Source of the DNA: Vairimorpha necatrix
Lineage: Eukaryota
DNA length: 64,000 bases
Reading direction: 5' to 3'
Assembly (NCBI GenBank): GCA_036630325.1
Contig: CP142731.1
Span: 1,116,001 to 1,180,000, forward strand
Shown: positions 1 to 64,000 of the stretch, piece after piece
Numbering within the stretch: the stretch's first letter is position 1
Layout of the letters: each line of letters opens with the position of its first letter
The notes under the pieces: model-generated
What the model saw: the letters and a program-made list of their open reading frames with translations, nothing else
What the model was told of the DNA's origin: nothing
Databases searched by the model: none
Made by a program: the position numbers and the translations under genes

Positions 1-1989
1 TATCTAGAAAAGTATTAAAGCAAACTATAAAGAGGAGAGTTTCGCTTTGTCTCACATGTTATTAATGTCCTTTTGCAAACATATATAGATATATTTTAAC
101 AACTGTGAAAAATTTTGCCGAAACATATTTGTAGTTCTCAACAAAGTCTAAGAATTTCAAAGTAGAAAATTTTAAATGAATCAAATAAAATTTAACTACA
201 ATGTTTAGCTATTACGATTGGCTTTTTAGTTATAAATGTTATTAATGTTTTGTTGTGTTTCCGGTTAACTACAAGTGGGCCTTGATGATAGGTTTAATGG
301 CCATACATTGAATAATCACATTATTTGATGTTCTTATTTCTAAGACCTTGAATATAATGATATAAAATTGCAAGCTATGAAGACTTCAGATAATCTAGAA
401 AAAACAATATTAAAACATAACATAGCAAAAACTATCTAATATCTCATATTTTATTATAAAAAATATCATATTAGTTCTTATCACACTTTTTTTTATTTAA
501 AAAGTGCATATCTTAGTTTCATCTTATTATGTTAAAATAATATCAAATATAAATTAATGTTAGAATTGTTCATTTTAGCGCGTTAAATTTGCTAATACTT
601 TTATTTTACTTTCAATATATAAAACCAAGTTACAAATTATCGTCAGAATCGTTTTTCAGAAAAAATTAAATATTTGCCGTAAAGTTGTAAAAACCTTATA
701 AAATGAAAAATTAACTAAACAAGTTGTAAGAAGTGTGATACATGTCAAATCCGATAGTATCCATCTTGAGACATTAGGCTGTCTGTCTTTATATATTTTA
801 TAATAAATGAACTTATGGGTTTTGTACTCAAACAAATTGGCGATAAGGACAAAACTTCTTTTTTTAGAAATGAAAAGAAAAATGTTTCACAGAAGTTTTA
901 GAGGATTTCCTAGGGGTATCGAGGTTAAGCTTATAAACCTTTTTGAGATGGTTCATAAAGAAGATTCAAGGGACTGGATAAATTCACAACCAATAGGACT
1001 TTGGCTGGATAATTGATTATATCATTTAAAGAAAGATTTTTTTAGTATAATGCAGATAAAAATATATCGTAAACTTTCTGCTTATTGATACCTTGGGGCT
1101 CGTTTTTAATTATCTGGATAAGATGGTGGAACTAACACGCAAAGGTAATGTTCCTGGAAGTATATTTATTGCTTTTGAGTTAAAGGGGCACCCAATGATT
1201 TACAAATATTGTTCTAGTAAATAATAATGAGAATAATCTTGGGGTTACATTTACAGAGCTTTGAGTAATATGAAGCTCGAGAATGTTCGTAAATATACAG
1301 AAGTGGTGCGAGGAGACTCTCGGAGGTATATGCCCACAAAAGAAAGGTCTTGCAGAAAAATGACGAATAAACAGAAATGAATGGAAAATTTTTGTTGTTT
1401 TTTTGTTGTAAAGGGGGTCAGATAGTTGCAAAATTAAAATTAAATACCTTCCGTAAGAAATATTAGAGCCGCGAAACAGGCCACAGAGAAGAAGGAAGAT
1501 CATTAGAAAAACAATTCTAATAAATTTTTTTATATTTAATCCGTGTCGAACCTTAATGACATAAGAACAACGCTTATAGCCGCATCATAAAGCAATTTAA
1601 AAATAAAATTCAATGTAATTTTTATACAAAAGCCGATTTAAATCCGATTAGACTTCAACTGTTGCAGAATGAAAATGTTGTTAATATTTCGAAACTTAGC
1701 TCTGAGCATCAAATGAATCAAAGATAAAAACCATTGTGGAAACGATAGCTAAAATCATAATCGAAGAGATGGTAATAAAAGATAGTTTATTTTAACAAGA
1801 GATATCACAATACCATGATCATAGGACATGCGCTACTCGATAAATACAAAATAAGTTTAAGATTTGGGGATAATAGAATCTTGACAAATGGCAAAGGGTA
1901 AAGACATAGACTACAATGAAATTATCACAAAAGATGATAAACCAATACTATCACAGTTATACAAGCTGGGTAGCAAAAAAGAAACATAG

Positions 1990-2260
1990 CATCGAAAATG
2001 ATAAAAGCATTGTCCGAGCTTTGGAATTATCAGCCCTAGTGAAAGTGCATGGAGATGTCCAGTAATTTCTGCTCAAAAAAATGAAGATAACACGCTATGC
2101 GTGGATTATAGAAGACTGACTGACTCAACGACCGGAGACGCATATTCAATGCCTCAAGTATAGAATTTAAATGGCTTATAAGCCGCTACATTCTTACAAA
2201 AATGAACACTGAATCGGGATTTCATCAAATTAATGTAGCGCCGTGTGATATAAAACGCTA
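1990..2260 (+). pseudogene. Degenerate Ty3/gypsy reverse transcriptase relic (probably part of an older decayed element extending upstream)
   Basis: Manual translation gives GIISPSESAWRCPV..LCVDYRRL..DAYSMPQ and ESGFHQI, which match the gypsy RT motifs S.W.SP, CVDYR.LN and SGYHQI. Stops and frameshifts are present; boundaries are approximate. Confidence 0.7.
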
Positions 2261-2325
2261 TTTTTTATTTTTATGGTTTTTAAAAAAAAGTACCTGAAAA
2301 CCGAGAAAAGCAAAAATTTATGATA

Positions 2326-2374
2326 TGTGATATATTTGTATAATTTCTATCCCCCATTATGATAAATAAAGACA
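2326..2374 (+). repeat. 5' LTR of copy A (49 bp)
   Basis: TGTGATATATTTGTATAATTTCTATCCCCCATTATGATAAATAAAGACA, identical to 5496-5544. Confidence 0.95.
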
Positions 2375-5300
2375 TGGGGGCGATACCGAATCGTCAGTTT
2401 ACAAGTGTGGACTGTGGTCTAGAGGCCAAAAAGTTAATAAAGGAAGTTAGAAGAATAATGTATAGGTTGGAGATGGAGGAAGTAGAAATCAGTTTGTGGA
2501 AGCAGAGAATATTTATGGAAGGAAGTGAAAAAATAAAAAATTTCATGGTAGAAAGAATTAGTAAAGAGGACGAATATTATAAAATAATTGAGAAATTAGA
2601 GGAGGAAATATGTAGAGAAGAAAGAACTAAAAAAGAAGAAGAAAATAGGAGAGAACTTATGGAGGTCATAGCTGAGAATGTTAGAGAAACTGTGAGAAAA
2701 GAAATTCAAGAGAAAGATTTAGTTTTAAGGAATACAGTACAAGAAATAAGAAATAATAGGAATTGTTTTAATTGTGGTAAATTTGGCCATATGGCTAGGA
2801 ACTGCTATTTAGGAAGGAACAATAATCAGAAAAATAATAAAAAGTTTAATAAGTACTTAAATTTAGACGAAAACCAAAGTTGTAGTAGCAGTAATGATAA
2901 TAAAGAATATAAACCAAGTGGAAAGACAAAACGAGTTAAGTTAAAGGAATGTAATAATAGTGATAGAAGACATAAAGAAAGAATATATGCGAGCAATAAA
3001 GAGACGAAAAGAAGATTACTGAAGAGGGAATTTACGTTGGAAGATCTCAAAGCGGAATATGAAGAAGTTTTTAAACAAGGAGATGAGGTTATAAGTTATT
3101 GTACATTAGAGAAGTGTAAGATAGATACTCCAGAGGGTAAGAAGATAGTCAGAAAGGGACAGACGATCCCACAGGCTTTGATCAAACAGACTGAGGAATA
3201 TATTAATGATTTAGAAAATAGAAAAATTATAAGAAGATGTCTTCGGAATGGAGAAACCCAATAAGAGCGATACTTAAACCAAGTGGTGAAGTAAGAGTAG
3301 TTAGTAATTTTATAGGGTTGAATGATTTAGTCGAGAAAGACCCGTATGAGCTAACGAATATGAAAGAAATAATAAGAGCTACGCAAGGGTCGATAATATT
3401 TACTGTTGTTGATTGCAAAGAAGCATTTTACCATTTTGAAATCGAAGAAAAAGATAAACATAAGACGGCGTTTGAATTTAATAAAAAAGTTTACGAATGG
3501 AATAGTATGGTGATGGGATACAAAAATTCCCCACAGATACTACAGCGAACGATGAATAAGATTTTTGAAGATTTGCGAGGAAATGGTGTTGATGTATACA
3601 TGGACGATATAGTAATACATGCCAACAATAAACGTAAACACGATGAATTAGTAATAGAGGTTTTAGAAAGAATTAAGAGAAATAAAATGAAATTAAATAT
3701 TGGGAAAATACAGTTTAGATAAGCGGAAGTAAAATTATTAGGTGTGACGCTGAATGGAATAGACATGACGGCCGACGAAATAAAGAAAAACGAAGCCTTG
3801 GAGTATCCGGATCCAAAAACTTTGACTGAATTGAGGAGGTTTCTAGGATTGACTGGATGGTTCAGACCATTTATAAAAGATTATGCCGGGCTGACGTTGA
3901 AAATGACAGATAGTTTGAAGAAAAATGGCAATTCGTGGAAATTTACGGAAGAGATGAAAGAGGAATTTACTAAAATGAAAAATGTGTTAAGAAATATGGG
4001 AAGACTAAGGTTACCGGACTATAATAAGGAGTTCATACTAAGAACAGACGCTAGCAATTTGAGATTGGGTGCGGTGTTACTTCAGAAGAATGAGAATGGG
4101 GAATGGGTTGCTATACAATGGGCATCTAAAAAGCTAACACCTACCGAAATAAGATATGGAATACCAGAAAAGGAAATGCTTGCGATATATTGGGGCATTG
4201 ATAAATTTAAATACGAGTTAAGAGGTAGGAGATTCAAGATAGAAACGGATCACAAAGCACTGGTGGAGATAAGAAATAAACCGTTTTTCAATAATAACAG
4301 AATAAATCGTTTAATCGAGAAGATACAGGAATATGATTTTATCGTTGAATATAAAAAACCTGATGAGATGGTGGTAGCAGATGCGTTGAGTCGAATAAAT
4401 ATGGAAGAGGATATTAAAGAAATGAAAAATAAAGAGCGAACAATCAAGCAAACAGAAGGTAAATGGAAAGCACATGTTTCTTCCGAGAATGGAAAGCAAT
4501 ATTGGCAATTTGACTCAGGACGTAAAGTTGAAATACCACCTGAGAATATAAGGAGACAATTAATCCAAGAATATCATGAAAAAGTAGGCCACAGATGCAT
4601 GACAAGTGTTTATTATGCAATGAGAGAAGAATACTATTGGCCAGGAGTAAAGAAAGAAATAAACGAGGTTATAAAACAGTGTCAGAAATGTCAGATATAT
4701 AACAGGAAAAATATGGGTGGTTGTGAATTTGTAGATACGTCGAGATACTTAAAGAAGGTTGCATTAGATTTGATAGACTTTAGAAATGAGAAGAAATATG
4801 TTTTAGTTGCTATCGATTATTTTACACGTAGAGTATGGGGAGTAGTTATAAATAACAAGTCAAGTAATAATGTTGTTGGATTTTTGAAAAGATTATGTGA
4901 GCAAGGGAAGAAACCAGAAGAAATTATTACAGATAACGGGAAAGAGTTTATTAACGTGGAATTTAGAAAATTTTGTAGAGATCTCGATATAATACACCGA
5001 CAAGTAAGTATAGAAGCGCATAGAAGTAACGGAAGAGTAGAGCGTGTTATAGGAACTTTGAGAGAAAGTATTTTAAAGTCGGATGCGAAAACTTTTGAAG
5101 GTAAAGTGTATAAAAGTATCGATATATATAATCAGAGCTATCATACGGGAATAAAATGTACACCATTAGAAGCGACTGAAGATAAAACTGGAGACGTAAT
5201 GCTTGAAAATAGCCCTATAGGGAAATATTGTAATAGGTTTGGAAAGGGAAAGATCGAAAAATTTAATAAAGGTCAATTGGTAAGAATAGCTAAACGAGAA

Positions 5301-5471
5301 AATTTAGCAGGTATTAATAAGTATGAAAAAGGAAGATTTTTGGATACAGGAAAAATTGTTGAAAAGTGTGGAAAGGATTCTTATATTGTAAAACTTAGTA
5401 ATGGTAGGCCTGTGAAGAAGAGACATTATGACCTGAAGGGTATGCTTGGGGTAGATGTGAAAATTAGATGA
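2359..5471 (+). pseudogene. gag-pol of copy A (CCHC knuckle, RT YMDD, RNase H TDAS, integrase HHCC/DDE), disrupted
   Basis: Three ORF pieces (2359-3264, 3237-3722, 3744-5471) are collinear with the intact ORF of copy B. There is a frameshift near 3237 and an in-frame TAA at 3720-3722 where copy B has Gln. Confidence 0.9.
2375..2392 (+). promoter_or_regulatory. Primer binding site, tRNA-Pro-like
   Basis: TGGGGGCGATACCGAATC lies directly after the LTR. The TGG-G-GGC start resembles known tRNA-Pro PBSs, and the first 13 nt are identical in copy B. The tRNA identity is inferred. Confidence 0.75.
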
Positions 5472-5495
5472 GACTAACCGTCTTGAGGGGGGGGA

Positions 5496-5544
5496 TGTGA
5501 TATATTTGTATAATTTCTATCCCCCATTATGATAAATAAAGACA
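5496..5544 (+). repeat. 3' LTR of copy A (49 bp)
   Basis: Exact repeat of 2326-2374, preceded by the PPT and followed by the TSD TGATA. Confidence 0.95.
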
Positions 5545-5959
5545 TGATATTTTAAAAAAACCCCAAAACGACAAAAAAAATCTTTAAATTTTAGGCATCC
5601 TTTGTTTTCTAGCCTTGCCTAGTATAAGACTACAAAAATAAAACTGGAGTTTTTTTACTGTACTGGACGGCGTTGCTCTTGTGATTTTGTTGGAGCAAAG
5701 CTATATAATATGGAAAAAGTAAAGGAAAGATTAGTATATAGTTGTATAAAACGAAAATGGAGGGCAAAAAACAGATTTTTTTGACATTAAGTTATTGCAG
5801 AAATTTATTTTTTGTTTTGCTCTCGATTCTTTGTCTAGCAAATAAAGATTAATTTTTAGTCTAACGGGTATGACAAATCTAATATTTTATAAATAAGCAT
5901 AAAAAAAAGGAAACATATTGGAAAGACACTGGAAAATAGTTAAAAAATCGGCCGATTAA

Positions 5960-6310
5960 AGAATCAAAATTAAGTTGATACGATTGTATTGAGCAGAAGA
6001 ATAAATTTTAGAGCTTCATCTAGAGCTGATGATGAAATTAAAGATACTGTTTGGATTTTGGGGTTGTTAGAAGTAGTAAATAAAAAAATTGTATAGTTCA
6101 AGTCTTAGATCGGAAGAAAAACATTTGATAAGAATAAAAGAAGATATAGTCTTAAAAGCCAGTTCTTATTTCTGATTGCTATCTGAGTTAACCTGGTGTA
6201 GCAGCAAATCTTAATCTTAAACACATTTTTAAAAATTATTTAATGGAATTTACTCTATAAGAGCAGATAATACCAAAAACATTGAAAATTTTTGGTATGA
6301 TTAGAAATTA
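5960..6310 (+). pseudogene. Merlin/ISXO2-like (IS1595 family) transposase relic
   Basis: RASSRADDEIKDTVWILGLLE and SDCYLS*PGVAANLNL align with DDIITDTVWILGIVE and SDGHPSYLSVAQNL of the 25.3-26.3 kb element. Confidence 0.7.
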
Positions 6311-7028
6311 TTAATTGGTCCGGAGTAAAACGGTGGATTTCGATATAGATTTTAGATTTTACTATAAGAAAAAATAAATAAAATATGTAAGTAATAACAT
6401 GGAGCCCGATATTTTATATTTTTATTAAATTATTTTTGATATTTTTCTTCAATTGTTGCTGGTTCATTTTTTGGAAACCGTAAAACAGAGAATCTTCGAT
6501 AAAACAGTATTTAAATAATCTTCACACTTTCTATTATGACACATTTCAATATTTTTTTAGCTGTGCACGTCTGTATAACCTTTGTAAATTTGATTGTAGT
6601 AAAAACTATTTCTTTCTTTCTTGAGGCGTTTATATCTTTCACAGAGGATAGAATGTTCTCTAGGCGTAATGTTAACTATTGGGGCTATAATAGCGGTTAA
6701 CTCTAATATAATTAATAACAGTCTCGAGTTAACTACTCTAAATCGAAAAATTCTCTTAGATCTCAAAATTAGACTGCACAAGACACTTAATTAACTTTTA
6801 AATAATTCTTTTAGCCAAAAAAAATGTTTTTTGTATTTTTTATTTATATTTTAATACTATTTTATTTGAGGCTTCTGGCTTTTTATATAAATTATCTTGT
6901 GTTTTATAGTGTATAGACCCCTACAATACCATATTTTTTTTCTGTTGAAATACTTTCCGATCTAAAAAATTCAAAACTCGATTCTGCCATTTTAAAAAAC
7001 GATCGAAGATCTATGTAATATTTCTAAA

Positions 7029-7230
7029 AAATTTTATAGATACTAAATGCTTTTTCAAATCAAAATAATTATGTAAATTTAGTGATGTTTTTTTAAATTT
7101 TATAGATAAAATACATGCTTTTTCAAATCAATATAATTATGTAAATTTAGTTATTTTTTTTCAAATTTTTTAGATAAATATATGCTTTTTCAAATCAAAA
7201 TAATAATGTAAATTTAGTGATTTTTTTAAA
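7029..7230. repeat. Tandem repeat, about 67-bp unit x3
   Basis: The core TAGATA..ATGCTTTTTCAAATCAA.ATAAT.ATGTAAATTTAGT is repeated three times and abuts the stop codon of the minus-strand gene. Confidence 0.9.
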
Positions 7231-8488
7231 AAAATTTTTTAGGGCAATAACGATGACGCCTGTAACATCTCATCTTGTAGAATCCATTGTCGATATAATC
7301 ATTATCAAATCTTCTTCCTGACTCGCCAATCTCGCTATTTTTTCTTTTGTCTTTCTTACTAATCGAACTAAATCTCAATTTTGATTTAAAATCAGCTTCG
7401 TAGGCTTGAGTTTTAACATCTGTATTTTTATCAATATTTTCTTGTGATATTAGACGGTATTTTTCATTTTTTTGATTATTTTCTTCAAAAGAACTTTCGC
7501 TCATTATCTCTTCATTCAAAAATCTTTTCTCTTCATATTCTTCAAACGATTCCGCATATTCGCTAGAATCTTGCTTTTCCCAAGAATCTCTTTCTTCATA
7601 TTCGACTTCGAGATTGTCTAACATATCTTCATATTTAAAAATAGCTTTTTGTGCTTCTTGTTTTTTCTTTTTGTCAGATTTGAAAAAATAAATACATTTT
7701 TCATATACAAAATTTGTTATGTAATTTATAAATTTTGAAAATCCATGATTACATAAATAATTAAAAACTGGGAATATAGCTATCGATGCATATGTATGAG
7801 ATCGCATTGCAAGGAGCACTACCGAATGCGTAATCAATAATTCCGATTCCTCATTTTTTTTTATATTTTCGAGGATTTCATTTGCATTTTCCTCTCTTGC
7901 CTTTTTTCTTCTGGCTTTTTCCATTTCTTCAAGGTTTTTTGTACAATAAAATGTTCGCCATCCAAAAGGAACAGTATTATATAGATTAATCCCTTCAAGT
8001 ATCTTGGATTTTCTGTCATTTGGTATATATGGCAACACTTCTGATCCTTTACTGTATTTAAGAGCACATAATAAATCAAATTTTATATAACTAAAATCCG
8101 CTTTGAATTTTTCTTTTTTGTATTTTTTCGTCAAAAACAAAGATGCTAATATAGGACTTGTTGATGTAATTAATTCTAAAAGAATAAATCGAGGAGTAAA
8201 ACCCAATTCTATATTCATAGCCAAACGTAAACAACCCAATATCCATTCCCGTTTTATTCCTTCTTCTGTTAGCTCTTGCTCTTTTTCTAATTCCTTTTTG
8301 ATAATTCTATCAAAATCTTTATTTTTACGTAAAGCTGTCCAAATTGGAGAGCAAAACAAATAATAATCTTCATTAATTTTTTTCTTAGCAAAATTTCTTC
8401 TTTCTGTGAGATTTTCTTGTTCAATGGTATTCAATTGGAATGATGTGATGATAAATGTCGTAATTATAATATAATCAAATAAATTCAT
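7226..8488 (-). CDS. Lineage-specific putative secreted protein (420 aa), paralog of 13714-14814
   Basis: Long ORF. The ATG at 8488 follows CCCC (the track start at 8503 is TTG). Hydrophobic N-terminus, acidic C-terminal region and motifs shared with the paralog. Confidence 0.85.
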   Translation of the reverse strand: MNLFDYIIITTFIITSFQLNTIEQENLTERRNFAKKKINEDYYLFCSPIWTALRKNKDFDRIIKKELEKEQELTEEGIKREWILGCLRLAMNIELGFTPRFILLELITSTSPILASLFLTKKYKKEKFKADFSYIKFDLLCALKYSKGSEVLPYIPNDRKSKILEGINLYNTVPFGWRTFYCTKNLEEMEKARRKKAREENANEILENIKKNEESELLITHSVVLLAMRSHTYASIAIFPVFNYLCNHGFSKFINYITNFVYEKCIYFFKSDKKKKQEAQKAIFKYEDMLDNLEVEYEERDSWEKQDSSEYAESFEEYEEKRFLNEEIMSESSFEENNQKNEKYRLISQENIDKNTDVKTQAYEADFKSKLRFSSISKKDKRKNSEIGESGRRFDNDYIDNGFYKMRCYRRHRYCPKKFF

Positions 8489-9949
8489 TCCAATGGGGTG
8501 CAAATAAATTTTTTTTAAATATTTCGAAAAATTTTATCAATATACCAACACCCTATTTTTTAAATTTTTGGTTAAAAAACGAAGTCATATAATAATATTT
8601 AAATTACAGGTTTGATTTTAATTAATCTACTATAATATAACCGCGGAATTATAGACGCTCAGTTCAAGCAAATACTGATTTTTTTATAAGAATGATTGAT
8701 AGCATAAATTTCATTGAACGATTTGTTTCTATCTTTAGCTGAATATTTCTCATCATAATGCTAGTACAAAAAAAGGCTTTAAATCGAAAAATTTTTATGA
8801 AAAAATGACAATGATTAAAACAAAGAGTTGATCAAAGAGAAAGGAAAATGAGATCCGTCATAATTATCAGAGAAGTATTGAAGCACATCATAAAGAGGAA
8901 TGTTTCACTTCGCCTCACGTGTTTTTTTGTTGCAAACATATATTTAAAATTTTTAACAACTAAGAAGAAACAAGTCATAACTTTTTCGTTTGTCGTCAAA
9001 ATCAAAAGAAAATTTACTAGTAGGTTTTTTATATAAAAAATTATAAGACAGATTACATTTTCAGGTATGCGATGATGATTGTTATGTCAAGAATATACCT
9101 TTATTTTTTCGTGATTTGTTGTCCGTGTAAATAAAAAGTGACTTTTAACAATTATTTTTTGACTATCCGACGAAATAATCACATTAGACGTTATTTTTTT
9201 CTTTATTTTCGTAAAATCTGGACACAACGAGATAAAATTGCAAGATAGAAAGTACACTTTAATTGCATGGTAGAAAAACAATATCAAACATCTTATTAAA
9301 AAAGTAAATCTAATTCACATCATCTGTAAAGATAATACGTGAATCGGTCTCGGAATTCAATTTCCAAATAGACTCTATTTTACGTTTTTTGATCGATAAT
9401 AAAGATAAAACAACTTACTAGTATATAAATGCCTTAACAATGTCAAAATTGCAAGTCATATAGTTGCAAATGCAAATTAGATTCTTAATAAAAATGCTAG
9501 TGAAATGAAATAAATATAATAGGAGAAAAAAGAATAGAGACCTGGAATTTTTGCTTCAATTATTGTAATTAAAGAGCATTGATAATAGAACTAGTCTAAT
9601 AAGTTGTGTTAAGTGGGCTACAAACTAAATATAAGGGCTGATTTACACAGGACCAGATGCATATTCATAAAACCAGAGTTATTACCAGATCAGGCTCGTA
9701 TTAGTATTTTGAAAACAGCTTAGAAAAGCTATATAATTTAAGTTAATATTGATGAAGAACAGTATAAAAGATACAATTCTAAAATAATTGTAATTAATAT
9801 GCGCTGATACAATGAGAGCCATTGAGACTTATGGAAATAGAACATTTATTTCTTGCAAAGCAAAATTATATAAAATCAGAGAACGATGTAACTGAAATTG
9901 AACCTGGATAAATGGGGAAGGTTAAGGATCTGGGTTATTATATTATCAC

Positions 9950-12100
9950 AAGAACAAAAAAATTACTTTTTTAATGAAAAATAAGTTGAACCAAAGATGA
10001 TATCTCGTCTAAAATTATAAAACACGTAAACGCGGAATTATAAAATCAAGTGAAAGCCAAGAAGAGTCCGACAATAATAGCTTTAACAAAGAATAGATGT
10101 CACAAGTTATGTTGTCGATTATTGAAAATTAAAAGATGCTGCGGTTAAAGACGCATATGTAATGGTTTGCCATCAGAGCTGATTTATACATTAGAAGCAG
10201 CCACCCATTTGACTAATTTGGATGCTGAACTGGGACATCTCTGTTAGATACGGCGCATGTATTATTCATAGACAGCCTTTATCTATAAAAAGTATGATTT
10301 TAATTTATATACATCATTTTATTGTTTTACAAATTGTATGCACAGGAGCTCGCGTTGATAAATTTTAAGAGAATTTTTTTTAAAATTGTTCATGTATACA
10401 TATATAATGCACCTATATGATGTAAAACAAAAGAAGATCATAAAAAAGATGTAAAAGAGTATAGGAAAAACTTAAACCAGCAGAATTAAAACCTAACTAC
10501 GAGAGTTGTGAATTCATAATAAACTTGAAAAGTTTTAACCAATGCAATAATTTGGAAGAAATAAGAGTACACGAAGAAAAAGTTAGGAATAATCAACAGC
10601 TACCAATTACTAAAGGTAAAAAGAAACCACAATATTTGTTGGTCTTGTATGGTTTTTGTATTAAATTGATATAAATTGTCACAAAGTAGTTAGACCTCTA
10701 TTTGATATAATCGGGCTCAAGAATGAGGATGCATTAGTTTTTTGCAAAGTTAAGTAAAAAAAATTTGCAAGGTAATTGAGGCAGCAAAATAGGCCACGAA
10801 GAGAACGGCATTACCGACATACTCAATTGAAAAGATATAATTATTTTATCGGCGTACAATTAACTGGAAGGATGTAGTATCTCTAGCCATGTGAATACAA
10901 ATAAATAAACATGTTTTATCTTTAAATCTCCTATATCTTCAATAGTATGAAACTATCGCGCGTACATTCAAAATTGTTGGTTATAGTGTATTATATCTAA
11001 CACCTCGAAGAATATTTCTACACAGAATGAATTTAACTTAATAACACAAATTTAGGAGGTTAAAATTTTTACTAGTATAGAAATATTAAAGCCTTTTTAT
11101 CTAAATTGTCGTTAATGGTACAGAAATACGATTTTAATATCGAATAAACCATAAAGTTTTTATAAATCATACAGATTTAAAAAACATTATTTAAAAAAAA
11201 TATAGATCAGTTTTTTTTAAAACAAAAAAGTTTTTCGAATGTAAGATGTTGGTACAATAAAATTTTAAAAAACTTAAAAAGAATATAAAGTATATTATTG
11301 ATCAAAAATACAATTAAATTTTATAATAAGAAACACATAAAATTATGTTTATTATTATATTAGGTTAAAAGAAACCTCTCTGGGTGCTATTTCAGACATT
11401 TTACTTTAGACGCAAAAAAAAATAGTGAAGTTTTGATATGGGCATGTAAATCTCTGCGATGGAGCGATTAAGAATTAAAAAATATATTAATTCAGTTTTT
11501 TTCTAAAAAATATAAAACTTATTGCCGATTTATGAAAAAAAATACGAATACGTTTTTTTTGTATAAAAACATATAGTCAGGAAATAGTATGTGTAGATTC
11601 TTTTTATTTGATAATGGCAAAGAATATAAAAAATTGTTTATCACGTGCAAGACAAACATTTTTACATTGATTAAAGACATTTCTAATATCTACGCAAATG
11701 TTTCTGGTGTAAAGATTATATATAACGATTGGCATAAATCGACAAAATTACCTTAATTATAGGATTGATAAGCAAAGGAACCTATCGATAAAAGCCTATA
11801 GTATTTGTTTATTTGGCCAAAAGATGTGCTCTAGAGAATTATAACGGACTTAGTGTTAAATAGTATGTTTTATAGAAAAGATTGCCGCTAGCAAAAAATT
11901 ATAATGAGTTAATGATAAAGAACATACGGAATTGGAAGCTTATAAACGTGAAAAGAAAGTTAAAAATTAAAAACCACATAAAGATGGTAGAAAGAGACTG
12001 TTATTATTATATTCTATTAATAAGACGAAATCTCTGGCCTAAACGAAAACTAACAGTAGAGAAAGCATTAAGTTTTTAAAAGTCTTGTTAGTTAGTTAAA
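9950..12100 (+). pseudogene. Highly decayed Ty3/gypsy pol (RT, RNase H, integrase remnants)
   Basis: Fragments KDAAVKDAY, LEAATHLTNLDAELGH, MVQKYDFNIE, RIITD and KMVER occur in gypsy order with many stops. Boundaries are approximate. Confidence 0.55.
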
Positions 12101-13713
12101 AGGCTGTGGCTGCAGTCCAAATTATGTCGGTTTTTAAAGATAGAGTTTTGTGAGAGGCAACGCAGCTTTAAAATATGTTAAGATTATCTTAAGCAATTTT
12201 TGAACAGCCGATAATCAAATTATACAATAAATAAACGCTTTTTCCAGATACACTAATGATATGACCTTCCTTTATTGTATGTTGATAATTAAACATATTT
12301 ATGTTTATAGATAGAATATAATATAGTGAGTCATGAGCAATTAGTTTCAAACATATTAAAGATTTAACATATTAAAAGATGATATATTTTTTGTTAAACC
12401 CGTGGCTAATGACGAATAATGTATAAACATAATATATCAATCATATAAAAATGTATTGGAGAACATAGATATTCTCCGTGATTCAATATATTTATAATAT
12501 GAAAGACATAAGCATAATTCTGTGACTAGAATTAATGCTTTGACGTTTAAAAAATTCTTATTAAATTTTGATTGCAATAAATCCGGCGACAAACTAATTT
12601 AATTTGCTTTTACATCAAATCACTGACTTTTAATACAGACGACTAATATAAATATATTTTCTAAAAATCCCGCCAATTAAATAATATAAATCAATATCCA
12701 TAAAAGACCTTGCATAGTAATAAATTATACTTATATGGATGAAATGGAATAAAAATAACAGATGCCCTATTCTTTATTGAGAAATGTGAATGAGAAAAAG
12801 TTTACTCAAAATCGGGGAGTTTTTTCGTAACGCAAAATAAACTAATATCTCAACACTCATTATTTTCATTAGAAAAAAAAAATTATGATAAAAAGCCAAG
12901 AGAAGTATACAATTCACGAATAGAACAGTTGCGACTTACTTCCCCAAAAATAGTTATCGATGAAAAATTTTATAAAAAAATGATACTTATACAAATCATT
13001 TTGTCGTAAATAGATCCATTCGAAAATTTATAAATTAATATAAATCCCCAAATCTATCCCATCGACCACATAAGCTAAATTAAAATCTCAATTGTATCTT
13101 TAATGTAAGCTACCTAAAAATTAATATTTTGTACGTAGATTATTGACAATCATGAATTTTAATTTTTATGTATATAGTTATCCTGGCTTAAAAATTTAAA
13201 GAATACAAAATCAAATTTTTTATTAGTTTTTAAAATTATCATAACGGTGAGAAACAAAATTATTTTGATTCATAGAGTACTATGGATATTTTTTTTTCTT
13301 TGAAAAATGTTCTGTGTCTATAAAAAAATATTATGTGTCAATATGACCGTTGTGTGATATATTTGACAGGAAGAAATATAAATTGTTATTACATAATCAA
13401 CCGATAGTTTTAATTGTTCTGCTTTAAATAATATCAAAACATAAATTTTAGACACACAGCAATAAGATCAGTTTTTTGTTTATTACGATATGACGTTTTT
13501 GATTCATTAAAAATAATGAAACATCAATTGTATATTTTAGTAACATAAATTACACAATAGGCAGAATTATTATTTTTTAACAGGTTATTGACAAGTTTAC
13601 ACGCTATCACATTTTAAAGATTCCCAATTTCATTGAAAAAATTCACATCTTAATATTTTTTTAAATTACAAAATACAATTTGTATTTCTTAAACCAACTA
13701 CCCTAAAATTTTA

Positions 13714-14814
13714 ATGATATGGCTTTCTTATTTAATAAATATTTTTGCAAAATTTGACGAAGATACAGAATCAAATGATGAAACGTCATCTACAGAAGAT
13801 AAAGAAGAAAGAATTGTTTTTGCAAAAACAAGAAAAGAAATTTTTGACGATTTATGGTCAAATTTTCATAAAAACAAAAGTTTTATTAGGATCAAAGAAT
13901 TTCATATGGCTAAATTTAACGAGGAAAGTTTTAAAGATGATTATATAAAATGTCTGTCTTTAGTTATTAATAAAAAAGATATTTTTCCATCAATTTCTCC
14001 AATATTTTATGATTTGACGGTATCAACACATGAAATTTTATTTGAATTATTTACAAATTTTAGTATGAAATTAAAAAAATGTAAAAATGATTATCAACAA
14101 ATTCTTGATGATATTACGAATGAACTTAAATGCGACAAGGGTACAATTAATTTGCCATTTATACCTGAACTAAAAAGAAAAAAACTTGTTCGTTGTTTAG
14201 AAATTTATAGAAGAAATATGTTTATAGTTAAATGGAGTAGAATTTATAAAAAAAATTATGATGAAGTAGAAGAAAAAGAAGCAGAAAAACAAGATATTGG
14301 TGAATTTAATACGACGGAAGTGGCGATGATTTCTTATTCATTGATGGGATTATGTTATGATTCGGAAATATATGGAACTTTTTCTTTATTGCCCTGTTTA
14401 AATTCAGCATTTAATTATGTATTTTCAGATTTTTTTAAATATGTTTTTGAAAAAAGTAAAAATTTTTTAAATTTTTTCTTGAAAAATAATGAAAGAGAAA
14501 ATTTTGTTTATGAAGATTTATTAGATGATCTTAGTGTTGAAGAAAGTTCTTTATCCGATATGGAAATTTCTAGTGATGAAGATGGTAGCGAGGAATCGAG
14601 TTTAGAAAGCAATGAAGATTATGACGAAAGTGATTCAGAAGAAGAAGAAAGAGAAACTATATTTGGATTTTTGAGGAAATCTTGCCAAAAAAATAATCCC
14701 GATTTTGGTGACGCACCTACGTGGCTTAGAGACAGATTAAAGGGGGAAAGGTATATCGATAAAGGATTCTATAAAGAAAGGCATTATATAATGGGAATAT
14801 TAAGTCCTGAATAA
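13714..14814 (+). CDS. Lineage-specific putative secreted protein (366 aa) with acidic Ser/Glu/Asp tract
   Basis: ATG after CCC (13701-13703); short hydrophobic N-terminus MIWLSYLINIFA; homologous to 7226-8488. Confidence 0.88.
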   Translation: MIWLSYLINIFAKFDEDTESNDETSSTEDKEERIVFAKTRKEIFDDLWSNFHKNKSFIRIKEFHMAKFNEESFKDDYIKCLSLVINKKDIFPSISPIFYDLTVSTHEILFELFTNFSMKLKKCKNDYQQILDDITNELKCDKGTINLPFIPELKRKKLVRCLEIYRRNMFIVKWSRIYKKNYDEVEEKEAEKQDIGEFNTTEVAMISYSLMGLCYDSEIYGTFSLLPCLNSAFNYVFSDFFKYVFEKSKNFLNFFLKNNERENFVYEDLLDDLSVEESSLSDMEISSDEDGSEESSLESNEDYDESDSEEEERETIFGFLRKSCQKNNPDFGDAPTWLRDRLKGERYIDKGFYKERHYIMGILSPE

Positions 14815-15808
14815 AAATTTTAAGATTTAAATATTTTTTTTATTTAACAATTTCCGAATACTTTATAGTTGTATTTCAATGTTACATTAGTAAAAATTTG
14901 TCACTGTCAAAATAAGCCTTCGTTGTCAGGAATTTTATTACAGCAACCTAATAAAGGAAGTTTGTGAATATGGTCCTTCTGAGTTTAAGTGGACTAATAT
15001 GAGTGCGTTCATAAATCTCATGTTGCATTTGAATTTTAAAGCTATTCGCAGGTTTGTAGATTGCTAAAATATCGCAATATATTTTTTTGAAATTTTTTTA
15101 TTTTCGCACTTACAATGTGTTCTTTTTATTAATATCGACATAGCCTTCAACGCGCTACAATAGGAGCCATGTTCAAATTCGGCATTACTAGTCTAATAAT
15201 TTCAATAAAAAATTTTTAAAAATAAATTATTTTACACGATTAAAACCCAATTAATTTGCCTAAAATAGCAGATGATTTGTAAACAACTTTATTCATGACG
15301 AAAATACCAAAGATCCATAAATGCTGCCAAATAATTTTAACAATCGTGTTTTTTTTTCCATATAAAATATATTCAAATTTATATTTGTTTAAAAATAATA
15401 ACACAACCCTTGTTATTATTCAATCTATATATCTTTGATCTATCAAATTCATTTCTAAATAAATTTTTACATTAAAAGTAAAAGTAATATAAAATAAAAT
15501 ATACATAATTTCACTTGCAAATTTCTTATTTATTTCCATACATTAAACACGTATTTAGGTTTATATATTGTTAAAGATAATTGTAAGTTAAGTGGTATTT
15601 ATGTGTAAATCTATTTTTGAATCTTAGTTACCCAACATAAATATTTATAAAATGAATAATACGTGTCATTTTACTATTACATTCTTTTATTTTATAATAT
15701 TATAAAACATGTAGTTTTTATTGTGCTTTTCCCAATTTGTTTATAAACAAACACACAAATTTCCCAGTTTATGCAAAAAAAATATTTAAAGACCCAAAAA
15801 TTCCAAAA

Positions 15809-17908
15809 ATGCATGATTATGAAAAAGTAAACAATGAAATCAAAGAATTCATAAACATGCCAGAAAACATTCCCCACACAATTTCCACTCCAGAATCATC
15901 AAAATGTAATTCCAAAAAAGACGTTATTAATTTATTAACTGAATTACTTGACATCTACAAAGAAATTCAATTATTATTAGAAACCAAAGATTTTGAAAAT
16001 GTAAAAAACAAGATAATTAACAGTGATGTTAAAAATGCCTTAGTATGCGAAAATTTAATGAAAATATTAAAAGATGAATGCCTTGAAAAAGCAGAATTAA
16101 AAAAATCTTTGGAAAATGAAAAAATGAAATTTAAAGAATTAGATTTAAAAAAACAAGAATTAAATCTTAAAATTTCCAAATTAGAAAGTGATTTAGAATT
16201 TTCTAAAAGAACTAATCAAGAAATTAGTAGAGTTATTAAAGATCAAAAGAATTTATTAATAAGTACAAAAGATAAGTTTGAATTAGAAAAAAAACAAAGT
16301 GAAAGTATAAAAAATGTCAATGTTGAATTAGAAATTTTAAGAAATAAGGCGTATGAAAAAGTCAATATTTTAGAAAAAGAAATGAAAATTTTAAAAGATA
16401 AATTATTAGAAAAAGATAAAAATTTTAAAAATTTAAAAAATCAAATTAAAGAAATAGAAAATGAAAAAGAAATTTTAAATAAAAAGATTCTTAATCTTGA
16501 AAAGATTAATGAATCTTTTAAAAATAAATTTAGTATTAAAGAGAAGAATATAGAAATTTGTAATGAAGAATTAGCAAAGTTGATTAGTAAAGATAAGAAA
16601 AATGAAGAAATTTTAGAAGAAATTAAAGAGAAGTCTTCGTATTATGAGAGACTTTATAAAGCGACTAATAAGCAGAATGAATATTTGAATTCTCAATTAG
16701 CCCGATTAATAAATCATGATAATGTAGATAAATTAAAAGAAGATAAATTTGATTCTTCTTTGAGTTTATTGACTACAAGAAGTAAAGAAGAAGAGTATAA
16801 GAAGAGATTTAAGAAGTATAAAAAGAAATATAAAAATAATAAAGATAAAGAAGAAATAAATAAAAAAGAAGTGAAAGAGATTACTAAGATGATAGAAGAT
16901 ATTAAGTTAGAGAATAAGAAGTTGATTAGAGATAAGGATGAGATAGTAAAGAATAATGCGGAGATTTCGAAGACATTAATGGACAAGATAGAGATTTTAT
17001 TAAAGCAGAATCGAGAGTATCAGAATCTTTTAGTAGATAAAAATAAGGTATACAATAAAAATGAGCTGGACAATATAAATGGACTAGATGATACAAATAA
17101 TATTAGAAATATTAAACTTGACTCAGACATATTAAATGATAGTTTCAAGACAGTCAATGAAGATAATAAAATAGAGAATTTTAAGTATGAGAAAGATAAT
17201 AAAATAGAGAATTTTAAGTATGAGAAAGATAATAAAATAGAGAATTTTAAGCATGAGAAAGAAGATATTTATGATGGTAGAGGATTTACAAAAATCAAAG
17301 GAGAAGAAGATGACACTTTATTTCTACATACTCCTGCCTACAGAAGACCTTTTAATTTAGACAATGACTACGAAGAAGACAAAGAAATCAACTATAAAAC
17401 TCCTAAGGATAAAATGCCTTTTTCAAGGCAGAGAAGTTTTAAAGAAACAAAAAGTAAAGATGACAGAGCTAAACTCAATAAAGGTAATCTCTTTAAGAGA
17501 GACACGAATCTCGAATTAGAGGACAGAGTTACGCTCAATAAAGGTAATCTCTTTAAAAGAGACATAAGCTTTAAGAATAACATACGCCCAAATGAAGACA
17601 TACGCTTAAATGAAGAAATACCAAATAAAGGCACGAAACATGAATTTGACTCATCAATTCTTCCCGCTCAAGATGATGTCAAATCTGTGGACAGTTCCAA
17701 GTCCGTGAAGACCACGTCTTCCCTGAAAGACATGCTTAAGAAGACTGAGACTCTTCAGAATAAGTTCAATGACCTTGAGAAGCAGCTAGAAGAAATAAAT
17801 GACTCAGAAATGCCCACTAGTAAAAAGATCCAAGACCAGATACGAGCATACACAGATTATTATTATTCAGATTACTTAGATTTTACTAATGAGAATGATA
17901 TTTTATAA
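15809..17908 (+). CDS. Long coiled-coil protein of unknown function (about 699 aa)
   Basis: Lys/Glu/Leu heptad-rich ORF. The first in-frame ATG is at 15809 (the track start is TTG). Contains internal peptide repeats. Confidence 0.88.
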   Translation: MHDYEKVNNEIKEFINMPENIPHTISTPESSKCNSKKDVINLLTELLDIYKEIQLLLETKDFENVKNKIINSDVKNALVCENLMKILKDECLEKAELKKSLENEKMKFKELDLKKQELNLKISKLESDLEFSKRTNQEISRVIKDQKNLLISTKDKFELEKKQSESIKNVNVELEILRNKAYEKVNILEKEMKILKDKLLEKDKNFKNLKNQIKEIENEKEILNKKILNLEKINESFKNKFSIKEKNIEICNEELAKLISKDKKNEEILEEIKEKSSYYERLYKATNKQNEYLNSQLARLINHDNVDKLKEDKFDSSLSLLTTRSKEEEYKKRFKKYKKKYKNNKDKEEINKKEVKEITKMIEDIKLENKKLIRDKDEIVKNNAEISKTLMDKIEILLKQNREYQNLLVDKNKVYNKNELDNINGLDDTNNIRNIKLDSDILNDSFKTVNEDNKIENFKYEKDNKIENFKYEKDNKIENFKHEKEDIYDGRGFTKIKGEEDDTLFLHTPAYRRPFNLDNDYEEDKEINYKTPKDKMPFSRQRSFKETKSKDDRAKLNKGNLFKRDTNLELEDRVTLNKGNLFKRDISFKNNIRPNEDIRLNEEIPNKGTKHEFDSSILPAQDDVKSVDSSKSVKTTSSLKDMLKKTETLQNKFNDLEKQLEEINDSEMPTSKKIQDQIRAYTDYYYSDYLDFTNENDIL
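17161..17260 (+). repeat. In-frame 33-bp tandem repeat x3 (DNKIENFKYEK)
   Basis: AGATAATAAAATAGAGAATTTTAAGTATGAGAA is repeated, with one substitution in the third copy. Confidence 0.95.
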
Positions 17909-17986
17909 TTTTCATTTTATTTGTGCATTTTGTTTCTTCAAATTTTATTCGTCCCCGAAGAAATAAAAATGAAGTTTTTCTCCCCT

Positions 17987-18676
17987 ATGAAAATGTCAGA
18001 TTTAAAGAAGAAAATCCTCATGAAAGTCAGGAGAGTCGAGTACAAACATGTCAATTATCCAGAAGAATACAAAGAGACAGAAATAAAATATAAAAAATTG
18101 AGAGATAATCTCAATAATGTCTCTGCCAGTATAGCGAATCTTATGAATTATGAGCACGGGGGCAAGGCCCAGAAGAAATTATATCAGGGACTGAGTATCA
18201 TCTCCAGTGTCTCAAAATTGGACTATTTTAAAAGCCACGATGTCTTCGAGTCTATTGGCTCAGTGTGTTCAGATTTCTCAAAGGACGATGACCAAGTAAG
18301 CAGTGAGAATGAGAAGATGTCTAAGGGATATTTCAGAGTATCAGAAATGAAGAAGAAATTTAATGAGAAATTACAGAATGAGATGGAAATATTAAAAGAT
18401 ATAAAAAAGAAGACTGACCAGATTAATAAAGAAAGAGATAATGCTAAAGTTTACAGGTATGACTTAGAGATGGCCAAGGAGAACGAGAGCCATGAGAATA
18501 GACAAGAAGTGGACAGATACGAGGAATTATTTGATAAGGCGTGTATGCAGGCCTTGTCTATGATGAATGATTTTATAGGGGATGATGGGGTACAAGGAGT
18601 ACTTAAGAGAGTCTTGGGGTACAACATAGAATTCTTTAAGAAAAGTCTAGAAGAATTAGAGAAAGTAAATAAATAA
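17987..18676 (+). CDS. BAR-domain-like helical protein resembling microsporidian spore wall protein 12 (229 aa)
   Basis: ATG after CCCCT; all-helical charged protein with a basic N-terminus and YEHGG motif. Size and composition recall SWP12/BAR-2 proteins; the family call is from memory. Confidence 0.65.
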   Translation: MKMSDLKKKILMKVRRVEYKHVNYPEEYKETEIKYKKLRDNLNNVSASIANLMNYEHGGKAQKKLYQGLSIISSVSKLDYFKSHDVFESIGSVCSDFSKDDDQVSSENEKMSKGYFRVSEMKKKFNEKLQNEMEILKDIKKKTDQINKERDNAKVYRYDLEMAKENESHENRQEVDRYEELFDKACMQALSMMNDFIGDDGVQGVLKRVLGYNIEFFKKSLEELEKVNK

Positions 18677-18747
18677 AAGGAAATCTTTATTATGTATAAG
18701 TTTATTAAAGAATGTTTAAATATATTAGTAATATTAATTTTAAATAC

Positions 18748-18917
18748 TAAATATATTTTGAAGTTTGAGACTTAATATATTTTGAAGTTTGAGACTTAAT
18801 ATATTTTTCATCCAATACTAAATATATTTTAAAGTTGGGCTTATTTTAGAGTTTTGATTTTTTTCTAATACTAAACATATTATACAGTTGGGCTTTTTTT
18901 AAAGTTGGGCTTTTTTT
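18748..18917. repeat. Short repeats upstream of BRX1 (24-bp tandem; AGTTGGGCTT x3)
   Basis: AATATATTTTGAAGTTTGAGACTT occurs twice in tandem, with partial copies. AGTTGGGCTT occurs at about 18833, 18886 and 18903. Confidence 0.8.
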
Positions 18918-18927
18918 GCCCTTTCTT

Positions 18928-19533
18928 ATGACTGTTTTAATTCTATCAAGTAGAGGATCTTCAGCACAGACAAGATATTTAGTAAAAGACATCTGTAAAT
19001 TTATAAAATGCGAGGAAGAATCAAAATACGACATAAAACAGAATATTAGATCTCTAGTAGACTTGATGGATCTACACACTTGTAAATCCATCATTTACTT
19101 CGAAACAACAAAAAGAAATCAAAGAGTCTGGTTTGGACTCAGAAATGGCATTTCTATAAAATTCAATGTCTTGAATATTTACACTATGAGAAATCTGAAA
19201 TTCGCTGTAAACTGCTTTAAAGATTGTGGACACATTTTAATGTTCACAGAAGAATTCGATAAAATAGATTATTTAATATCAATTAAGAAAGTATTCAGTG
19301 AGATATTTGACAGTAATGAAGTCAAAGACAGAGCACTGTGTTTTTATTGGGTAGATGAAAAGATATGGATAAGGAATTATGTCATAGAAGATAAAGATAT
19401 GAAAGAAATAGGACCGAGAATGGTATTGGAAGTAGAGAAGATACTTGAGGAATGCTTTAGTGGACCAGTGATGTATTCAAGAAAAGTAGAAGAAGCGAGA
19501 CAAGAACTTAAAGAAACAATAAATCAAAAATAA
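18928..19533 (+). CDS. BRX1: Brix-domain ribosome biogenesis protein, reduced (201 aa)
   Basis: VLILSSRG..RYLVKD, GISIKFNVLNIYTM.NLKF..NC, KIWIRNY and EIGPRMVL are Brx1 signatures. ATG follows CCC. Confidence 0.9.
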   Translation: MTVLILSSRGSSAQTRYLVKDICKFIKCEEESKYDIKQNIRSLVDLMDLHTCKSIIYFETTKRNQRVWFGLRNGISIKFNVLNIYTMRNLKFAVNCFKDCGHILMFTEEFDKIDYLISIKKVFSEIFDSNEVKDRALCFYWVDEKIWIRNYVIEDKDMKEIGPRMVLEVEKILEECFSGPVMYSRKVEEARQELKETINQK

Positions 19534-19969
19534 AACACTCATTTTATGATATATTTTAAAAACAAACAAAATGATATGAAATTTATACTATAATTATATA
19601 TCTCAAAATGATATATTATAAATATATAATATATTATAAATATTTCATATATTATAAATATATAATATATTATAAATTTATGATATCATAGTAAATTATA
19701 ATTCTGTGTCACTTTATCATTTATTTCTGGGTAAACAAACAAATAATAAAAAAACAAACAAAGTCATTTACTATACCACTTCCAACATATCATTAGAATT
19801 ATTATACAATTTTAAACATATTGACAAAATATCAACTAAAAATAAATTTTTTAATTTATTTTTAAATTAAAACATTTTTATATACCAAATTAGTCTAAAA
19901 GTCTCAAAAAACTATAAAAAAAAATCCAGACGGATTTTCTTTTATAAAATAAAAATTTTAGAAACCCCT

Positions 19970-22900
19970 ATGAGTTCAATTTCTGAAATTTCCGAATCTT
20001 CAACTGACAGCACTAGTAGTGAAGAACAAGTTATTAGAAGAAGAGGCAGACCAAAGAAATGGGATGCGCAAATTGCTAAACAACCTGTAAGAAGCAATAA
20101 TGTACTGTATGAAGCACCACTGGGCTATTATTATGTACAACCGCAAGGGAATAAAGTACTTTATGTTAATCCACTAGTACAAAGGGGCTTTTATAACACT
20201 TTTAATGTACCACCATCACAAGCTCTAAATATAAATAGCATGTCAAATATAAGCTTCTATCAGAATATACAATCTTCAAATATGTTTGTACAACCAAAAC
20301 AATATCCAAAACAAGTAAAACCAAAAAGAGAAGAAAGATATAATTATGTACCAGAAAAAAGAACAAAGAGAGCAGCAGCGACTACGGCCATAAGCGCAGG
20401 AAGAAGAGATGATATAAATAATGACGACTGGGAACCAGAAATAGAATATGAAGAAGAAGACGCTATAGAGAAATTATTGAAATTTGATGAAGAGACAAAT
20501 TCTTACTTAGTTAAGTTCAGGTATAAAAGTTATTTACACTGCGACTACGTAAAAAAAGAAGAAATTTGTAAAACAAAAGGAGGAGCAATAAAAGTCAAGA
20601 GATTTGTTCCGCCTTTGGAACCTTTTGACCCGGAATTTATAAAAGTAGACCGAGTTTTACATGAAGATTTTAGAAATGGGAAAATTTATATTGTAAAATG
20701 GAAGAAACTTCCTTACGAATTGAGCACTGAAGAATACGCTGAAGATTTACTTAAATGCGAAGGATTTGAAGAAGAATTAAAAAAATATAGAGATAGAAAA
20801 AAAATCAGAGTCATGAGATATGGCCTGGATTGGAGACCACCAAGGGAATTACAAGTGAAATTTGAAGAGAGTCCAGTTTATAAAGGAAATAATAAACTAA
20901 GAGCTTACCAATTAGAAGGGTTAAATTGGCTACTAAATCGATGGTATCATAAAATTAGTTGTATAATGGCGGACGAAATGGGACTGGGTAAAACTGTCCA
21001 ATCTGTCGTATTTGTCAATAGCCTTTTTACTAAATTTGAATACAATGGGCCTGTGCTCATTGTGGCGCCTTTGAGCACTTTGGTCCACTGGGAAAGGGAA
21101 TTTTTAGCTTGGACAGATTTGAGAGTCTTGATTTATCACGGAAGTATACAAGGCAGGAGTATGATAGCAGAATACGAATTCTTTATAAAAGGCGGGTCTA
21201 ATAAAGTAGGCTTATTTGATATAATGATCACTACTTACGAAATGGTAATGGCTGGTTTTGATCACATTTCTCAATTTAACTGGTCGGCTGGAATATTCGA
21301 CGAGGCGCACAGATTGAAAAATGCCTCGTCAAAAGCGGCGTCAACTCTGAGAAATATAAATTTTAATCATAAAGTACTCCTAAGTGGTACGCCTTTACAG
21401 AACAATATAAGTGAATTGTGGGCTTTATTAAACTTTATAAATCCTGTAGAGTACAATGATAGTGCGAGATTCCTGGCTTCTCATAAATTGGAAGATATCG
21501 CAGACGTAGAGAAACTTCAAGCTTTGTTGCGTCCTCTGATGTTACGAAGAATGAAAGAAGATGTAGAAAAAACTATACCTATGAAAGAAGAAACAATCGT
21601 GGAAGTAGAACTGACAATGATCCAGAAAAGATATTACAGGGCGATCTTGGAAAAAAATTTAGATTTTTTGACAAAAGGTCATAAAGATTCTGCGCCTAAT
21701 CTACTGAATGCTATGATGGAACTAAGGAAATGTTGTATACATCCTTACTTAATAAACGGAGCAGAAGAGAAAATTATAGGAGATTTCTTAAAAAGAAAGA
21801 AAAAAGAAAATGTCGAATCTCCTGTAGTCGAGACTGGAGATCTTTCTGATTTAAATATTCCTGTAATTTCTAATACTCAGAAAATCGTCATAGGTAATGA
21901 TCTCATTACTGATATTGACGAATATTATAAAATTCTTATACAAAGTTCAGGGAAACTCGTCTTACTAGACAAATTACTAAATAAACTTTATGGTCATCAT
22001 AAAGTACTCATTTTTTCGCAGATGACGAAATGTCTCGATTTATTGAGCGAGTACCTCGCTTATAAAAAATATAAATTTGAAAGAATCGACGGAGGAGTCA
22101 GAGGAGACCACAGACAAGCCGCTATAGACAGATTTAGTGACGTAAATAGTGATGGATTCGTATTTCTACTTTGTACTAGAGCAGGAGGAGTTGGTATAAA
22201 TTTGACTGCTGCTGATACAGTCATAATTTTCGACTCGGATTGGAATCCACAAAACGACTTACAAGCTCAAGCGAGATGTCACAGAATTGGTCAAACTAAC
22301 GAAGTAAAGATTTATAGACTTGTAACAAGAAACACTTACGAAAGAGAAATGTTCGATAAAGCAGGTATGAAATTGGGACTAGATCGGGCAATATTACAAA
22401 AAATGACATTTGAAGGACAAAAGAACGAAAAAGTAAAGAAAAAAGATGCAATCGAAATGTTATTGCGTAAAGGTGCGTATGGCGTCTTAATGGAAACTGA
22501 CGAAGCAAGTAAAAAATTTTGCGAAGAAGATATTGATCAAATTTTAGAAAGACGAACTAAAGTCATAAAACATTCTGACGGAGGAAATGCATTTTCTAAA
22601 GCATCTTTTCAAGTTGATGAAGAAATTGATGATCCATTTTTCTGGGAAAATTTATTAAGTAAAAAACGAAACGAAGAAAATGAAGGCAGAGTAAAAAGAC
22701 AAATGCGAAGAATTGCTAGAGATGAAACATTAAATGAGGAACAAATCAAAGATGTAGAAAAATATTCTAATTTGCGACTTGAAAATGAAGAAGAATTTTC
22801 TGAATTTTTAATTTTAAAAATTTTTATAATTTGTCTGGCCGATGGATTGGGCCCACTTGGGCTGAGTTTTAATGGACCAAATTTGGAATTAAAAAAGTCT

Positions 22901-23788
22901 ATGACTGCAAATTTACTACTAAAAGATAATTTGTCTCATAATTTAGGACCTAAAGATTTAGAAGATCTAAAAAACAAGGACATTTTACTACATTTTAAAT
23001 ATTTAGTAAAATATCTAGTAGATCAAATAATAAATCAGAAATTGAGATCTGATTTCTCATATTGTCTTGATCAAGTACTAGATGAGAACTATGACCCGAG
23101 TTTATTTGACAAGTATAAAGATTTTTATACAAAATATAATGAAAAATGCTTGTTAAGAATACAAATTTTATTTTTAACAAATTTATTACTGCAGACAGAG
23201 ACAATAAACGTGGAAAAGACAAGAGGATGGAGTTTAGAAGACGATAAGAAACTGGTAGAATGTTTATTTACTAATGGATATGGTAAATATCCAGAGAAAA
23301 TTAAAAATAAGTCAGACGACGAATGCAATCAAAGATTAAGAAAAATTATTAGTACATTAAACAGAATGAGAGAAATGGCAGAGGCGGATAGTGTGAACTA
23401 TAAAGCTATAATGAAATTTGGTAGGGTGACTGAGCATAACGAAGACAATGTCTTGAAATATTTAGGAGACAGAGATTTAAATTCTTTAAGAGAAAATATT
23501 ACGAATATTTTGAACACGACAAGGAGGACGAGATCGCAGAGCGACACGGAATGTTATGAACGAATAATGTTTTTTGATAGATTGTCTGAAGTAGGCGACA
23601 TATCAAACATAAGAAAAGTCAATTTACCGCGAGGGTGGACTAAAGAAAAAGACTCAATGTTGAAAGAACATTTATTGGAAAAAGGATTAGTAAATGTAGA
23701 AGAAGAATTTGGTATGACAGAAGAAGCCTGCATTAAAAGGTGTGAGACGATTATAAAAAGCCTAAAAGAGAAATCGGTGGAAGAATAA
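19970..23788 (+). CDS. CHD-family chromodomain SNF2 chromatin-remodelling ATPase (1272 aa)
   Basis: AT-hook RRRGRPKK; tandem chromodomains (YLVKFRYKSYLHC, YIVKWKKLPYELST); ADEMGLGKT, DEAH, SGTPLQN and DSDWNPQNDLQAQARCHRIGQ. The FCEEDIDQILERR..FSKASF segment is CHD6-9-like. Confidence 0.96.
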   Translation: MSSISEISESSTDSTSSEEQVIRRRGRPKKWDAQIAKQPVRSNNVLYEAPLGYYYVQPQGNKVLYVNPLVQRGFYNTFNVPPSQALNINSMSNISFYQNIQSSNMFVQPKQYPKQVKPKREERYNYVPEKRTKRAAATTAISAGRRDDINNDDWEPEIEYEEEDAIEKLLKFDEETNSYLVKFRYKSYLHCDYVKKEEICKTKGGAIKVKRFVPPLEPFDPEFIKVDRVLHEDFRNGKIYIVKWKKLPYELSTEEYAEDLLKCEGFEEELKKYRDRKKIRVMRYGLDWRPPRELQVKFEESPVYKGNNKLRAYQLEGLNWLLNRWYHKISCIMADEMGLGKTVQSVVFVNSLFTKFEYNGPVLIVAPLSTLVHWEREFLAWTDLRVLIYHGSIQGRSMIAEYEFFIKGGSNKVGLFDIMITTYEMVMAGFDHISQFNWSAGIFDEAHRLKNASSKAASTLRNINFNHKVLLSGTPLQNNISELWALLNFINPVEYNDSARFLASHKLEDIADVEKLQALLRPLMLRRMKEDVEKTIPMKEETIVEVELTMIQKRYYRAILEKNLDFLTKGHKDSAPNLLNAMMELRKCCIHPYLINGAEEKIIGDFLKRKKKENVESPVVETGDLSDLNIPVISNTQKIVIGNDLITDIDEYYKILIQSSGKLVLLDKLLNKLYGHHKVLIFSQMTKCLDLLSEYLAYKKYKFERIDGGVRGDHRQAAIDRFSDVNSDGFVFLLCTRAGGVGINLTAADTVIIFDSDWNPQNDLQAQARCHRIGQTNEVKIYRLVTRNTYEREMFDKAGMKLGLDRAILQKMTFEGQKNEKVKKKDAIEMLLRKGAYGVLMETDEASKKFCEEDIDQILERRTKVIKHSDGGNAFSKASFQVDEEIDDPFFWENLLSKKRNEENEGRVKRQMRRIARDETLNEEQIKDVEKYSNLRLENEEEFSEFLILKIFIICLADGLGPLGLSFNGPNLELKKSMTANLLLKDNLSHNLGPKDLEDLKNKDILLHFKYLVKYLVDQIINQKLRSDFSYCLDQVLDENYDPSLFDKYKDFYTKYNEKCLLRIQILFLTNLLLQTETINVEKTRGWSLEDDKKLVECLFTNGYGKYPEKIKNKSDDECNQRLRKIISTLNRMREMAEADSVNYKAIMKFGRVTEHNEDNVLKYLGDRDLNSLRENITNILNTTRRTRSQSDTECYERIMFFDRLSEVGDISNIRKVNLPRGWTKEKDSMLKEHLLEKGLVNVEEEFGMTEEACIKRCETIIKSLKEKSVEE

Positions 23789-24147
23789 AAATATTAAAAA
23801 AAAAATTATTTTTAATATAAAAATTTTATAGGCATATTTTTAATTAATTCCTAATAGGAAGGAATATTTTTAAAATTGCTTGTTCTAAAAGTCTAAGCGA
23901 CATCTTTACTACAATTTATTTATCAGACACATTTTTAAATTTATTATGTTAAGCATTATATGAGAAATTGTAAATTAAAATTTATATAATTAAGATAACG
24001 TCAAAATCTTCATTTTGTATAAAAATTCGCAATAGAAATTATAATATCTATATAGTATGTTGGGTAATAGAACTATGTTCACATTTATTATTCTTCAAAA
24101 AAACCAAAGTCTCTACTTGTAAGAGTTGAGTTTTTAGACAAGATGGT

Positions 24148-24539
24148 TGTATAACGATATATCGTTATACGAGAAAAGGAAAGGCCTGTAAGCCAGAACA
24201 AATCTAGAGAAATCTAGAAGAAAAAAACACACTTTTACCTGGGGGAGGCATGGCAAGCTGCTGGTGCCGTAGCATTTACGTTGAACATGTTAGGTTCTTA
24301 ACTGACGAGTGGGTCAGACGTGTTATTCTCTTAGAACATTGCTGAACGCAGGTCACAGATAGGAATGTTTGTGGTTCTAATCCTAAGGGATACTTTTTCT
24401 TATGCAGGCAAGGCCTTTATGGTATGCTGGTGTGTATCACAAGTTATTGGCTGTTGAAGTTTTTATTTGCTGGGTGGCTTTTCTTTAATAACAACAAAAG
24501 TTTTTAAGTTTTTTTTTTTTCAAAAAAACCAACAATACA
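24148..24539. other. GC-elevated island starting with a perfect 22-bp palindrome; possible decayed solo LTR
   Basis: GTATAACGATATATCGTTATAC at 24149-24170; TGTAT..ATACA ends; the flanks TGGT and TCGT are an imperfect TSD at best. Confidence 0.35.
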
Positions 24540-25285
24540 TCGTCGCTTGTATGAAAACATTTAGACTTTTATATAATTTTTGCTAACAAATGTATCTTAA
24601 TTAGTTGTGAAATATCTCTACGTCGTAGTAAGCTTTAATTAAAAAAGTACAAAACTTAACTAAGGTTTATCTAACTATATTTTACTTTGTATCAATTGTG
24701 CCTTTACTTCTTCTATAGACCAATTTTTTAAACTTATGTGTCTATTATTTTTTTTTGTCTAAAAACCTATAACAAATAAAATATGTGATAATTTAATTGT
24801 AAAAAGATATTTATTTTGTTGTCTGTTAAAATATATTATTGTTGGTAAAAACAAACCAAACAATTAAAACAATCCATAAAAAACAATAATTTTTTTCTAC
24901 ATTAAAAAAAAATTTGTATAGAACAATAATATGATTTTATAACAAAAAAATCAAAAGGCAAAAGAGTCTAACTTTCTAAAATAGGACATTATAACTAAAA
25001 AGAATTTTGAAGATTTGAATTGGATGGAACTGTAAAAGAACTATTAAAAACTAGCTTTTAACGAAGAGGCGTGTTTGAGAAATAAATCTTTATATGTTTT
25101 AAACAAAAACATTATCAAAAAATAAAAAATATGTGAAAAATTGACGTATTTCTAGAATTCATGATTACTTAAAATATACTAATCATCAAAATTATACTTT
25201 ATAGAATCAAAAATTAAAAACATGCTAATGAGAATTTACATGATTGATAAGATATCAAGTTTAAGCATCAAAAGAAAAAAATTTT

Positions 25286-26359
25286 GGTGCTTCTTTGGTA
25301 TGCGATCGGACACCAAGACCCCCCCTTGTAATGAAAAAAATGTTAAAAAATACTAGAAATTTGATTTAATTGAGTAAATTATATAAACAATCAACATAAC
25401 AGTCGTAAAACTCCTCTAAATTGTCCTCTTTACAAAAACTTTTCCTAAATATAAATTCATTGGGCGATGAATCAATTTTCTTACGCTTGACTCCATGTTC
25501 TTTGGTCATTTCAGATTTTAGCTGCGACCATACATTCTCAATGTTATTGGTATATGTACCATCTGCAGATTTAACCCCAATAGAGTGGTTTACTACCTTA
25601 TGTAAGACAAAGATTTTGGGCTACACTTAGATAACTCGGATGACCATCACTAAGTAAAATCGAACCAACACCTATTTTACCTTCTAACAACTGTTAAACA
25701 CTTGACTTTCCTATTATCCACCACTGTAATGTAAAAGTTCGTAGGATTAGATGCTTCTACTATGCCTAGTATCCAAACAGTATCAGTAATTATATCATCA
25801 CAACTGGTTGCATTTCTTATTTTACCTCTTCTACAATTTACAGACTCATCAACTTTGACAATTTTTCCTGGTCCACCAACAATAAGCCTCTTGGTCATTT
25901 TTTACAGATTTCTCTAATTATTTTTGCATCGGAAACTGTCGATGATGAAACTCCTAGTTTTGCCTCATAAGTAAAATAACTACTCCTACACAAAAACAAA
26001 AAATTTAATTTACAAACATTATATAAAGGTAAATTGCATCATTTGTTAATTGATTCTTTAGCAAAGCATTTATAATTAGCACGCCCGTATACCACTCTTT
26101 TAACCTCTTTCTCCTTAAATAATACAACATTCAAAATCTCATTGCATTTAAAGCACGTCTTTTACTCTTTCAAGACTTCTAACTCAAGTAATGAGTTTAA
26201 ACAGTCACAATACCATAGAAAAGCCTTTGTATTGCCTTTATTTTGATTTTCGTGCTTTTCTTTGGTATGCGATCAGAAATTTTAAAGTCATTATTTTTCA
26301 TTTTTAGGAGGTCAGAATTTTTTTTAAAATAAAATTCTGGTCGCATTCAAAGAAGCTCC
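25286..26359 (-). mobile_element. Merlin (IS1595/ISXO2-like) DNA transposon, degenerate
   Basis: Imperfect TIRs GGTGCTTCTTTGGTATGCGATC (25286-25307) and GGTCGCATTCAAAGAAGCTCC (26339-26359). Minus-strand transposase remnants: CFKC zinc ribbon, GGPGKIVKVDES, SDGHPSY, TNNIENVWSQLK. No clear TSD. Confidence 0.85.
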
Positions 26360-26766
26360 GATTTTTTTATTTTTGTCATGTATCCATGGGACATGGCTAT
26401 TTTTAGAATAGTTATAATGTAATTATATTCATTAGTGATTTTAATCTTTCTTTTAGCTTCTTTTCCTTCAAAGACAGACTTTCTTTTATATGTTATTTTT
26501 AATTTTTTCTTGTTGTCAACATAAACATTGGCGTACTTACGAATGTACTAACGACCATGCAGCTTTAGTTTGTTTTTTTGTATGACTTATCTTGACAGGC
26601 TACTTGAGATGGTTAACATGTCTATGGAAATATATGACAGGCGGCGTTTATTAATTTGTCCATGTGATGTAGCAATGTTCATCACAATTTTTTAAATGCT
26701 TAAAATTTTGCATTTGTATGATATGTTAAATTAAATAAAAAAAAATTTTTATTATATACCCCTAAA

Positions 26767-27753
26767 ATGCATTTTCTCTTTAATTTTATAAAGTGTACAC
26801 AATATAAATACGACGAAAACATTGTAGAAAATGTCATTATGCAAAAATCCGAAGATCACTTGAACTTTTTTACAACAAACGAAAATTCCAATCTTATTTA
26901 TAATTTTGATAAAAATTTATCAAGTCAAAATTTAGAGCATTTTGACTATGACTGTGATGATCCAACCTATTTAAAAAAAGATGTATTATTAGGGCAAAAG
27001 CTGAATGATGATCGTACTATTAAAAATCAATCTAACCAAAGTATTGGCGAGGTTTTTTTAAATATGGATTTAGAAACTGGAGAACTAGAAGAACTTTTTT
27101 GTTTTGAAACGAATATAAATCAATTAGAAGAGAGCAATACTTTAACGAACAATGAAAACATCAATCCATTTGCAAAATTATTAGAATGTAAAATCCAAAT
27201 AAAAAATTTTATAGAACGACAAAGATTAATATTAAGTAAAAAATCACAAGCTTATCCTATAATTAGAATGACTCCTGAAAAAGAAGCTCTTATTCGGAAT
27301 TACAATCGATTAATATATTGTTTCAAAAAAGATTTTATTTATAATTTAAACAATAGAAAACTGACAAAATTAAGTAAAATAATAAAAAATATAAATGTAT
27401 CTGATGAAACAAAGAAAATCATTATAGAGTTTTTAGATGTATTTAAATTATTTGTTTCGGCTTATGATAAGAGAAAAAACTTTTTACAACGCAAATTTTT
27501 AATTATAAAAAATTTGGTAGAAATAATTCGTTACAATATAGAGATAATGTCAATATTTAATTATATACCAATAATTGAAACTTTTGAAAATATTGATAAA
27601 CATGTAAGATTAAAAGAATATGAAAGTGACAAAAACAAAGAAGAAGTAATATCTATTTTAAATTCTATCAAAACTTCGTTGCACATTTTATGTGATAAAT
27701 CGTGCGAAATAAAAAAAGTCTATGAGAAATGCATTGAAATACTTTTAGAATAA
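26767..27753 (+). CDS. Expanded lineage-specific family ('DLET' family) member 1, putative secreted (328 aa)
   Basis: CCCCTAAAATG start; motifs DLET..LEE.F.FE, FKKDFIYNL, IRYNIEIMSIFNYIPII and YEKCIE are shared with the other copies. Confidence 0.88.
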   Translation: MHFLFNFIKCTQYKYDENIVENVIMQKSEDHLNFFTTNENSNLIYNFDKNLSSQNLEHFDYDCDDPTYLKKDVLLGQKLNDDRTIKNQSNQSIGEVFLNMDLETGELEELFCFETNINQLEESNTLTNNENINPFAKLLECKIQIKNFIERQRLILSKKSQAYPIIRMTPEKEALIRNYNRLIYCFKKDFIYNLNNRKLTKLSKIIKNINVSDETKKIIIEFLDVFKLFVSAYDKRKNFLQRKFLIIKNLVEIIRYNIEIMSIFNYIPIIETFENIDKHVRLKEYESDKNKEEVISILNSIKTSLHILCDKSCEIKKVYEKCIEILLE

Positions 27754-29751
27754 CATGTTTTATACAACTCCATTAAATGTTGTAATCATAGAAAGAAATT
27801 TAACGTGATTAAATTATTTATTTTATTTTAAGAGTACGGAAAAATATAAAAAATACAACAATCATTTAATGGCATATGTTTTCAAACCAGATATAAGAAC
27901 TAGGATAAAATAAGGATCTCTGAAAACATTGATTAAATTATTTTTACAATAATTGATACTACTAGAAATGTAAAAAGACATAGCGTATGTTAGAGTTAAA
28001 GGAATCTAATTTAAGTTAATGATGGGATGCAAATACATCACAATCCTGAGCAGAATATCAGAATAGCTTTTTTTCTAGTTTCTTTTCTCAGGTTGTGATT
28101 TTTCTACAAATCATAAGAACGACAACAAAAAGATTGTTCGAAAATTACTGATATATGCTTGGTATCAGGTCTGAAAAAAAAAACTTCTAAAAGTTTTCGA
28201 TGGATAAATATGTCAGATAAACATAAGACATTTTAAAAATGTCTTATTTTATTTGTTATAGTATTAAAAGGCTTTTTTAAATATTTTTATTTAGTGATAA
28301 TAACCAACTAAGATAAATATAATAAAATTGAAAAAAAAACTAATTTAAGAGTTATAAAAATATTTTATCGCCCATATCTTGTATATTTAACTAAATTATA
28401 TTTTTAAAAACGATTTAGCCATATATTTATAGATGGGACAAGTTTATGAAATTTGATGACGTTGATACCTTAGGAATTTCAAAAAATTTCTTGTTCATCC
28501 GCTCACGCTCTTTTTAAATTATCTGAAGATAAAAATACTCAAAAAAAATTTTTGAAACCAAAAAGCATATTACAAATAGCATACAAAAAAAATTCTCATG
28601 TTTTTACAAAATAAATTTCCTTTTATGAAATCGAACCCCAAAAATTATCATCTTCAAATTAAAAACTGAACCCCGATTGTCCCGTTAATTTTATAAAATT
28701 TATGCAGAAAAATAACGAAAAAGTGTACACATATAAATGGATGACGCTGGAATGAACAAAAACTTATCTGTAACTTTTATATAATATATAAAGACATGAC
28801 AGTCAACGTGTTAATTGTAAAATTTAGCGACTTTTTCATTCTTCGTTTATAAAAAATTTTTAATTACTACATATAAATTCATTAAAAACTTAATTATAAA
28901 ACAAGGCCAGATCGACTCCACTATTGTCATATATATTTTCCGAATAGTAATCACATCTATTAATAATAAATCCAAGAATTATATAAAAAATAAGAAATTT
29001 ACAATAATAAATAAAATTTCTGTTGTACTTTTCTTGTTTAATAAATTAAAACTTGAGACATGTTTTTTTTTCACAAAAATTTATATTTAGCCAATTATTA
29101 ATCTTAATTGTTTGTTCATATTTTTTTTCAAAGCATTAAACTTTTTTGAGTCTTTGATAAAAATAAATTTTGCCTTTTTTTATATTGTTTTATTTTTATA
29201 CTTAAAAAAAGATTCATTTACGTAACTATCAAATAAATTTTTCTAAGAATACTAGAAAAATTAAACTTTGTTTTAAAAAAACTAGTAAATCTGAGGTTTT
29301 TTTTATTTGTACAAAAAAAAATAAAAAATTGACATGTTTTACAAAAATAATAAAATTTTTGATGATTCCACTAAATCAAGCAAATATAAAGTAATTAATA
29401 TTAAATTTTTTATCCCATTTACCCTTTTTGACTGATTTTTATATCAAATTTTACCTCTTGTAGAATTAAGTTTGTCAATTAGGAATTAGTTTAAAGTAAT
29501 ACTGGGTTCTATACGTCATGAACAAAGTTGTTGTGGAATCCCCCTCAAAATAAATTCAAAAAAAATATTTTTTGAATACTTTTTGTGTTTAATAGTTTAA
29601 TAAATCCAAATATTATGTAATACAATTAATAAATTAATAAATATATTTCGCTCCCTTTAAAACTCTAAATATATGATAAACGCCATTTTGGGCTAATTTA
29701 ACTCCATATACTCGAAAAAATATTTATAAATTTTTTTTTATCGCCCCTAAA

Positions 29752-30823
29752 ATGATTTTTATATTTATATTTTTACTTTGTACGCAATTTGATGTCGATG
29801 AAAAAGATAAAGAGAATAAAAATAGGGAATATACGTTAAAAATTGTAGCAACTTAAGAGGATAAAATGCATGATTACGTGGATTACAATGAAAATTTTAT
29901 ATATAAAGTTAAAGAGTATAATGAACATGAAATTTTTGGTCCGAAGGACTTGAAAAATGAAATTATTATTAATAAAAAAACTCAAAATGACATTTTTTTA
30001 CAAGATGAAACACAAAGTAATTGTGATGATCCAGTCAAAAATCTTGATTTAGAAACAAGTGATTTAAAAAAAATTCATTGGTTTGAAGAGGACATAGACC
30101 AATTGCAAGAGAGTAATACCGCAAATGATAGACCAATTGAGACTTCTGAACGAAAATTGCTGAAAGAATTAAAAAACGAAATAGAAAAATTTAGGAAAGA
30201 GAGGATATTTAATTTAGTTACAGAAAAAGGACCGCGTAATAAAAATATTGTGAATAAAAAAACAAAAGGGCTCATAAAAAAAAAGAATTGTGACATTCTC
30301 GAGTTCAAAAAAGATTTTATATACAACTTGAAGAATAAAGAATTAAAGAAACTGCGCAAATTGATTTTACACGCCTATATTCCTGCCGATGTTAAGATCG
30401 TACTTTTAGAAATTATTGAAGTTTTTAAATCTTTCATTGGGGGTTACAAAAATAGAAAAAATCTTTTAACCAAAAAAAAAAATAAACAGGACAAACATGG
30501 TACTTATGATACGTTTTAATATAGAAATAATGTCCATTTTTGATTATATACCAATATTTGAAATTTTTTCTAAAATAAGAGATATAATTATCCAAAGAAA
30601 TTATGAAAATCACACAATCAAACACAACGTAGTCAAATTTTTTATTAAGATTTTTAAACATTTACAAGAATTGCATAAAAAGTCAAAAGATATAATAAAA
30701 ACATATGAGGAATGTATTGAGCTATATGAGAAAAAAACAGATATTATAAATAGAAATATACAAAAAAACTTTAACACATCAAGATTCTTTTATTTTAGAC
30801 TAGACAATGCCTATCTGTTTTAA
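29752..30823 (+). pseudogene. DLET family member 2, disrupted
   Basis: CCCCTAAAATG start; TAA at 29854-29856 where the paralog has GAA; frameshift around the A11 run at 30472-30482. Confidence 0.85.
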
Positions 30824-31389
30824 AGACGGGATTTATATATTTTTAGATATGTTACTCTTTTATTTTATTAGTTTCTATTTTGGAATTGTGAAATGTAAAA
30901 GAAGAAATTATGTTGAAAAAAAATAAAATATTTCTCAAGATGTCAATAGTAGCGAATTATGTAAAAAACGGTTATTATTGCCGTGTCGAGTTAGTCTCGG
31001 GACAATAATTAGTGAACTTGTTAGAAGAAGGTGAATTTTGAGTTAATAGTTTATTACTCTTTGTACCCTTCTTAGGGTATTTTGCTTATTTACTTTTACT
31101 AGGCGTTTCCTTCTAATTAAAGCATTTTTACGGAAAATAAGTAGAACTAAAGTCTTAGAAAAATGTGTAAAACACACAATTGTAACATGTTATTTGGAAT
31201 TCCCTAAGACGATAAATATCTCATTCGTTCCAAACAAATACAGAATTCATTATTACTGGAAATTCTTAGAGTCACGTAGGTTTACCACATGACAGGTTTT
31301 CTATGTTTTTTAAAAAGCACTAAACCTACTTTGACTTTTCTAAGAAATAAAATTTGCATTATGCTTGAGAAATGTTTTATTTGAATAAT

Positions 31390-31690
31390 TAAGTGGTATT
31401 ATTTACCATATTATTTTTATCCCTCCGAATGAATTTTTTAGATTAAATTTTACTATAACTTTTTCTGTTTATTTTATCCTAATTAAAATGTCTAGAAAAG
31501 CAGAGGAGTACAAGCAACAGCAAGACAAATCACTGTTTCCTTTGAGGAGGGAAAATAATCCTCACGGAGGCTACTACAATAAAACTAATATAATTAAACA
31601 CAATATTCTAGCACCGAGAGAAGCATCATAGAATGCTATCTGAGGAATGAATAACTGCCGGGCAATGCCTCAAAATTAAACAAAGATTTG
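31390..31690 (+). repeat. Decayed homolog of the solo LTR at 44610-44920
   Basis: Shares GTGGTATTATTTACCA, TCCCTCC.A.TGAATTTT and GAGAAGCAT....GAATGCTAT with the reverse complement of 44610-44920. Confidence 0.7.
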
Positions 31691-32183
31691 TTTGATCATC
31701 TATCAAAATCTATTTTTTAGTGAATAAAAAAAATTTTACTAAATGAAAAACTTGTAAATCTGAGTTTTGATCATTGTATAATTTGAACAAATTAAAAAAA
31801 TAATAAATTTTTGATGTTTCGCAAACAGCAAAATTAAAAAAATTGATTATTCATTTTTTTAACTCTTTTTTATTAATTATCTTTTTAAATTTACATAGAC
31901 TAAAATTAAATTTGTCAATTAGGAGTTTCTTTCAGAAAGAATTTGTTTTTACTCTATTAAACAGAGTTTTTTTAGAACAAACCACAAAATTAATTTAAAA
32001 AATATTTCTATATAATATGAATATGCTTTTTATTTATATAAATAAAAATTTAATGGTATACAACATCTATATTATAAAAAAGGATTGCATTCTTAAAAAA
32101 TTTTTAAAATATTATTATTGCCATTTAGAGCTAATTATGGCCGATACCCTCGAAAAGTTATTTGGATTTTTTACGCCCCTAAA

Positions 32184-33179
32184 ATGATTTTTAATTTGTT
32201 ATTTTTATTTTGTACGGAAGTTGATGTCAATAATAAAGATAATAAAAATAGAGAATACACGTCAGAATTTGTAACAATTGAAGAGGATAAAATGTTTGAT
32301 TACGTTGATTACAATGAAAATCTATCTTATAAAACTAATGAGTGTAATGAATATGAGAATAGTGTTCCGATGGAATTGAGAAATGATATACTTTTAAATC
32401 AAAATTCACTTCATACCATCTTTTTACAAGATACAACACAAAGCAATTGTGATTATATAGTTTTAAGTGTTGATTTAGAAACAAGCGATTTAGAAGAAAT
32501 TTATCAGTTTGAGATGGACATAGACCAATCGCAAGAGAGTATTATGACAACAAATATTCACTGTGAAACTTCTGAACAATTTTTGCTAGCAGAATTAAAA
32601 AAGAAAATTGAAGAATTTATAAAACAGAAAAAATTTGAATTAGACAAAAAAAATGCACCGCTTGAAAAAATTTATCTGAATGAAAAAGCACAAAAGCTTG
32701 TAAAAAATTATAACGACACAATACTTGAGTTTAAAAAAAATTTTACTTACAGATTGAAAAAATTAAAATTGAATAAACTGCGCGAAATAATCGCTTACTC
32801 GAAAATTCCTGCTGATGTTAAGACCGTACTTCATAAAATTATTGAAGTTTTTAAACTTTTAATTAAGAGTTACGACAATAGGAAAAATTTTATAACTTTT
32901 AAAAATATAACAAATCAAAAAATGATACTTATGCTACGTAATAATATAGAAATTATGTCCATATTAAATTATATACCAATATTAAAAACTTTTAAAGAAA
33001 TAAAAGAGAAAACATTGCTAAGAAATTATGACACTATAGAAATTGAAAACAAAATAAAAGATTTTTACGAAAATCTTTTTATATATTTACAGGAATTGTA
33101 TAATAAGTCAGTAGAAATAATAGAAACATATGAAAAATGTATTATTTTATATGAAAAAAAAACCAGATATAATAACTAG
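32184..33179 (+). CDS. DLET family member 3, putative secreted (331 aa)
   Basis: CCCCTAAAATG start at 32184 (the track start is TTG); MIFNLLFLFCT hydrophobic N-terminus; close paralog of member 2. Confidence 0.88.
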   Translation: MIFNLLFLFCTEVDVNNKDNKNREYTSEFVTIEEDKMFDYVDYNENLSYKTNECNEYENSVPMELRNDILLNQNSLHTIFLQDTTQSNCDYIVLSVDLETSDLEEIYQFEMDIDQSQESIMTTNIHCETSEQFLLAELKKKIEEFIKQKKFELDKKNAPLEKIYLNEKAQKLVKNYNDTILEFKKNFTYRLKKLKLNKLREIIAYSKIPADVKTVLHKIIEVFKLLIKSYDNRKNFITFKNITNQKMILMLRNNIEIMSILNYIPILKTFKEIKEKTLLRNYDTIEIENKIKDFYENLFIYLQELYNKSVEIIETYEKCIILYEKKTRYNN

Positions 33180-34856
33180 AAATAAACAAAAAACCTCAAC
33201 ACTTCAAGATTCTTTTAATATAAACCAGACGATGCTTTTTTGTTTCAAAGGCGGTATTACAATATTTTTTTATATGTTACTCTTTTATATTTTATTAAAT
33301 CCACTTTTCGGGAATGAGGATTAAAAAAAACAACTTATGTTGCTAAATAAATTTTTTTATTAATATCAATAAAACCAAAATATGTTAAAAACATTTATTA
33401 TTTTTAATGAAAATATTGTAAAATTATTAAGCTTGATTTTGACACTTACTTTACAAAATGTTCGACACTGAAGTTAATTATAATTTTTTGTGGAAAGGCT
33501 AAATAAATTCTAAAAAACGATTTAAACGATATTTTAAAAATTACGCAAGCAAACTATAATTTATGTATACAATATAGAGCCGAAATTTTTCAAATTTTTT
33601 TTTGAAAACTTGTTTTTTGATATTTATAATTTTATTGAATTTAAATAAGTGATGTAGAGATTTTCAGCCAAATTAGAGAAGGTAAAAGTAAAACAAATTT
33701 CTTGGTTTTTTGATTAATAAAGTTTATGCTTATTAATTTAGATATTTTAAATTGTTGGTAATCTCGGAGACTATATAGGAAATCATTTTTAAGGCGAAAA
33801 GTAAAATTAGAAAGAGTCTTTGTTTTTCAAAGCAGTCGTGTGTTGTTTTAATGCGATGTCACTAGATTAAAATCCCATAGGACTACCTTTTTATTCCAAT
33901 AAAAAAAAATCCATAGAACAATATTAGTTTTTTATTATGGGTCTACAGTAAATTTTTTGTTTTATTACATGATAATGTATGATTTTTTTGGTAGTTTTTT
34001 TTAAGCATAAAAAAGAAATATATTTGAGATGTATACAAATTTTATTTTAATTATTTTTTATTAATTTTTAAATTCTGAGCTTTACAGGAGCCAATTAAAA
34101 GTTTTTCGTTCAGTTTTAATTTCTTTTTTTTCATATTTCTTATATTAGTTTTGTTGTCGAGAAGAATCATTATCGGTCTCTGTTTTTTCATCTTGGGTGG
34201 TCAGATTTCTCATAAGTTATACATGTGTATCGTAACCACTAAGATGCTATTTACAAGACTTCCAATAATTTTTGCAACAACTCTTTGCTTCAATCCTTTA
34301 AATATTGTAGTTTTAATATGCAATTCATTCGTTATATATTGCCAAATTTTTAGTTATATAGCAGGAAGAATATGCCCACTTAGATCCATAAGAATTTACC
34401 TTTAAAATGGCCAAATAGATATTAAAATGTCCATACAACCTTTTAATAAAAACAAATATAAATAAATGCTTTCGTATTTATTCGAATTATATGCAAATAT
34501 AAGTAAAAATCACATATTTATTTCTACTTATAAAATCATTTCTCCCGTACAGTAAATATGGAATAGATAGTAACTAATTTTTTAAAACTAAAAAAATTAT
34601 AGTAATCTAAAAGAATACAGGATTCATCGATAAGTAAAAAAGAGCTATACTTCAAAAAACAAAATTATATAACTAAATTAAAATAATTGTAAAATATCAG
34701 AACATTTTTTTGACCAATTATATAAATCTAATATTATTATATAATTATGAAGCACCTTTAAAATACATAAATCGAATTTATTAAGTCTTTTCTATTTAAT
34801 AACAAGTTTAGCTTTGTACGCAAAAAACTTTAAAAAAACAATATCAATATCCCTTT

Positions 34857-35330
34857 ATGTTTTTATGTGAATTTCTTTAGTTTATGAAAATTATTGAACA
34901 CGATAAAAAGTTTGAAATAAATTTTATTTTGAGGCCAAAGAATTTAAGAATATTTTTAATGCAGATTAAATGAAATATCCATTGCTAAAACATTGATGTT
35001 CTAACTTTAAAATATAATGTGATAAGTCAATCACATTAAAACATTATGTTTTTGAAATAATTTCGTAAGAAAAGATTTTATTTTACAATATAGAACATTT
35101 TTTTTCCTGCTTACAAAGCTGAAAACGTTGATTTAGAACAAGTAGATAGAATTTTTTTATGTTTATAACTGACGTAGAAAATTTATATGAAAAAAATATT
35201 GTGGTAGATAATGAAATTTTAATTTTTTTTCAAGTTGCTTAGGGCAATTTATAAAAATAAAGAACTTAAAAATACAAAGCGGAAAAAAATTTCTGAAAAT
35301 AAAATTAAGGTCATAACAGATCCATTAAAC
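34857..35330 (+). pseudogene. Heavily decayed DLET family relic
   Basis: CCCTTTATG start; ENVDLEQVDRIF...TDVENL resembles VDLETSDLEEI..FEMDIDQ. The end is uncertain. Confidence 0.4.
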
Positions 35331-35688
35331 AAATCTCTTTAAAAGTAAAAATTTTGTCGGGAAAATTTCAACAGAATAGTCTGGTTTAGAACTGAATAAA
35401 ACAAAAAAATGAAGCAATAGAAAAGAAGGATTTTTTATATGTGTTTTTGAGCATAAAGTATTTTTTCTCTCACGCAAACTGCAAATACTGATTAGAAGTG
35501 GAAAGATACCAAAATAATGTTTATAAATAAACGTGTACTAGCACAAATGACAATTAAAAGGATAAGATGACTTTTGTTGTCAGTTCTACTTAAAATGTTT
35601 AATGAAGTTAAAATACTTGTAATGTTGGATGTCTTAACTAAAATATAATGTAAACATGGGATAATGAGAATAGTGTGTTAATATAAGT

Positions 35689-38600
35689 TGTATTTATTTA
35701 TCATAATGGGGGTAAAAATTATCAAAATATATAACATCCCCCCTCCAAGACGGTTAGTCTCACTTTATCCTTAACCCAAGCAGACTTTTTAGATCATAGT
35801 GCCTTTTCTTTACATATCTTCCATTTACTAACTTAACTATATAAGAATCATTGCCACATCTCTCTATAATTTTCCCACTCTCTAAAAACCTACCTTTCGA
35901 ATATTTATCCGCACCTTTCAAGTTTTCCTTCTTAGCTACTCTCACGTACTCACCTACTTTAAATTTTTCCCTTTTCCCCCTGTTAAACAGTTTTCCATAT
36001 TTCCCTTGTGGGCTATTTTCAATCATTACATGTCCAGTTTTATCCTCTGTCGCTTCTATTGGTGTACATTTTAGTGCCGTGTGGTAACTCATATTATATT
36101 TTTCAATGCTTCCCATGACCTTCTCTGCAAATGTACCTTCTTTAGTCTTCAGAATGCTCTCTCGCAGCGTACCTATAACCCTCTCGACTCTGCCATTACT
36201 CCTGTGTGATTCGACACTTACTTTCCTATGTTTAATTTCTAGTCTGTTACACAACTCTCTAAACCCCTCATTGATAAATTCTCGCCCATTATCCGTTATA
36301 ATCTCTTCGGGCTTTTTTCCTTGTTCACACAACTTACTTAAAAATTCTGTCACATTCTTTCCAGTCTTGTTCTCCATTACCGTGCCCCATACTCTTCGAG
36401 TGTAATAATCTATCGCAACCAATACGTATTTACCTGCGTCTCTAAAATCAATGAGATCCAAAGCAACCTTTTCTAAATAACGTGTAGTATCTACAAACTC
36501 ACATCCACCGAGTCTTTTTCTATTATATATTTGACATTGTACACACTTTCGAATTGTCTCATTTATGTCTTTCTTTATTCCGGGCCAATAAAATCTTTCC
36601 CGCATCGCGTAATATACACTTGTCATACATCTATGTCCAACTTTTTCGTGGTATTCCTGCATCAAACTTTCCCTTGACTCTTCTGGTGGTATCTCGACTT
36701 TCCGTCCTGAATCAAATCTCCAATATTTTTTTCCTTCTGCGTCATCGACGTGCGCTTTCCATTTGCCCTCTATCTGCTTGGCGGTCCTTTCTCTGATTTT
36801 CTTTTTCCTTTCATCGTCTTCCATATGTATCCTGCTTAACGCGTCAGCCACCACCATTTCTTCTGGTTTCTTATATTCTATGGTGAAGTCAAATTCCTGG
36901 ATCTTTTCAATCCATCTATTTATTCTATTGTTATTAAAACACGGTTTATTTCTAATCTCAACCAAGGCTTTATGGTCCGTCTCGATTTTAAACTTCCTAC
37001 CGCGCAACTCGTATTCAAATCTTTTTATCCCCCAAAATACCGCGTACATTTCTTTCTCCGATATAGTATATCTGGTCTCTGTAGGTGTTAACTTTTTTGA
37101 ACTCCATTGGATTGCTACCCATTCATCTTTATCGTTCTTCTGAAGTAACACGGCTCCTATCCCTACATTGCTCGCGTCCGTTCTCAATATAAATTCCTTC
37201 CTATAATCAGGCAATCTAAGTTTCCCCATCGCTCTCAAAACTTCTTTCAGCTCTAAAAACTCTCTATTCATTTCAACCGTCCATTCCCACTTCTTATCTT
37301 TACCTCTCAAGCTATCTGTCAGATGAATAGTTAATCCCGCGTAATTCTTTATAAAGTTCCTAAACCATCCTGTCATTCCTAGGAATCTTCGTGTTTCACT
37401 TACACTTGTCGGCTGCGGGAATTCTAACGCCTCGTTCTTCTTTATTTCATTCGCTTCAATATCTGTACCATTCAATGTGACTCCTAAGAGCTTAACTAAC
37501 TGTTGGCTAAACTGTATCTTCTCAATATTCAATCTCATTTTATGTCTTTTTAATCTTTCCAATGCTTCTATAACTAGCTTGTCATGCCTTCTTTTAGTTC
37601 TAGCGTGTATAACGATGTCGTCCATATATACCTCCACTCCTTCTCCTTGTAAATCTTCAAATATTTGGTTCATTATTCGTTGTAATATCTGCGGGGAATT
37701 TTTATATCCCATTACCATACTGTTCCATTCATATACCTTTCTGTTAAATTCAAAGGCCGTTTTGTGCTTATCCTCTTCTTCAATCTCTACGTGGTAAAAG
37801 CCTTCCTTCAGATCTATAACGGTAAACCATTTAGACCCCTGTGTGGCTCTAACGATGTCCCTAATATTTGACAACTCATACGGATCTTTTTCAACTAAGT
37901 CATTTAAACTCATTAGATTACTTACAAGCCTTACTCCTCCGTTAGGTTTTACTATAGCTCTAATTGGGTTTCTCCACTCGGATGTTGATCTTCTTATAAT
38001 CTTTCTTTCTTCCAAACTTTTTATATATTTTTCAGTTTTTTCCATCAACGCCTGTGGGATAGTTTGTCCTCTTTTAACTACTTTTTTTCCTGGTGGCGTC
38101 TCAATTTTACATTTCTCTATCTTACAGTGTACGATCTCTTCGTGCTGCAAGTCAAAAATTTCTCTAAACTTCGCTTTTATATCTTCAATGACAAGGCCCT
38201 CTTCTATTCTATCCTCTCTCATTCCTCTCCTTTTTGAATTTTGTTTACGTTTTGCTTCTCCGCATTTCCTATATTCTTGTGCGCTAAGTTCTGTGCTTGT
38301 TGATCCACTCTCTTCATGAACCCTTAAATACTTGTTAAAATGTTTATTTTTATTATCTTCTTCTTTCCTCTTCCTTACGAAGCAATCTCTTGCCATGTGC
38401 CCGAATCTACCACAGTAAAAACAATCTCTACTTCTTACTCTCGTAGTTTCTTCCCTTATTTTTCCTAATGCTCCTCTATTTGCCAGCTCCTCTCGAACTG
38501 TTCCTCTAACCGACTCTGCAATTATTTCCATCATCTTACTTTTGTCTTCTTCTTCCTTCTTTTTTAATTCGTCCTTTCTAACCTCCTTTTCCATTTCTTC

Positions 38601-38863
38601 AATAATTAAGGACCAACTATCTTCTTTTTTAATTCTTTCTACCATAAAGTTCTTTACTTCTTCCGAACCCATTTCATAAATTCTTGCCTTCCATAGAGAC
38701 TCATCTACTCCATCCAACTCTAGCTTATAAACTATTCTTTTAATTTCTTGTAACATTATTCTGGCCTCTTGACCACAGCCATCACTTGTTGACTCTCGAT
38801 TTGGTATCGCCCCCATGTATTTATTTATCATAATGGGGGTAAAAATTATCAAAATATATAACA
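35689..38863 (-). mobile_element. Ty3/gypsy LTR retrotransposon, miniature protease-less type, copy B (3175 bp; intact)
   Basis: Identical 48-bp LTRs at 35689-35736 and 38816-38863; TSD TAAGT at 35684-35688 and 38864-38868; PBS TGGGGGCGATACCAAATC at 38798-38815; PPT GGAGGGGGGA at 35737-35746. Confidence 0.98.
35760..38831 (-). CDS. Single gag-pol polyprotein (1023 aa): short gag, CCHC knuckle, RT, RNase H, integrase
   Basis: CFYCGRFGHMARDC; IDLKEGFYH and YMDD; TDAS and ADALSR; H-x4-H..CxxC; ALDLID, ITDNG and RVERV. The start is placed at the CCCCCATTATG shared with copy A. Confidence 0.95.
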   Translation of the reverse strand: MINKYMGAIPNRESTSDGCGQEARIMLQEIKRIVYKLELDGVDESLWKARIYEMGSEEVKNFMVERIKKEDSWSLIIEEMEKEVRKDELKKKEEEDKSKMMEIIAESVRGTVREELANRGALGKIREETTRVRSRDCFYCGRFGHMARDCFVRKRKEEDNKNKHFNKYLRVHEESGSTSTELSAQEYRKCGEAKRKQNSKRRGMREDRIEEGLVIEDIKAKFREIFDLQHEEIVHCKIEKCKIETPPGKKVVKRGQTIPQALMEKTEKYIKSLEERKIIRRSTSEWRNPIRAIVKPNGGVRLVSNLMSLNDLVEKDPYELSNIRDIVRATQGSKWFTVIDLKEGFYHVEIEEEDKHKTAFEFNRKVYEWNSMVMGYKNSPQILQRIMNQIFEDLQGEGVEVYMDDIVIHARTKRRHDKLVIEALERLKRHKMRLNIEKIQFSQQLVKLLGVTLNGTDIEANEIKKNEALEFPQPTSVSETRRFLGMTGWFRNFIKNYAGLTIHLTDSLRGKDKKWEWTVEMNREFLELKEVLRAMGKLRLPDYRKEFILRTDASNVGIGAVLLQKNDKDEWVAIQWSSKKLTPTETRYTISEKEMYAVFWGIKRFEYELRGRKFKIETDHKALVEIRNKPCFNNNRINRWIEKIQEFDFTIEYKKPEEMVVADALSRIHMEDDERKKKIRERTAKQIEGKWKAHVDDAEGKKYWRFDSGRKVEIPPEESRESLMQEYHEKVGHRCMTSVYYAMRERFYWPGIKKDINETIRKCVQCQIYNRKRLGGCEFVDTTRYLEKVALDLIDFRDAGKYVLVAIDYYTRRVWGTVMENKTGKNVTEFLSKLCEQGKKPEEIITDNGREFINEGFRELCNRLEIKHRKVSVESHRSNGRVERVIGTLRESILKTKEGTFAEKVMGSIEKYNMSYHTALKCTPIEATEDKTGHVMIENSPQGKYGKLFNRGKREKFKVGEYVRVAKKENLKGADKYSKGRFLESGKIIERCGNDSYIVKLVNGRYVKKRHYDLKSLLGLRIK

Positions 38864-39729
38864 TAAGTTAATAAGATAAATAGCTTAGTAATAGGCTAAT
38901 TCTTTTTTTCCCATTGACAATGTTGTATGCATGAGAAAATTAATTTTGTTGTCTTCGATATCGATATTATCATATTATCTGGTATTGTTATAAGTGATTA
39001 TGAAAATATTCAAAACATAATGGATTACGCGTATGTAATAACATTAACTACGTTTTTGTTCGTTAATTTTTTAATTGCTTGTAAGTTATAAAATGTATTT
39101 CCAACTTTTGGTATGTATCCCTTACAAAAATCGAAAATACTGTCTGTTTTGAGTAAATTCCCCTTTTCTTTTAAAAAAGAACTTTTTAGCTAATTATTAA
39201 AAAATTAAATATATTATATTGAGTCGGTTTTTTAGGGCTAAGACATTTTGTATAAAGTTTTTTTGTGCCGTCTACATTTTTAAACTCTTCATGAACATAA
39301 AAATGACATGAAAAACTTTAAAAAAATTTACCTTGAAATGCAGATTATTTAAATATAATTAAAAAACAATCTGATAAATTATTTTTTTCTATATAATAAT
39401 TTTTTATACAAAATATGAGAAAAAAAATTGAGTTGTGTTAAAATCCTATTACTTTTTTAAAAAAAATAAGAGTCTTGCCACTTTTTATAAAGAATTTCTA
39501 TTTTAACAATAATCTCTTAATTTTTTATATCAAAATGTGAATGTATCTTAATGAATAAAAATCTACATCTAATTTTTATGGTTTCGTTATAGCTGCATTG
39601 TATGAATTTTAATATGTTAAGGTTTTTTTAGTTTAATACGCAACTTATCTAAAATGCACAAAAATAAAATATTATTCTAATTTGTGTAAATACAATTTCT
39701 TATAAAAAACGAAATATTTAATTCCTAAA

Positions 39730-40724
39730 ATGATTTTTATGCTGAATTTTTACGTTCTTTACAATTAAATAATAATAAAAACATCACGAAGTTGTAAACA
39801 ACTACAAATCCATGTACGCCACTTTTGTACCTGTAACGACTGAAAGACAGAACAAGTACAAACATAATATTAATTCTAAAGAAAGATTACTACAAAAAAA
39901 TATTGAGTGTTCTAATTTTGACAAATACCTTAAAAATCCGGCCATCTTAAAAAAAGATGTATTTTTTTGTCAAAGTCCAACTCAATACTCTATTTTACAT
40001 CATCAAATAACTGCTACGATAATATCATAGCTAAAACCTTTGATTTGGGCATAGACAAACCAGAAGAAATCTAATGATTTGAAATGGATATTGACTAATC
40101 TCAAGAAGACAGTGTCAACAAATACACAAATCTAAACTTCTGAACGAAAATTTTTCATAAAACATAGGAAAATATAATTAAACACTAATCCAATACCAAG
40201 TAAAAAAAAAAGATTAGTTTAAACAAAAAAAGATAATTTTGAATTATAATAAGTTATTTGCAAATTTTAGAAATAATGCATTTATAGGCTTAAGAAAGAT
40301 TTTTTGCCTATTAAACTTGAACTTATGCACATAATGGATGCAACAAATGATATTAAATATATAATCAAAGAATTTATTTATATATTTTAATTGTTTATAA
40401 AAGTGCATGAAATGAGAGAGAAAATTCCATATACAAATCTATAGCTTTAGAAGATATACTTAACACAATTCGTAACGATATAGAAATAATGTCTATATGT
40501 ATTATACTTCATATTAAAACTTTAATTGAAATAAAAAAAAGACATGTATTGAAAAAATATAAAAATCTTACAACAATTGAAAAAATATAAAAATCTTACA
40601 ACAATTGAAAAAATAATAATTGTACTTAATCCCATCATAGAGAATTTACAAAACCATTTAAGAAATCAATAAATTAAGAAAAATGTATAAAGAGTGTTTC
40701 GAGATACTCAAAAACGTTAAATAA
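39730..40724 (+). pseudogene. DLET family pseudogene (closest to 43766-44596)
   Basis: CCTAAAATG start; DLGIDKPEEI**FEMDID, TIRNDIEIMSI and YKECFE are present with many stops; internal tandem duplication of about 28 bp at 40549-40610. Confidence 0.8.
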
Positions 40725-40829
40725 TCATAAATTACAAAAGAAATATTCTTTTTTGAATAACACTAAAAATATTTTGTATTTATATAAAAAGAGATAATGA
40801 GTTAAATAGTCATTAGTCTTAAATAGTTA

Positions 40830-41085
40830 AAGCACAGGTTTCCTCGGTATCGCTCATAAGATTTGGCTCTTCGCAGACTTTGGTTTCTGTGGTTTTATCA
40901 TGTTTTCAACTCCAACTTTTCAGTTTAATTTTCATTTATTAACACCGCCTCTTTAACAGTCGCCGTTCGTTAGTCGCTTACAGCTCTAGCCCGTTCTTCC
41001 TCTCCTACATTCTCCTGATCGTACCCTCGTCGTCGTTTGAAAAAAGAGATAGACTCTTGAGTCTTCTTCAGCACAATAGACTAGT
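40830..41085 (-). mobile_element. 3' fragment of an RLE-type non-LTR retrotransposon
   Basis: Homologous to 57300-57555 (CAGACTTTGGTTTCTGTGG, CCTGATCGTA.CCTCGTCGTCGTT). Confidence 0.85.
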
Positions 41086-41199
41086 TGTTTGCTTGAAGGT
41101 TGTTTTGTATTTGTAAAATTTAAAATTATTTATAATTTTATTTTTTATTTGCGGCACGGGTATTTTGAAACCTTACATATGAATTAGTGAAGTTTGGGT

Positions 41200-41750
41200 T
41201 TGATACTTAAACAATCGGTACTGTAAATTTTTACATGCTGTACTTACTTTCAAAAAACTTGAAAGTGTATAACCACGTCATATTACACATGTTTGTTCCA
41301 AATAAACAATTTCTATTTTATACTTTAGATCGTGTTTAGAGAATGTTCAAGCAATATACTTGTGGGATTTGGTCTTAATGGCCCGAAGTAGAACACATCT
41401 TACATCTTTCAATTGTCTCTACGTTATTCTCAACATACATACATTGATTACTACACCCTATTAGAAGCCCGCATTTTTTAGAAGCGATTATCACTTGTCT
41501 CACACCAGTTTAAGACACACTGTTTGATATTTCTGTAGAATAGGAATCACAGGCATACTATTGATTTAGTTCGTATGGTCTCTTGATCAATTCTAAGTCT
41601 AGCAAAGCGCACAGCCCATTAGCTCAAACTAGGCTATATTAAGCCAATACTTCACACACCTATAATTTACTACGAGGATATTGTTTGTGTCTTAGTTTCG
41701 TTTCTTTAAAAGATGTCTTAACACAGTATTACTAGATGAACACAAGTTTC
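41200..41750 (-). pseudogene. Possible decayed gypsy RNase H-integrase relic
   Basis: MYVENNVETIERCKMC resembles the integrase zinc-finger CxxC context; LRIDQE resembles RTDHQ. Weak signal. Confidence 0.3.
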
Positions 41751-43765
41751 ATATATCAACTTAATACTTGTCATGTAGTTTTCATCATATAAATTGTTAA
41801 GCTACCATAAAAATCAATAACTTTTAGGTCTGAGCTCGAGCTCGGGCATGCAAAATAAACATTTCTGCTCTTGCCCTCGGAATACGAAAATACATAAATT
41901 TTTACTCAAAATTAAATATAAGAACATTTATATAATAAAAATACGTATTTATAAAAAGGCATTTTTAAAGCTCTTTTTGTTATAAGATCTAAATATAAAA
42001 AAGGTTTCAGCTAAGGTTCATTATAAAATAATCATTCAATAAATATATTATGAGTAGTTTAGGTTTTTTGGCTATGTAAGTATATGTTAAAAGTTTCTTC
42101 GAAAATACTTACATATCTTAGCGAAACACAATAACATTAATTTAAGATCGTTTAAACTTTAATATCAACATTTGATTTAGTTATAAATATTTCTTATTTT
42201 CATAATGGCAAATCTAAATACATGAACTTTAAATAATTAAATGTTCTTTTCAGAAAAAAAAAATTAAACTACTATCCGTAATAGCTTTTTTTTGATATGA
42301 TATGTAAATAAACAATTAAGCATATTAATTTAACCAAAGAAATAAATTTATGTGCATCATATATAACCGACGTAAATCCCTAAGTTTTCGGTCCGCAGTA
42401 CTTTTAGTACTTATTAACACCGATATTTTCCTCCGCAGATAAGTATTGCCTTTATAATACAAAGATAACCTAACCAAGGCCTTTTGCAAGAGTTTAAAAT
42501 GAATAATAACCCTAATAATATTGGATATGCCGATAATTATGTTGTGTATGTCGCGTTTTTTTAATTATAAACTAAGCAACTACATGCAAAAAAAAAATTA
42601 TGTTAACATCAAATCAAAGAACTTAAAATTAAACGAAAAGTAAGATTAATACAATAAATATTCTTATAATTGATAGTGAGTAATATATATTCGACTGTAC
42701 TTAATGAAAAAATACATATAATTATGATTTATTTGTATGCCCTTCAACTTATTTTTGTGAATAAATAAAATTATAAAAAAAGCTAAATTTCAGAATTATG
42801 AAAATTTATTTAATCTTTTGCTCATAATTTGTTTTCGACTTCTTCTTTATAAAAGATTTTGTTTTTATCAGCAATACAATGTGTAATATCAGTAACTAAA
42901 AAAAAAAAATTTAAAGGTAACCTTTTGACTTAAAAATCCTGTTTAACATGTTAGAGCCCGTTGTTTGTATTATTTTCTCGTTATGGTCAACGTAACTCAC
43001 CTTTAAAATGTAAATATAAATAGAAAACAATACAAAGTCTTTTTTTCGAAACAACCTTATACAACAAACTAAAATAAATCGTTTTTATTCTTTTATAATT
43101 TTTTCCTTAAAAAAGTTATCAACCAACAATTGCTATACCTAAGTTAAAAAATTTACAACCTAATCGCACTATTAGTTTTAAGTAATTTACAAAAAAGTAA
43201 AGTTTAAAGTAGGGGAACTGCCGTGATCAGGACAATTTCCGTCACTCATATATGTGACATGGAAGTCAACGTGTTAATACCATTATTAGCATATTTAACT
43301 AACAAGAACAAGGTACGTTTACAAAAATTAAAACATCATCAAACATGATCAAATAAACATCTAGGAATCATATATGGTGGGATAAAACAAAATATGAATA
43401 GATTAATAAGTAATTTAAAAAAGAGTGTCAACATATACATTAAAAGGTATATGTAAACAAGCTTTCAAATGTCCATTGATGCATATGTCTAATATATATA
43501 TAACGAGAAATATTTAAATATACTTAGAAAAAGATAACAAATACTACAAAAGGTAACATGATAAGTTTAATGCTCATGATTCATGTTAGCTGGATTAAAG
43601 TATTTATCAAAGAATATATGTCTAATAAAAAAACTACTTTAATCTATTGTAAAAAATATATCATTGTCTGCTGTTGTAGCCGATCTAAATAATGATCAAT
43701 CATATTTTTTAAAATAAATAAATTTGATTGGAAACTAAAATTTCATAATTTTTTTATAGGTGGGG

Positions 43766-44596
43766 ATGGAAAATATCAATAAAATTATTAACAGTGATTT
43801 TCAAATCATCTTAAAAAGCGATGTATTTTTTTATCAAAGTTCAACACACGATACTATTACGCAGGATCAAAATATCTATTACGACAATGACATAATTAAA
43901 AATGTCGATTTGGGCATAGATAAACCAGAAGAAATCTTTTGGTTTGAAATGGACATAGATAAATTACAAAAAAGCAATCTGACAACAAGTAAACAAATCA
44001 AGGCCGAAAGTTTAAAGGTATTAATGGAATGTAAAAATAAGATTAAAAAAATTATAAACGAGACTGAATTAAAATTTAACAACGAATCAAGACCAAGTAG
44101 AAAAAATAAATTAGATCGTAGTAAAAAGCAGAAAATTGTCGATTCTAATAAATTTTTTTCGGGGTTCAGAAATAATTACATTTATAGACTTAAGAAAATA
44201 TATTTGCCCAGAACATGCAGACTTATAGATATCATTGATGTATCAAATAATGTTAAGAATATAATTAAAGAATTTGTAAATATATTTAAATTTTTAATAA
44301 CAGTACATGAGAAGAGAGAAAAAATTACGCATAACAGAAATATAACATTAGAAAATATTCTTAATACAGTGCATTACAATATAAAGTTAATGTCTATATA
44401 TGATGACAAACAAATAATTGAAACATTAAGTAAAATAAAAGAAGATTTAAACCAACAAAATTACAAAAATTACTCAATCAAAGAAGAGATAATAATTTTG
44501 CTAAATTCAATAATTAATAACTTACATATCTTATTTGATAAATCGAAAAAATTAAAAGAAATATATGAAGAGTGTATTGAATCATTAAACAAATAA
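43766..44596 (+). CDS. DLET family member, N-terminally truncated (276 aa, no hydrophobic leader)
   Basis: VDLGIDKPEEIFWFEMDID, HYNIKLMSI and YEECIE motifs; ATG preceded by GGGG. It may be a truncated pseudogene. Confidence 0.7.
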   Translation: MENINKIINSDFQIILKSDVFFYQSSTHDTITQDQNIYYDNDIIKNVDLGIDKPEEIFWFEMDIDKLQKSNLTTSKQIKAESLKVLMECKNKIKKIINETELKFNNESRPSRKNKLDRSKKQKIVDSNKFFSGFRNNYIYRLKKIYLPRTCRLIDIIDVSNNVKNIIKEFVNIFKFLITVHEKREKITHNRNITLENILNTVHYNIKLMSIYDDKQIIETLSKIKEDLNQQNYKNYSIKEEIIILLNSIINNLHILFDKSKKLKEIYEECIESLNK

Positions 44597-44609
44597 TAAA
44601 AATACATAT

Positions 44610-44920
44610 TGTGGTGTTTCCACCAGGGAGATGGCCATAATGTAAATAGCATTCAAGAATGCTTCTCCCTGCAATATTGTAAAGTATATTTTTATTTAAG
44701 TTATGTTTATTAAATTGCCCCTGTGGGCTTTCATAGTTCCTCATGTGAGGGGGTAGGGTGTAAGATACCCTCCCGTTATCGTTGTAGACTCTCTGTTCTC
44801 TTCTCATCTAAAAATCGATGGGTCAAAATAAAAGAAAATATTTATAGCAAAATATTTTCTAGAAAATTCACTTGGAGGGAAAATGAAATAAAAATAAGTA
44901 ATGTGGTAAATAATACCACA
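44610..44920 (-). mobile_element. Solo LTR (311 bp) of another LTR-retrotransposon family
   Basis: TGTGGT..ACCACA termini; exact 5-bp TSD CATAT at 44605-44609 and 44921-44925; terminal hairpin TGTGGTA-TTATT-TACCACA; homolog at about 31.4-31.7 kb. Confidence 0.88.
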
Positions 44921-45066
44921 CATATGATTCCGAAATAATTTTCTTTATTACACACTCTAAAAAATAGATTTTTTATTGTGAAGTATATTCTATAAATTTT
45001 TATTAGGTCTGTCAATAAGTTTATTTATATTTTCTATCCCCTCTTTTGAAAATGTTTTTAAATAAA

Positions 45067-45130
45067 TTGTAGCAGATCAAATCTGTCCATTTGTAAGAAT
45101 ATGATTGGCCAGTATTTGATCGCTACGACA
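45067..45130. repeat. About 63-bp self-inverted dispersed repeat (micro-MITE-like); other copies at about 43672-43733 and 60155-60210
   Basis: Termini TGTAGCAGATCAAAT and ATTTGATCGCTACG; the core GTAGC(C)GATC(T)AAATA.TG...AATCATATT is shared by three loci. Confidence 0.75.
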
Positions 45131-45470
45131 AGGTTTATAGCCCAAATTGTATATTATCACATTAATAATAAAAGCATCTACGTATTGAATAAAAAAGCAT
45201 GTAAAAAACAATGTTTTCCTATATGTAAATGTGTAAAATTACTTAAGCGAGTCAGTATTGTAAATAAGACATTGTAAACCACCATCATATAGAATTTATG
45301 AGTCCTAAAAGATAAATTTGCTATAAGTTTTCACAAAATATTTTTTCAACCATTTTATCACAAAAACATAATATTAAGTTAGCTTTTTTTAATATCAACA
45401 AAACTAAGTTACTAGTAGAAAATAAATTTTAGGAACATAGGAGTTTCTTTGAGATAATTTATCATTAAGA

Positions 45471-46675
45471 CTAGATATTCATAGCACTTTTCCCCCGGTA
45501 TCGGCAATGAAATTCAGCTCTTCACAGACTTTGGTTTCTGTGGAATTATTAATACTTTCCAACTTCACTTTTTCAGCTTCATTTTTCTTTACCGACACCA
45601 CTTCTTTAACAGTCGCCATATTCACTAGTGTGCTTACAGCTCTAACCACTTATTCTCCTGCATCCTCCTGATCGTATCCTCGTCGTCGTTCCAAAAAGAT
45701 GGACTCTAGAGTCTTCTTCATAACAATAGACTGGATATATGCTTCAAGGTAGGGTTGGATTTCCAGCCCTGTGTACTTTCTGTGATATTTGGTCACCACT
45801 CCATTCCTTGTCATTACTAAAGAACTATTATGTTCCAGGATTATGTATTAGTCCCAGTTCATTTGCAAGATGGTCATATTTTCTTAGTTTTTCATTCAAA
45901 ACTATAATAAGTCGACCTTAGTGGTTCTACCAGCTTCAACTATTAAAATTTCTTTCTTCTCCTTGTAAACACAAGAATATCAGGCTTATTATGAGTCACC
46001 TTTTGATTTTATGATATCCTCGTATCTACTCTTATTTCCGCACGATCATTTTCTATGATTTCCTGATTGAGTGTCCACGTATTTTCTTTGTCTTCTCAAC
46101 CCCATATTTAATACATAGTAAAAGATGAATGCATCTAACTACCTCGTTGTGTCTTTTCATATAATCAAAACCCAACATTCGATCACACTTGGTAGCTAAA
46201 TGATCCACGGTCTTCCTATGAGATCCACAATGGGACATTGTCTCTCTTGTCCACATCAGATATTTCTAACCTGTAGGAAGCAGTAAATTGCTTCGGATCT
46301 AGCCCGATTGTTTCCTTTAACCAGACAGGTAGAAGAGTCCCCATGCTTACTAAATCGTTACCCCTAGCTTTAAACAACTTTCCATGATTTGTACTTATTT
46401 AAATTTTGTTGTAAAGCGCTTATTTTTGGGATTCTATCAGCATCTTCAAGGTAATCTCTCCTACAAAGCTATACCTAATCCTTAGACACTCGTTAATTGT
46501 AAACATGTGGGATTTGCTCTCTGCCTCTACCTTAAGTATCGCTTCCCGTTATAGTGAGCTATAATTAGACTCATCTAATGTTTTATAAATAGTCAGAAGC
46601 ATACTTTCGCATCTATCTTTGATACTTTTGAGGCCTTTACCCAGTTTTGATCTAGGTAGGTATAGTCTTTCCTGC
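45471..46675 (-). mobile_element. 5'-truncated, degenerate RLE-type (R2/R4-group) non-LTR retrotransposon
   Basis: ERLYLPRSKLGKGL, CCHC knuckle (CGSHRKTVDHLATKC), KRHNEVV, NKPDIL and EKLRKY restriction-like endonuclease motifs, with frameshifts. Confidence 0.9.
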
Positions 46676-61087: not shown

Positions 61088-64000
61088 ATGGTGGTAACGA
61101 TGATGAGGATAAGAGCGATGATCTCGACAACATCCTTTCTCAAATGAAAAAACTATGTCTTCAGAACAGATGGTTAGAATTTACCGGCGAAGATCTAAAC
61201 AAAGCCGAAGACTTTCTGTCTCAATTTCGAGAAATTGAAGATGTTTACTCTCAAGCGAAGACGCTAGATATTGCCAAGTCAAAACTAAAAGGCAAAGCGT
61301 TGAAATGGTTTAAAGCTTTTGAGGGCGAGGAGATTGTAGATTACGAGACATTCAAATCCCACTTTAATAAAAAATACCTTAAAAAAAAACTAGTGGAAGA
61401 CGTAACAGATCTATTCATGCATCTATACGTAGAGGGTCCGAAGGAAAGCGACATCTTGAGTTACGCTTATGACCTAAAAAGGTGTGCTAAAGGAAGCATT
61501 GAGCACTTTGAGAGATCTAAGATTGCGATTGGAAGAAACTCCCCCGAGATATTAAAGGAGGCGATCAGTGAAACCAAAGAGTGGATAGAGTTACTTGAAC
61601 TCGTAGAAGAAAAGGATTTTTTAATAAATAAATACCTAAAGAAAAGGAAAACTTTTTATAAAAAGTCACAGAATGAAGTAACCTGTCAAGAAATGAAAGA
61701 ATATAAAACTGTCCCCAAGAAAGCAGTACAGACAAATTCTTCATTAATTCTAAAGATAGGTAGAGTGGCTAAAAACGATAATTTTTCGGATGTCCGAGCA
61801 AGGATTAATTTTTTTTCAGGGAGAGAAAAGATTGCTGCGCTCATTGACACGGGAGCAGAAATTAATTGCATTAATAAAAAGAAAGCCCAATTATTGGGTC
61901 TGAATCCAAGAAAAGAGACGCTGAATATAGTAGGAGTGGGCGGTACAGTGAAATCAGAAGGCATAGTGGAATTTAGTGTCAAAGAGCCTAAAACTAAGAA
62001 ATCAAGAATAGTAGAAGCACATGTAGTAGCAAACTTACCAGAAGACCTTATTATTGGCCTCGCAGATGTTCTAAATCTGAACTTACTCAAAATTCTTGAT
62101 AAGATGAGAAATGCGTTAATAACGAAATCAGTCTGCACAACAACTCCCGAAGTACTCGAAACTCAAACTGTAGACGTCGGAGAAGAAGACACGGCACAGG
62201 AGGACAAAGAAAAATTTAATAAACTTATCTCAAAGTATCCAGCTGTTTTCTACAATAATGATTTAAAATCAAGCTTAGATATTGAACACGCCATAGAAAT
62301 AACAAATGACTTTTCGGAAGTAAGAAATATTCAATACAGAAGATCTCCAGAACAAAACGAGATTATTGAAAGTAAGATTCAAGAGTTTTTGAGTAAAGGA
62401 TTTATTGAGAACAGTGAATCAGACTATACTTCCCCGGTGGTTCTTGTCAAGAAACCTAATGGTGATATTAGATTTTGCATAGACTATAGAAGGTTGAATA
62501 AAATCACAAAGAAGATGATCTATCCTATTCCACTTGTAGAAGAAACTATAGAAGAATTACAAGGAGCATCTATATTTACAGTATTGGACTTGGAATCTGG
62601 GTACCATCAAATAAGAATTCGGGAAAAAGATAGATATCTTACAGCTTTTAGGAGTAGGACAGGAACGTTTCAATGGGTTAGGATGCCATTTGGACTCGTG
62701 AATGCACCCTTTACATTCCAGAAGATAATGAATTCTATACTGTCTCCGTACCTACATAAATTTGTACAAGTATATCTAGACGACATTATGATATACTCTA
62801 GATCGATTGAAGAGCACGTAAAGCACATTGAAGCAGTTTTTGAAATTTTAAACAAATTGAAATTGAAAGTTAATCACAAAAAATGTAAAATCGGAAAGAA
62901 TACGGTAAATTTTTTGGGATATACGATAAATAAGAATGGAGTAAGTATACCACTTGAGCAACAGACGAAATGTCTTAATTTAAAAATCCCAGCCACTCTT
63001 AAAGAAACTAGAGCCTTTATTGGGTTCATAAACTATTTTAGAAAATTTATAAGGAATTATACAGATATAATGGCTCCTATCTATGACTGCTTGAAGAAAG
63101 GTAAATTTAAATTTTCTGAAGAAGCAAAACAAAGTGTAGGGAAAATAAAAGAAATTATTACGAGCTCTCCCGTTCTCAAGTTACCGGACTTCAATAAGAG
63201 ATTTATCTTATACACAGATGCATCCAACCTTTACATAGGAGCAACACTGATGCAAAGATACGAGGAGACTGAAATGCCCGTATATTTTATCTCAAGGAAA
63301 TTAAATACTGCTGAAATTAATTACACCGTAACCGAAAAGGAATGCTTGGCAATAATATGGAGCATATCCCAGTTCCGGATTTACCTAACAAATACTTTTA
63401 CAATTCGAACAGATCATCAAGCCCTCAAATGGCTGCTGAGTTATAAAGAGAGCACTGGTAGATTAATGAGATGGATTCTCACACTCGAAAACTACTCATA
63501 TGACATCGAATATATTAAAGGCAAAGAGAACATTATAGCGGACGGACTAACGAGATTTGTTCATGTAGTAAATTATGAAGATGAACTAGAATTATCGGCC
63601 GAGAGTCGTAAAGAAATGATTTTAAAATGTCACGAAGAGTGTGGACATGGCAGTATTTATCCAACATATGCTTTAGTTCTCGATAAAACAAAATGGAAAG
63701 GTATGTACGCAGATATTAAACAGGAACTCGAAAAATGTCAGGTGTGTCTAAAATTTAATTTAAAAAGAACACCAAAGCAACATCATAGAATTCGACTCAA
63801 GGACCCATTTTCACTGATAGGAATTGATATGGTAGGTCCTCTACCTAAGTCGGAAAATGGGAAAACATATTTAATAGTCGCCACGGATTATCTAACAAGA
63901 TGGTGCGAAGCAAAAGCCGTAAGAAATAAATCGGCTAAGACGGTAGCTAAATTTATTTTTGAAGAAATAGTATGTAGACATGGTCCGCCCAACGAATTAC
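60949..64000 (+). CDS. Ty3/gypsy gag-pol polyprotein with protease (partial, runs off the window; absent from the ORF track)
   Basis: Open frame 1: gag LKGKALKWF, protease ALIDTGAE (DTGA at 61846-61857), RFCIDYRRLN, MPFGL, YLDD (62773-62784), YTDAS, RTDHQAL, integrase H..GH..CQVC and GIDMVGPLP. Confidence 0.93.
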   Translation, partial: MFFGGKILYIFPPTNIKEIHAQKGMKDNKKYGLKHSSRSVGKPTDHNGGNDDEDKSDDLDNILSQMKKLCLQNRWLEFTGEDLNKAEDFLSQFREIEDVYSQAKTLDIAKSKLKGKALKWFKAFEGEEIVDYETFKSHFNKKYLKKKLVEDVTDLFMHLYVEGPKESDILSYAYDLKRCAKGSIEHFERSKIAIGRNSPEILKEAISETKEWIELLELVEEKDFLINKYLKKRKTFYKKSQNEVTCQEMKEYKTVPKKAVQTNSSLILKIGRVAKNDNFSDVRARINFFSGREKIAALIDTGAEINCINKKKAQLLGLNPRKETLNIVGVGGTVKSEGIVEFSVKEPKTKKSRIVEAHVVANLPEDLIIGLADVLNLNLLKILDKMRNALITKSVCTTTPEVLETQTVDVGEEDTAQEDKEKFNKLISKYPAVFYNNDLKSSLDIEHAIEITNDFSEVRNIQYRRSPEQNEIIESKIQEFLSKGFIENSESDYTSPVVLVKKPNGDIRFCIDYRRLNKITKKMIYPIPLVEETIEELQGASIFTVLDLESGYHQIRIREKDRYLTAFRSRTGTFQWVRMPFGLVNAPFTFQKIMNSILSPYLHKFVQVYLDDIMIYSRSIEEHVKHIEAVFEILNKLKLKVNHKKCKIGKNTVNFLGYTINKNGVSIPLEQQTKCLNLKIPATLKETRAFIGFINYFRKFIRNYTDIMAPIYDCLKKGKFKFSEEAKQSVGKIKEIITSSPVLKLPDFNKRFILYTDASNLYIGATLMQRYEETEMPVYFISRKLNTAEINYTVTEKECLAIIWSISQFRIYLTNTFTIRTDHQALKWLLSYKESTGRLMRWILTLENYSYDIEYIKGKENIIADGLTRFVHVVNYEDELELSAESRKEMILKCHEECGHGSIYPTYALVLDKTKWKGMYADIKQELEKCQVCLKFNLKRTPKQHHRIRLKDPFSLIGIDMVGPLPKSENGKTYLIVATDYLTRWCEAKAVRNKSAKTVAKFIFEEIVCRHGPPNEL

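Follow-up and report, generated by a model that had tools for sequence, protein, structure and literature searches.

In microsporidia, the closest described system is the Anncaliia algerae element "Aalg retro L", which is listed in a supplementary table of Parisot et al. (2014) with 3127 bp in total, an LTR of 50 bp, and an ORF that opens at nt 32. By our own count of that A. algerae table, the annotated ORF start is smaller than the LTR length in 43 of 50 complete consensus elements. The available portions of the text of Parisot et al. on A. algerae elements contain no discussion of the tiny LTR, its promoter, the length of R, or the missing protease. LTRharvest has a default minimum LTR of 100 bp. 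The usual lower end of LTR length is approximately 80–100 bp. Because standard LTR finders default to 100 bp, elements with tiny LTRs end up annotated just as isolated genes for "reverse transcriptase" or "endonuclease", and the named Vairimorpha and Nosema matches carry such annotation. As for host gene starts, in Nosema ceranae CCC is reported to be enriched at −10 to −3 of the start, with a T run just 5′ of it, and in Encephalitozoon cuniculi 5′UTRs of less than 7 nt are described, with CCC directly preceding the start and, further upstream, an AAATTT-like box. Short leaders are not universal among microsporidia, as 5′UTRs of approximately 180 nt have been reported for Edhazardia aedis.

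The window, i.e., the whole stretch of 64,000 nucleotides of Vairimorpha necatrix that was analyzed, contains a Ty3/gypsy-type LTR retrotransposon of 3219 bp on the plus strand (element A, 2326–5544) with identical LTRs, a target-site duplication (TSD), a primer binding site (PBS), and a polypurine tract. The 49-bp 5′ LTR (2326–2374, TG…CA) has the same sequence as the 3′ LTR (5496–5544), and this 49-mer occurs exactly twice in the window with 0 mismatches (49/49), while 0 matches were expected from 100 shuffles. The element is flanked by the 5-bp duplication TGATA, with its left copy at 2321–2325 and its right copy at 5545–5549. In run X2, one contig connects 2326 with 5554 through TTTAA; it represents the empty site, where TGATA is present once. 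Further contigs diverge from the window just past the LTR 3′ end, behind 2374 in run X1 and behind 5545 in run X2, which fits the expectation for flanks of other copies. These contigs are from other runs and support the boundaries independently; the uneven X2 depth is no measure of expression.

Within the 5′ LTR, an A/T box (TATAATTTCTAT) is followed by CCCCC (2351–2355), and the two together occupy 2339–2355, a host-type core promoter layout with a putative promoter role. An ATG, likely the gag start codon, lies 3 nt past CCCCC (2359–2361), AATAAA at 2365–2370 overlaps the codons I-N-K, and the LTR ends with CA at 2373–2374. TGG follows directly after the LTR, and a second in-frame ATG (2374–2376) consists of the final LTR base and TG of the PBS. 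The putative PBS (2375–2393) begins right after the 5′ LTR with TGGGGGCGATACCGAATCG and is translated as (M)GAIPNR, and its initial 13 nt are kept between element A and a second copy in the window (copy B). It resembles proline-tRNA-type PBS sequences; a scan of the window and loci L001–L004 found 0 tRNA genes. Other PBS types are translated as MANTRN, MAPS, MATAAK, and MASA. The sequence-only reading had placed the LTR, CCCCC, ATG, AATAAA, CA end, and PBS at these positions, and all of them agreed base for base. At the other end of the element, the conserved block GAGACTAACCGTCTT and the polypurine tract GAGGGGGGGGA together span 5470–5495, and the tract itself (5485–5495) adjoins the 3′ LTR. 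The block was kept in 4 of 4 aligned elements, and G-rich tracts were also found at the polypurine-tract position in copy B and the related loci L003 and L004. A role of the block as a second tRNA-binding segment, as in Ty3, was considered and rejected, since the same block is present despite differing PBS types. The putative stem of the block (GAC/GTC) is invariant.

The gag frame of element A, opened at 2359, translates as MINKDMGAIPNR, contains a CCHC knuckle, and runs into the RT N-terminus up to 3264, where it stops at a frameshift (approximately 3237–3264). The RT, RNase H, and integrase frame extends from 3237 to 5471 with an in-frame stop at 3720–3722, its domains being assigned by homology with copy B. 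Thus, element A is coding-defective through one frameshift and one stop. Copy B, which had likewise been proposed to carry an in-frame translated PBS, proved to be real; it is 3175 bp long on the minus strand (35689 to 38863/38864), with 48-bp LTRs (38816–38863 and 35689–35736) and the TSD ACTTA. It contains a single intact gag-pol frame of 1023 aa, which reads MINKYMGAIPNR and extends from the LTR ATG (38829–38831, LTR position 33) down to 35760; the polyprotein would be of roughly 118 kDa. Pfam matches in this protein were zf-CCHC (148–161), RVT_1 (305–464), RT_RNaseH (553–658), Integrase_H2C2 (726–782), and rve (802–880). This order, CCHC gag followed by RT, RNase H, and integrase, is that of Ty3/gypsy (Metaviridae). 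Copy B also has the features of retro-L-type elements, namely one ORF, an LTR of approximately 50 bp, an ORF start in the LTR, and a length of approximately 3.1 kb (Parisot et al., 2014). Copies A and B are 72% identical overall, and the best-conserved part is the segment from CCCCC through the first 13 PBS nt, where 1 of 37 positions differs. A relative from a metagenome, L003, has 39-bp LTRs and the TSD TTATA. A short deletion derivative is suspected as well. A pattern scan of viral contigs gave 16 matches, with 0 relatives among them.

Metaviridae are expected to code for an aspartic protease between gag and RT, and here the clade appears to be without a detectable one. The profile search gave no match to any protease family even at E ≤ 10, and the linker between the knuckle and RT is just 50–121 aa. 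The motif D[ST]G was present in 1 of 18 sequences, at an unconserved spot. There was no other sense frame of at least 50 aa, and 5 antisense frames gave no match. Protease Pfam domains were found in 0 of 43 close relatives vs. 13 of 45 distant matches. That a clade which is otherwise intact and has moved recently should apparently do without a protease is the more surprising aspect for retroelement biology.

The position of the gag start codon was compared among relatives. An in-frame Met lies 3–7 codons ahead of the LTR/PBS junction in 19 of the 25 relatives with a readable N-terminus, as against approximately 6% expected in random AT-rich sequence; these relatives share phylogeny and are not 19 independent events, and gene callers choose the longest frame. 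P0015, an N-truncated protein beginning near the zinc knuckle, was dropped from this set. In the locus L002, gag homology to P0043 begins exactly at the LTR ATG (tblastn, E 5e-19), and the junction ATG is 19 nt off, in a stop-filled frame. Of the two ATGs in the P0017/P0043/L002 subfamily, the gag frame includes just the one in the LTR, and the one at the junction is out of frame. Because one subfamily has only the LTR ATG in the gag frame, a gag start codon in the LTR and translation of the PBS are supported by the comparison, and the same AUG would be chosen in copies A and B. Both had been claimed from the sequence alone, and the 19 in-frame Mets and the gag frame of L002 uphold them. The LTR ATG is not universal, since the proteins of 6 of the 25 relatives begin at the junction Met, and, between CCC and the junction, the decayed L003 lacks an ATG in frame and contains a TAA in frame. 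The LTR ATG of L002 and L004 was also considered as an out-of-frame upstream ORF; this was rejected, as tblastn shows the gag frame instead.

Among the competing explanations, the one that survives best, which we regard as rather unlikely, is that the true gag start is the junction ATG (2374–2376). Transcription would then begin at or after the LTR ATG, or the LTR ATG would be skipped, and the LTR Met would be a by-product of a conserved cis sequence (R/U5 or an integrase site). The fusion of CA with TGG automatically yields an ATG whose context is favorable (G at +4), the junction ATG is in frame in 23 of the 25 relatives, including the 6 whose proteins begin there, and L003 has no LTR ATG in frame. 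Transcripts of E. cuniculi are also reported to be able to begin at the ATG itself. However, the junction ATG is out of frame in P0017, P0043, and L002, where gag homology runs from the LTR ATG. CCC would also lie at −23 to −19 from a junction start, outside the host window of −10 to −3, and in-frame LTR Mets are far commoner than expected by chance. A start at the LTR ATG is preferred.

Relative to the LTR ATG, CCCCC is located at −8 to −4 with a T-rich box before it, and the arrangement is TATAATTTCTAT-CCCCC-ATT-ATG in copy A and GATAATTTTTA-CCCCC-ATT-ATG in copy B. The sequence-only reading had stated that host genes here share the layout of CCC near ATG. This was confirmed in the non-transposon ORFs of at least 150 aa within the window (n = 12): CCC occurs within 20 nt 5′ of the first ATG in 8, GGGG in 1, and neither motif in 3. 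CCC has a background rate of 0.0038 per base per strand. The T-rich box, CCCCC, 3 nt, and ATG of the LTR correspond to the published start-associated layout of Nosema and Encephalitozoon, and the match is more than a vague resemblance. All 5 LTR types found here, as well as the consensus of A. algerae retro L, have an A/T box ahead of CCC (CC in one decayed copy). This conservation argues against a second explanation, which we consider improbable, namely that the tiny LTR is without its own promoter and is transcribed by read-through from neighboring host promoters, the CCC/ATG layout being incidental. Pervasive run-on transcription has been described in microsporidia and would favor it. However, with an RNA started upstream, the strong-stop DNA would end in the flank and find no pairing at the 3′ LTR, and the element would not propagate, whereas clean TSDs, the empty site, and numerous contigs that are nearly identical indicate recent transposition. 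The explanation that CCCCC, ATG, and AATAAA are functionless chance features of an AT-rich repeat is very improbable as a whole: ATG and AATAAA are common at 27% GC, and for AATAAA, with its unconserved position, chance stands, but for CCC and ATG it is disfavored by the recurrence of the rare CCC at the same relative LTR place across elements of approximately 50–72% identity, by the exceptional conservation from CCCCC to the PBS between copies A and B, and by the frame kept across the family.

In copies A and B, AATAAA is located downstream of CCC and forms the codons for I-N-K, whereas in L003, L004, and A. algerae retro L it precedes CCC; its downstream position in the two copies may reflect the codons alone. 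It had been read as a poly(A)-like signal, and with a position that varies among LTR types and a coding role it is doubtful as a designed signal. From the promoter layout and the LTR start codon it follows that R and U5 together would be at most 16–19 nt. Such a short R/U5, with polyadenylation at or beyond the LTR end, had been called a puzzle for strand transfer. The puzzle dissolves because R regions of 10–11 nt are on record, with 10 bp reported in Sire and 11 bp in MMTV, and poly(A) addition past the LTR end would leave merely an unpaired 3′ tail. Integrase specificity is reported to be limited to the terminal 8–15 bp.

Given the anatomy, the boundaries, the in-frame LTR Met across the family, and the agreement of the LTR with the promoter layout of the host, we think it probable that element A is a recent, though coding-defective, insertion of an ultra-compact Ty3/gypsy-type element whose LTR combines integrase ends, a host-type promoter, and an R/U5 doubling as gag codons. 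Members of the clade are approximately 3.0–3.2 kb long and code for one gag-RT-RNase H-integrase polyprotein with no protease. The 39–50-bp LTR would be reduced to the bare needs of an LTR, i.e., TGT…ACA integrase ends, the miniature core promoter of the host (A/T-rich box and CCC), and a tail of 16–19 nt that would serve as R/U5 and as the first five gag codons. In keeping with the very short leaders that are the rule in the host, RNA polymerase II would start a few bases past CCCCC, and ribosomes would initiate at the LTR ATG and continue past the LTR end through the PBS. At its other end, the transcript would pass the point of the 3′ LTR that is equivalent to the transcription start site (TSS) and stop in the last LTR bases or a few bases into the flank. 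Minus-strand strong-stop DNA of approximately 16–19 nt, made from a putative primer tRNA, would anneal at the 3′ LTR end of the transcript and copy U3. The shortness of R would remain inside known limits, and a transcript running on into flanking DNA would be harmless. The predicted TSS, poly(A) site, strong-stop length, and N-terminal peptide are defined predictions for RNA-seq of related species.

More tentatively, with a chance that we place somewhat below even, the clade may represent a minimal autonomous LTR retrotransposon of 3.0–3.2 kb, with 39–50-bp LTRs, a borrowed promoter of approximately 20 bp, a coding R of at most 19 nt, and no protease. In the same tentative reading, the PBS and, in some members, also the polypurine tract and the very start of the 3′ LTR may be read as protein, and the polyprotein without protease may function without cleavage, or its cleavage may be left to a host enzyme or to the protease of another element. 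If this is true, LTR size would be set by the size of the host promoter, and the family would be a natural test of the least sequence needed for reverse transcription and integration.

The available literature on the shortest LTRs gave no figure below the 45–50 bp of the A. algerae table, and no record is claimed here. Ty1 of Saccharomyces cerevisiae (Pseudoviridae) is similar in that its PBS is reported to lie within the GAG ORF. The Ty1 GAG start is located in the 5′ LTR. In contrast to the present element, Ty1 is a copia-type element of 5.9 kb; its LTR is far longer, its GAG and POL frames are separate, and it codes for a protease. A comparably short R is found in MMTV (reported as 11 bp) and in the Sire/Retrofit plant elements (reported as 10 bp in Sire), but the LTRs of these elements extend over hundreds of bp and contain a large U3. 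The Nbr elements of Nosema bombycis, from the same host clade, are also described as microsporidian Ty3/gypsy elements with a polyprotein (Xu et al., 2006, as cited in PMC2474625). However, they are described as Gag-protease-RT-RNaseH-integrase (PMC2474625), whereas the clade here has no detectable protease. Other A. algerae Ty3/gypsy elements are likewise reported with a single polyprotein, but their LTRs are mostly 105–272 bp and their total length is 3.6–4.3 kb, an LTR of at most 50 bp being found in 2 of 50. A. algerae retro L agrees in the ORF start inside an LTR of approximately 50 bp, in the architecture, and in the N-terminal pattern M-x5-M-A-S-K (by eye). Its consensus, also by eye, starts with TGTTATAT, has AATAAATA-CCC-ATG, and ends with AACA followed by TGGCG. 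It differs in host genus, in PBS type, and in having AATAAA upstream of CCC, and its relatedness was judged by eye alone. Thus, the architecture was already tabulated for A. algerae, a PBS inside GAG was known from Ty1, and the element described here is a real further case. It illustrates how far LTR retrotransposons can shrink where host promoters are tiny, an extreme and already catalogued form of genome compaction in which integrase sites, promoter, terminal redundancy, and protein start all appear to be provided by a repeat of 39–50 bp.

Copy A is an LTR retrotransposon of 3219 bp with LTRs of 49 bp. The 5' LTR (2326-2374, +), which reads TGTGATATATTTGTATAATTTCTATCCCCCATTATGATAAATAAAGACA, is repeated with 0 mismatches as the 3' LTR (5496-5544, +), while 100 shuffles gave an expectation of no match for such a 49-mer repeat. 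The PBS side, TGGGGGCGATACCGAATCG (+), lies directly 3' of the 5' LTR, the polypurine tract (PPT), GAGGGGGGGGA (5485-5495, +), abuts the 3' LTR, and the target-site duplication TGATA is found outside both LTRs (2321-2325 and 5545-5549). Between the LTRs are a CCHC-knuckle frame (2359-3264, +) and RT/RNase H/integrase frames (3237-3722 and 3765-5471, +), with the coding broken by a frameshift near 3237-3264 and an in-frame stop at 3720-3722. When the sequence was re-read, all coordinates that the sequence-only reading had assigned to these features were correct. Copy B (35689-38863, minus strand; BLAST of the element against the window) shares 72% identity with copy A over 2446 nt and 69% over the first 553 nt, and it has LTRs of 48 bp, the target duplication ACTTA and a single open frame of 1023 aa counted from its LTR ATG (38829-38831). 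Decayed Ty3/gypsy pol remains, in which stops and frameshifts interrupt RT-type peptides such as CVDYRRLTDSTTGDAYSMPQV, occur just upstream of copy A (about 1800-2250, +); copy A was therefore inserted in or beside an older element.

Contigs, and contigs only, of four public sequencing runs (X1-X4) were placed on window 1500-6500. An X2 contig joins 2326 to 5554 with TTTAA between them, which corresponds to the uninterrupted target with a single TGATA. An A run of different length is its sole difference from the expected target, and its depth is 14.7 versus about 26 for the flank. Thus, the copy A insertion is missing from at least one sequenced haplotype or strain. Other X1 and X2 contigs follow the window as far as 2374 or 5545 and diverge from it beyond that point, which fits the flanks of other insertions; together with the empty site, they indicate that the element boundaries are right. 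The summed X2 contig depth was 20,000-54,000 over the first ~500 nt of the element (2335-2835), 50-400 in its middle, about 49,500 over its last ~170 nt (5341-5507) and about 26 in the flank, and this profile may come from a short deletion derivative that keeps both ends and is very abundant, or from something else. In some X1/X2 contigs of other copies, the G-run of the PBS (2376) is shorter by one G and that of the PPT (5487) by two; the one-G loss in the PBS would shift the gag frame downstream of both ATGs. On the pol region, four short contigs were placed from X3, a bat gut metagenome (one at 99% or above, three at 95-99%), and two from X4, a freshwater metagenome (both at 99% or above), so the element or a close relative is present in environmental samples.

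The named polyprotein relatives belong to Vairimorpha necatrix (87% identity), Nosema granulosis, and Enteropsectra breve. The window has a GC content of 22-38% and sparse genes. CCC occurs no more than 20 nt upstream of the first ATG in 8 of its 12 non-transposon ORFs of 150 aa or longer (typical start regions are tttttattatatacccctaaaATG and ggattttttacgcccctaaaATG), while 1 carries GGGG and 3 carry neither, against a CCC background rate of 0.0038 per base per strand. The same rule is found in published start layouts. The N. ceranae motif, a cytosine triplet closely preceded by a T run, is usually found no more than 15 nt from the start, with an excess at -10 to -3 (PMC2685015), and in E. 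cuniculi, 5'UTRs are shorter than 7 nt, with a CCC-like motif immediately before the start and an AAATTT-like signal upstream of it (PMC2803860). The host gene for a CHD-like chromodomain SNF2-family helicase (Chromo, SNF2-rel_dom, Helicase_C; 19970-23788, +) has cccct directly 5' of its ATG. The promoter-like stretch of the LTR, tataatttctatCCCCCattATG in copy A and gataatttttaCCCCCattATG in copy B, closely matches this core promoter layout, so both the promoter-like motif and the CCC-near-ATG arrangement of host genes proposed by the sequence-only reading hold. Judged by this likeness, the LTR motif is predicted to fire as a promoter.

With CA at the LTR end and TGG at the PBS start, the junction itself always creates a second ATG (2374-2376); in copy A, it is in frame with the LTR ATG (2359). 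Relative to the LTR ATG, CCCCC occupies -8 to -4; relative to the next ATG, it occupies -23 to -19. In copies A and B, the host rule thus favours the LTR ATG of the two in-frame candidates. The N-termini of the 43 closest polyprotein relatives (E <= 2e-144) were surveyed. Sixteen have the form M-x(2-5)-M-[G/A] (e.g., MINKDMANTRNK, MNINVHMASATK, MIQVDHMATVVY), and one (P0038) has it after a longer upstream extension. Two (P0017, P0043) have an LTR-type Met with H/D-G-T at the junction, six begin with the junction-type Met (MGAQPNK, MANTRKK, MATVAKN), and 18 are N-truncated or too divergent, including P0015, whose match to the LTR-Met pattern was a false regex hit. A Met 3-7 codons before the junction was therefore present in 19 of the 25 readable N-termini versus 6% in a simulation with window composition, a contrast weaker than the raw numbers because the sequences share ancestry and gene callers are biased towards long frames. 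Locus L002, from a metagenome, is decisive for its own type. On its minus strand, homology to P0043 residues 1-168 begins exactly at the LTR ATG (E 5e-19) and continues across the LTR end and PBS as far as the zinc knuckle, while the junction ATG, 19 nt downstream, is in a stop-filled frame, leaving the LTR ATG as the sole possible start there. The proposed start codon within the LTR is thus confirmed for at least part of the family, with two in-frame ATGs in copies A and B, and the PBS is indeed coding. Some members translate the PBS type TGGCACC... as M-A-P, others as H-G-T; evidently, the primer dictates the PBS sequence, and the protein has accommodated it.

For LTR comparison, four metagenome loci were retrieved. 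The L003 element has 39-bp LTRs (540-578 and 3664-3702), TGTTGTATGTGAATAAATAACCCTTAATATTATATGACA, with the TSD TTATA and the PBS TGGCACCCAGTC; L004 has a 3' LTR of 49 bp, TGTTAAGTATTATTAATAAATTTTTACCCATGAAATTGTGTATTTCACA, and the minus strand of L002 has a 5' LTR matching it, plus a PBS. The LTRs compared here all have the ends TGT... and ...ACA, an A/T box and CCC (reduced to CC in the decayed L002 copy), and CCC is 16-20 nt from the LTR end. AATAAA is upstream of CCC in the L002-L004 types and downstream in copies A and B, where it coincides with the codons I-N-K. This variable position indicates that AATAAA at 2365-2370 is not a conserved design element, and its earlier reading as a poly(A) signal is weak.

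Transcription starting in the 3 nt after CCCCC would give an R plus U5 of 16-19 nt, a shortness previously considered a puzzle for canonical strand transfer. R regions measuring 10 bp in Sire and 11 bp in MMTV have been documented, and the specificity of integrase resides in the terminal 8-15 bp (PMC3601003). AAUAAA lies about 20 nt upstream of the cleavage site (PMC2803860), so copies A and B would be cleaved some 10-20 nt beyond the LTR. Their RNA would then carry the entire 3' LTR and a little flank, the strong-stop DNA would pair with the internal R and extend into U3, the flank tail would never be copied, and U5 would be reduced to nothing. Nothing in this scheme violates canonical strand transfer, and with R regions of such length on record and the tail harmlessly uncopied, the puzzle dissolves. 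The need to ignore a 5' AATAAA would be confined to some LTRs. If the upstream AATAAA is the poly(A) signal of the other LTR types, it would be in U3 and absent from the RNA 5' end, removing the problem for them. In copies A and B, the signal would be 6-11 nt from the cap and would need to be passed over. This is plausible, because retroviral promoter-proximal poly(A) sites are known to be suppressed and poly(A) signal recognition in microsporidia is described as stochastic. Such stochastic recognition, with frequent read-through, has been described for microsporidian poly(A) signals (PMC2803860).

The whole clade apparently lacks an aspartic protease, as judged from protein sequence. Copy B (35760-38831, -) gave no Pfam protease match even at E<=10, none of the 43 close relatives (P0001-P0043) carries a protease family, and the CCHC-to-RT linker of 50-121 aa has no conserved D[ST]G (protein alignment A1). 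In contrast, another gypsy element in the window (60850-63999) has an aspartic protease. The missing protease and the mechanistic reading deserve an RNA-level test. Directly upstream of the PPT, a GAGACT(0-3 nt)CCGTCTT block is nearly invariant in four elements otherwise about 50-72% identical (5470-5484; 35746-35760, -; L003, about 3641-3653; L004, about 3197-3211), and it could form a small GAC/GTC hairpin. The block is translated (ETxxRLEGD...) in several relatives, since the polyprotein frame continues past the PPT and into the 3' LTR (4 of 18 aligned sequences). Thirteen relatives have assembled contigs of 3035-3159 nt that consist, apart from 25-100 nt, of a full-length polyprotein ORF, as expected if tiny LTRs and a near absence of non-coding sequence are features of the whole family.

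Taken together, the features seen in the sequence-only reading are confirmed, and their interpretation is supported in part: the LTR resembles a host core promoter, at least some members of the family have their start codon in it, and the PBS is protein-coding. The term 'LTR' occurs nowhere in the V. necatrix genome paper, and a literature search, subscription papers aside, returned no discussion of promoter mimicry, R length or protease loss. The architecture is not new, having already been catalogued in Anncaliia algerae with little discussion. A PBS inside the GAG ORF is textbook knowledge for Ty1 (PMC4974528). In Table S1 of Parisot et al. (2014; PMC4202319), retro L of A. algerae has an LTR of 50 bp and an ORF at 32-3049 in a total of 3127 bp, retro S has an LTR of 45 bp, and by our count the ORF start is smaller than the LTR length in 43 of the 50 complete LTR-retrotransposon consensus rows. 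Of this design, the available main text mentions the single polyprotein alone. By eye, the retro L consensus follows the same plan, starting with TGTTATAT... and continuing with AATAAATA-CCC-ATG, ...AACA and then TGGCG, and its N-terminus reads M-x5-M-A-S-K, as in the family pattern described here.

Follow-up and report, generated by a model that had tools for sequence, protein, structure and literature searches.

Two probable insertions, one decayed and one intact, of an ultra-compact Ty3/gypsy-lineage retrotransposon with 48-49-bp LTRs in a microsporidian genome

The data presented here suggest, with a probability of roughly 80% that covers identity and structure, that copies A and B are two insertions, one decayed and one intact, of an ultra-compact LTR retrotransposon of the Ty3/gypsy lineage, hosted by a microsporidian of the Vairimorpha/Nosema clade. 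Both lie in the window, by which we mean the whole 64-kb stretch of DNA that was analysed. Insertion was of the integrase type, with TG..CA ends, 5-bp target site duplications (TSDs) and a polymorphic empty site. The next-best named match of the host CHD gene is from V. bombi (76%). The parts of the two copies are as follows.

Copy A
2326-5544, plus strand: the element, with a broken coding region
2321-2325: left TSD, TGATA
2326-2374, plus strand: 5' LTR, 49 bp, TG..CA, identical to the 3' LTR at 49/49 positions
2375-2387, plus strand: primer binding site (PBS), TGGGGGCGATACC, directly after the 5' LTR
2359-5471, plus strand: coding region, broken into three ORF pieces
5470-5495, plus strand: inverted repeat (5470-5484) and polypurine tract (PPT; 5485-5495, GAGGGGGGGGA) adjoining the 3' LTR
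5496-5544, plus strand: 3' LTR, 49 bp, TG..CA
5545-5549: right TSD, TGATA

Copy B
35689-38863, minus strand: the element, intact, 3175 bp
35684-35688: left TSD, TAAGT on the plus strand; one copy is retained in the empty-site contig of public run X1
35689-35736, minus strand: 3' LTR, 48 bp, TG..CA, identical to the 5' LTR at 48/48 positions
35737-35746, minus strand: PPT, GGAGGGGGGA in element orientation, adjoining the 3' LTR
35747-35761, minus strand: GAGAC..GTCTT inverted repeat next to the PPT on its 5' side, overlapping the stop codon
35760-38831, minus strand: intact ORF with Gag-like region, CCHC, reverse transcriptase (RT), RNase H and integrase; no protease
38803-38815, minus strand: PBS, TGGGGGCGATACC, in the coding frame (codons G-A-I-P), identical in copy A
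38816-38863, minus strand: 5' LTR with AATTTTT, CCCCC, an ATG 3 nt on, AATAAA and a terminal ..ACA
38864-38868: right TSD, TAAGT on the plus strand

The terminal structures of the original prediction, i.e. identical TG..CA LTRs of 48 or 49 bp, perfect 5-bp TSDs, a PBS and a PPT, were all recovered in both copies, as was the copy B ORF of 3072 of 3175 bp when counted from the ATG within the LTR. The copy B frame is without a stop across 35760-38864 and comprises 1023 codons from the in-LTR ATG, or 1018 from the ATG on the LTR/PBS junction (protein P0001); about 97% of the element thus encodes one Gag(CCHC)-RT-RNase H-integrase polyprotein. Copy A carries a frame change near 3238 and an in-frame TAA at 3720-3722. 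Over their whole length the copies share 69% DNA identity, and in the LTR approximately 88%, the latter figure being a hand count on the same alignment. All four occurrences of the LTR core motif in the window fall at the four LTRs (0.01 expected, from 100 shuffles), and no solo LTR was found in the 64 kb. The PPT consists of 10-11 purines, mostly G, adjoining the 3' LTR in copies A and B and in the metagenome relative L013, with one C within the tract of a further relative, L003. Common to these four is also the GAGAC..GTCTT motif, which is translated as the "ET.." tails of family proteins.

The following domains were placed in the copy B polyprotein.

38382-38423, minus strand: CCHC zinc knuckle, residues 132-145 (PF00098, E 9.3e-5)
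37473-37952, minus strand: RT core, residues 289-448 (RVT_1, 7e-33; Ty3 RT 4ol8)
36891-37208, minus strand: RNase H, residues 537-642 (RT_RNaseH, 6.2e-32)
36225-36689, minus strand: integrase zinc-binding domain and catalytic core, residues 710-864 (Integrase_H2C2, 5e-16; rve, 1.7e-14)

The RT-RNase H-integrase order and the closest solved structures (Ty3 Gag-Pol 7q5b_A, E 1.9e-67; 4ol8_A, 6.5e-57) uphold the proposed assignment to Ty3/gypsy. An ORF described as RT-RNase H-integrase does contain these domains; the description was incomplete, having overlooked the Gag-like N-terminus with its CCHC knuckle and the absence of a protease. Ahead of the RT, the AlphaFold model predicts only helices, the knuckle and a disordered stretch at residues 155-206. 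Residues 9-87 gave weak matches to the Arc CTD (Z 6.2, rmsd 3.7, 70 residues aligned), the Arc C-lobe (Z 5.8) and the Ty3 CA-NTD (Z 5.4), all of them below the noise of helical models, and a wide structure search (VIA) with the N-terminus returned middling helical matches only (best Z 6.8). Foldseek found no match for the N-terminal fold at E <= 0.001, and RT entries only for the whole copy B model; Pfam at E <= 10 returned the knuckle and chance matches for the N-terminus. In the Atlas the N-terminus leads to Gag clusters with a score of 0.88 (all below 0.9). A chromodomain at the integrase C-terminus was sought in P0001 and 27 family proteins, and no Chromo match was obtained.

That a streamlined lineage with tiny LTRs had integrated at least twice is borne out by the two TSD-flanked integrations, and by metagenome relatives with LTRs of 38-58 bp. 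L003 has paired 39-bp LTRs and the TSD TTATA. L014, which belongs to a sister family, has paired 58-bp LTRs with AAATTT, AATAAA, CCC and a junction ATG, and no matching TSD; unpaired putative LTRs, of 38, 47 and 49 bp, occur in further relatives. Every LTR of the family reads TGT..ACA and is followed by TGG, which places an ATG on the LTR/PBS junction, and AATAAA is present in 7/7. Contigs of approximately 3.1 kb encoding family proteins were rejected as evidence of short LTRs, since a repeated LTR of any length makes assembly graphs break within it. The nearest named homologs of the element are from V. necatrix, V. ceranae, N. granulosis, Enteropsectra and Nematocida, and relatives in V. necatrix carry the annotations "reverse transcriptase" and "endonuclease". 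Bins with the bacterial labels Clostridium, Turicibacter and Aeromonas also contain such elements, on contaminant contigs. Loci L005-L012, at 24-32% identity, come from a viral collection.

As far as motif, length, predicted model and tree indicate, the copy A/B family is without a protease. Retropepsin Pfam models matched none of 27 full-length family proteins, a negative that is weak when taken alone since Pfam at E <= 0.01 also missed the protease of L014. In P0001 the stretch from CCHC to RT contains no D[ST]G. Among 38 family proteins with a complete N-terminus, a hand count located the motif upstream of the RT in a single one, and there at an unsuitable distance. In the sister group, hydrophobic-D[ST]G-[AS] is found 85-118 residues before the RT in 15/15 N-complete proteins, and the protease region of L014 forms an extra, unaligned 99 residues. 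The predicted models show no beta-rich domain before the RT. In the tree (FastTree, midpoint-rooted, with 45 of 126 outgroup rows used) the two families group together as a clade (SH-like 100), the protease-less family is a single clade of 48 rows, and P0152, in which the motif is present, is sister to it with a support of 99. The protease would accordingly be placed as a loss on the stem of the copy A/B family. The polyprotein may then work unprocessed, or a cellular protease may cut the disordered 155-206 linker; alternatively, it may borrow the protease of the sister family in the same genomes. We put the chance that the element is independent of a protease at slightly below even.

The borrowing alternative would make the element semi-autonomous, dependent on the protease, and perhaps the particles, of a co-resident sister family. 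Such a partner is present in V. necatrix, where P0149 combines CCHC with VTFDSGSYY and P0146 is another member, and protease-less L013 shares a metagenome bin with L014. However, co-occurrence is seen in these two cases only, and the protease-less family is diverse and retains long intact ORFs (27 full-length proteins aligned, a 48-row clade), so that we consider dependence rather doubtful.

Insertion polymorphism, which had been suggested as a check, was found for copy B. A 177-nt contig of X1 joins 35689 to 38873 and retains one TSD copy; this is an empty-site allele, and it both fixes the ends of copy B and makes the insertion polymorphic. A 3101-nt contig from the same run differs from copy B at 9 sites; its depth sums to 20, compared with 2-4 for the flanks, depth here not being copy number. 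In run X2 coverage is confined to the element and very uneven in depth, and a contig with a loose end at the LTR edge 38864 continues into a different flank; as evidence of expression this coverage was set aside, the library type not being on record. Runs X3 and X4 yielded only short or diverged pieces. The broken state of copy A would be expected if both copies were dead relics of an extinct family, the copy B ORF being intact by chance and not through current activity. This is improbable in view of the 3072-nt open frame, identical LTRs and perfect TSD of copy B, the empty allele at its site, and the X1 contig with its 9 differences and its depth above that of the flanks.

How LTRs of this size might serve a working element is suggested by their content. 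The LTR reads AATTTTTACCCCCATT and then ATG; it contains AATTT, a C-run, an ATG within 3 nt and AATAAA. Host gene starts in the window are alike in one respect: CCC lies no more than 20 nt upstream of the ATG in 8 of the 11 non-element ORFs of at least 200 aa, compared with background rates of 4.9% at random positions and 5.1% at all ATGs. Passages of PMC10759460 report CCC/GGG in 77% of V. necatrix genes, and those of PMC2803860 describe 5'UTRs shorter than 7 nt, a CCC-like motif immediately before the starts, a signal resembling AAATTT and the use of AAUAAA, and list near-identical upstream strings from N. ceranae. Judged from these strings, the LTR appears to copy the microsporidian mini-promoter, and it also holds AATAAA. 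We infer that an LTR of only 48-49 bp is possible because microsporidian promoters are tiny.

According to the mechanism that we propose, U3 would be the first approximately 30 nt (AT-rich, with AATTT and the C-run), a copy of the host core promoter, and transcripts would begin no more than a few nt from the C-run. R would be the remaining 17-22 nt or so, with the first ATG and AATAAA, leaving little or no U5. The reading frame begins within the LTR and the PBS is itself coding; a tRNA would anneal to this coding PBS adjoining the LTR, a very short strong-stop DNA would transfer to the 3' LTR, and the G-rich PPT would prime plus-strand synthesis. The division into U3 and R is put forward tentatively, at a little under one chance in two. 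Contrary to this layout of R, only 4 nt separate AATAAA from the end of the LTR in copies A and B, so that at the usual distance cleavage would be expected in flanking DNA. In L003 and L014 AATAAA is upstream of the C-run, so that one R layout does not fit all members, and the C-run is absent in 2/7 LTRs (L015 and L002-reverse), both single LTRs that are possibly decayed.

The primer for reverse transcription is probably a host tRNA. A 13-nt PBS beginning with TGG directly follows the 5' LTR in both copies, and its start appears to resemble the PBS of proline-tRNA-primed retroviruses. Zero tRNA genes were found in the window and in 9 related loci; loci L004, L016 and L017 were scanned for tRNAs, and L017 also for repeats. 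An alternative is self-priming as in Tf1, in which the 5' end of the transcript folds back on the PBS without a tRNA. It draws on CCCCCA (the C-run plus A) in the LTRs of copies A and B, which complements the first 6 nt of the PBS from 18 nt away. The match, however, is just 6 nt, whereas a Tf1-type complement is approximately 11 nt. Moreover, the PBS is different in L003, L014, L015 and L002-reverse (TGGCACCC.., TGGTGGAG.., TGGCAACA..), the LTRs of these four are without a PBS complement on inspection of the strings, and every PBS begins with TGG, as expected for pairing with the CCA end of a tRNA. We regard self-priming as quite improbable and retain a host tRNA as the likely primer.

It is highly improbable that the 48-49-bp repeats belong to longer LTRs as their inner ends, or that they were produced by misassembly: the flanks of copies A and B are unrelated past the TSD, the empty-site contig removes exactly one LTR-to-LTR unit and one TSD copy, X2 contigs exit the LTR at 38864 into other sequence, and the unrelated metagenome copy L003 has the same layout. 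The fear that shared extended flanks would reveal longer LTRs is thereby put to rest.

Copies A and B as an ultra-compact Ty3/gypsy-lineage element would show that an autonomous LTR element can shrink alongside its host's promoters, here to approximately 3.2 kb of which 97% is coding. The elements would offer a natural system for the minimum length of R and U3 in strand transfer, and likewise a natural means of testing whether a protease is dispensable to an LTR element. A far-reaching and rather unlikely extension is that an LTR can shrink no further than in this clade and still work (38-58 bp, with U3 only a core promoter of some 25-30 nt, R of at most 20 nt, translation initiating within the LTR and a PBS that is also coding sequence). 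One branch of the clade would then be the first case of LTR retrotransposons that spread while lacking their own protease, by means of an unprocessed Gag-RT-RNase H-integrase fusion nearer to a ribonucleoprotein than to a virus-like particle. Standard finders run with a minimum LTR of 100 bp (as in the "-minlenltr 100" setting of the LTR_retriever preprint) would leave such elements out of their structural output, so that in microsporidian repeat annotation they may be listed as RT or integrase genes and nothing more.

Among known systems, Tf1/sushi elements resemble copies A and B in their single Gag-Pol ORF and in a short complement between LTR and PBS, the difference being that the complement here is 6 nt and is absent in relatives. 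Tf1 has a protease. Ty3 of Saccharomyces (Metaviridae) shares the domain order, the 5-bp TSD and the CCHC nucleocapsid, and is the best solved relative for RT-RNase H and integrase. It has approximately 585 residues before the RT alignment point against 235 in copy B, which has no protease and at most one capsid-lobe-like bundle. The LTRs of Ty3 are several hundred bp long, and Ty3 targets Pol III genes; the window holds no tRNA gene. The sister family (L014-like; P0132-P0152) belongs to the same clade and is likewise compact (~3.3-3.4 kb) with tiny LTRs, but its members keep a DTG/DSG protease (15/15 N-complete), are about 50-100 residues longer in protein, and have the CCHC in only some cases.

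It had been supposed that the lineage may be undescribed, yet at the protein level it has already been published (Parisot 2014, PMC4202319; Xu 2006, through citing papers). Parisot and co-workers describe, in the text portions of that paper, three microsporidia-specific Ty3/gypsy groups in which a single polyprotein ORF takes the place of separate gag and pol, and the Nbr elements of Nosema bombycis (Xu 2006, via citing papers) are microsporidian Ty3/gypsy as well. Both are like copies A and B in their microsporidian host, RT-RNase H-integrase and single polyprotein, and the V. ceranae and V. necatrix homologs are of the same protein family. In those portions PMC4202319 gives no LTR length and does not use the word "protease", and PMC7313128 makes no mention of LTR, gypsy, protease or Ty3. 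A literature text search, with Xu 2006 and the Parisot figures and supplements outside its scope, found no LTR size or protease loss for microsporidian elements. Passages of PMC2474625 (Gill 2008, on the authority of Xu 2006) credit almost every N. bombycis element with a protease, which would count against protease loss if those elements were of the copy A/B family; the latter has none.

Very short LTRs, 5-bp TSDs and TG..CA ends are shared with the SMART (FRetro129) and TRIM elements of plants. FRetro129, called the smallest LTR retrotransposon in the pertinent part of PMC3281118, measures 292 bp with 85-bp LTRs. These plant elements are non-coding and non-autonomous, and the LTRs of their putative autonomous partners are given there as 105-163 bp. 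Membership in TRIM, SMART or LARD, which do not code for RT or integrase, does not hold for an element whose RT-RNase H-integrase ORF is intact in copy B. The copy A/B clade, by contrast, has still shorter LTRs (38-58 bp) and encodes its own RT, RNase H and integrase.

Copies A and B are real, recently mobile, ultra-compact members of a known microsporidian Ty3/gypsy lineage. Their ends are as the original prediction had described them, with identical TG..CA LTRs in each copy, perfect 5-bp TSDs, and a PBS and PPT adjoining the 5' and 3' LTRs, respectively.

2326-5544, + strand: copy A; LTRs of 49 bp, 49/49 identical; TSD TGATA
35689-38863, - strand: copy B; LTRs of 48 bp, 48/48 identical; TSD TAAGT on the + strand

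A 20-nt LTR core occurs in the window only at these four LTRs (0.01 expected by chance), all of which have TG..CA ends. TGGGGGCGATACC lies directly inside the 5' LTR of both copies, identical in the two, and a purine tract of 10-11 nt, mostly G, directly precedes each 3' LTR. Overall the copies share only 69% DNA identity (protein: Gag 47%, RT 78%, RH-IN 72%), against ∼88% for their LTRs (hand count on the alignment), and thus the element ends are the best-kept DNA. Copy B retains the predicted single open frame, which begins in the LTR (3072 nt from the ATG there, 1018 codons from the LTR/PBS-junction ATG) and runs through the PBS; in copy A, a change of frame near 3238 and a TAA in frame at 3720-3722 interrupt the coding region. 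Just 5' of the polypurine tract, and overlapping the stop codon, is a GAGAC-loop-GTCTT inverted repeat (5470-5484, 35747-35761). It recurs in the related loci L003 (∼3628-3650) and L013 (∼2698-2712), is kept between family members only ∼50% identical in protein, and may act in cis in PPT use, in forming the 3' end or in packaging.

Neither longer shared flanks nor a collapsed assembly, either of which would have undermined the prediction, was found in the public sequencing runs X1 and X2. A 177-nt X1 contig joins 35689 to 38873, skipping 3183 bases and keeping one TSD copy. This is an empty-site allele; the insertion is polymorphic, and the inserted unit is exactly LTR-to-LTR plus one TSD copy. 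Between the flanks of this contig and the window there are 7 mismatched positions and one gap, a divergence that fits a different haplotype or strain. Another X1 contig, of 3101 nt, matches the copy B interior with 9 differences, and an X2 contig continues past the LTR edge at 38864 with unrelated sequence, marking another insertion site. The V. necatrix genome is described as tetraploid, with haplotypes ∼96% identical and 28.3% G+C (PMC10759460, in the part covered).

Together with this description, named homologs indicate that the host is a Vairimorpha/Nosema-clade microsporidian, most probably V. necatrix or a near relative. The window is AT-rich (G+C 22-38% per 2 kb) and its microsporidian genes include those for a CHD-type helicase, a Brix protein and a BAR protein. 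For the helicase, the next-best named relatives come from Vairimorpha bombi (76% identity) and Nosema bombycis (67%). Tandem paralogous genes of ∼220-330 aa, spaced 2.4-3.0 kb apart, occupy 26750-33300, with a fourth copy 11 kb off at 43766-44600; none matched Pfam, and CCCCTAAA precedes every start in this family. A dispersed repeat of ∼500 bp (45419-45922 versus 57237-57749, 74-96% identical) has a third, partial copy at 40774-41117, and three tandem copies of a 67-68-bp unit (7015-7232) lie at the 3' end of ORF 7226-8488 (- strand).

Tiny LTRs characterize the family, with lengths of 38-58 bp.

L003, metagenome contig, 50% protein identity: LTRs of 39 bp, 38/39 identical; TSD TTATA; element 3163 bp
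L014, 229-3592, sister family: LTRs of 58 bp, 58/58 identical; element 3364 bp
L013, L015 and a reverse-oriented copy in L002: putative single LTR ends of 38, 47 and 49 bp, one end seen only

No matching TSD was found in the flanks of L014 (AATAC versus GTTTG), which, given this mismatch, may be recombinant or a chimeric contig. All seven LTRs, including those of copies A and B, start with TGT and end with ACA followed by TGG, so that the LTR/PBS junction always falls within an ATG; AATAAA is present in 7/7 and a C-run in 5/7. Family proteins begin M-[A/G/V]; in many of them another M lies in frame, five or six codons further upstream, matching the ATG inside the LTR, and several extend into 'ET..GG..' tails, which are the inverted repeat, PPT and LTR start read as codons. 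At ∼1040-1110 of L002 (the same sequence starts L001) the LTR and PBS of the reversed element abut the RNase H region of another copy, an apparent nested insertion. These eukaryotic retrotransposons also occur on contigs binned under the MAG names Clostridium sp., Turicibacter sp. and Aeromonas sp. (L013-L017; P0024, P0132, P0151), which looks like bacterial bins contaminated with microsporidian DNA.

The copy B protein, P0001, has the following Pfam domains.

Residues 132-145: CCHC knuckle
Residues 289-448: RT
Residues 537-642: RNase H
Residues 710-766: integrase zinc domain
Residues 786-864: integrase core

Its best solved relative is Ty3 Gag-Pol (7q5b_A, E 1.9e-67; 4ol8_A, 6.5e-57), and structure comparison confirmed the RT fold. 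The N-terminal 127 residues are predicted to form four helices, the last very long. Residues 9-87 weakly resemble single capsid lobes (Arc CTD, Z 6.2; Arc C-lobe, Z 5.8; Ty3 CA-NTD, Z 5.4), below the noise level of helical models, so a capsid-lobe remnant is a lead rather than a finding.

Several lines of evidence agree that the family to which copies A and B belong has no protease; the loss is a derived trait and took place on the family's stem. Knuckle and RT are only ∼90 residues apart in P0001, 155-206 being predicted disordered, and the predicted structure has no beta domain between them. The retropepsin Pfam model matched 0/27 full-length family proteins, which alone is weak evidence because Pfam also overlooked the protease of L014, whose 1088-aa ORF, without CCHC, reads LLDTGAQ..ILGKK. 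By hand count, D[ST]G occurs upstream of RT in one of the 38 N-terminally complete family proteins, at the wrong distance (37 residues from the RT point). Decisive is the contrast with the sister family, where hydrophobic-D[ST]G-[AS] is found in 15/15 N-complete members, 85-118 residues before RT, and alignment of L014 with P0001 places 99 extra residues exactly at the protease position. A midpoint-rooted FastTree phylogeny was built on the RT-RH region from 111 rows, with 45 of the 126 outgroup rows. It groups both compact families in a single clade (SH-like 100); the protease-less family occupies one side of a branch (93), and its sister is P0152 (99), which carries the protease motif.

The polyprotein may function uncleaved, or a cellular enzyme may cut it within the disordered linker. 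A second option is processing by the protease that the sister family supplies; this is found in V. necatrix (P0149) and in the metagenome bin that contains the protease-less L013. We lean slightly towards protease independence, since the family is broad and its ORFs are long and intact.

The shortness of the LTRs could be explained by mimicry of a host mini-promoter. CCC lies ≤20 nt upstream of the ATG in 8/11 non-element window ORFs of at least 200 aa (8488 on the - strand, 13714, 15809, 17969, 18928, 19970, 26767, 32184), usually after an AAATTT-like run; the background figures are 4.9% for random positions and 5.1% for all ATGs. One further ORF, at 43766, has GGGG. This signal can help to annotate start codons in this genome. 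In the parts of these papers covered, Svedberg 2024 reports CCC/GGG in 77% of V. necatrix genes (PMC10759460), and Peyretaillade 2009 mapped E. cuniculi 5'UTRs at <7 nt and gives N. ceranae ribosomal-protein upstream strings that almost match the LTR sequence (PMC2803860).

The LTRs of copies A and B read AATTTTT-A-CCCCC-ATT-ATG..AATAAA..ACA, and their likeness to host gene starts suggests a layout. U3 would be ∼30 nt of host-type core promoter, transcription would start at or just past the C-run, R would be the remaining 17-22 nt, and U5 would be close to zero. With this layout, the cleavage site downstream of the 3' AATAAA would lie a few nt inside the flanking DNA, at no cost to strand transfer. 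A retroviral R of about a dozen nt suffices for strand transfer. AATAAA precedes the C-run in L003 and L014, which would imply a different, even shorter R there. Tf1-like self-priming by the transcript 5' end is unlikely: in copies A and B, 6 nt of possible pairing link the C-run to the PBS, but no such complement exists in the LTRs of L003, L014, L015 and the reversed L002 copy. Every PBS begins TGG and the remainder varies between sublineages, as expected with different tRNA primers; a scan of the window and of nine related loci gave no tRNA genes.

The suggestion that the lineage might be undescribed did not hold, as microsporidian Ty3/gypsy elements have been in print since 2006. For N. 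ceranae, Cornman 2009 reports elements of the gypsy type; the V. ceranae homolog belongs to the family of copies A and B. In the parts covered, Parisot 2014 rebuilt consensus elements 'with LTRs at both extremities', sorted them into three groups specific to microsporidia and emphasized their single polyprotein (PMC4202319), and Gill 2008, citing Xu 2006, assigns a protease to nearly all N. bombycis elements (PMC2474625). The parts of the literature covered mention neither LTR length nor a missing protease for microsporidian elements; an earlier description is possible. A minimum LTR of 100 bp is a common setting for LTRharvest, in line with what the prediction had stated of common LTR finders. 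The features deserving attention are LTRs that appear to mimic a host mini-promoter, a frame starting in the LTR and continuing through the PBS, and derived protease loss. The plant 'smallest LTR retrotransposon', in the part of its description covered, is non-coding and has LTRs of 85 bp (PMC3281118), compared with 38-58 bp here.

What the first reader, a model, noticed from the sequence alone, without database searches (positions are those of the whole stretch)
44610..44920. Solo LTR carries its own ORF start: coding LTRs recur across families
Seen: this TSD-bounded 311-bp solo LTR has CCC shortly before an ATG at 44807 and 66 open codons running out through the LTR end. The decayed homolog at 31.4-31.7 kb retains similar coding remnants (RSIIECYL versus RSILECYL). 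The same layout occurs in the miniature elements and at 60949. Inference: very short host 5' UTRs push the gag start into the LTR, so solo LTRs act as portable promoter-plus-N-terminus cassettes. Here the ORF runs antisense into the 3' end of the neighbouring gene.
Basis: partly seen in the sequence, partly recalled or inferred. Interest (0 to 1): 0.72.

Follow-up and report, generated by a model that had tools for sequence, protein, structure and literature searches.

The report
Retrotransposon end repeat encodes gag start
This leftover end-piece of a jumping gene in a microsporidian parasite really contains the start and first 66 amino acids of the element's coat protein, a layout shared by the other such elements examined in this genome, and its lineage also has a self-pairing palindrome where the usual tRNA primer site should be, but nothing shows that this particular leftover copy does anything for the host.

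Summary
44610-44920 is a young solo LTR (TG..CA, 5-bp TSD) of a Ty3/gypsy lineage. In full-length copies its 66 codons run in frame into a capsid-fold Gag (4 of 5 2-kb copies give 534-539 aa). A 16-codon LTR motif shows protein-level selection (pN/pS 0.29; gag core 0.31). Coding LTRs are general here: 72 of 78 TSD-bounded elements have an in-frame ATG in the 5' LTR, usually behind the host CCC/GGG motif. This fits, but does not prove, the short-5'UTR explanation; Ty1 is a known precedent. The 'portable cassette' and antisense readings are unsupported: read-through is chance-like, a poly(A) signal lies inside the coding head, and no RNA run was listed. The stranger feature is that this lineage (38 of 78 elements, one side of the pol tree) lacks a tRNA primer site. 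It carries a covarying 12-14-nt palindrome there instead, which suggests priming by a second copy of the element's RNA (inferred; nearest precedent is fungal GalEa copia). The scan had already noted both features on other DNA of this genome.

The parts
44605..44609 (.). target-site duplication CATAT (left)
44921..44925 (.). target-site duplication CATAT (right)
44610..44920 (-). solo LTR, 311 bp, 98.4-99.4% identical to the LTRs of two 2,063-bp elements elsewhere in G000
44820..44920 (-). inferred U3/promoter: TATA-like TATAAATA at 44846-44839 and host-type CCC at 44822-44820
   Evidence: motif per PMC2803860; promoter function inferred
44610..44807 (-). 66 codons = N-terminus of Gag (inferred R-U5 region)
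   Evidence: in frame with gag in full-length copies
44622..44669 (-). conserved 16-codon motif GRSILECYLHYGHLPG; predicted helix at residues 50-57; overlaid by a predicted RNA stem
44691..44711 (-). two AATAAA hexamers inside the coding head (candidate poly(A) signals)
   Evidence: 27 of 32 LTR types have one, 6.3 expected
44514..44609 (-). 31-codon chance read-through plus stop, antisense to the 3' end of the neighbouring ORF
43766..44596 (+). neighbouring host ORF (276 aa, member of a paralogue family in the window, no Pfam match); not interrupted by the LTR
31390..31672 (+). decayed homologous solo LTR (ends approximate); head frameshifted, stop after the motif
2326..5544 (+). Ty3/gypsy element with 49-bp LTRs, ATG at 2359 inside the LTR, PBS matching tRNA-Pro(agg)
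35689..38863 (-). Ty3/gypsy element with 48-bp LTRs, ATG at 38831 inside the LTR, PBS matching tRNA-Pro(agg)
60861..61087 (+). 5' LTR (227 bp) of a 4,009-bp element with a tRNA-Leu(taa)-type PBS; in-frame ATGs at 60949 and 61021

Best explanation
The feature is a recent solo LTR left by LTR-LTR recombination (inferred from the intact TSD) of a microsporidian Ty3/gypsy element, probably of the 2-kb gag-only type. Its ORF is the real N-terminus of Gag (shown by sequence). U3 carries a host-type promoter; transcription should start a few bases before the ATG (inferred). Because an LTR transcript must carry R and U5 ahead of the primer site, R-U5 is translated and has come to encode a Gag extension with a conserved helix, while also holding the poly(A) signal and an RNA stem (frame, selection and motifs shown; cause inferred). 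The solo copy at 44610 is a passive relic: anything it transcribes meets its own AATAAA, or 31 chance codons and a stop. In full-length relatives the frame runs through a 12-14-nt palindrome that replaces the tRNA primer site. The most likely use is pairing of two packaged genome RNAs, with one strand cut to give the primer (inferred, about even odds; see rivals).
For: In frame with gag: 4 of 5 2-kb copies give 534-539-aa ORFs, the fifth has a stop shortly after the LTR. The downstream ORF folds like retro capsids (VIA-align Z 9.1 with PEG10 and MOAP1 CA domains, rmsd 2.4/3.0, 85/96 aligned). A relative has PR-RT-RH-IN order. pN/pS is 0.29 for the 16-codon LTR motif in 9 subfamily copies (column-shuffle median 0.78, 0 of 500 as low; +1 and +2 frames 3.54 and 0.85 with stops), against 0.31 for 120 gag-core codons. 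The motif [IL][IL]E.Y...G lies in the LTR of every palindrome family listed. Several families have no in-frame ATG for 335-392 nt after the LTR. 72 of 78 elements have an in-LTR ATG; CCC/GGG in 26 of 32 types; 9 of 10 host starts checked have CCC. AATAAA in 27 of 32 heads against 6.3 expected. Palindrome: 38 of 78 elements, one side of the tree with SH-aLRT 100, 5 of 7 pairs with two-sided changes and 93.5% of cells paired, kept across a change of reading frame (F-E-F against L-N-S).
Against: No RNA, start-site or protein data. Family B has a second in-frame ATG right after the LTR, so the head could be optional there. The first 45 codons are weakly constrained (pN/pS 0.85, uncorrected, saturated, includes one frameshifted head). 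The 16-codon window was chosen after seeing its conservation. Structural matches are middling (Foldseek best E 0.033) and Pfam finds nothing in the 539-aa protein. Loci were picked for similarity or long open frames, so 72 of 78 describes intact elements, not all copies. tRNA-Val, His, Tyr and three Leu isoacceptors were not in the set compared. All DNA evidence comes from one genome.
Confidence: 0.8

Rival explanations
1. Solo LTRs act as functional portable cassettes (promoter plus translated N-terminus), and this one regulates the neighbouring gene by antisense transcription or makes a 97-aa protein.
For: The solo LTR keeps promoter motifs, ATG and open frame. The ORF overlaps 83 nt of the neighbour. 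One solo copy (L009/L041) sits inside a host paralogue-family ORF, in frame with its downstream half (83 codons). Poly(A) read-through is reported in E. cuniculi (PMC2803860, abstract and passages).
Against: Read-through after 13 TSD-bounded solo copies is 3-83 codons; 31 codons has P about 0.15 and 83 about 0.06. The L041 host frame stops after 83 codons, so the fusion is not a whole gene. AATAAA lies inside the head. The copy is about 99% identical to element LTRs, so intactness needs no selection.
Confidence: 0.1
2. The conserved LTR tail reflects RNA structure (U5 stem, terminal hairpin, integrase end), and the open frame is a by-product; Gag starts at the ATG just after the LTR.
For: The region folds better than shuffles (z -2.4 and -3.5), with a stem whose two sides change together between subfamilies. 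Family B has an ATG at +0.
Against: Changes concentrate at third codon positions (19 against 7 and 8) and pS is 0.44. The peptide motif survives in families with unrelated LTR DNA. Other families lack a nearby downstream ATG.
Confidence: 0.07
3. The palindrome primes reverse transcription without a tRNA: two packaged RNAs pair at it, one is cut at the 3' edge of the duplex (by RNase H, as recalled for Tf1), and the new 3' end, paired next to the partner's U5, is extended. Self-complementarity would also regenerate the site at second-strand transfer.
For: It occupies the position that defines the LTR's right end (centre +5 or +7). The central four bases are always self-complementary (AATT, AGCT, ATAT), which a simple hairpin loop would not need. 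Homodimer energies are -15 to -34 kcal/mol with z -1.0 to -6.7 in 18 palindrome junctions, against z -1.0 to +1.7 in 21 others. No tRNA 3' end matches, while the other lineages match tRNA-Ser, Leu, Ala, Arg or Pro at up to 11-14 nt.
Against: No experiment. The tRNA set is incomplete. The related sequences share ancestry, so the covariation counts are not independent events.
Confidence: 0.45
4. The palindrome is a dimerisation or protein-binding site only, and priming uses an unrecognised host RNA, a tRNA fragment or a protein primer.
For: Palindromic dimer sites are proposed in Ty1 and retroviruses (PMC5454406, introduction). Internal tRNA regions serve as primer sites in FunCo1 (PMC5445492, section 10).
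Against: A fixed host RNA cannot pair with sites whose centre varies among AATT, AGCT and ATAT. Best tRNA matches are 6-9 nt at scattered positions.
Confidence: 0.4

Closest known systems
Ty1 of Saccharomyces cerevisiae (Ty1/copia): GAG starting inside the 5' LTR
   Same: Ty1 RNA has a 53-nt 5' UTR and its PBS at nt 95-104 inside GAG (PMC5454406, introduction and passages), so about 14 codons lie in R-U5 and every solo LTR carries the start codon. Coding and RNA signals overlap.
   Different: Here the elements are Ty3/gypsy; the LTR-encoded part reaches 66 codons with a conserved helix; the layout holds in all lineages sampled, including 48-bp LTRs; the leader is probably near zero; this lineage has no tRNA site.
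Conserved Hairpin Site of fungal GalEa Ty1/copia elements (PMC5445492, abstract, section 10, discussion passages)
   Same: No tRNA PBS; a palindrome at the LTR junction that can include the LTR's last A; mechanism unknown.
   Different: GalEa is copia and has a second complementary copy (CHSeq2) 12-41 bp downstream. No such copy with up to 1 mismatch in 3 of 3 loci tested here. The palindrome here is 12-14 nt and is translated.
Tf1 self-priming (Schizosaccharomyces pombe; as described in PMC5445492 discussion; RNase H cut recalled)
   Same: Ty3/gypsy element primed by its own RNA, without tRNA.
   Different: Tf1 needs complementarity between the PBS and the first bases of the mRNA, and its PBS is not palindromic. 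Here the best other complement in the element is 6-8 nt and not at the predicted start.
Microsporidia-specific Ty3/gypsy groups (PMC4202319, passages)
   Same: Ty3/gypsy, single polyprotein ORF; Gag relatives are named from Nosema granulosis, Vairimorpha apis, Edhazardia aedis and Pancytospora epiphaga.
   Different: The main text has no occurrence of 'PBS' or 'primer'. Its supplement with consensus sequences could not be read, so which of its three groups this is remains open.
TR-GAG-type non-autonomous elements of plants (recalled, not looked up)
   Same: LTR-bounded, short, keeps gag, lacks RT.
   Different: Here the ORF continues as a decayed in-frame remnant of integrase, i.e. an internally deleted derivative of a 4.27-kb partner.

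Membership tests
Ty3/gypsy LTR retrotransposon (Metaviridae) | Direct LTRs TG..CA with 4-6-bp TSD and a polypurine tract | tested here: met
Ty3/gypsy LTR retrotransposon (Metaviridae) | pol order PR-RT-RH-IN | tested here: met
   Pfam on lineage member L100; same order read in the 4.27-kb family member L036
Ty3/gypsy LTR retrotransposon (Metaviridae) | Gag with retro capsid fold | tested here: met
   model pLDDT 81; top 28 VIA-align rows are retro CA domains, Z 6.0-9.1; scores middling, Foldseek E>=0.033
tRNA-primed LTR retrotransposon | TGG-starting PBS complementary to a tRNA 3' end, 0-3 nt after the 5' LTR | tested here: not met
   absent in 38 of 38 palindrome elements, present in 39 others; internal priming by tRNAs not fetched is not excluded
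Tf1-type self-primed elements | PBS complementary to the first bases of the transcript | tested here: not met
   best other complement 6-8 nt, none at the predicted start; the start site itself is inferred
GalEa Conserved Hairpin Site | palindrome at the LTR junction in place of a PBS | tested here: met
GalEa Conserved Hairpin Site | second complementary copy (CHSeq2) 12-41 bp downstream | tested here: not met
   3 of 3 loci searched with up to 1 mismatch; other families not searched this way
GalEa Conserved Hairpin Site | copia domain order | tested here: not met
Ty1-like coding LTR | gag start codon inside R-U5, frame running through the primer site | tested here: met
   (works like Ty1; not a Ty1 relative)
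Ty1-like coding LTR | transcription start and translation start mapped | not testable with these tools
   no RNA holder listed
Exapted solo-LTR promoter or gene | transcript or intact chimeric ORF under selection | tested here: inconclusive
   no intact chimera among 13 solo copies; expression untested

The most novel reading that the evidence does not exclude
Microsporidian Ty3/gypsy elements, forced by near-leaderless host mRNAs, have turned R-U5 into protein-coding sequence in every lineage. One ancient lineage has also dropped tRNA priming for a translated palindrome through which two genome RNAs prime each other: a third route to start LTR reverse transcription, beside tRNA priming and Tf1-type self-priming.
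Probability: 0.4. Interest if true: 0.85.

Novelty: new variant of a known kind. Interest (0 to 1): 0.62.

Why it matters
It would show a host's translation habit (almost no 5' leader) reshaping the anatomy of a whole retrotransposon superfamily, with promoter, start codon, poly(A) signal, RNA structure and protein code packed into LTRs as short as 48 bp. In practice, annotation that starts gag after the LTR truncates these proteins, and solo LTRs create spurious short ORFs. The palindrome lineage offers a testable case for the open question raised by GalEa elements: how LTR elements without a tRNA site start reverse transcription.

Tried and rejected
Early reading that the 60949 LTR was 130 bp with a Tf1-like hairpin: rejected, the LTR is 227 bp with a tRNA-Leu-type PBS. 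Idea that the 2-kb element's tail is an inverted pol piece making antisense RNA: rejected, it is a same-sense, same-frame integrase remnant. First pN/pS (0.56) was inflated by one misaligned row; redone. The search for homologous proteins with the 539-aa protein: no hit. Scans of viral contigs and metagenome contigs gave no relative, so LTR boundaries in other species were not seen. No RNA holder listed. Laying the one listed run gave no piece spanning the insertion site, so empty-site alleles were not assessed. Pfam: no family for the 539-aa protein, the 97-aa ORF or the neighbour. The LTR-encoded helix had no structural match in a whole-model search and was not searched alone. Literature searches for a microsporidian coding LTR or palindromic primer site found none in the held library, which lacks most subscription papers, including the original Nosema bombycis Nbr description (recalled). 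The supplement of PMC4202319 gave no answer. A planned script for CHSeq2 in all families and a background palindrome rate did not run.

Full report
Setting. The window is G000:C6:1116001-1180000 of a 15.0-Mb, 12-contig, AT-rich eukaryotic assembly. It is taken as microsporidian from the source names of Gag relatives and from the CCC motif before 9 of 10 host start codons checked, a motif described for microsporidia together with 5' UTRs under 7 nt (PMC2803860, abstract and passages).

Observation. 44610-44920 is bounded by TGTGGT/ACCACA and a CATAT duplication. On the minus strand, TATAAATA (44846-44839) and CCC (44822-44820) precede the ATG at 44807; 66 codons are open to the LTR end. The frame ends 31 codons later at 44514, overlapping 83 nt of ORF 43766-44596. 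The 31.4-kb copy is homologous but frameshifted, with a stop after the motif. The two 48-49-bp-LTR elements and the 60861 element also have in-frame ATGs in their 5' LTRs.

Frame test. The LTR has 43 matches in G000, a lower bound. Five 2.04-2.06-kb two-LTR copies were fetched. In 4 of 5 the LTR ORF continues without a break into a 534-539-aa ORF; the fifth has a stop 14 codons after the LTR. 4.27-kb gag-pol members of the family exist, and the 2-kb type is an internally deleted derivative whose tail is a decayed in-frame integrase remnant. An AlphaFold model of residues 1-329 (56 sequences, pLDDT 81) has a confident helix at 50-57, inside the LTR-encoded part. Residues about 95-281 align with retro capsid domains (best Z 9.1, PEG10 and MOAP1). 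These scores are middling, Foldseek gave E of 0.033 or more, and Pfam gave no family for this protein.

Selection. For the 16-codon motif GRSILECYLHYGHLPG in 9 subfamily copies, pS is 0.44 and pN 0.13 (ratio 0.29). The column-shuffle median is 0.78, with 0 of 500 as low; the other two frames give 3.54 and 0.85 and contain stops; 120 gag-core codons in 4 subfamilies give 0.31. The window was chosen after seeing the conservation, and the values are uncorrected. The upstream 45 codons are weakly constrained (0.85), although subfamily heads of 47, 62, 64, 65, 66 and 68 codons stay open. The same peptide motif lies at the LTR's 3' end in all palindrome families listed, and 17 of 133 library proteins match it near their N-terminus; some of these resemble this genome's own families. 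The tail also folds better than shuffles (z -2.4 and -3.5), so it is probably doubly used.

Generality. 90 loci were examined: 2 from the window, 8 from the LTR search, 40 chosen by similarity to the family's pol or gag, and 40 chosen among the top RVT_1 hits with long open frames. Ten gave no TSD-bounded pair, one duplicated another, one held two elements, and two boundary miscalls (L116, L164) were dropped, leaving 78. In 72 of 78 an in-frame ATG lies in the 5' LTR with the frame open into gag; in one of these (L167) the ATG only shares the LTR's last base. The six exceptions are broken near the junction. Among 32 LTR types, the gag frame is the longest open frame in 30, CCC or GGG lies within 25 nt of an in-LTR ATG in 26 (13.6% of all window ATGs; several ATGs per LTR were allowed), and AATAAA lies in the coding head in 27 (6.3 expected). 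The sample favours intact elements.

Mechanism of the coding LTR. Shown: frame, selection, motifs. Inferred: a host-type promoter in U3 starts transcription just before the first AUG; R-U5 must precede the primer site; so R-U5 is translated. Ty1 has the same layout on a small scale (53-nt leader, PBS at nt 95-104; PMC5454406, introduction and passages). The causal role of short host leaders needs start-site data and outgroups.

Cassette and antisense claims. Read-through after the 13 TSD-bounded solo copies in hand is 6, 6, 6, 6 (four near-identical flanks), 3, 4, 4, 19, 31, 35, 37, 48 and 83 codons. The null from random window positions has median 9, P(31 or more) 0.15 and P(83 or more) 0.06. 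The 83-codon case is in frame with the downstream half of an interrupted host ORF but stops early. With about 99% identity to element LTRs, intactness at 44610 reflects youth. Expression could not be examined.

The primer site. In 38 of 78 elements, this family among them, a perfect 12-14-nt palindrome (24 nt in one) is centred 5 or 7 nt after the LTR. 39 others have a TGG site, and one is broken there. The TGG sites match this genome's tRNA-Ser, Leu, Ala, Arg or Pro 3' ends; palindromic sites match no tRNA beyond 6-9 scattered bases (tRNA-Val, His, Tyr and three Leu isoacceptors were not in the set). On a quick IQ-TREE pol tree of 36 non-redundant rows, the 14 palindrome rows form one side of a branch with SH-aLRT 100 (midpoint root only, the careful search did not finish). 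In 13 junctions (11 distinct), 93.5% of cells pair and 5 of 7 pairs show two-sided changes, above all shuffles and slid controls; relatedness inflates such counts. The palindrome survives a change of reading frame. In other species only protein is visible: 16 of the 17 motif-bearing proteins show [LM]-[NSI]-S after the motif (read by eye), the residues such a palindrome encodes; three are named from Nosema granulosis or Vairimorpha apis, while the Pancytospora protein lacks the trace. No Tf1-type complement was found, nor a GalEa-type second copy in 3 of 3 loci. I put RNA-dimer priming at about 0.45.

Novelty. A gag start in the LTR is known (Ty1), and a palindrome in place of a PBS is known in GalEa copia elements (PMC5445492, abstract, section 10 and passages; PMC6934838 passages). 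Searches found no description of either feature in microsporidian Ty3/gypsy elements. The library is incomplete, and the unread supplement of PMC4202319 may bear on this. I reached both readings before the first look-up of earlier notes, which shows that the scan had reported both on other DNA of this genome. Verdict: real, a new variant of a known kind; the locus-specific functional claims are unsupported; interest 0.62.

Noticed in passing
G000:C2:623690-625753 (L031), C6:650781-652843, C7:673699-675749, C5:735667-737708; also L038 (724-), L135, L134: Young non-autonomous 2.0-2.3-kb elements keep one long ORF (about 530-560 aa): Gag plus a decayed in-frame pol remnant, in several subfamilies; a 553-aa Vairimorpha apis protein (P0004) looks built the same way. 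Possible selection for a Gag with a long basic tail (helper or restriction factor, untested).
   Followed up: partly
window 2326-5544 and 35689-38863: Ty3/gypsy elements with LTRs of only 49 and 48 bp, identical at both ends, holding promoter motif, ATG and AATAAA; PBS is a 13-nt match to tRNA-Pro(agg).
   Followed up: partly
L041 (G000:C9:51008-51312): Solo LTR of this family inserted in a host paralogue-family ORF, in frame with its downstream half; that frame stops after 83 codons.
   Followed up: partly
G000:C2 674346, 719508, 758747, 800530 (L013-L015, L017): Four solo LTRs with the same flanks and TSD about 40 kb apart: a segmental or tandem duplication.
   Followed up: no
L007-L011: 305-bp LTR subfamily whose 5' part matches the window's LTR and whose 3' part matches the L023 subfamily: apparent recombinant, frame kept.
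   Followed up: no
window 43672-43794, 45009-45130, 60154-60242: About 120-bp dispersed repeat (73-79% identity) in inverted orientation on both sides of the 43766 ORF and the solo LTR; perhaps a small MITE-like family.
   Followed up: no
window 26767-33179, about 39900-40700, 43766-44596: Dispersed paralogue family of about 330-aa host ORFs with no Pfam match for the one tested; the 43766 member lacks the N-terminal part seen in others, and 29866-30823 is split.
   Followed up: no
window 40764-41115, 45419-46500, 57235-57801: Multi-copy fragments, high depth in run X1; the 57289 ORF resembles the C-terminal end of a non-LTR retrotransposon protein (recalled resemblance).
   Followed up: no
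window 60949-60995: Strong inverted repeat inside the 227-bp LTR starting at the first in-frame ATG.
   Followed up: no
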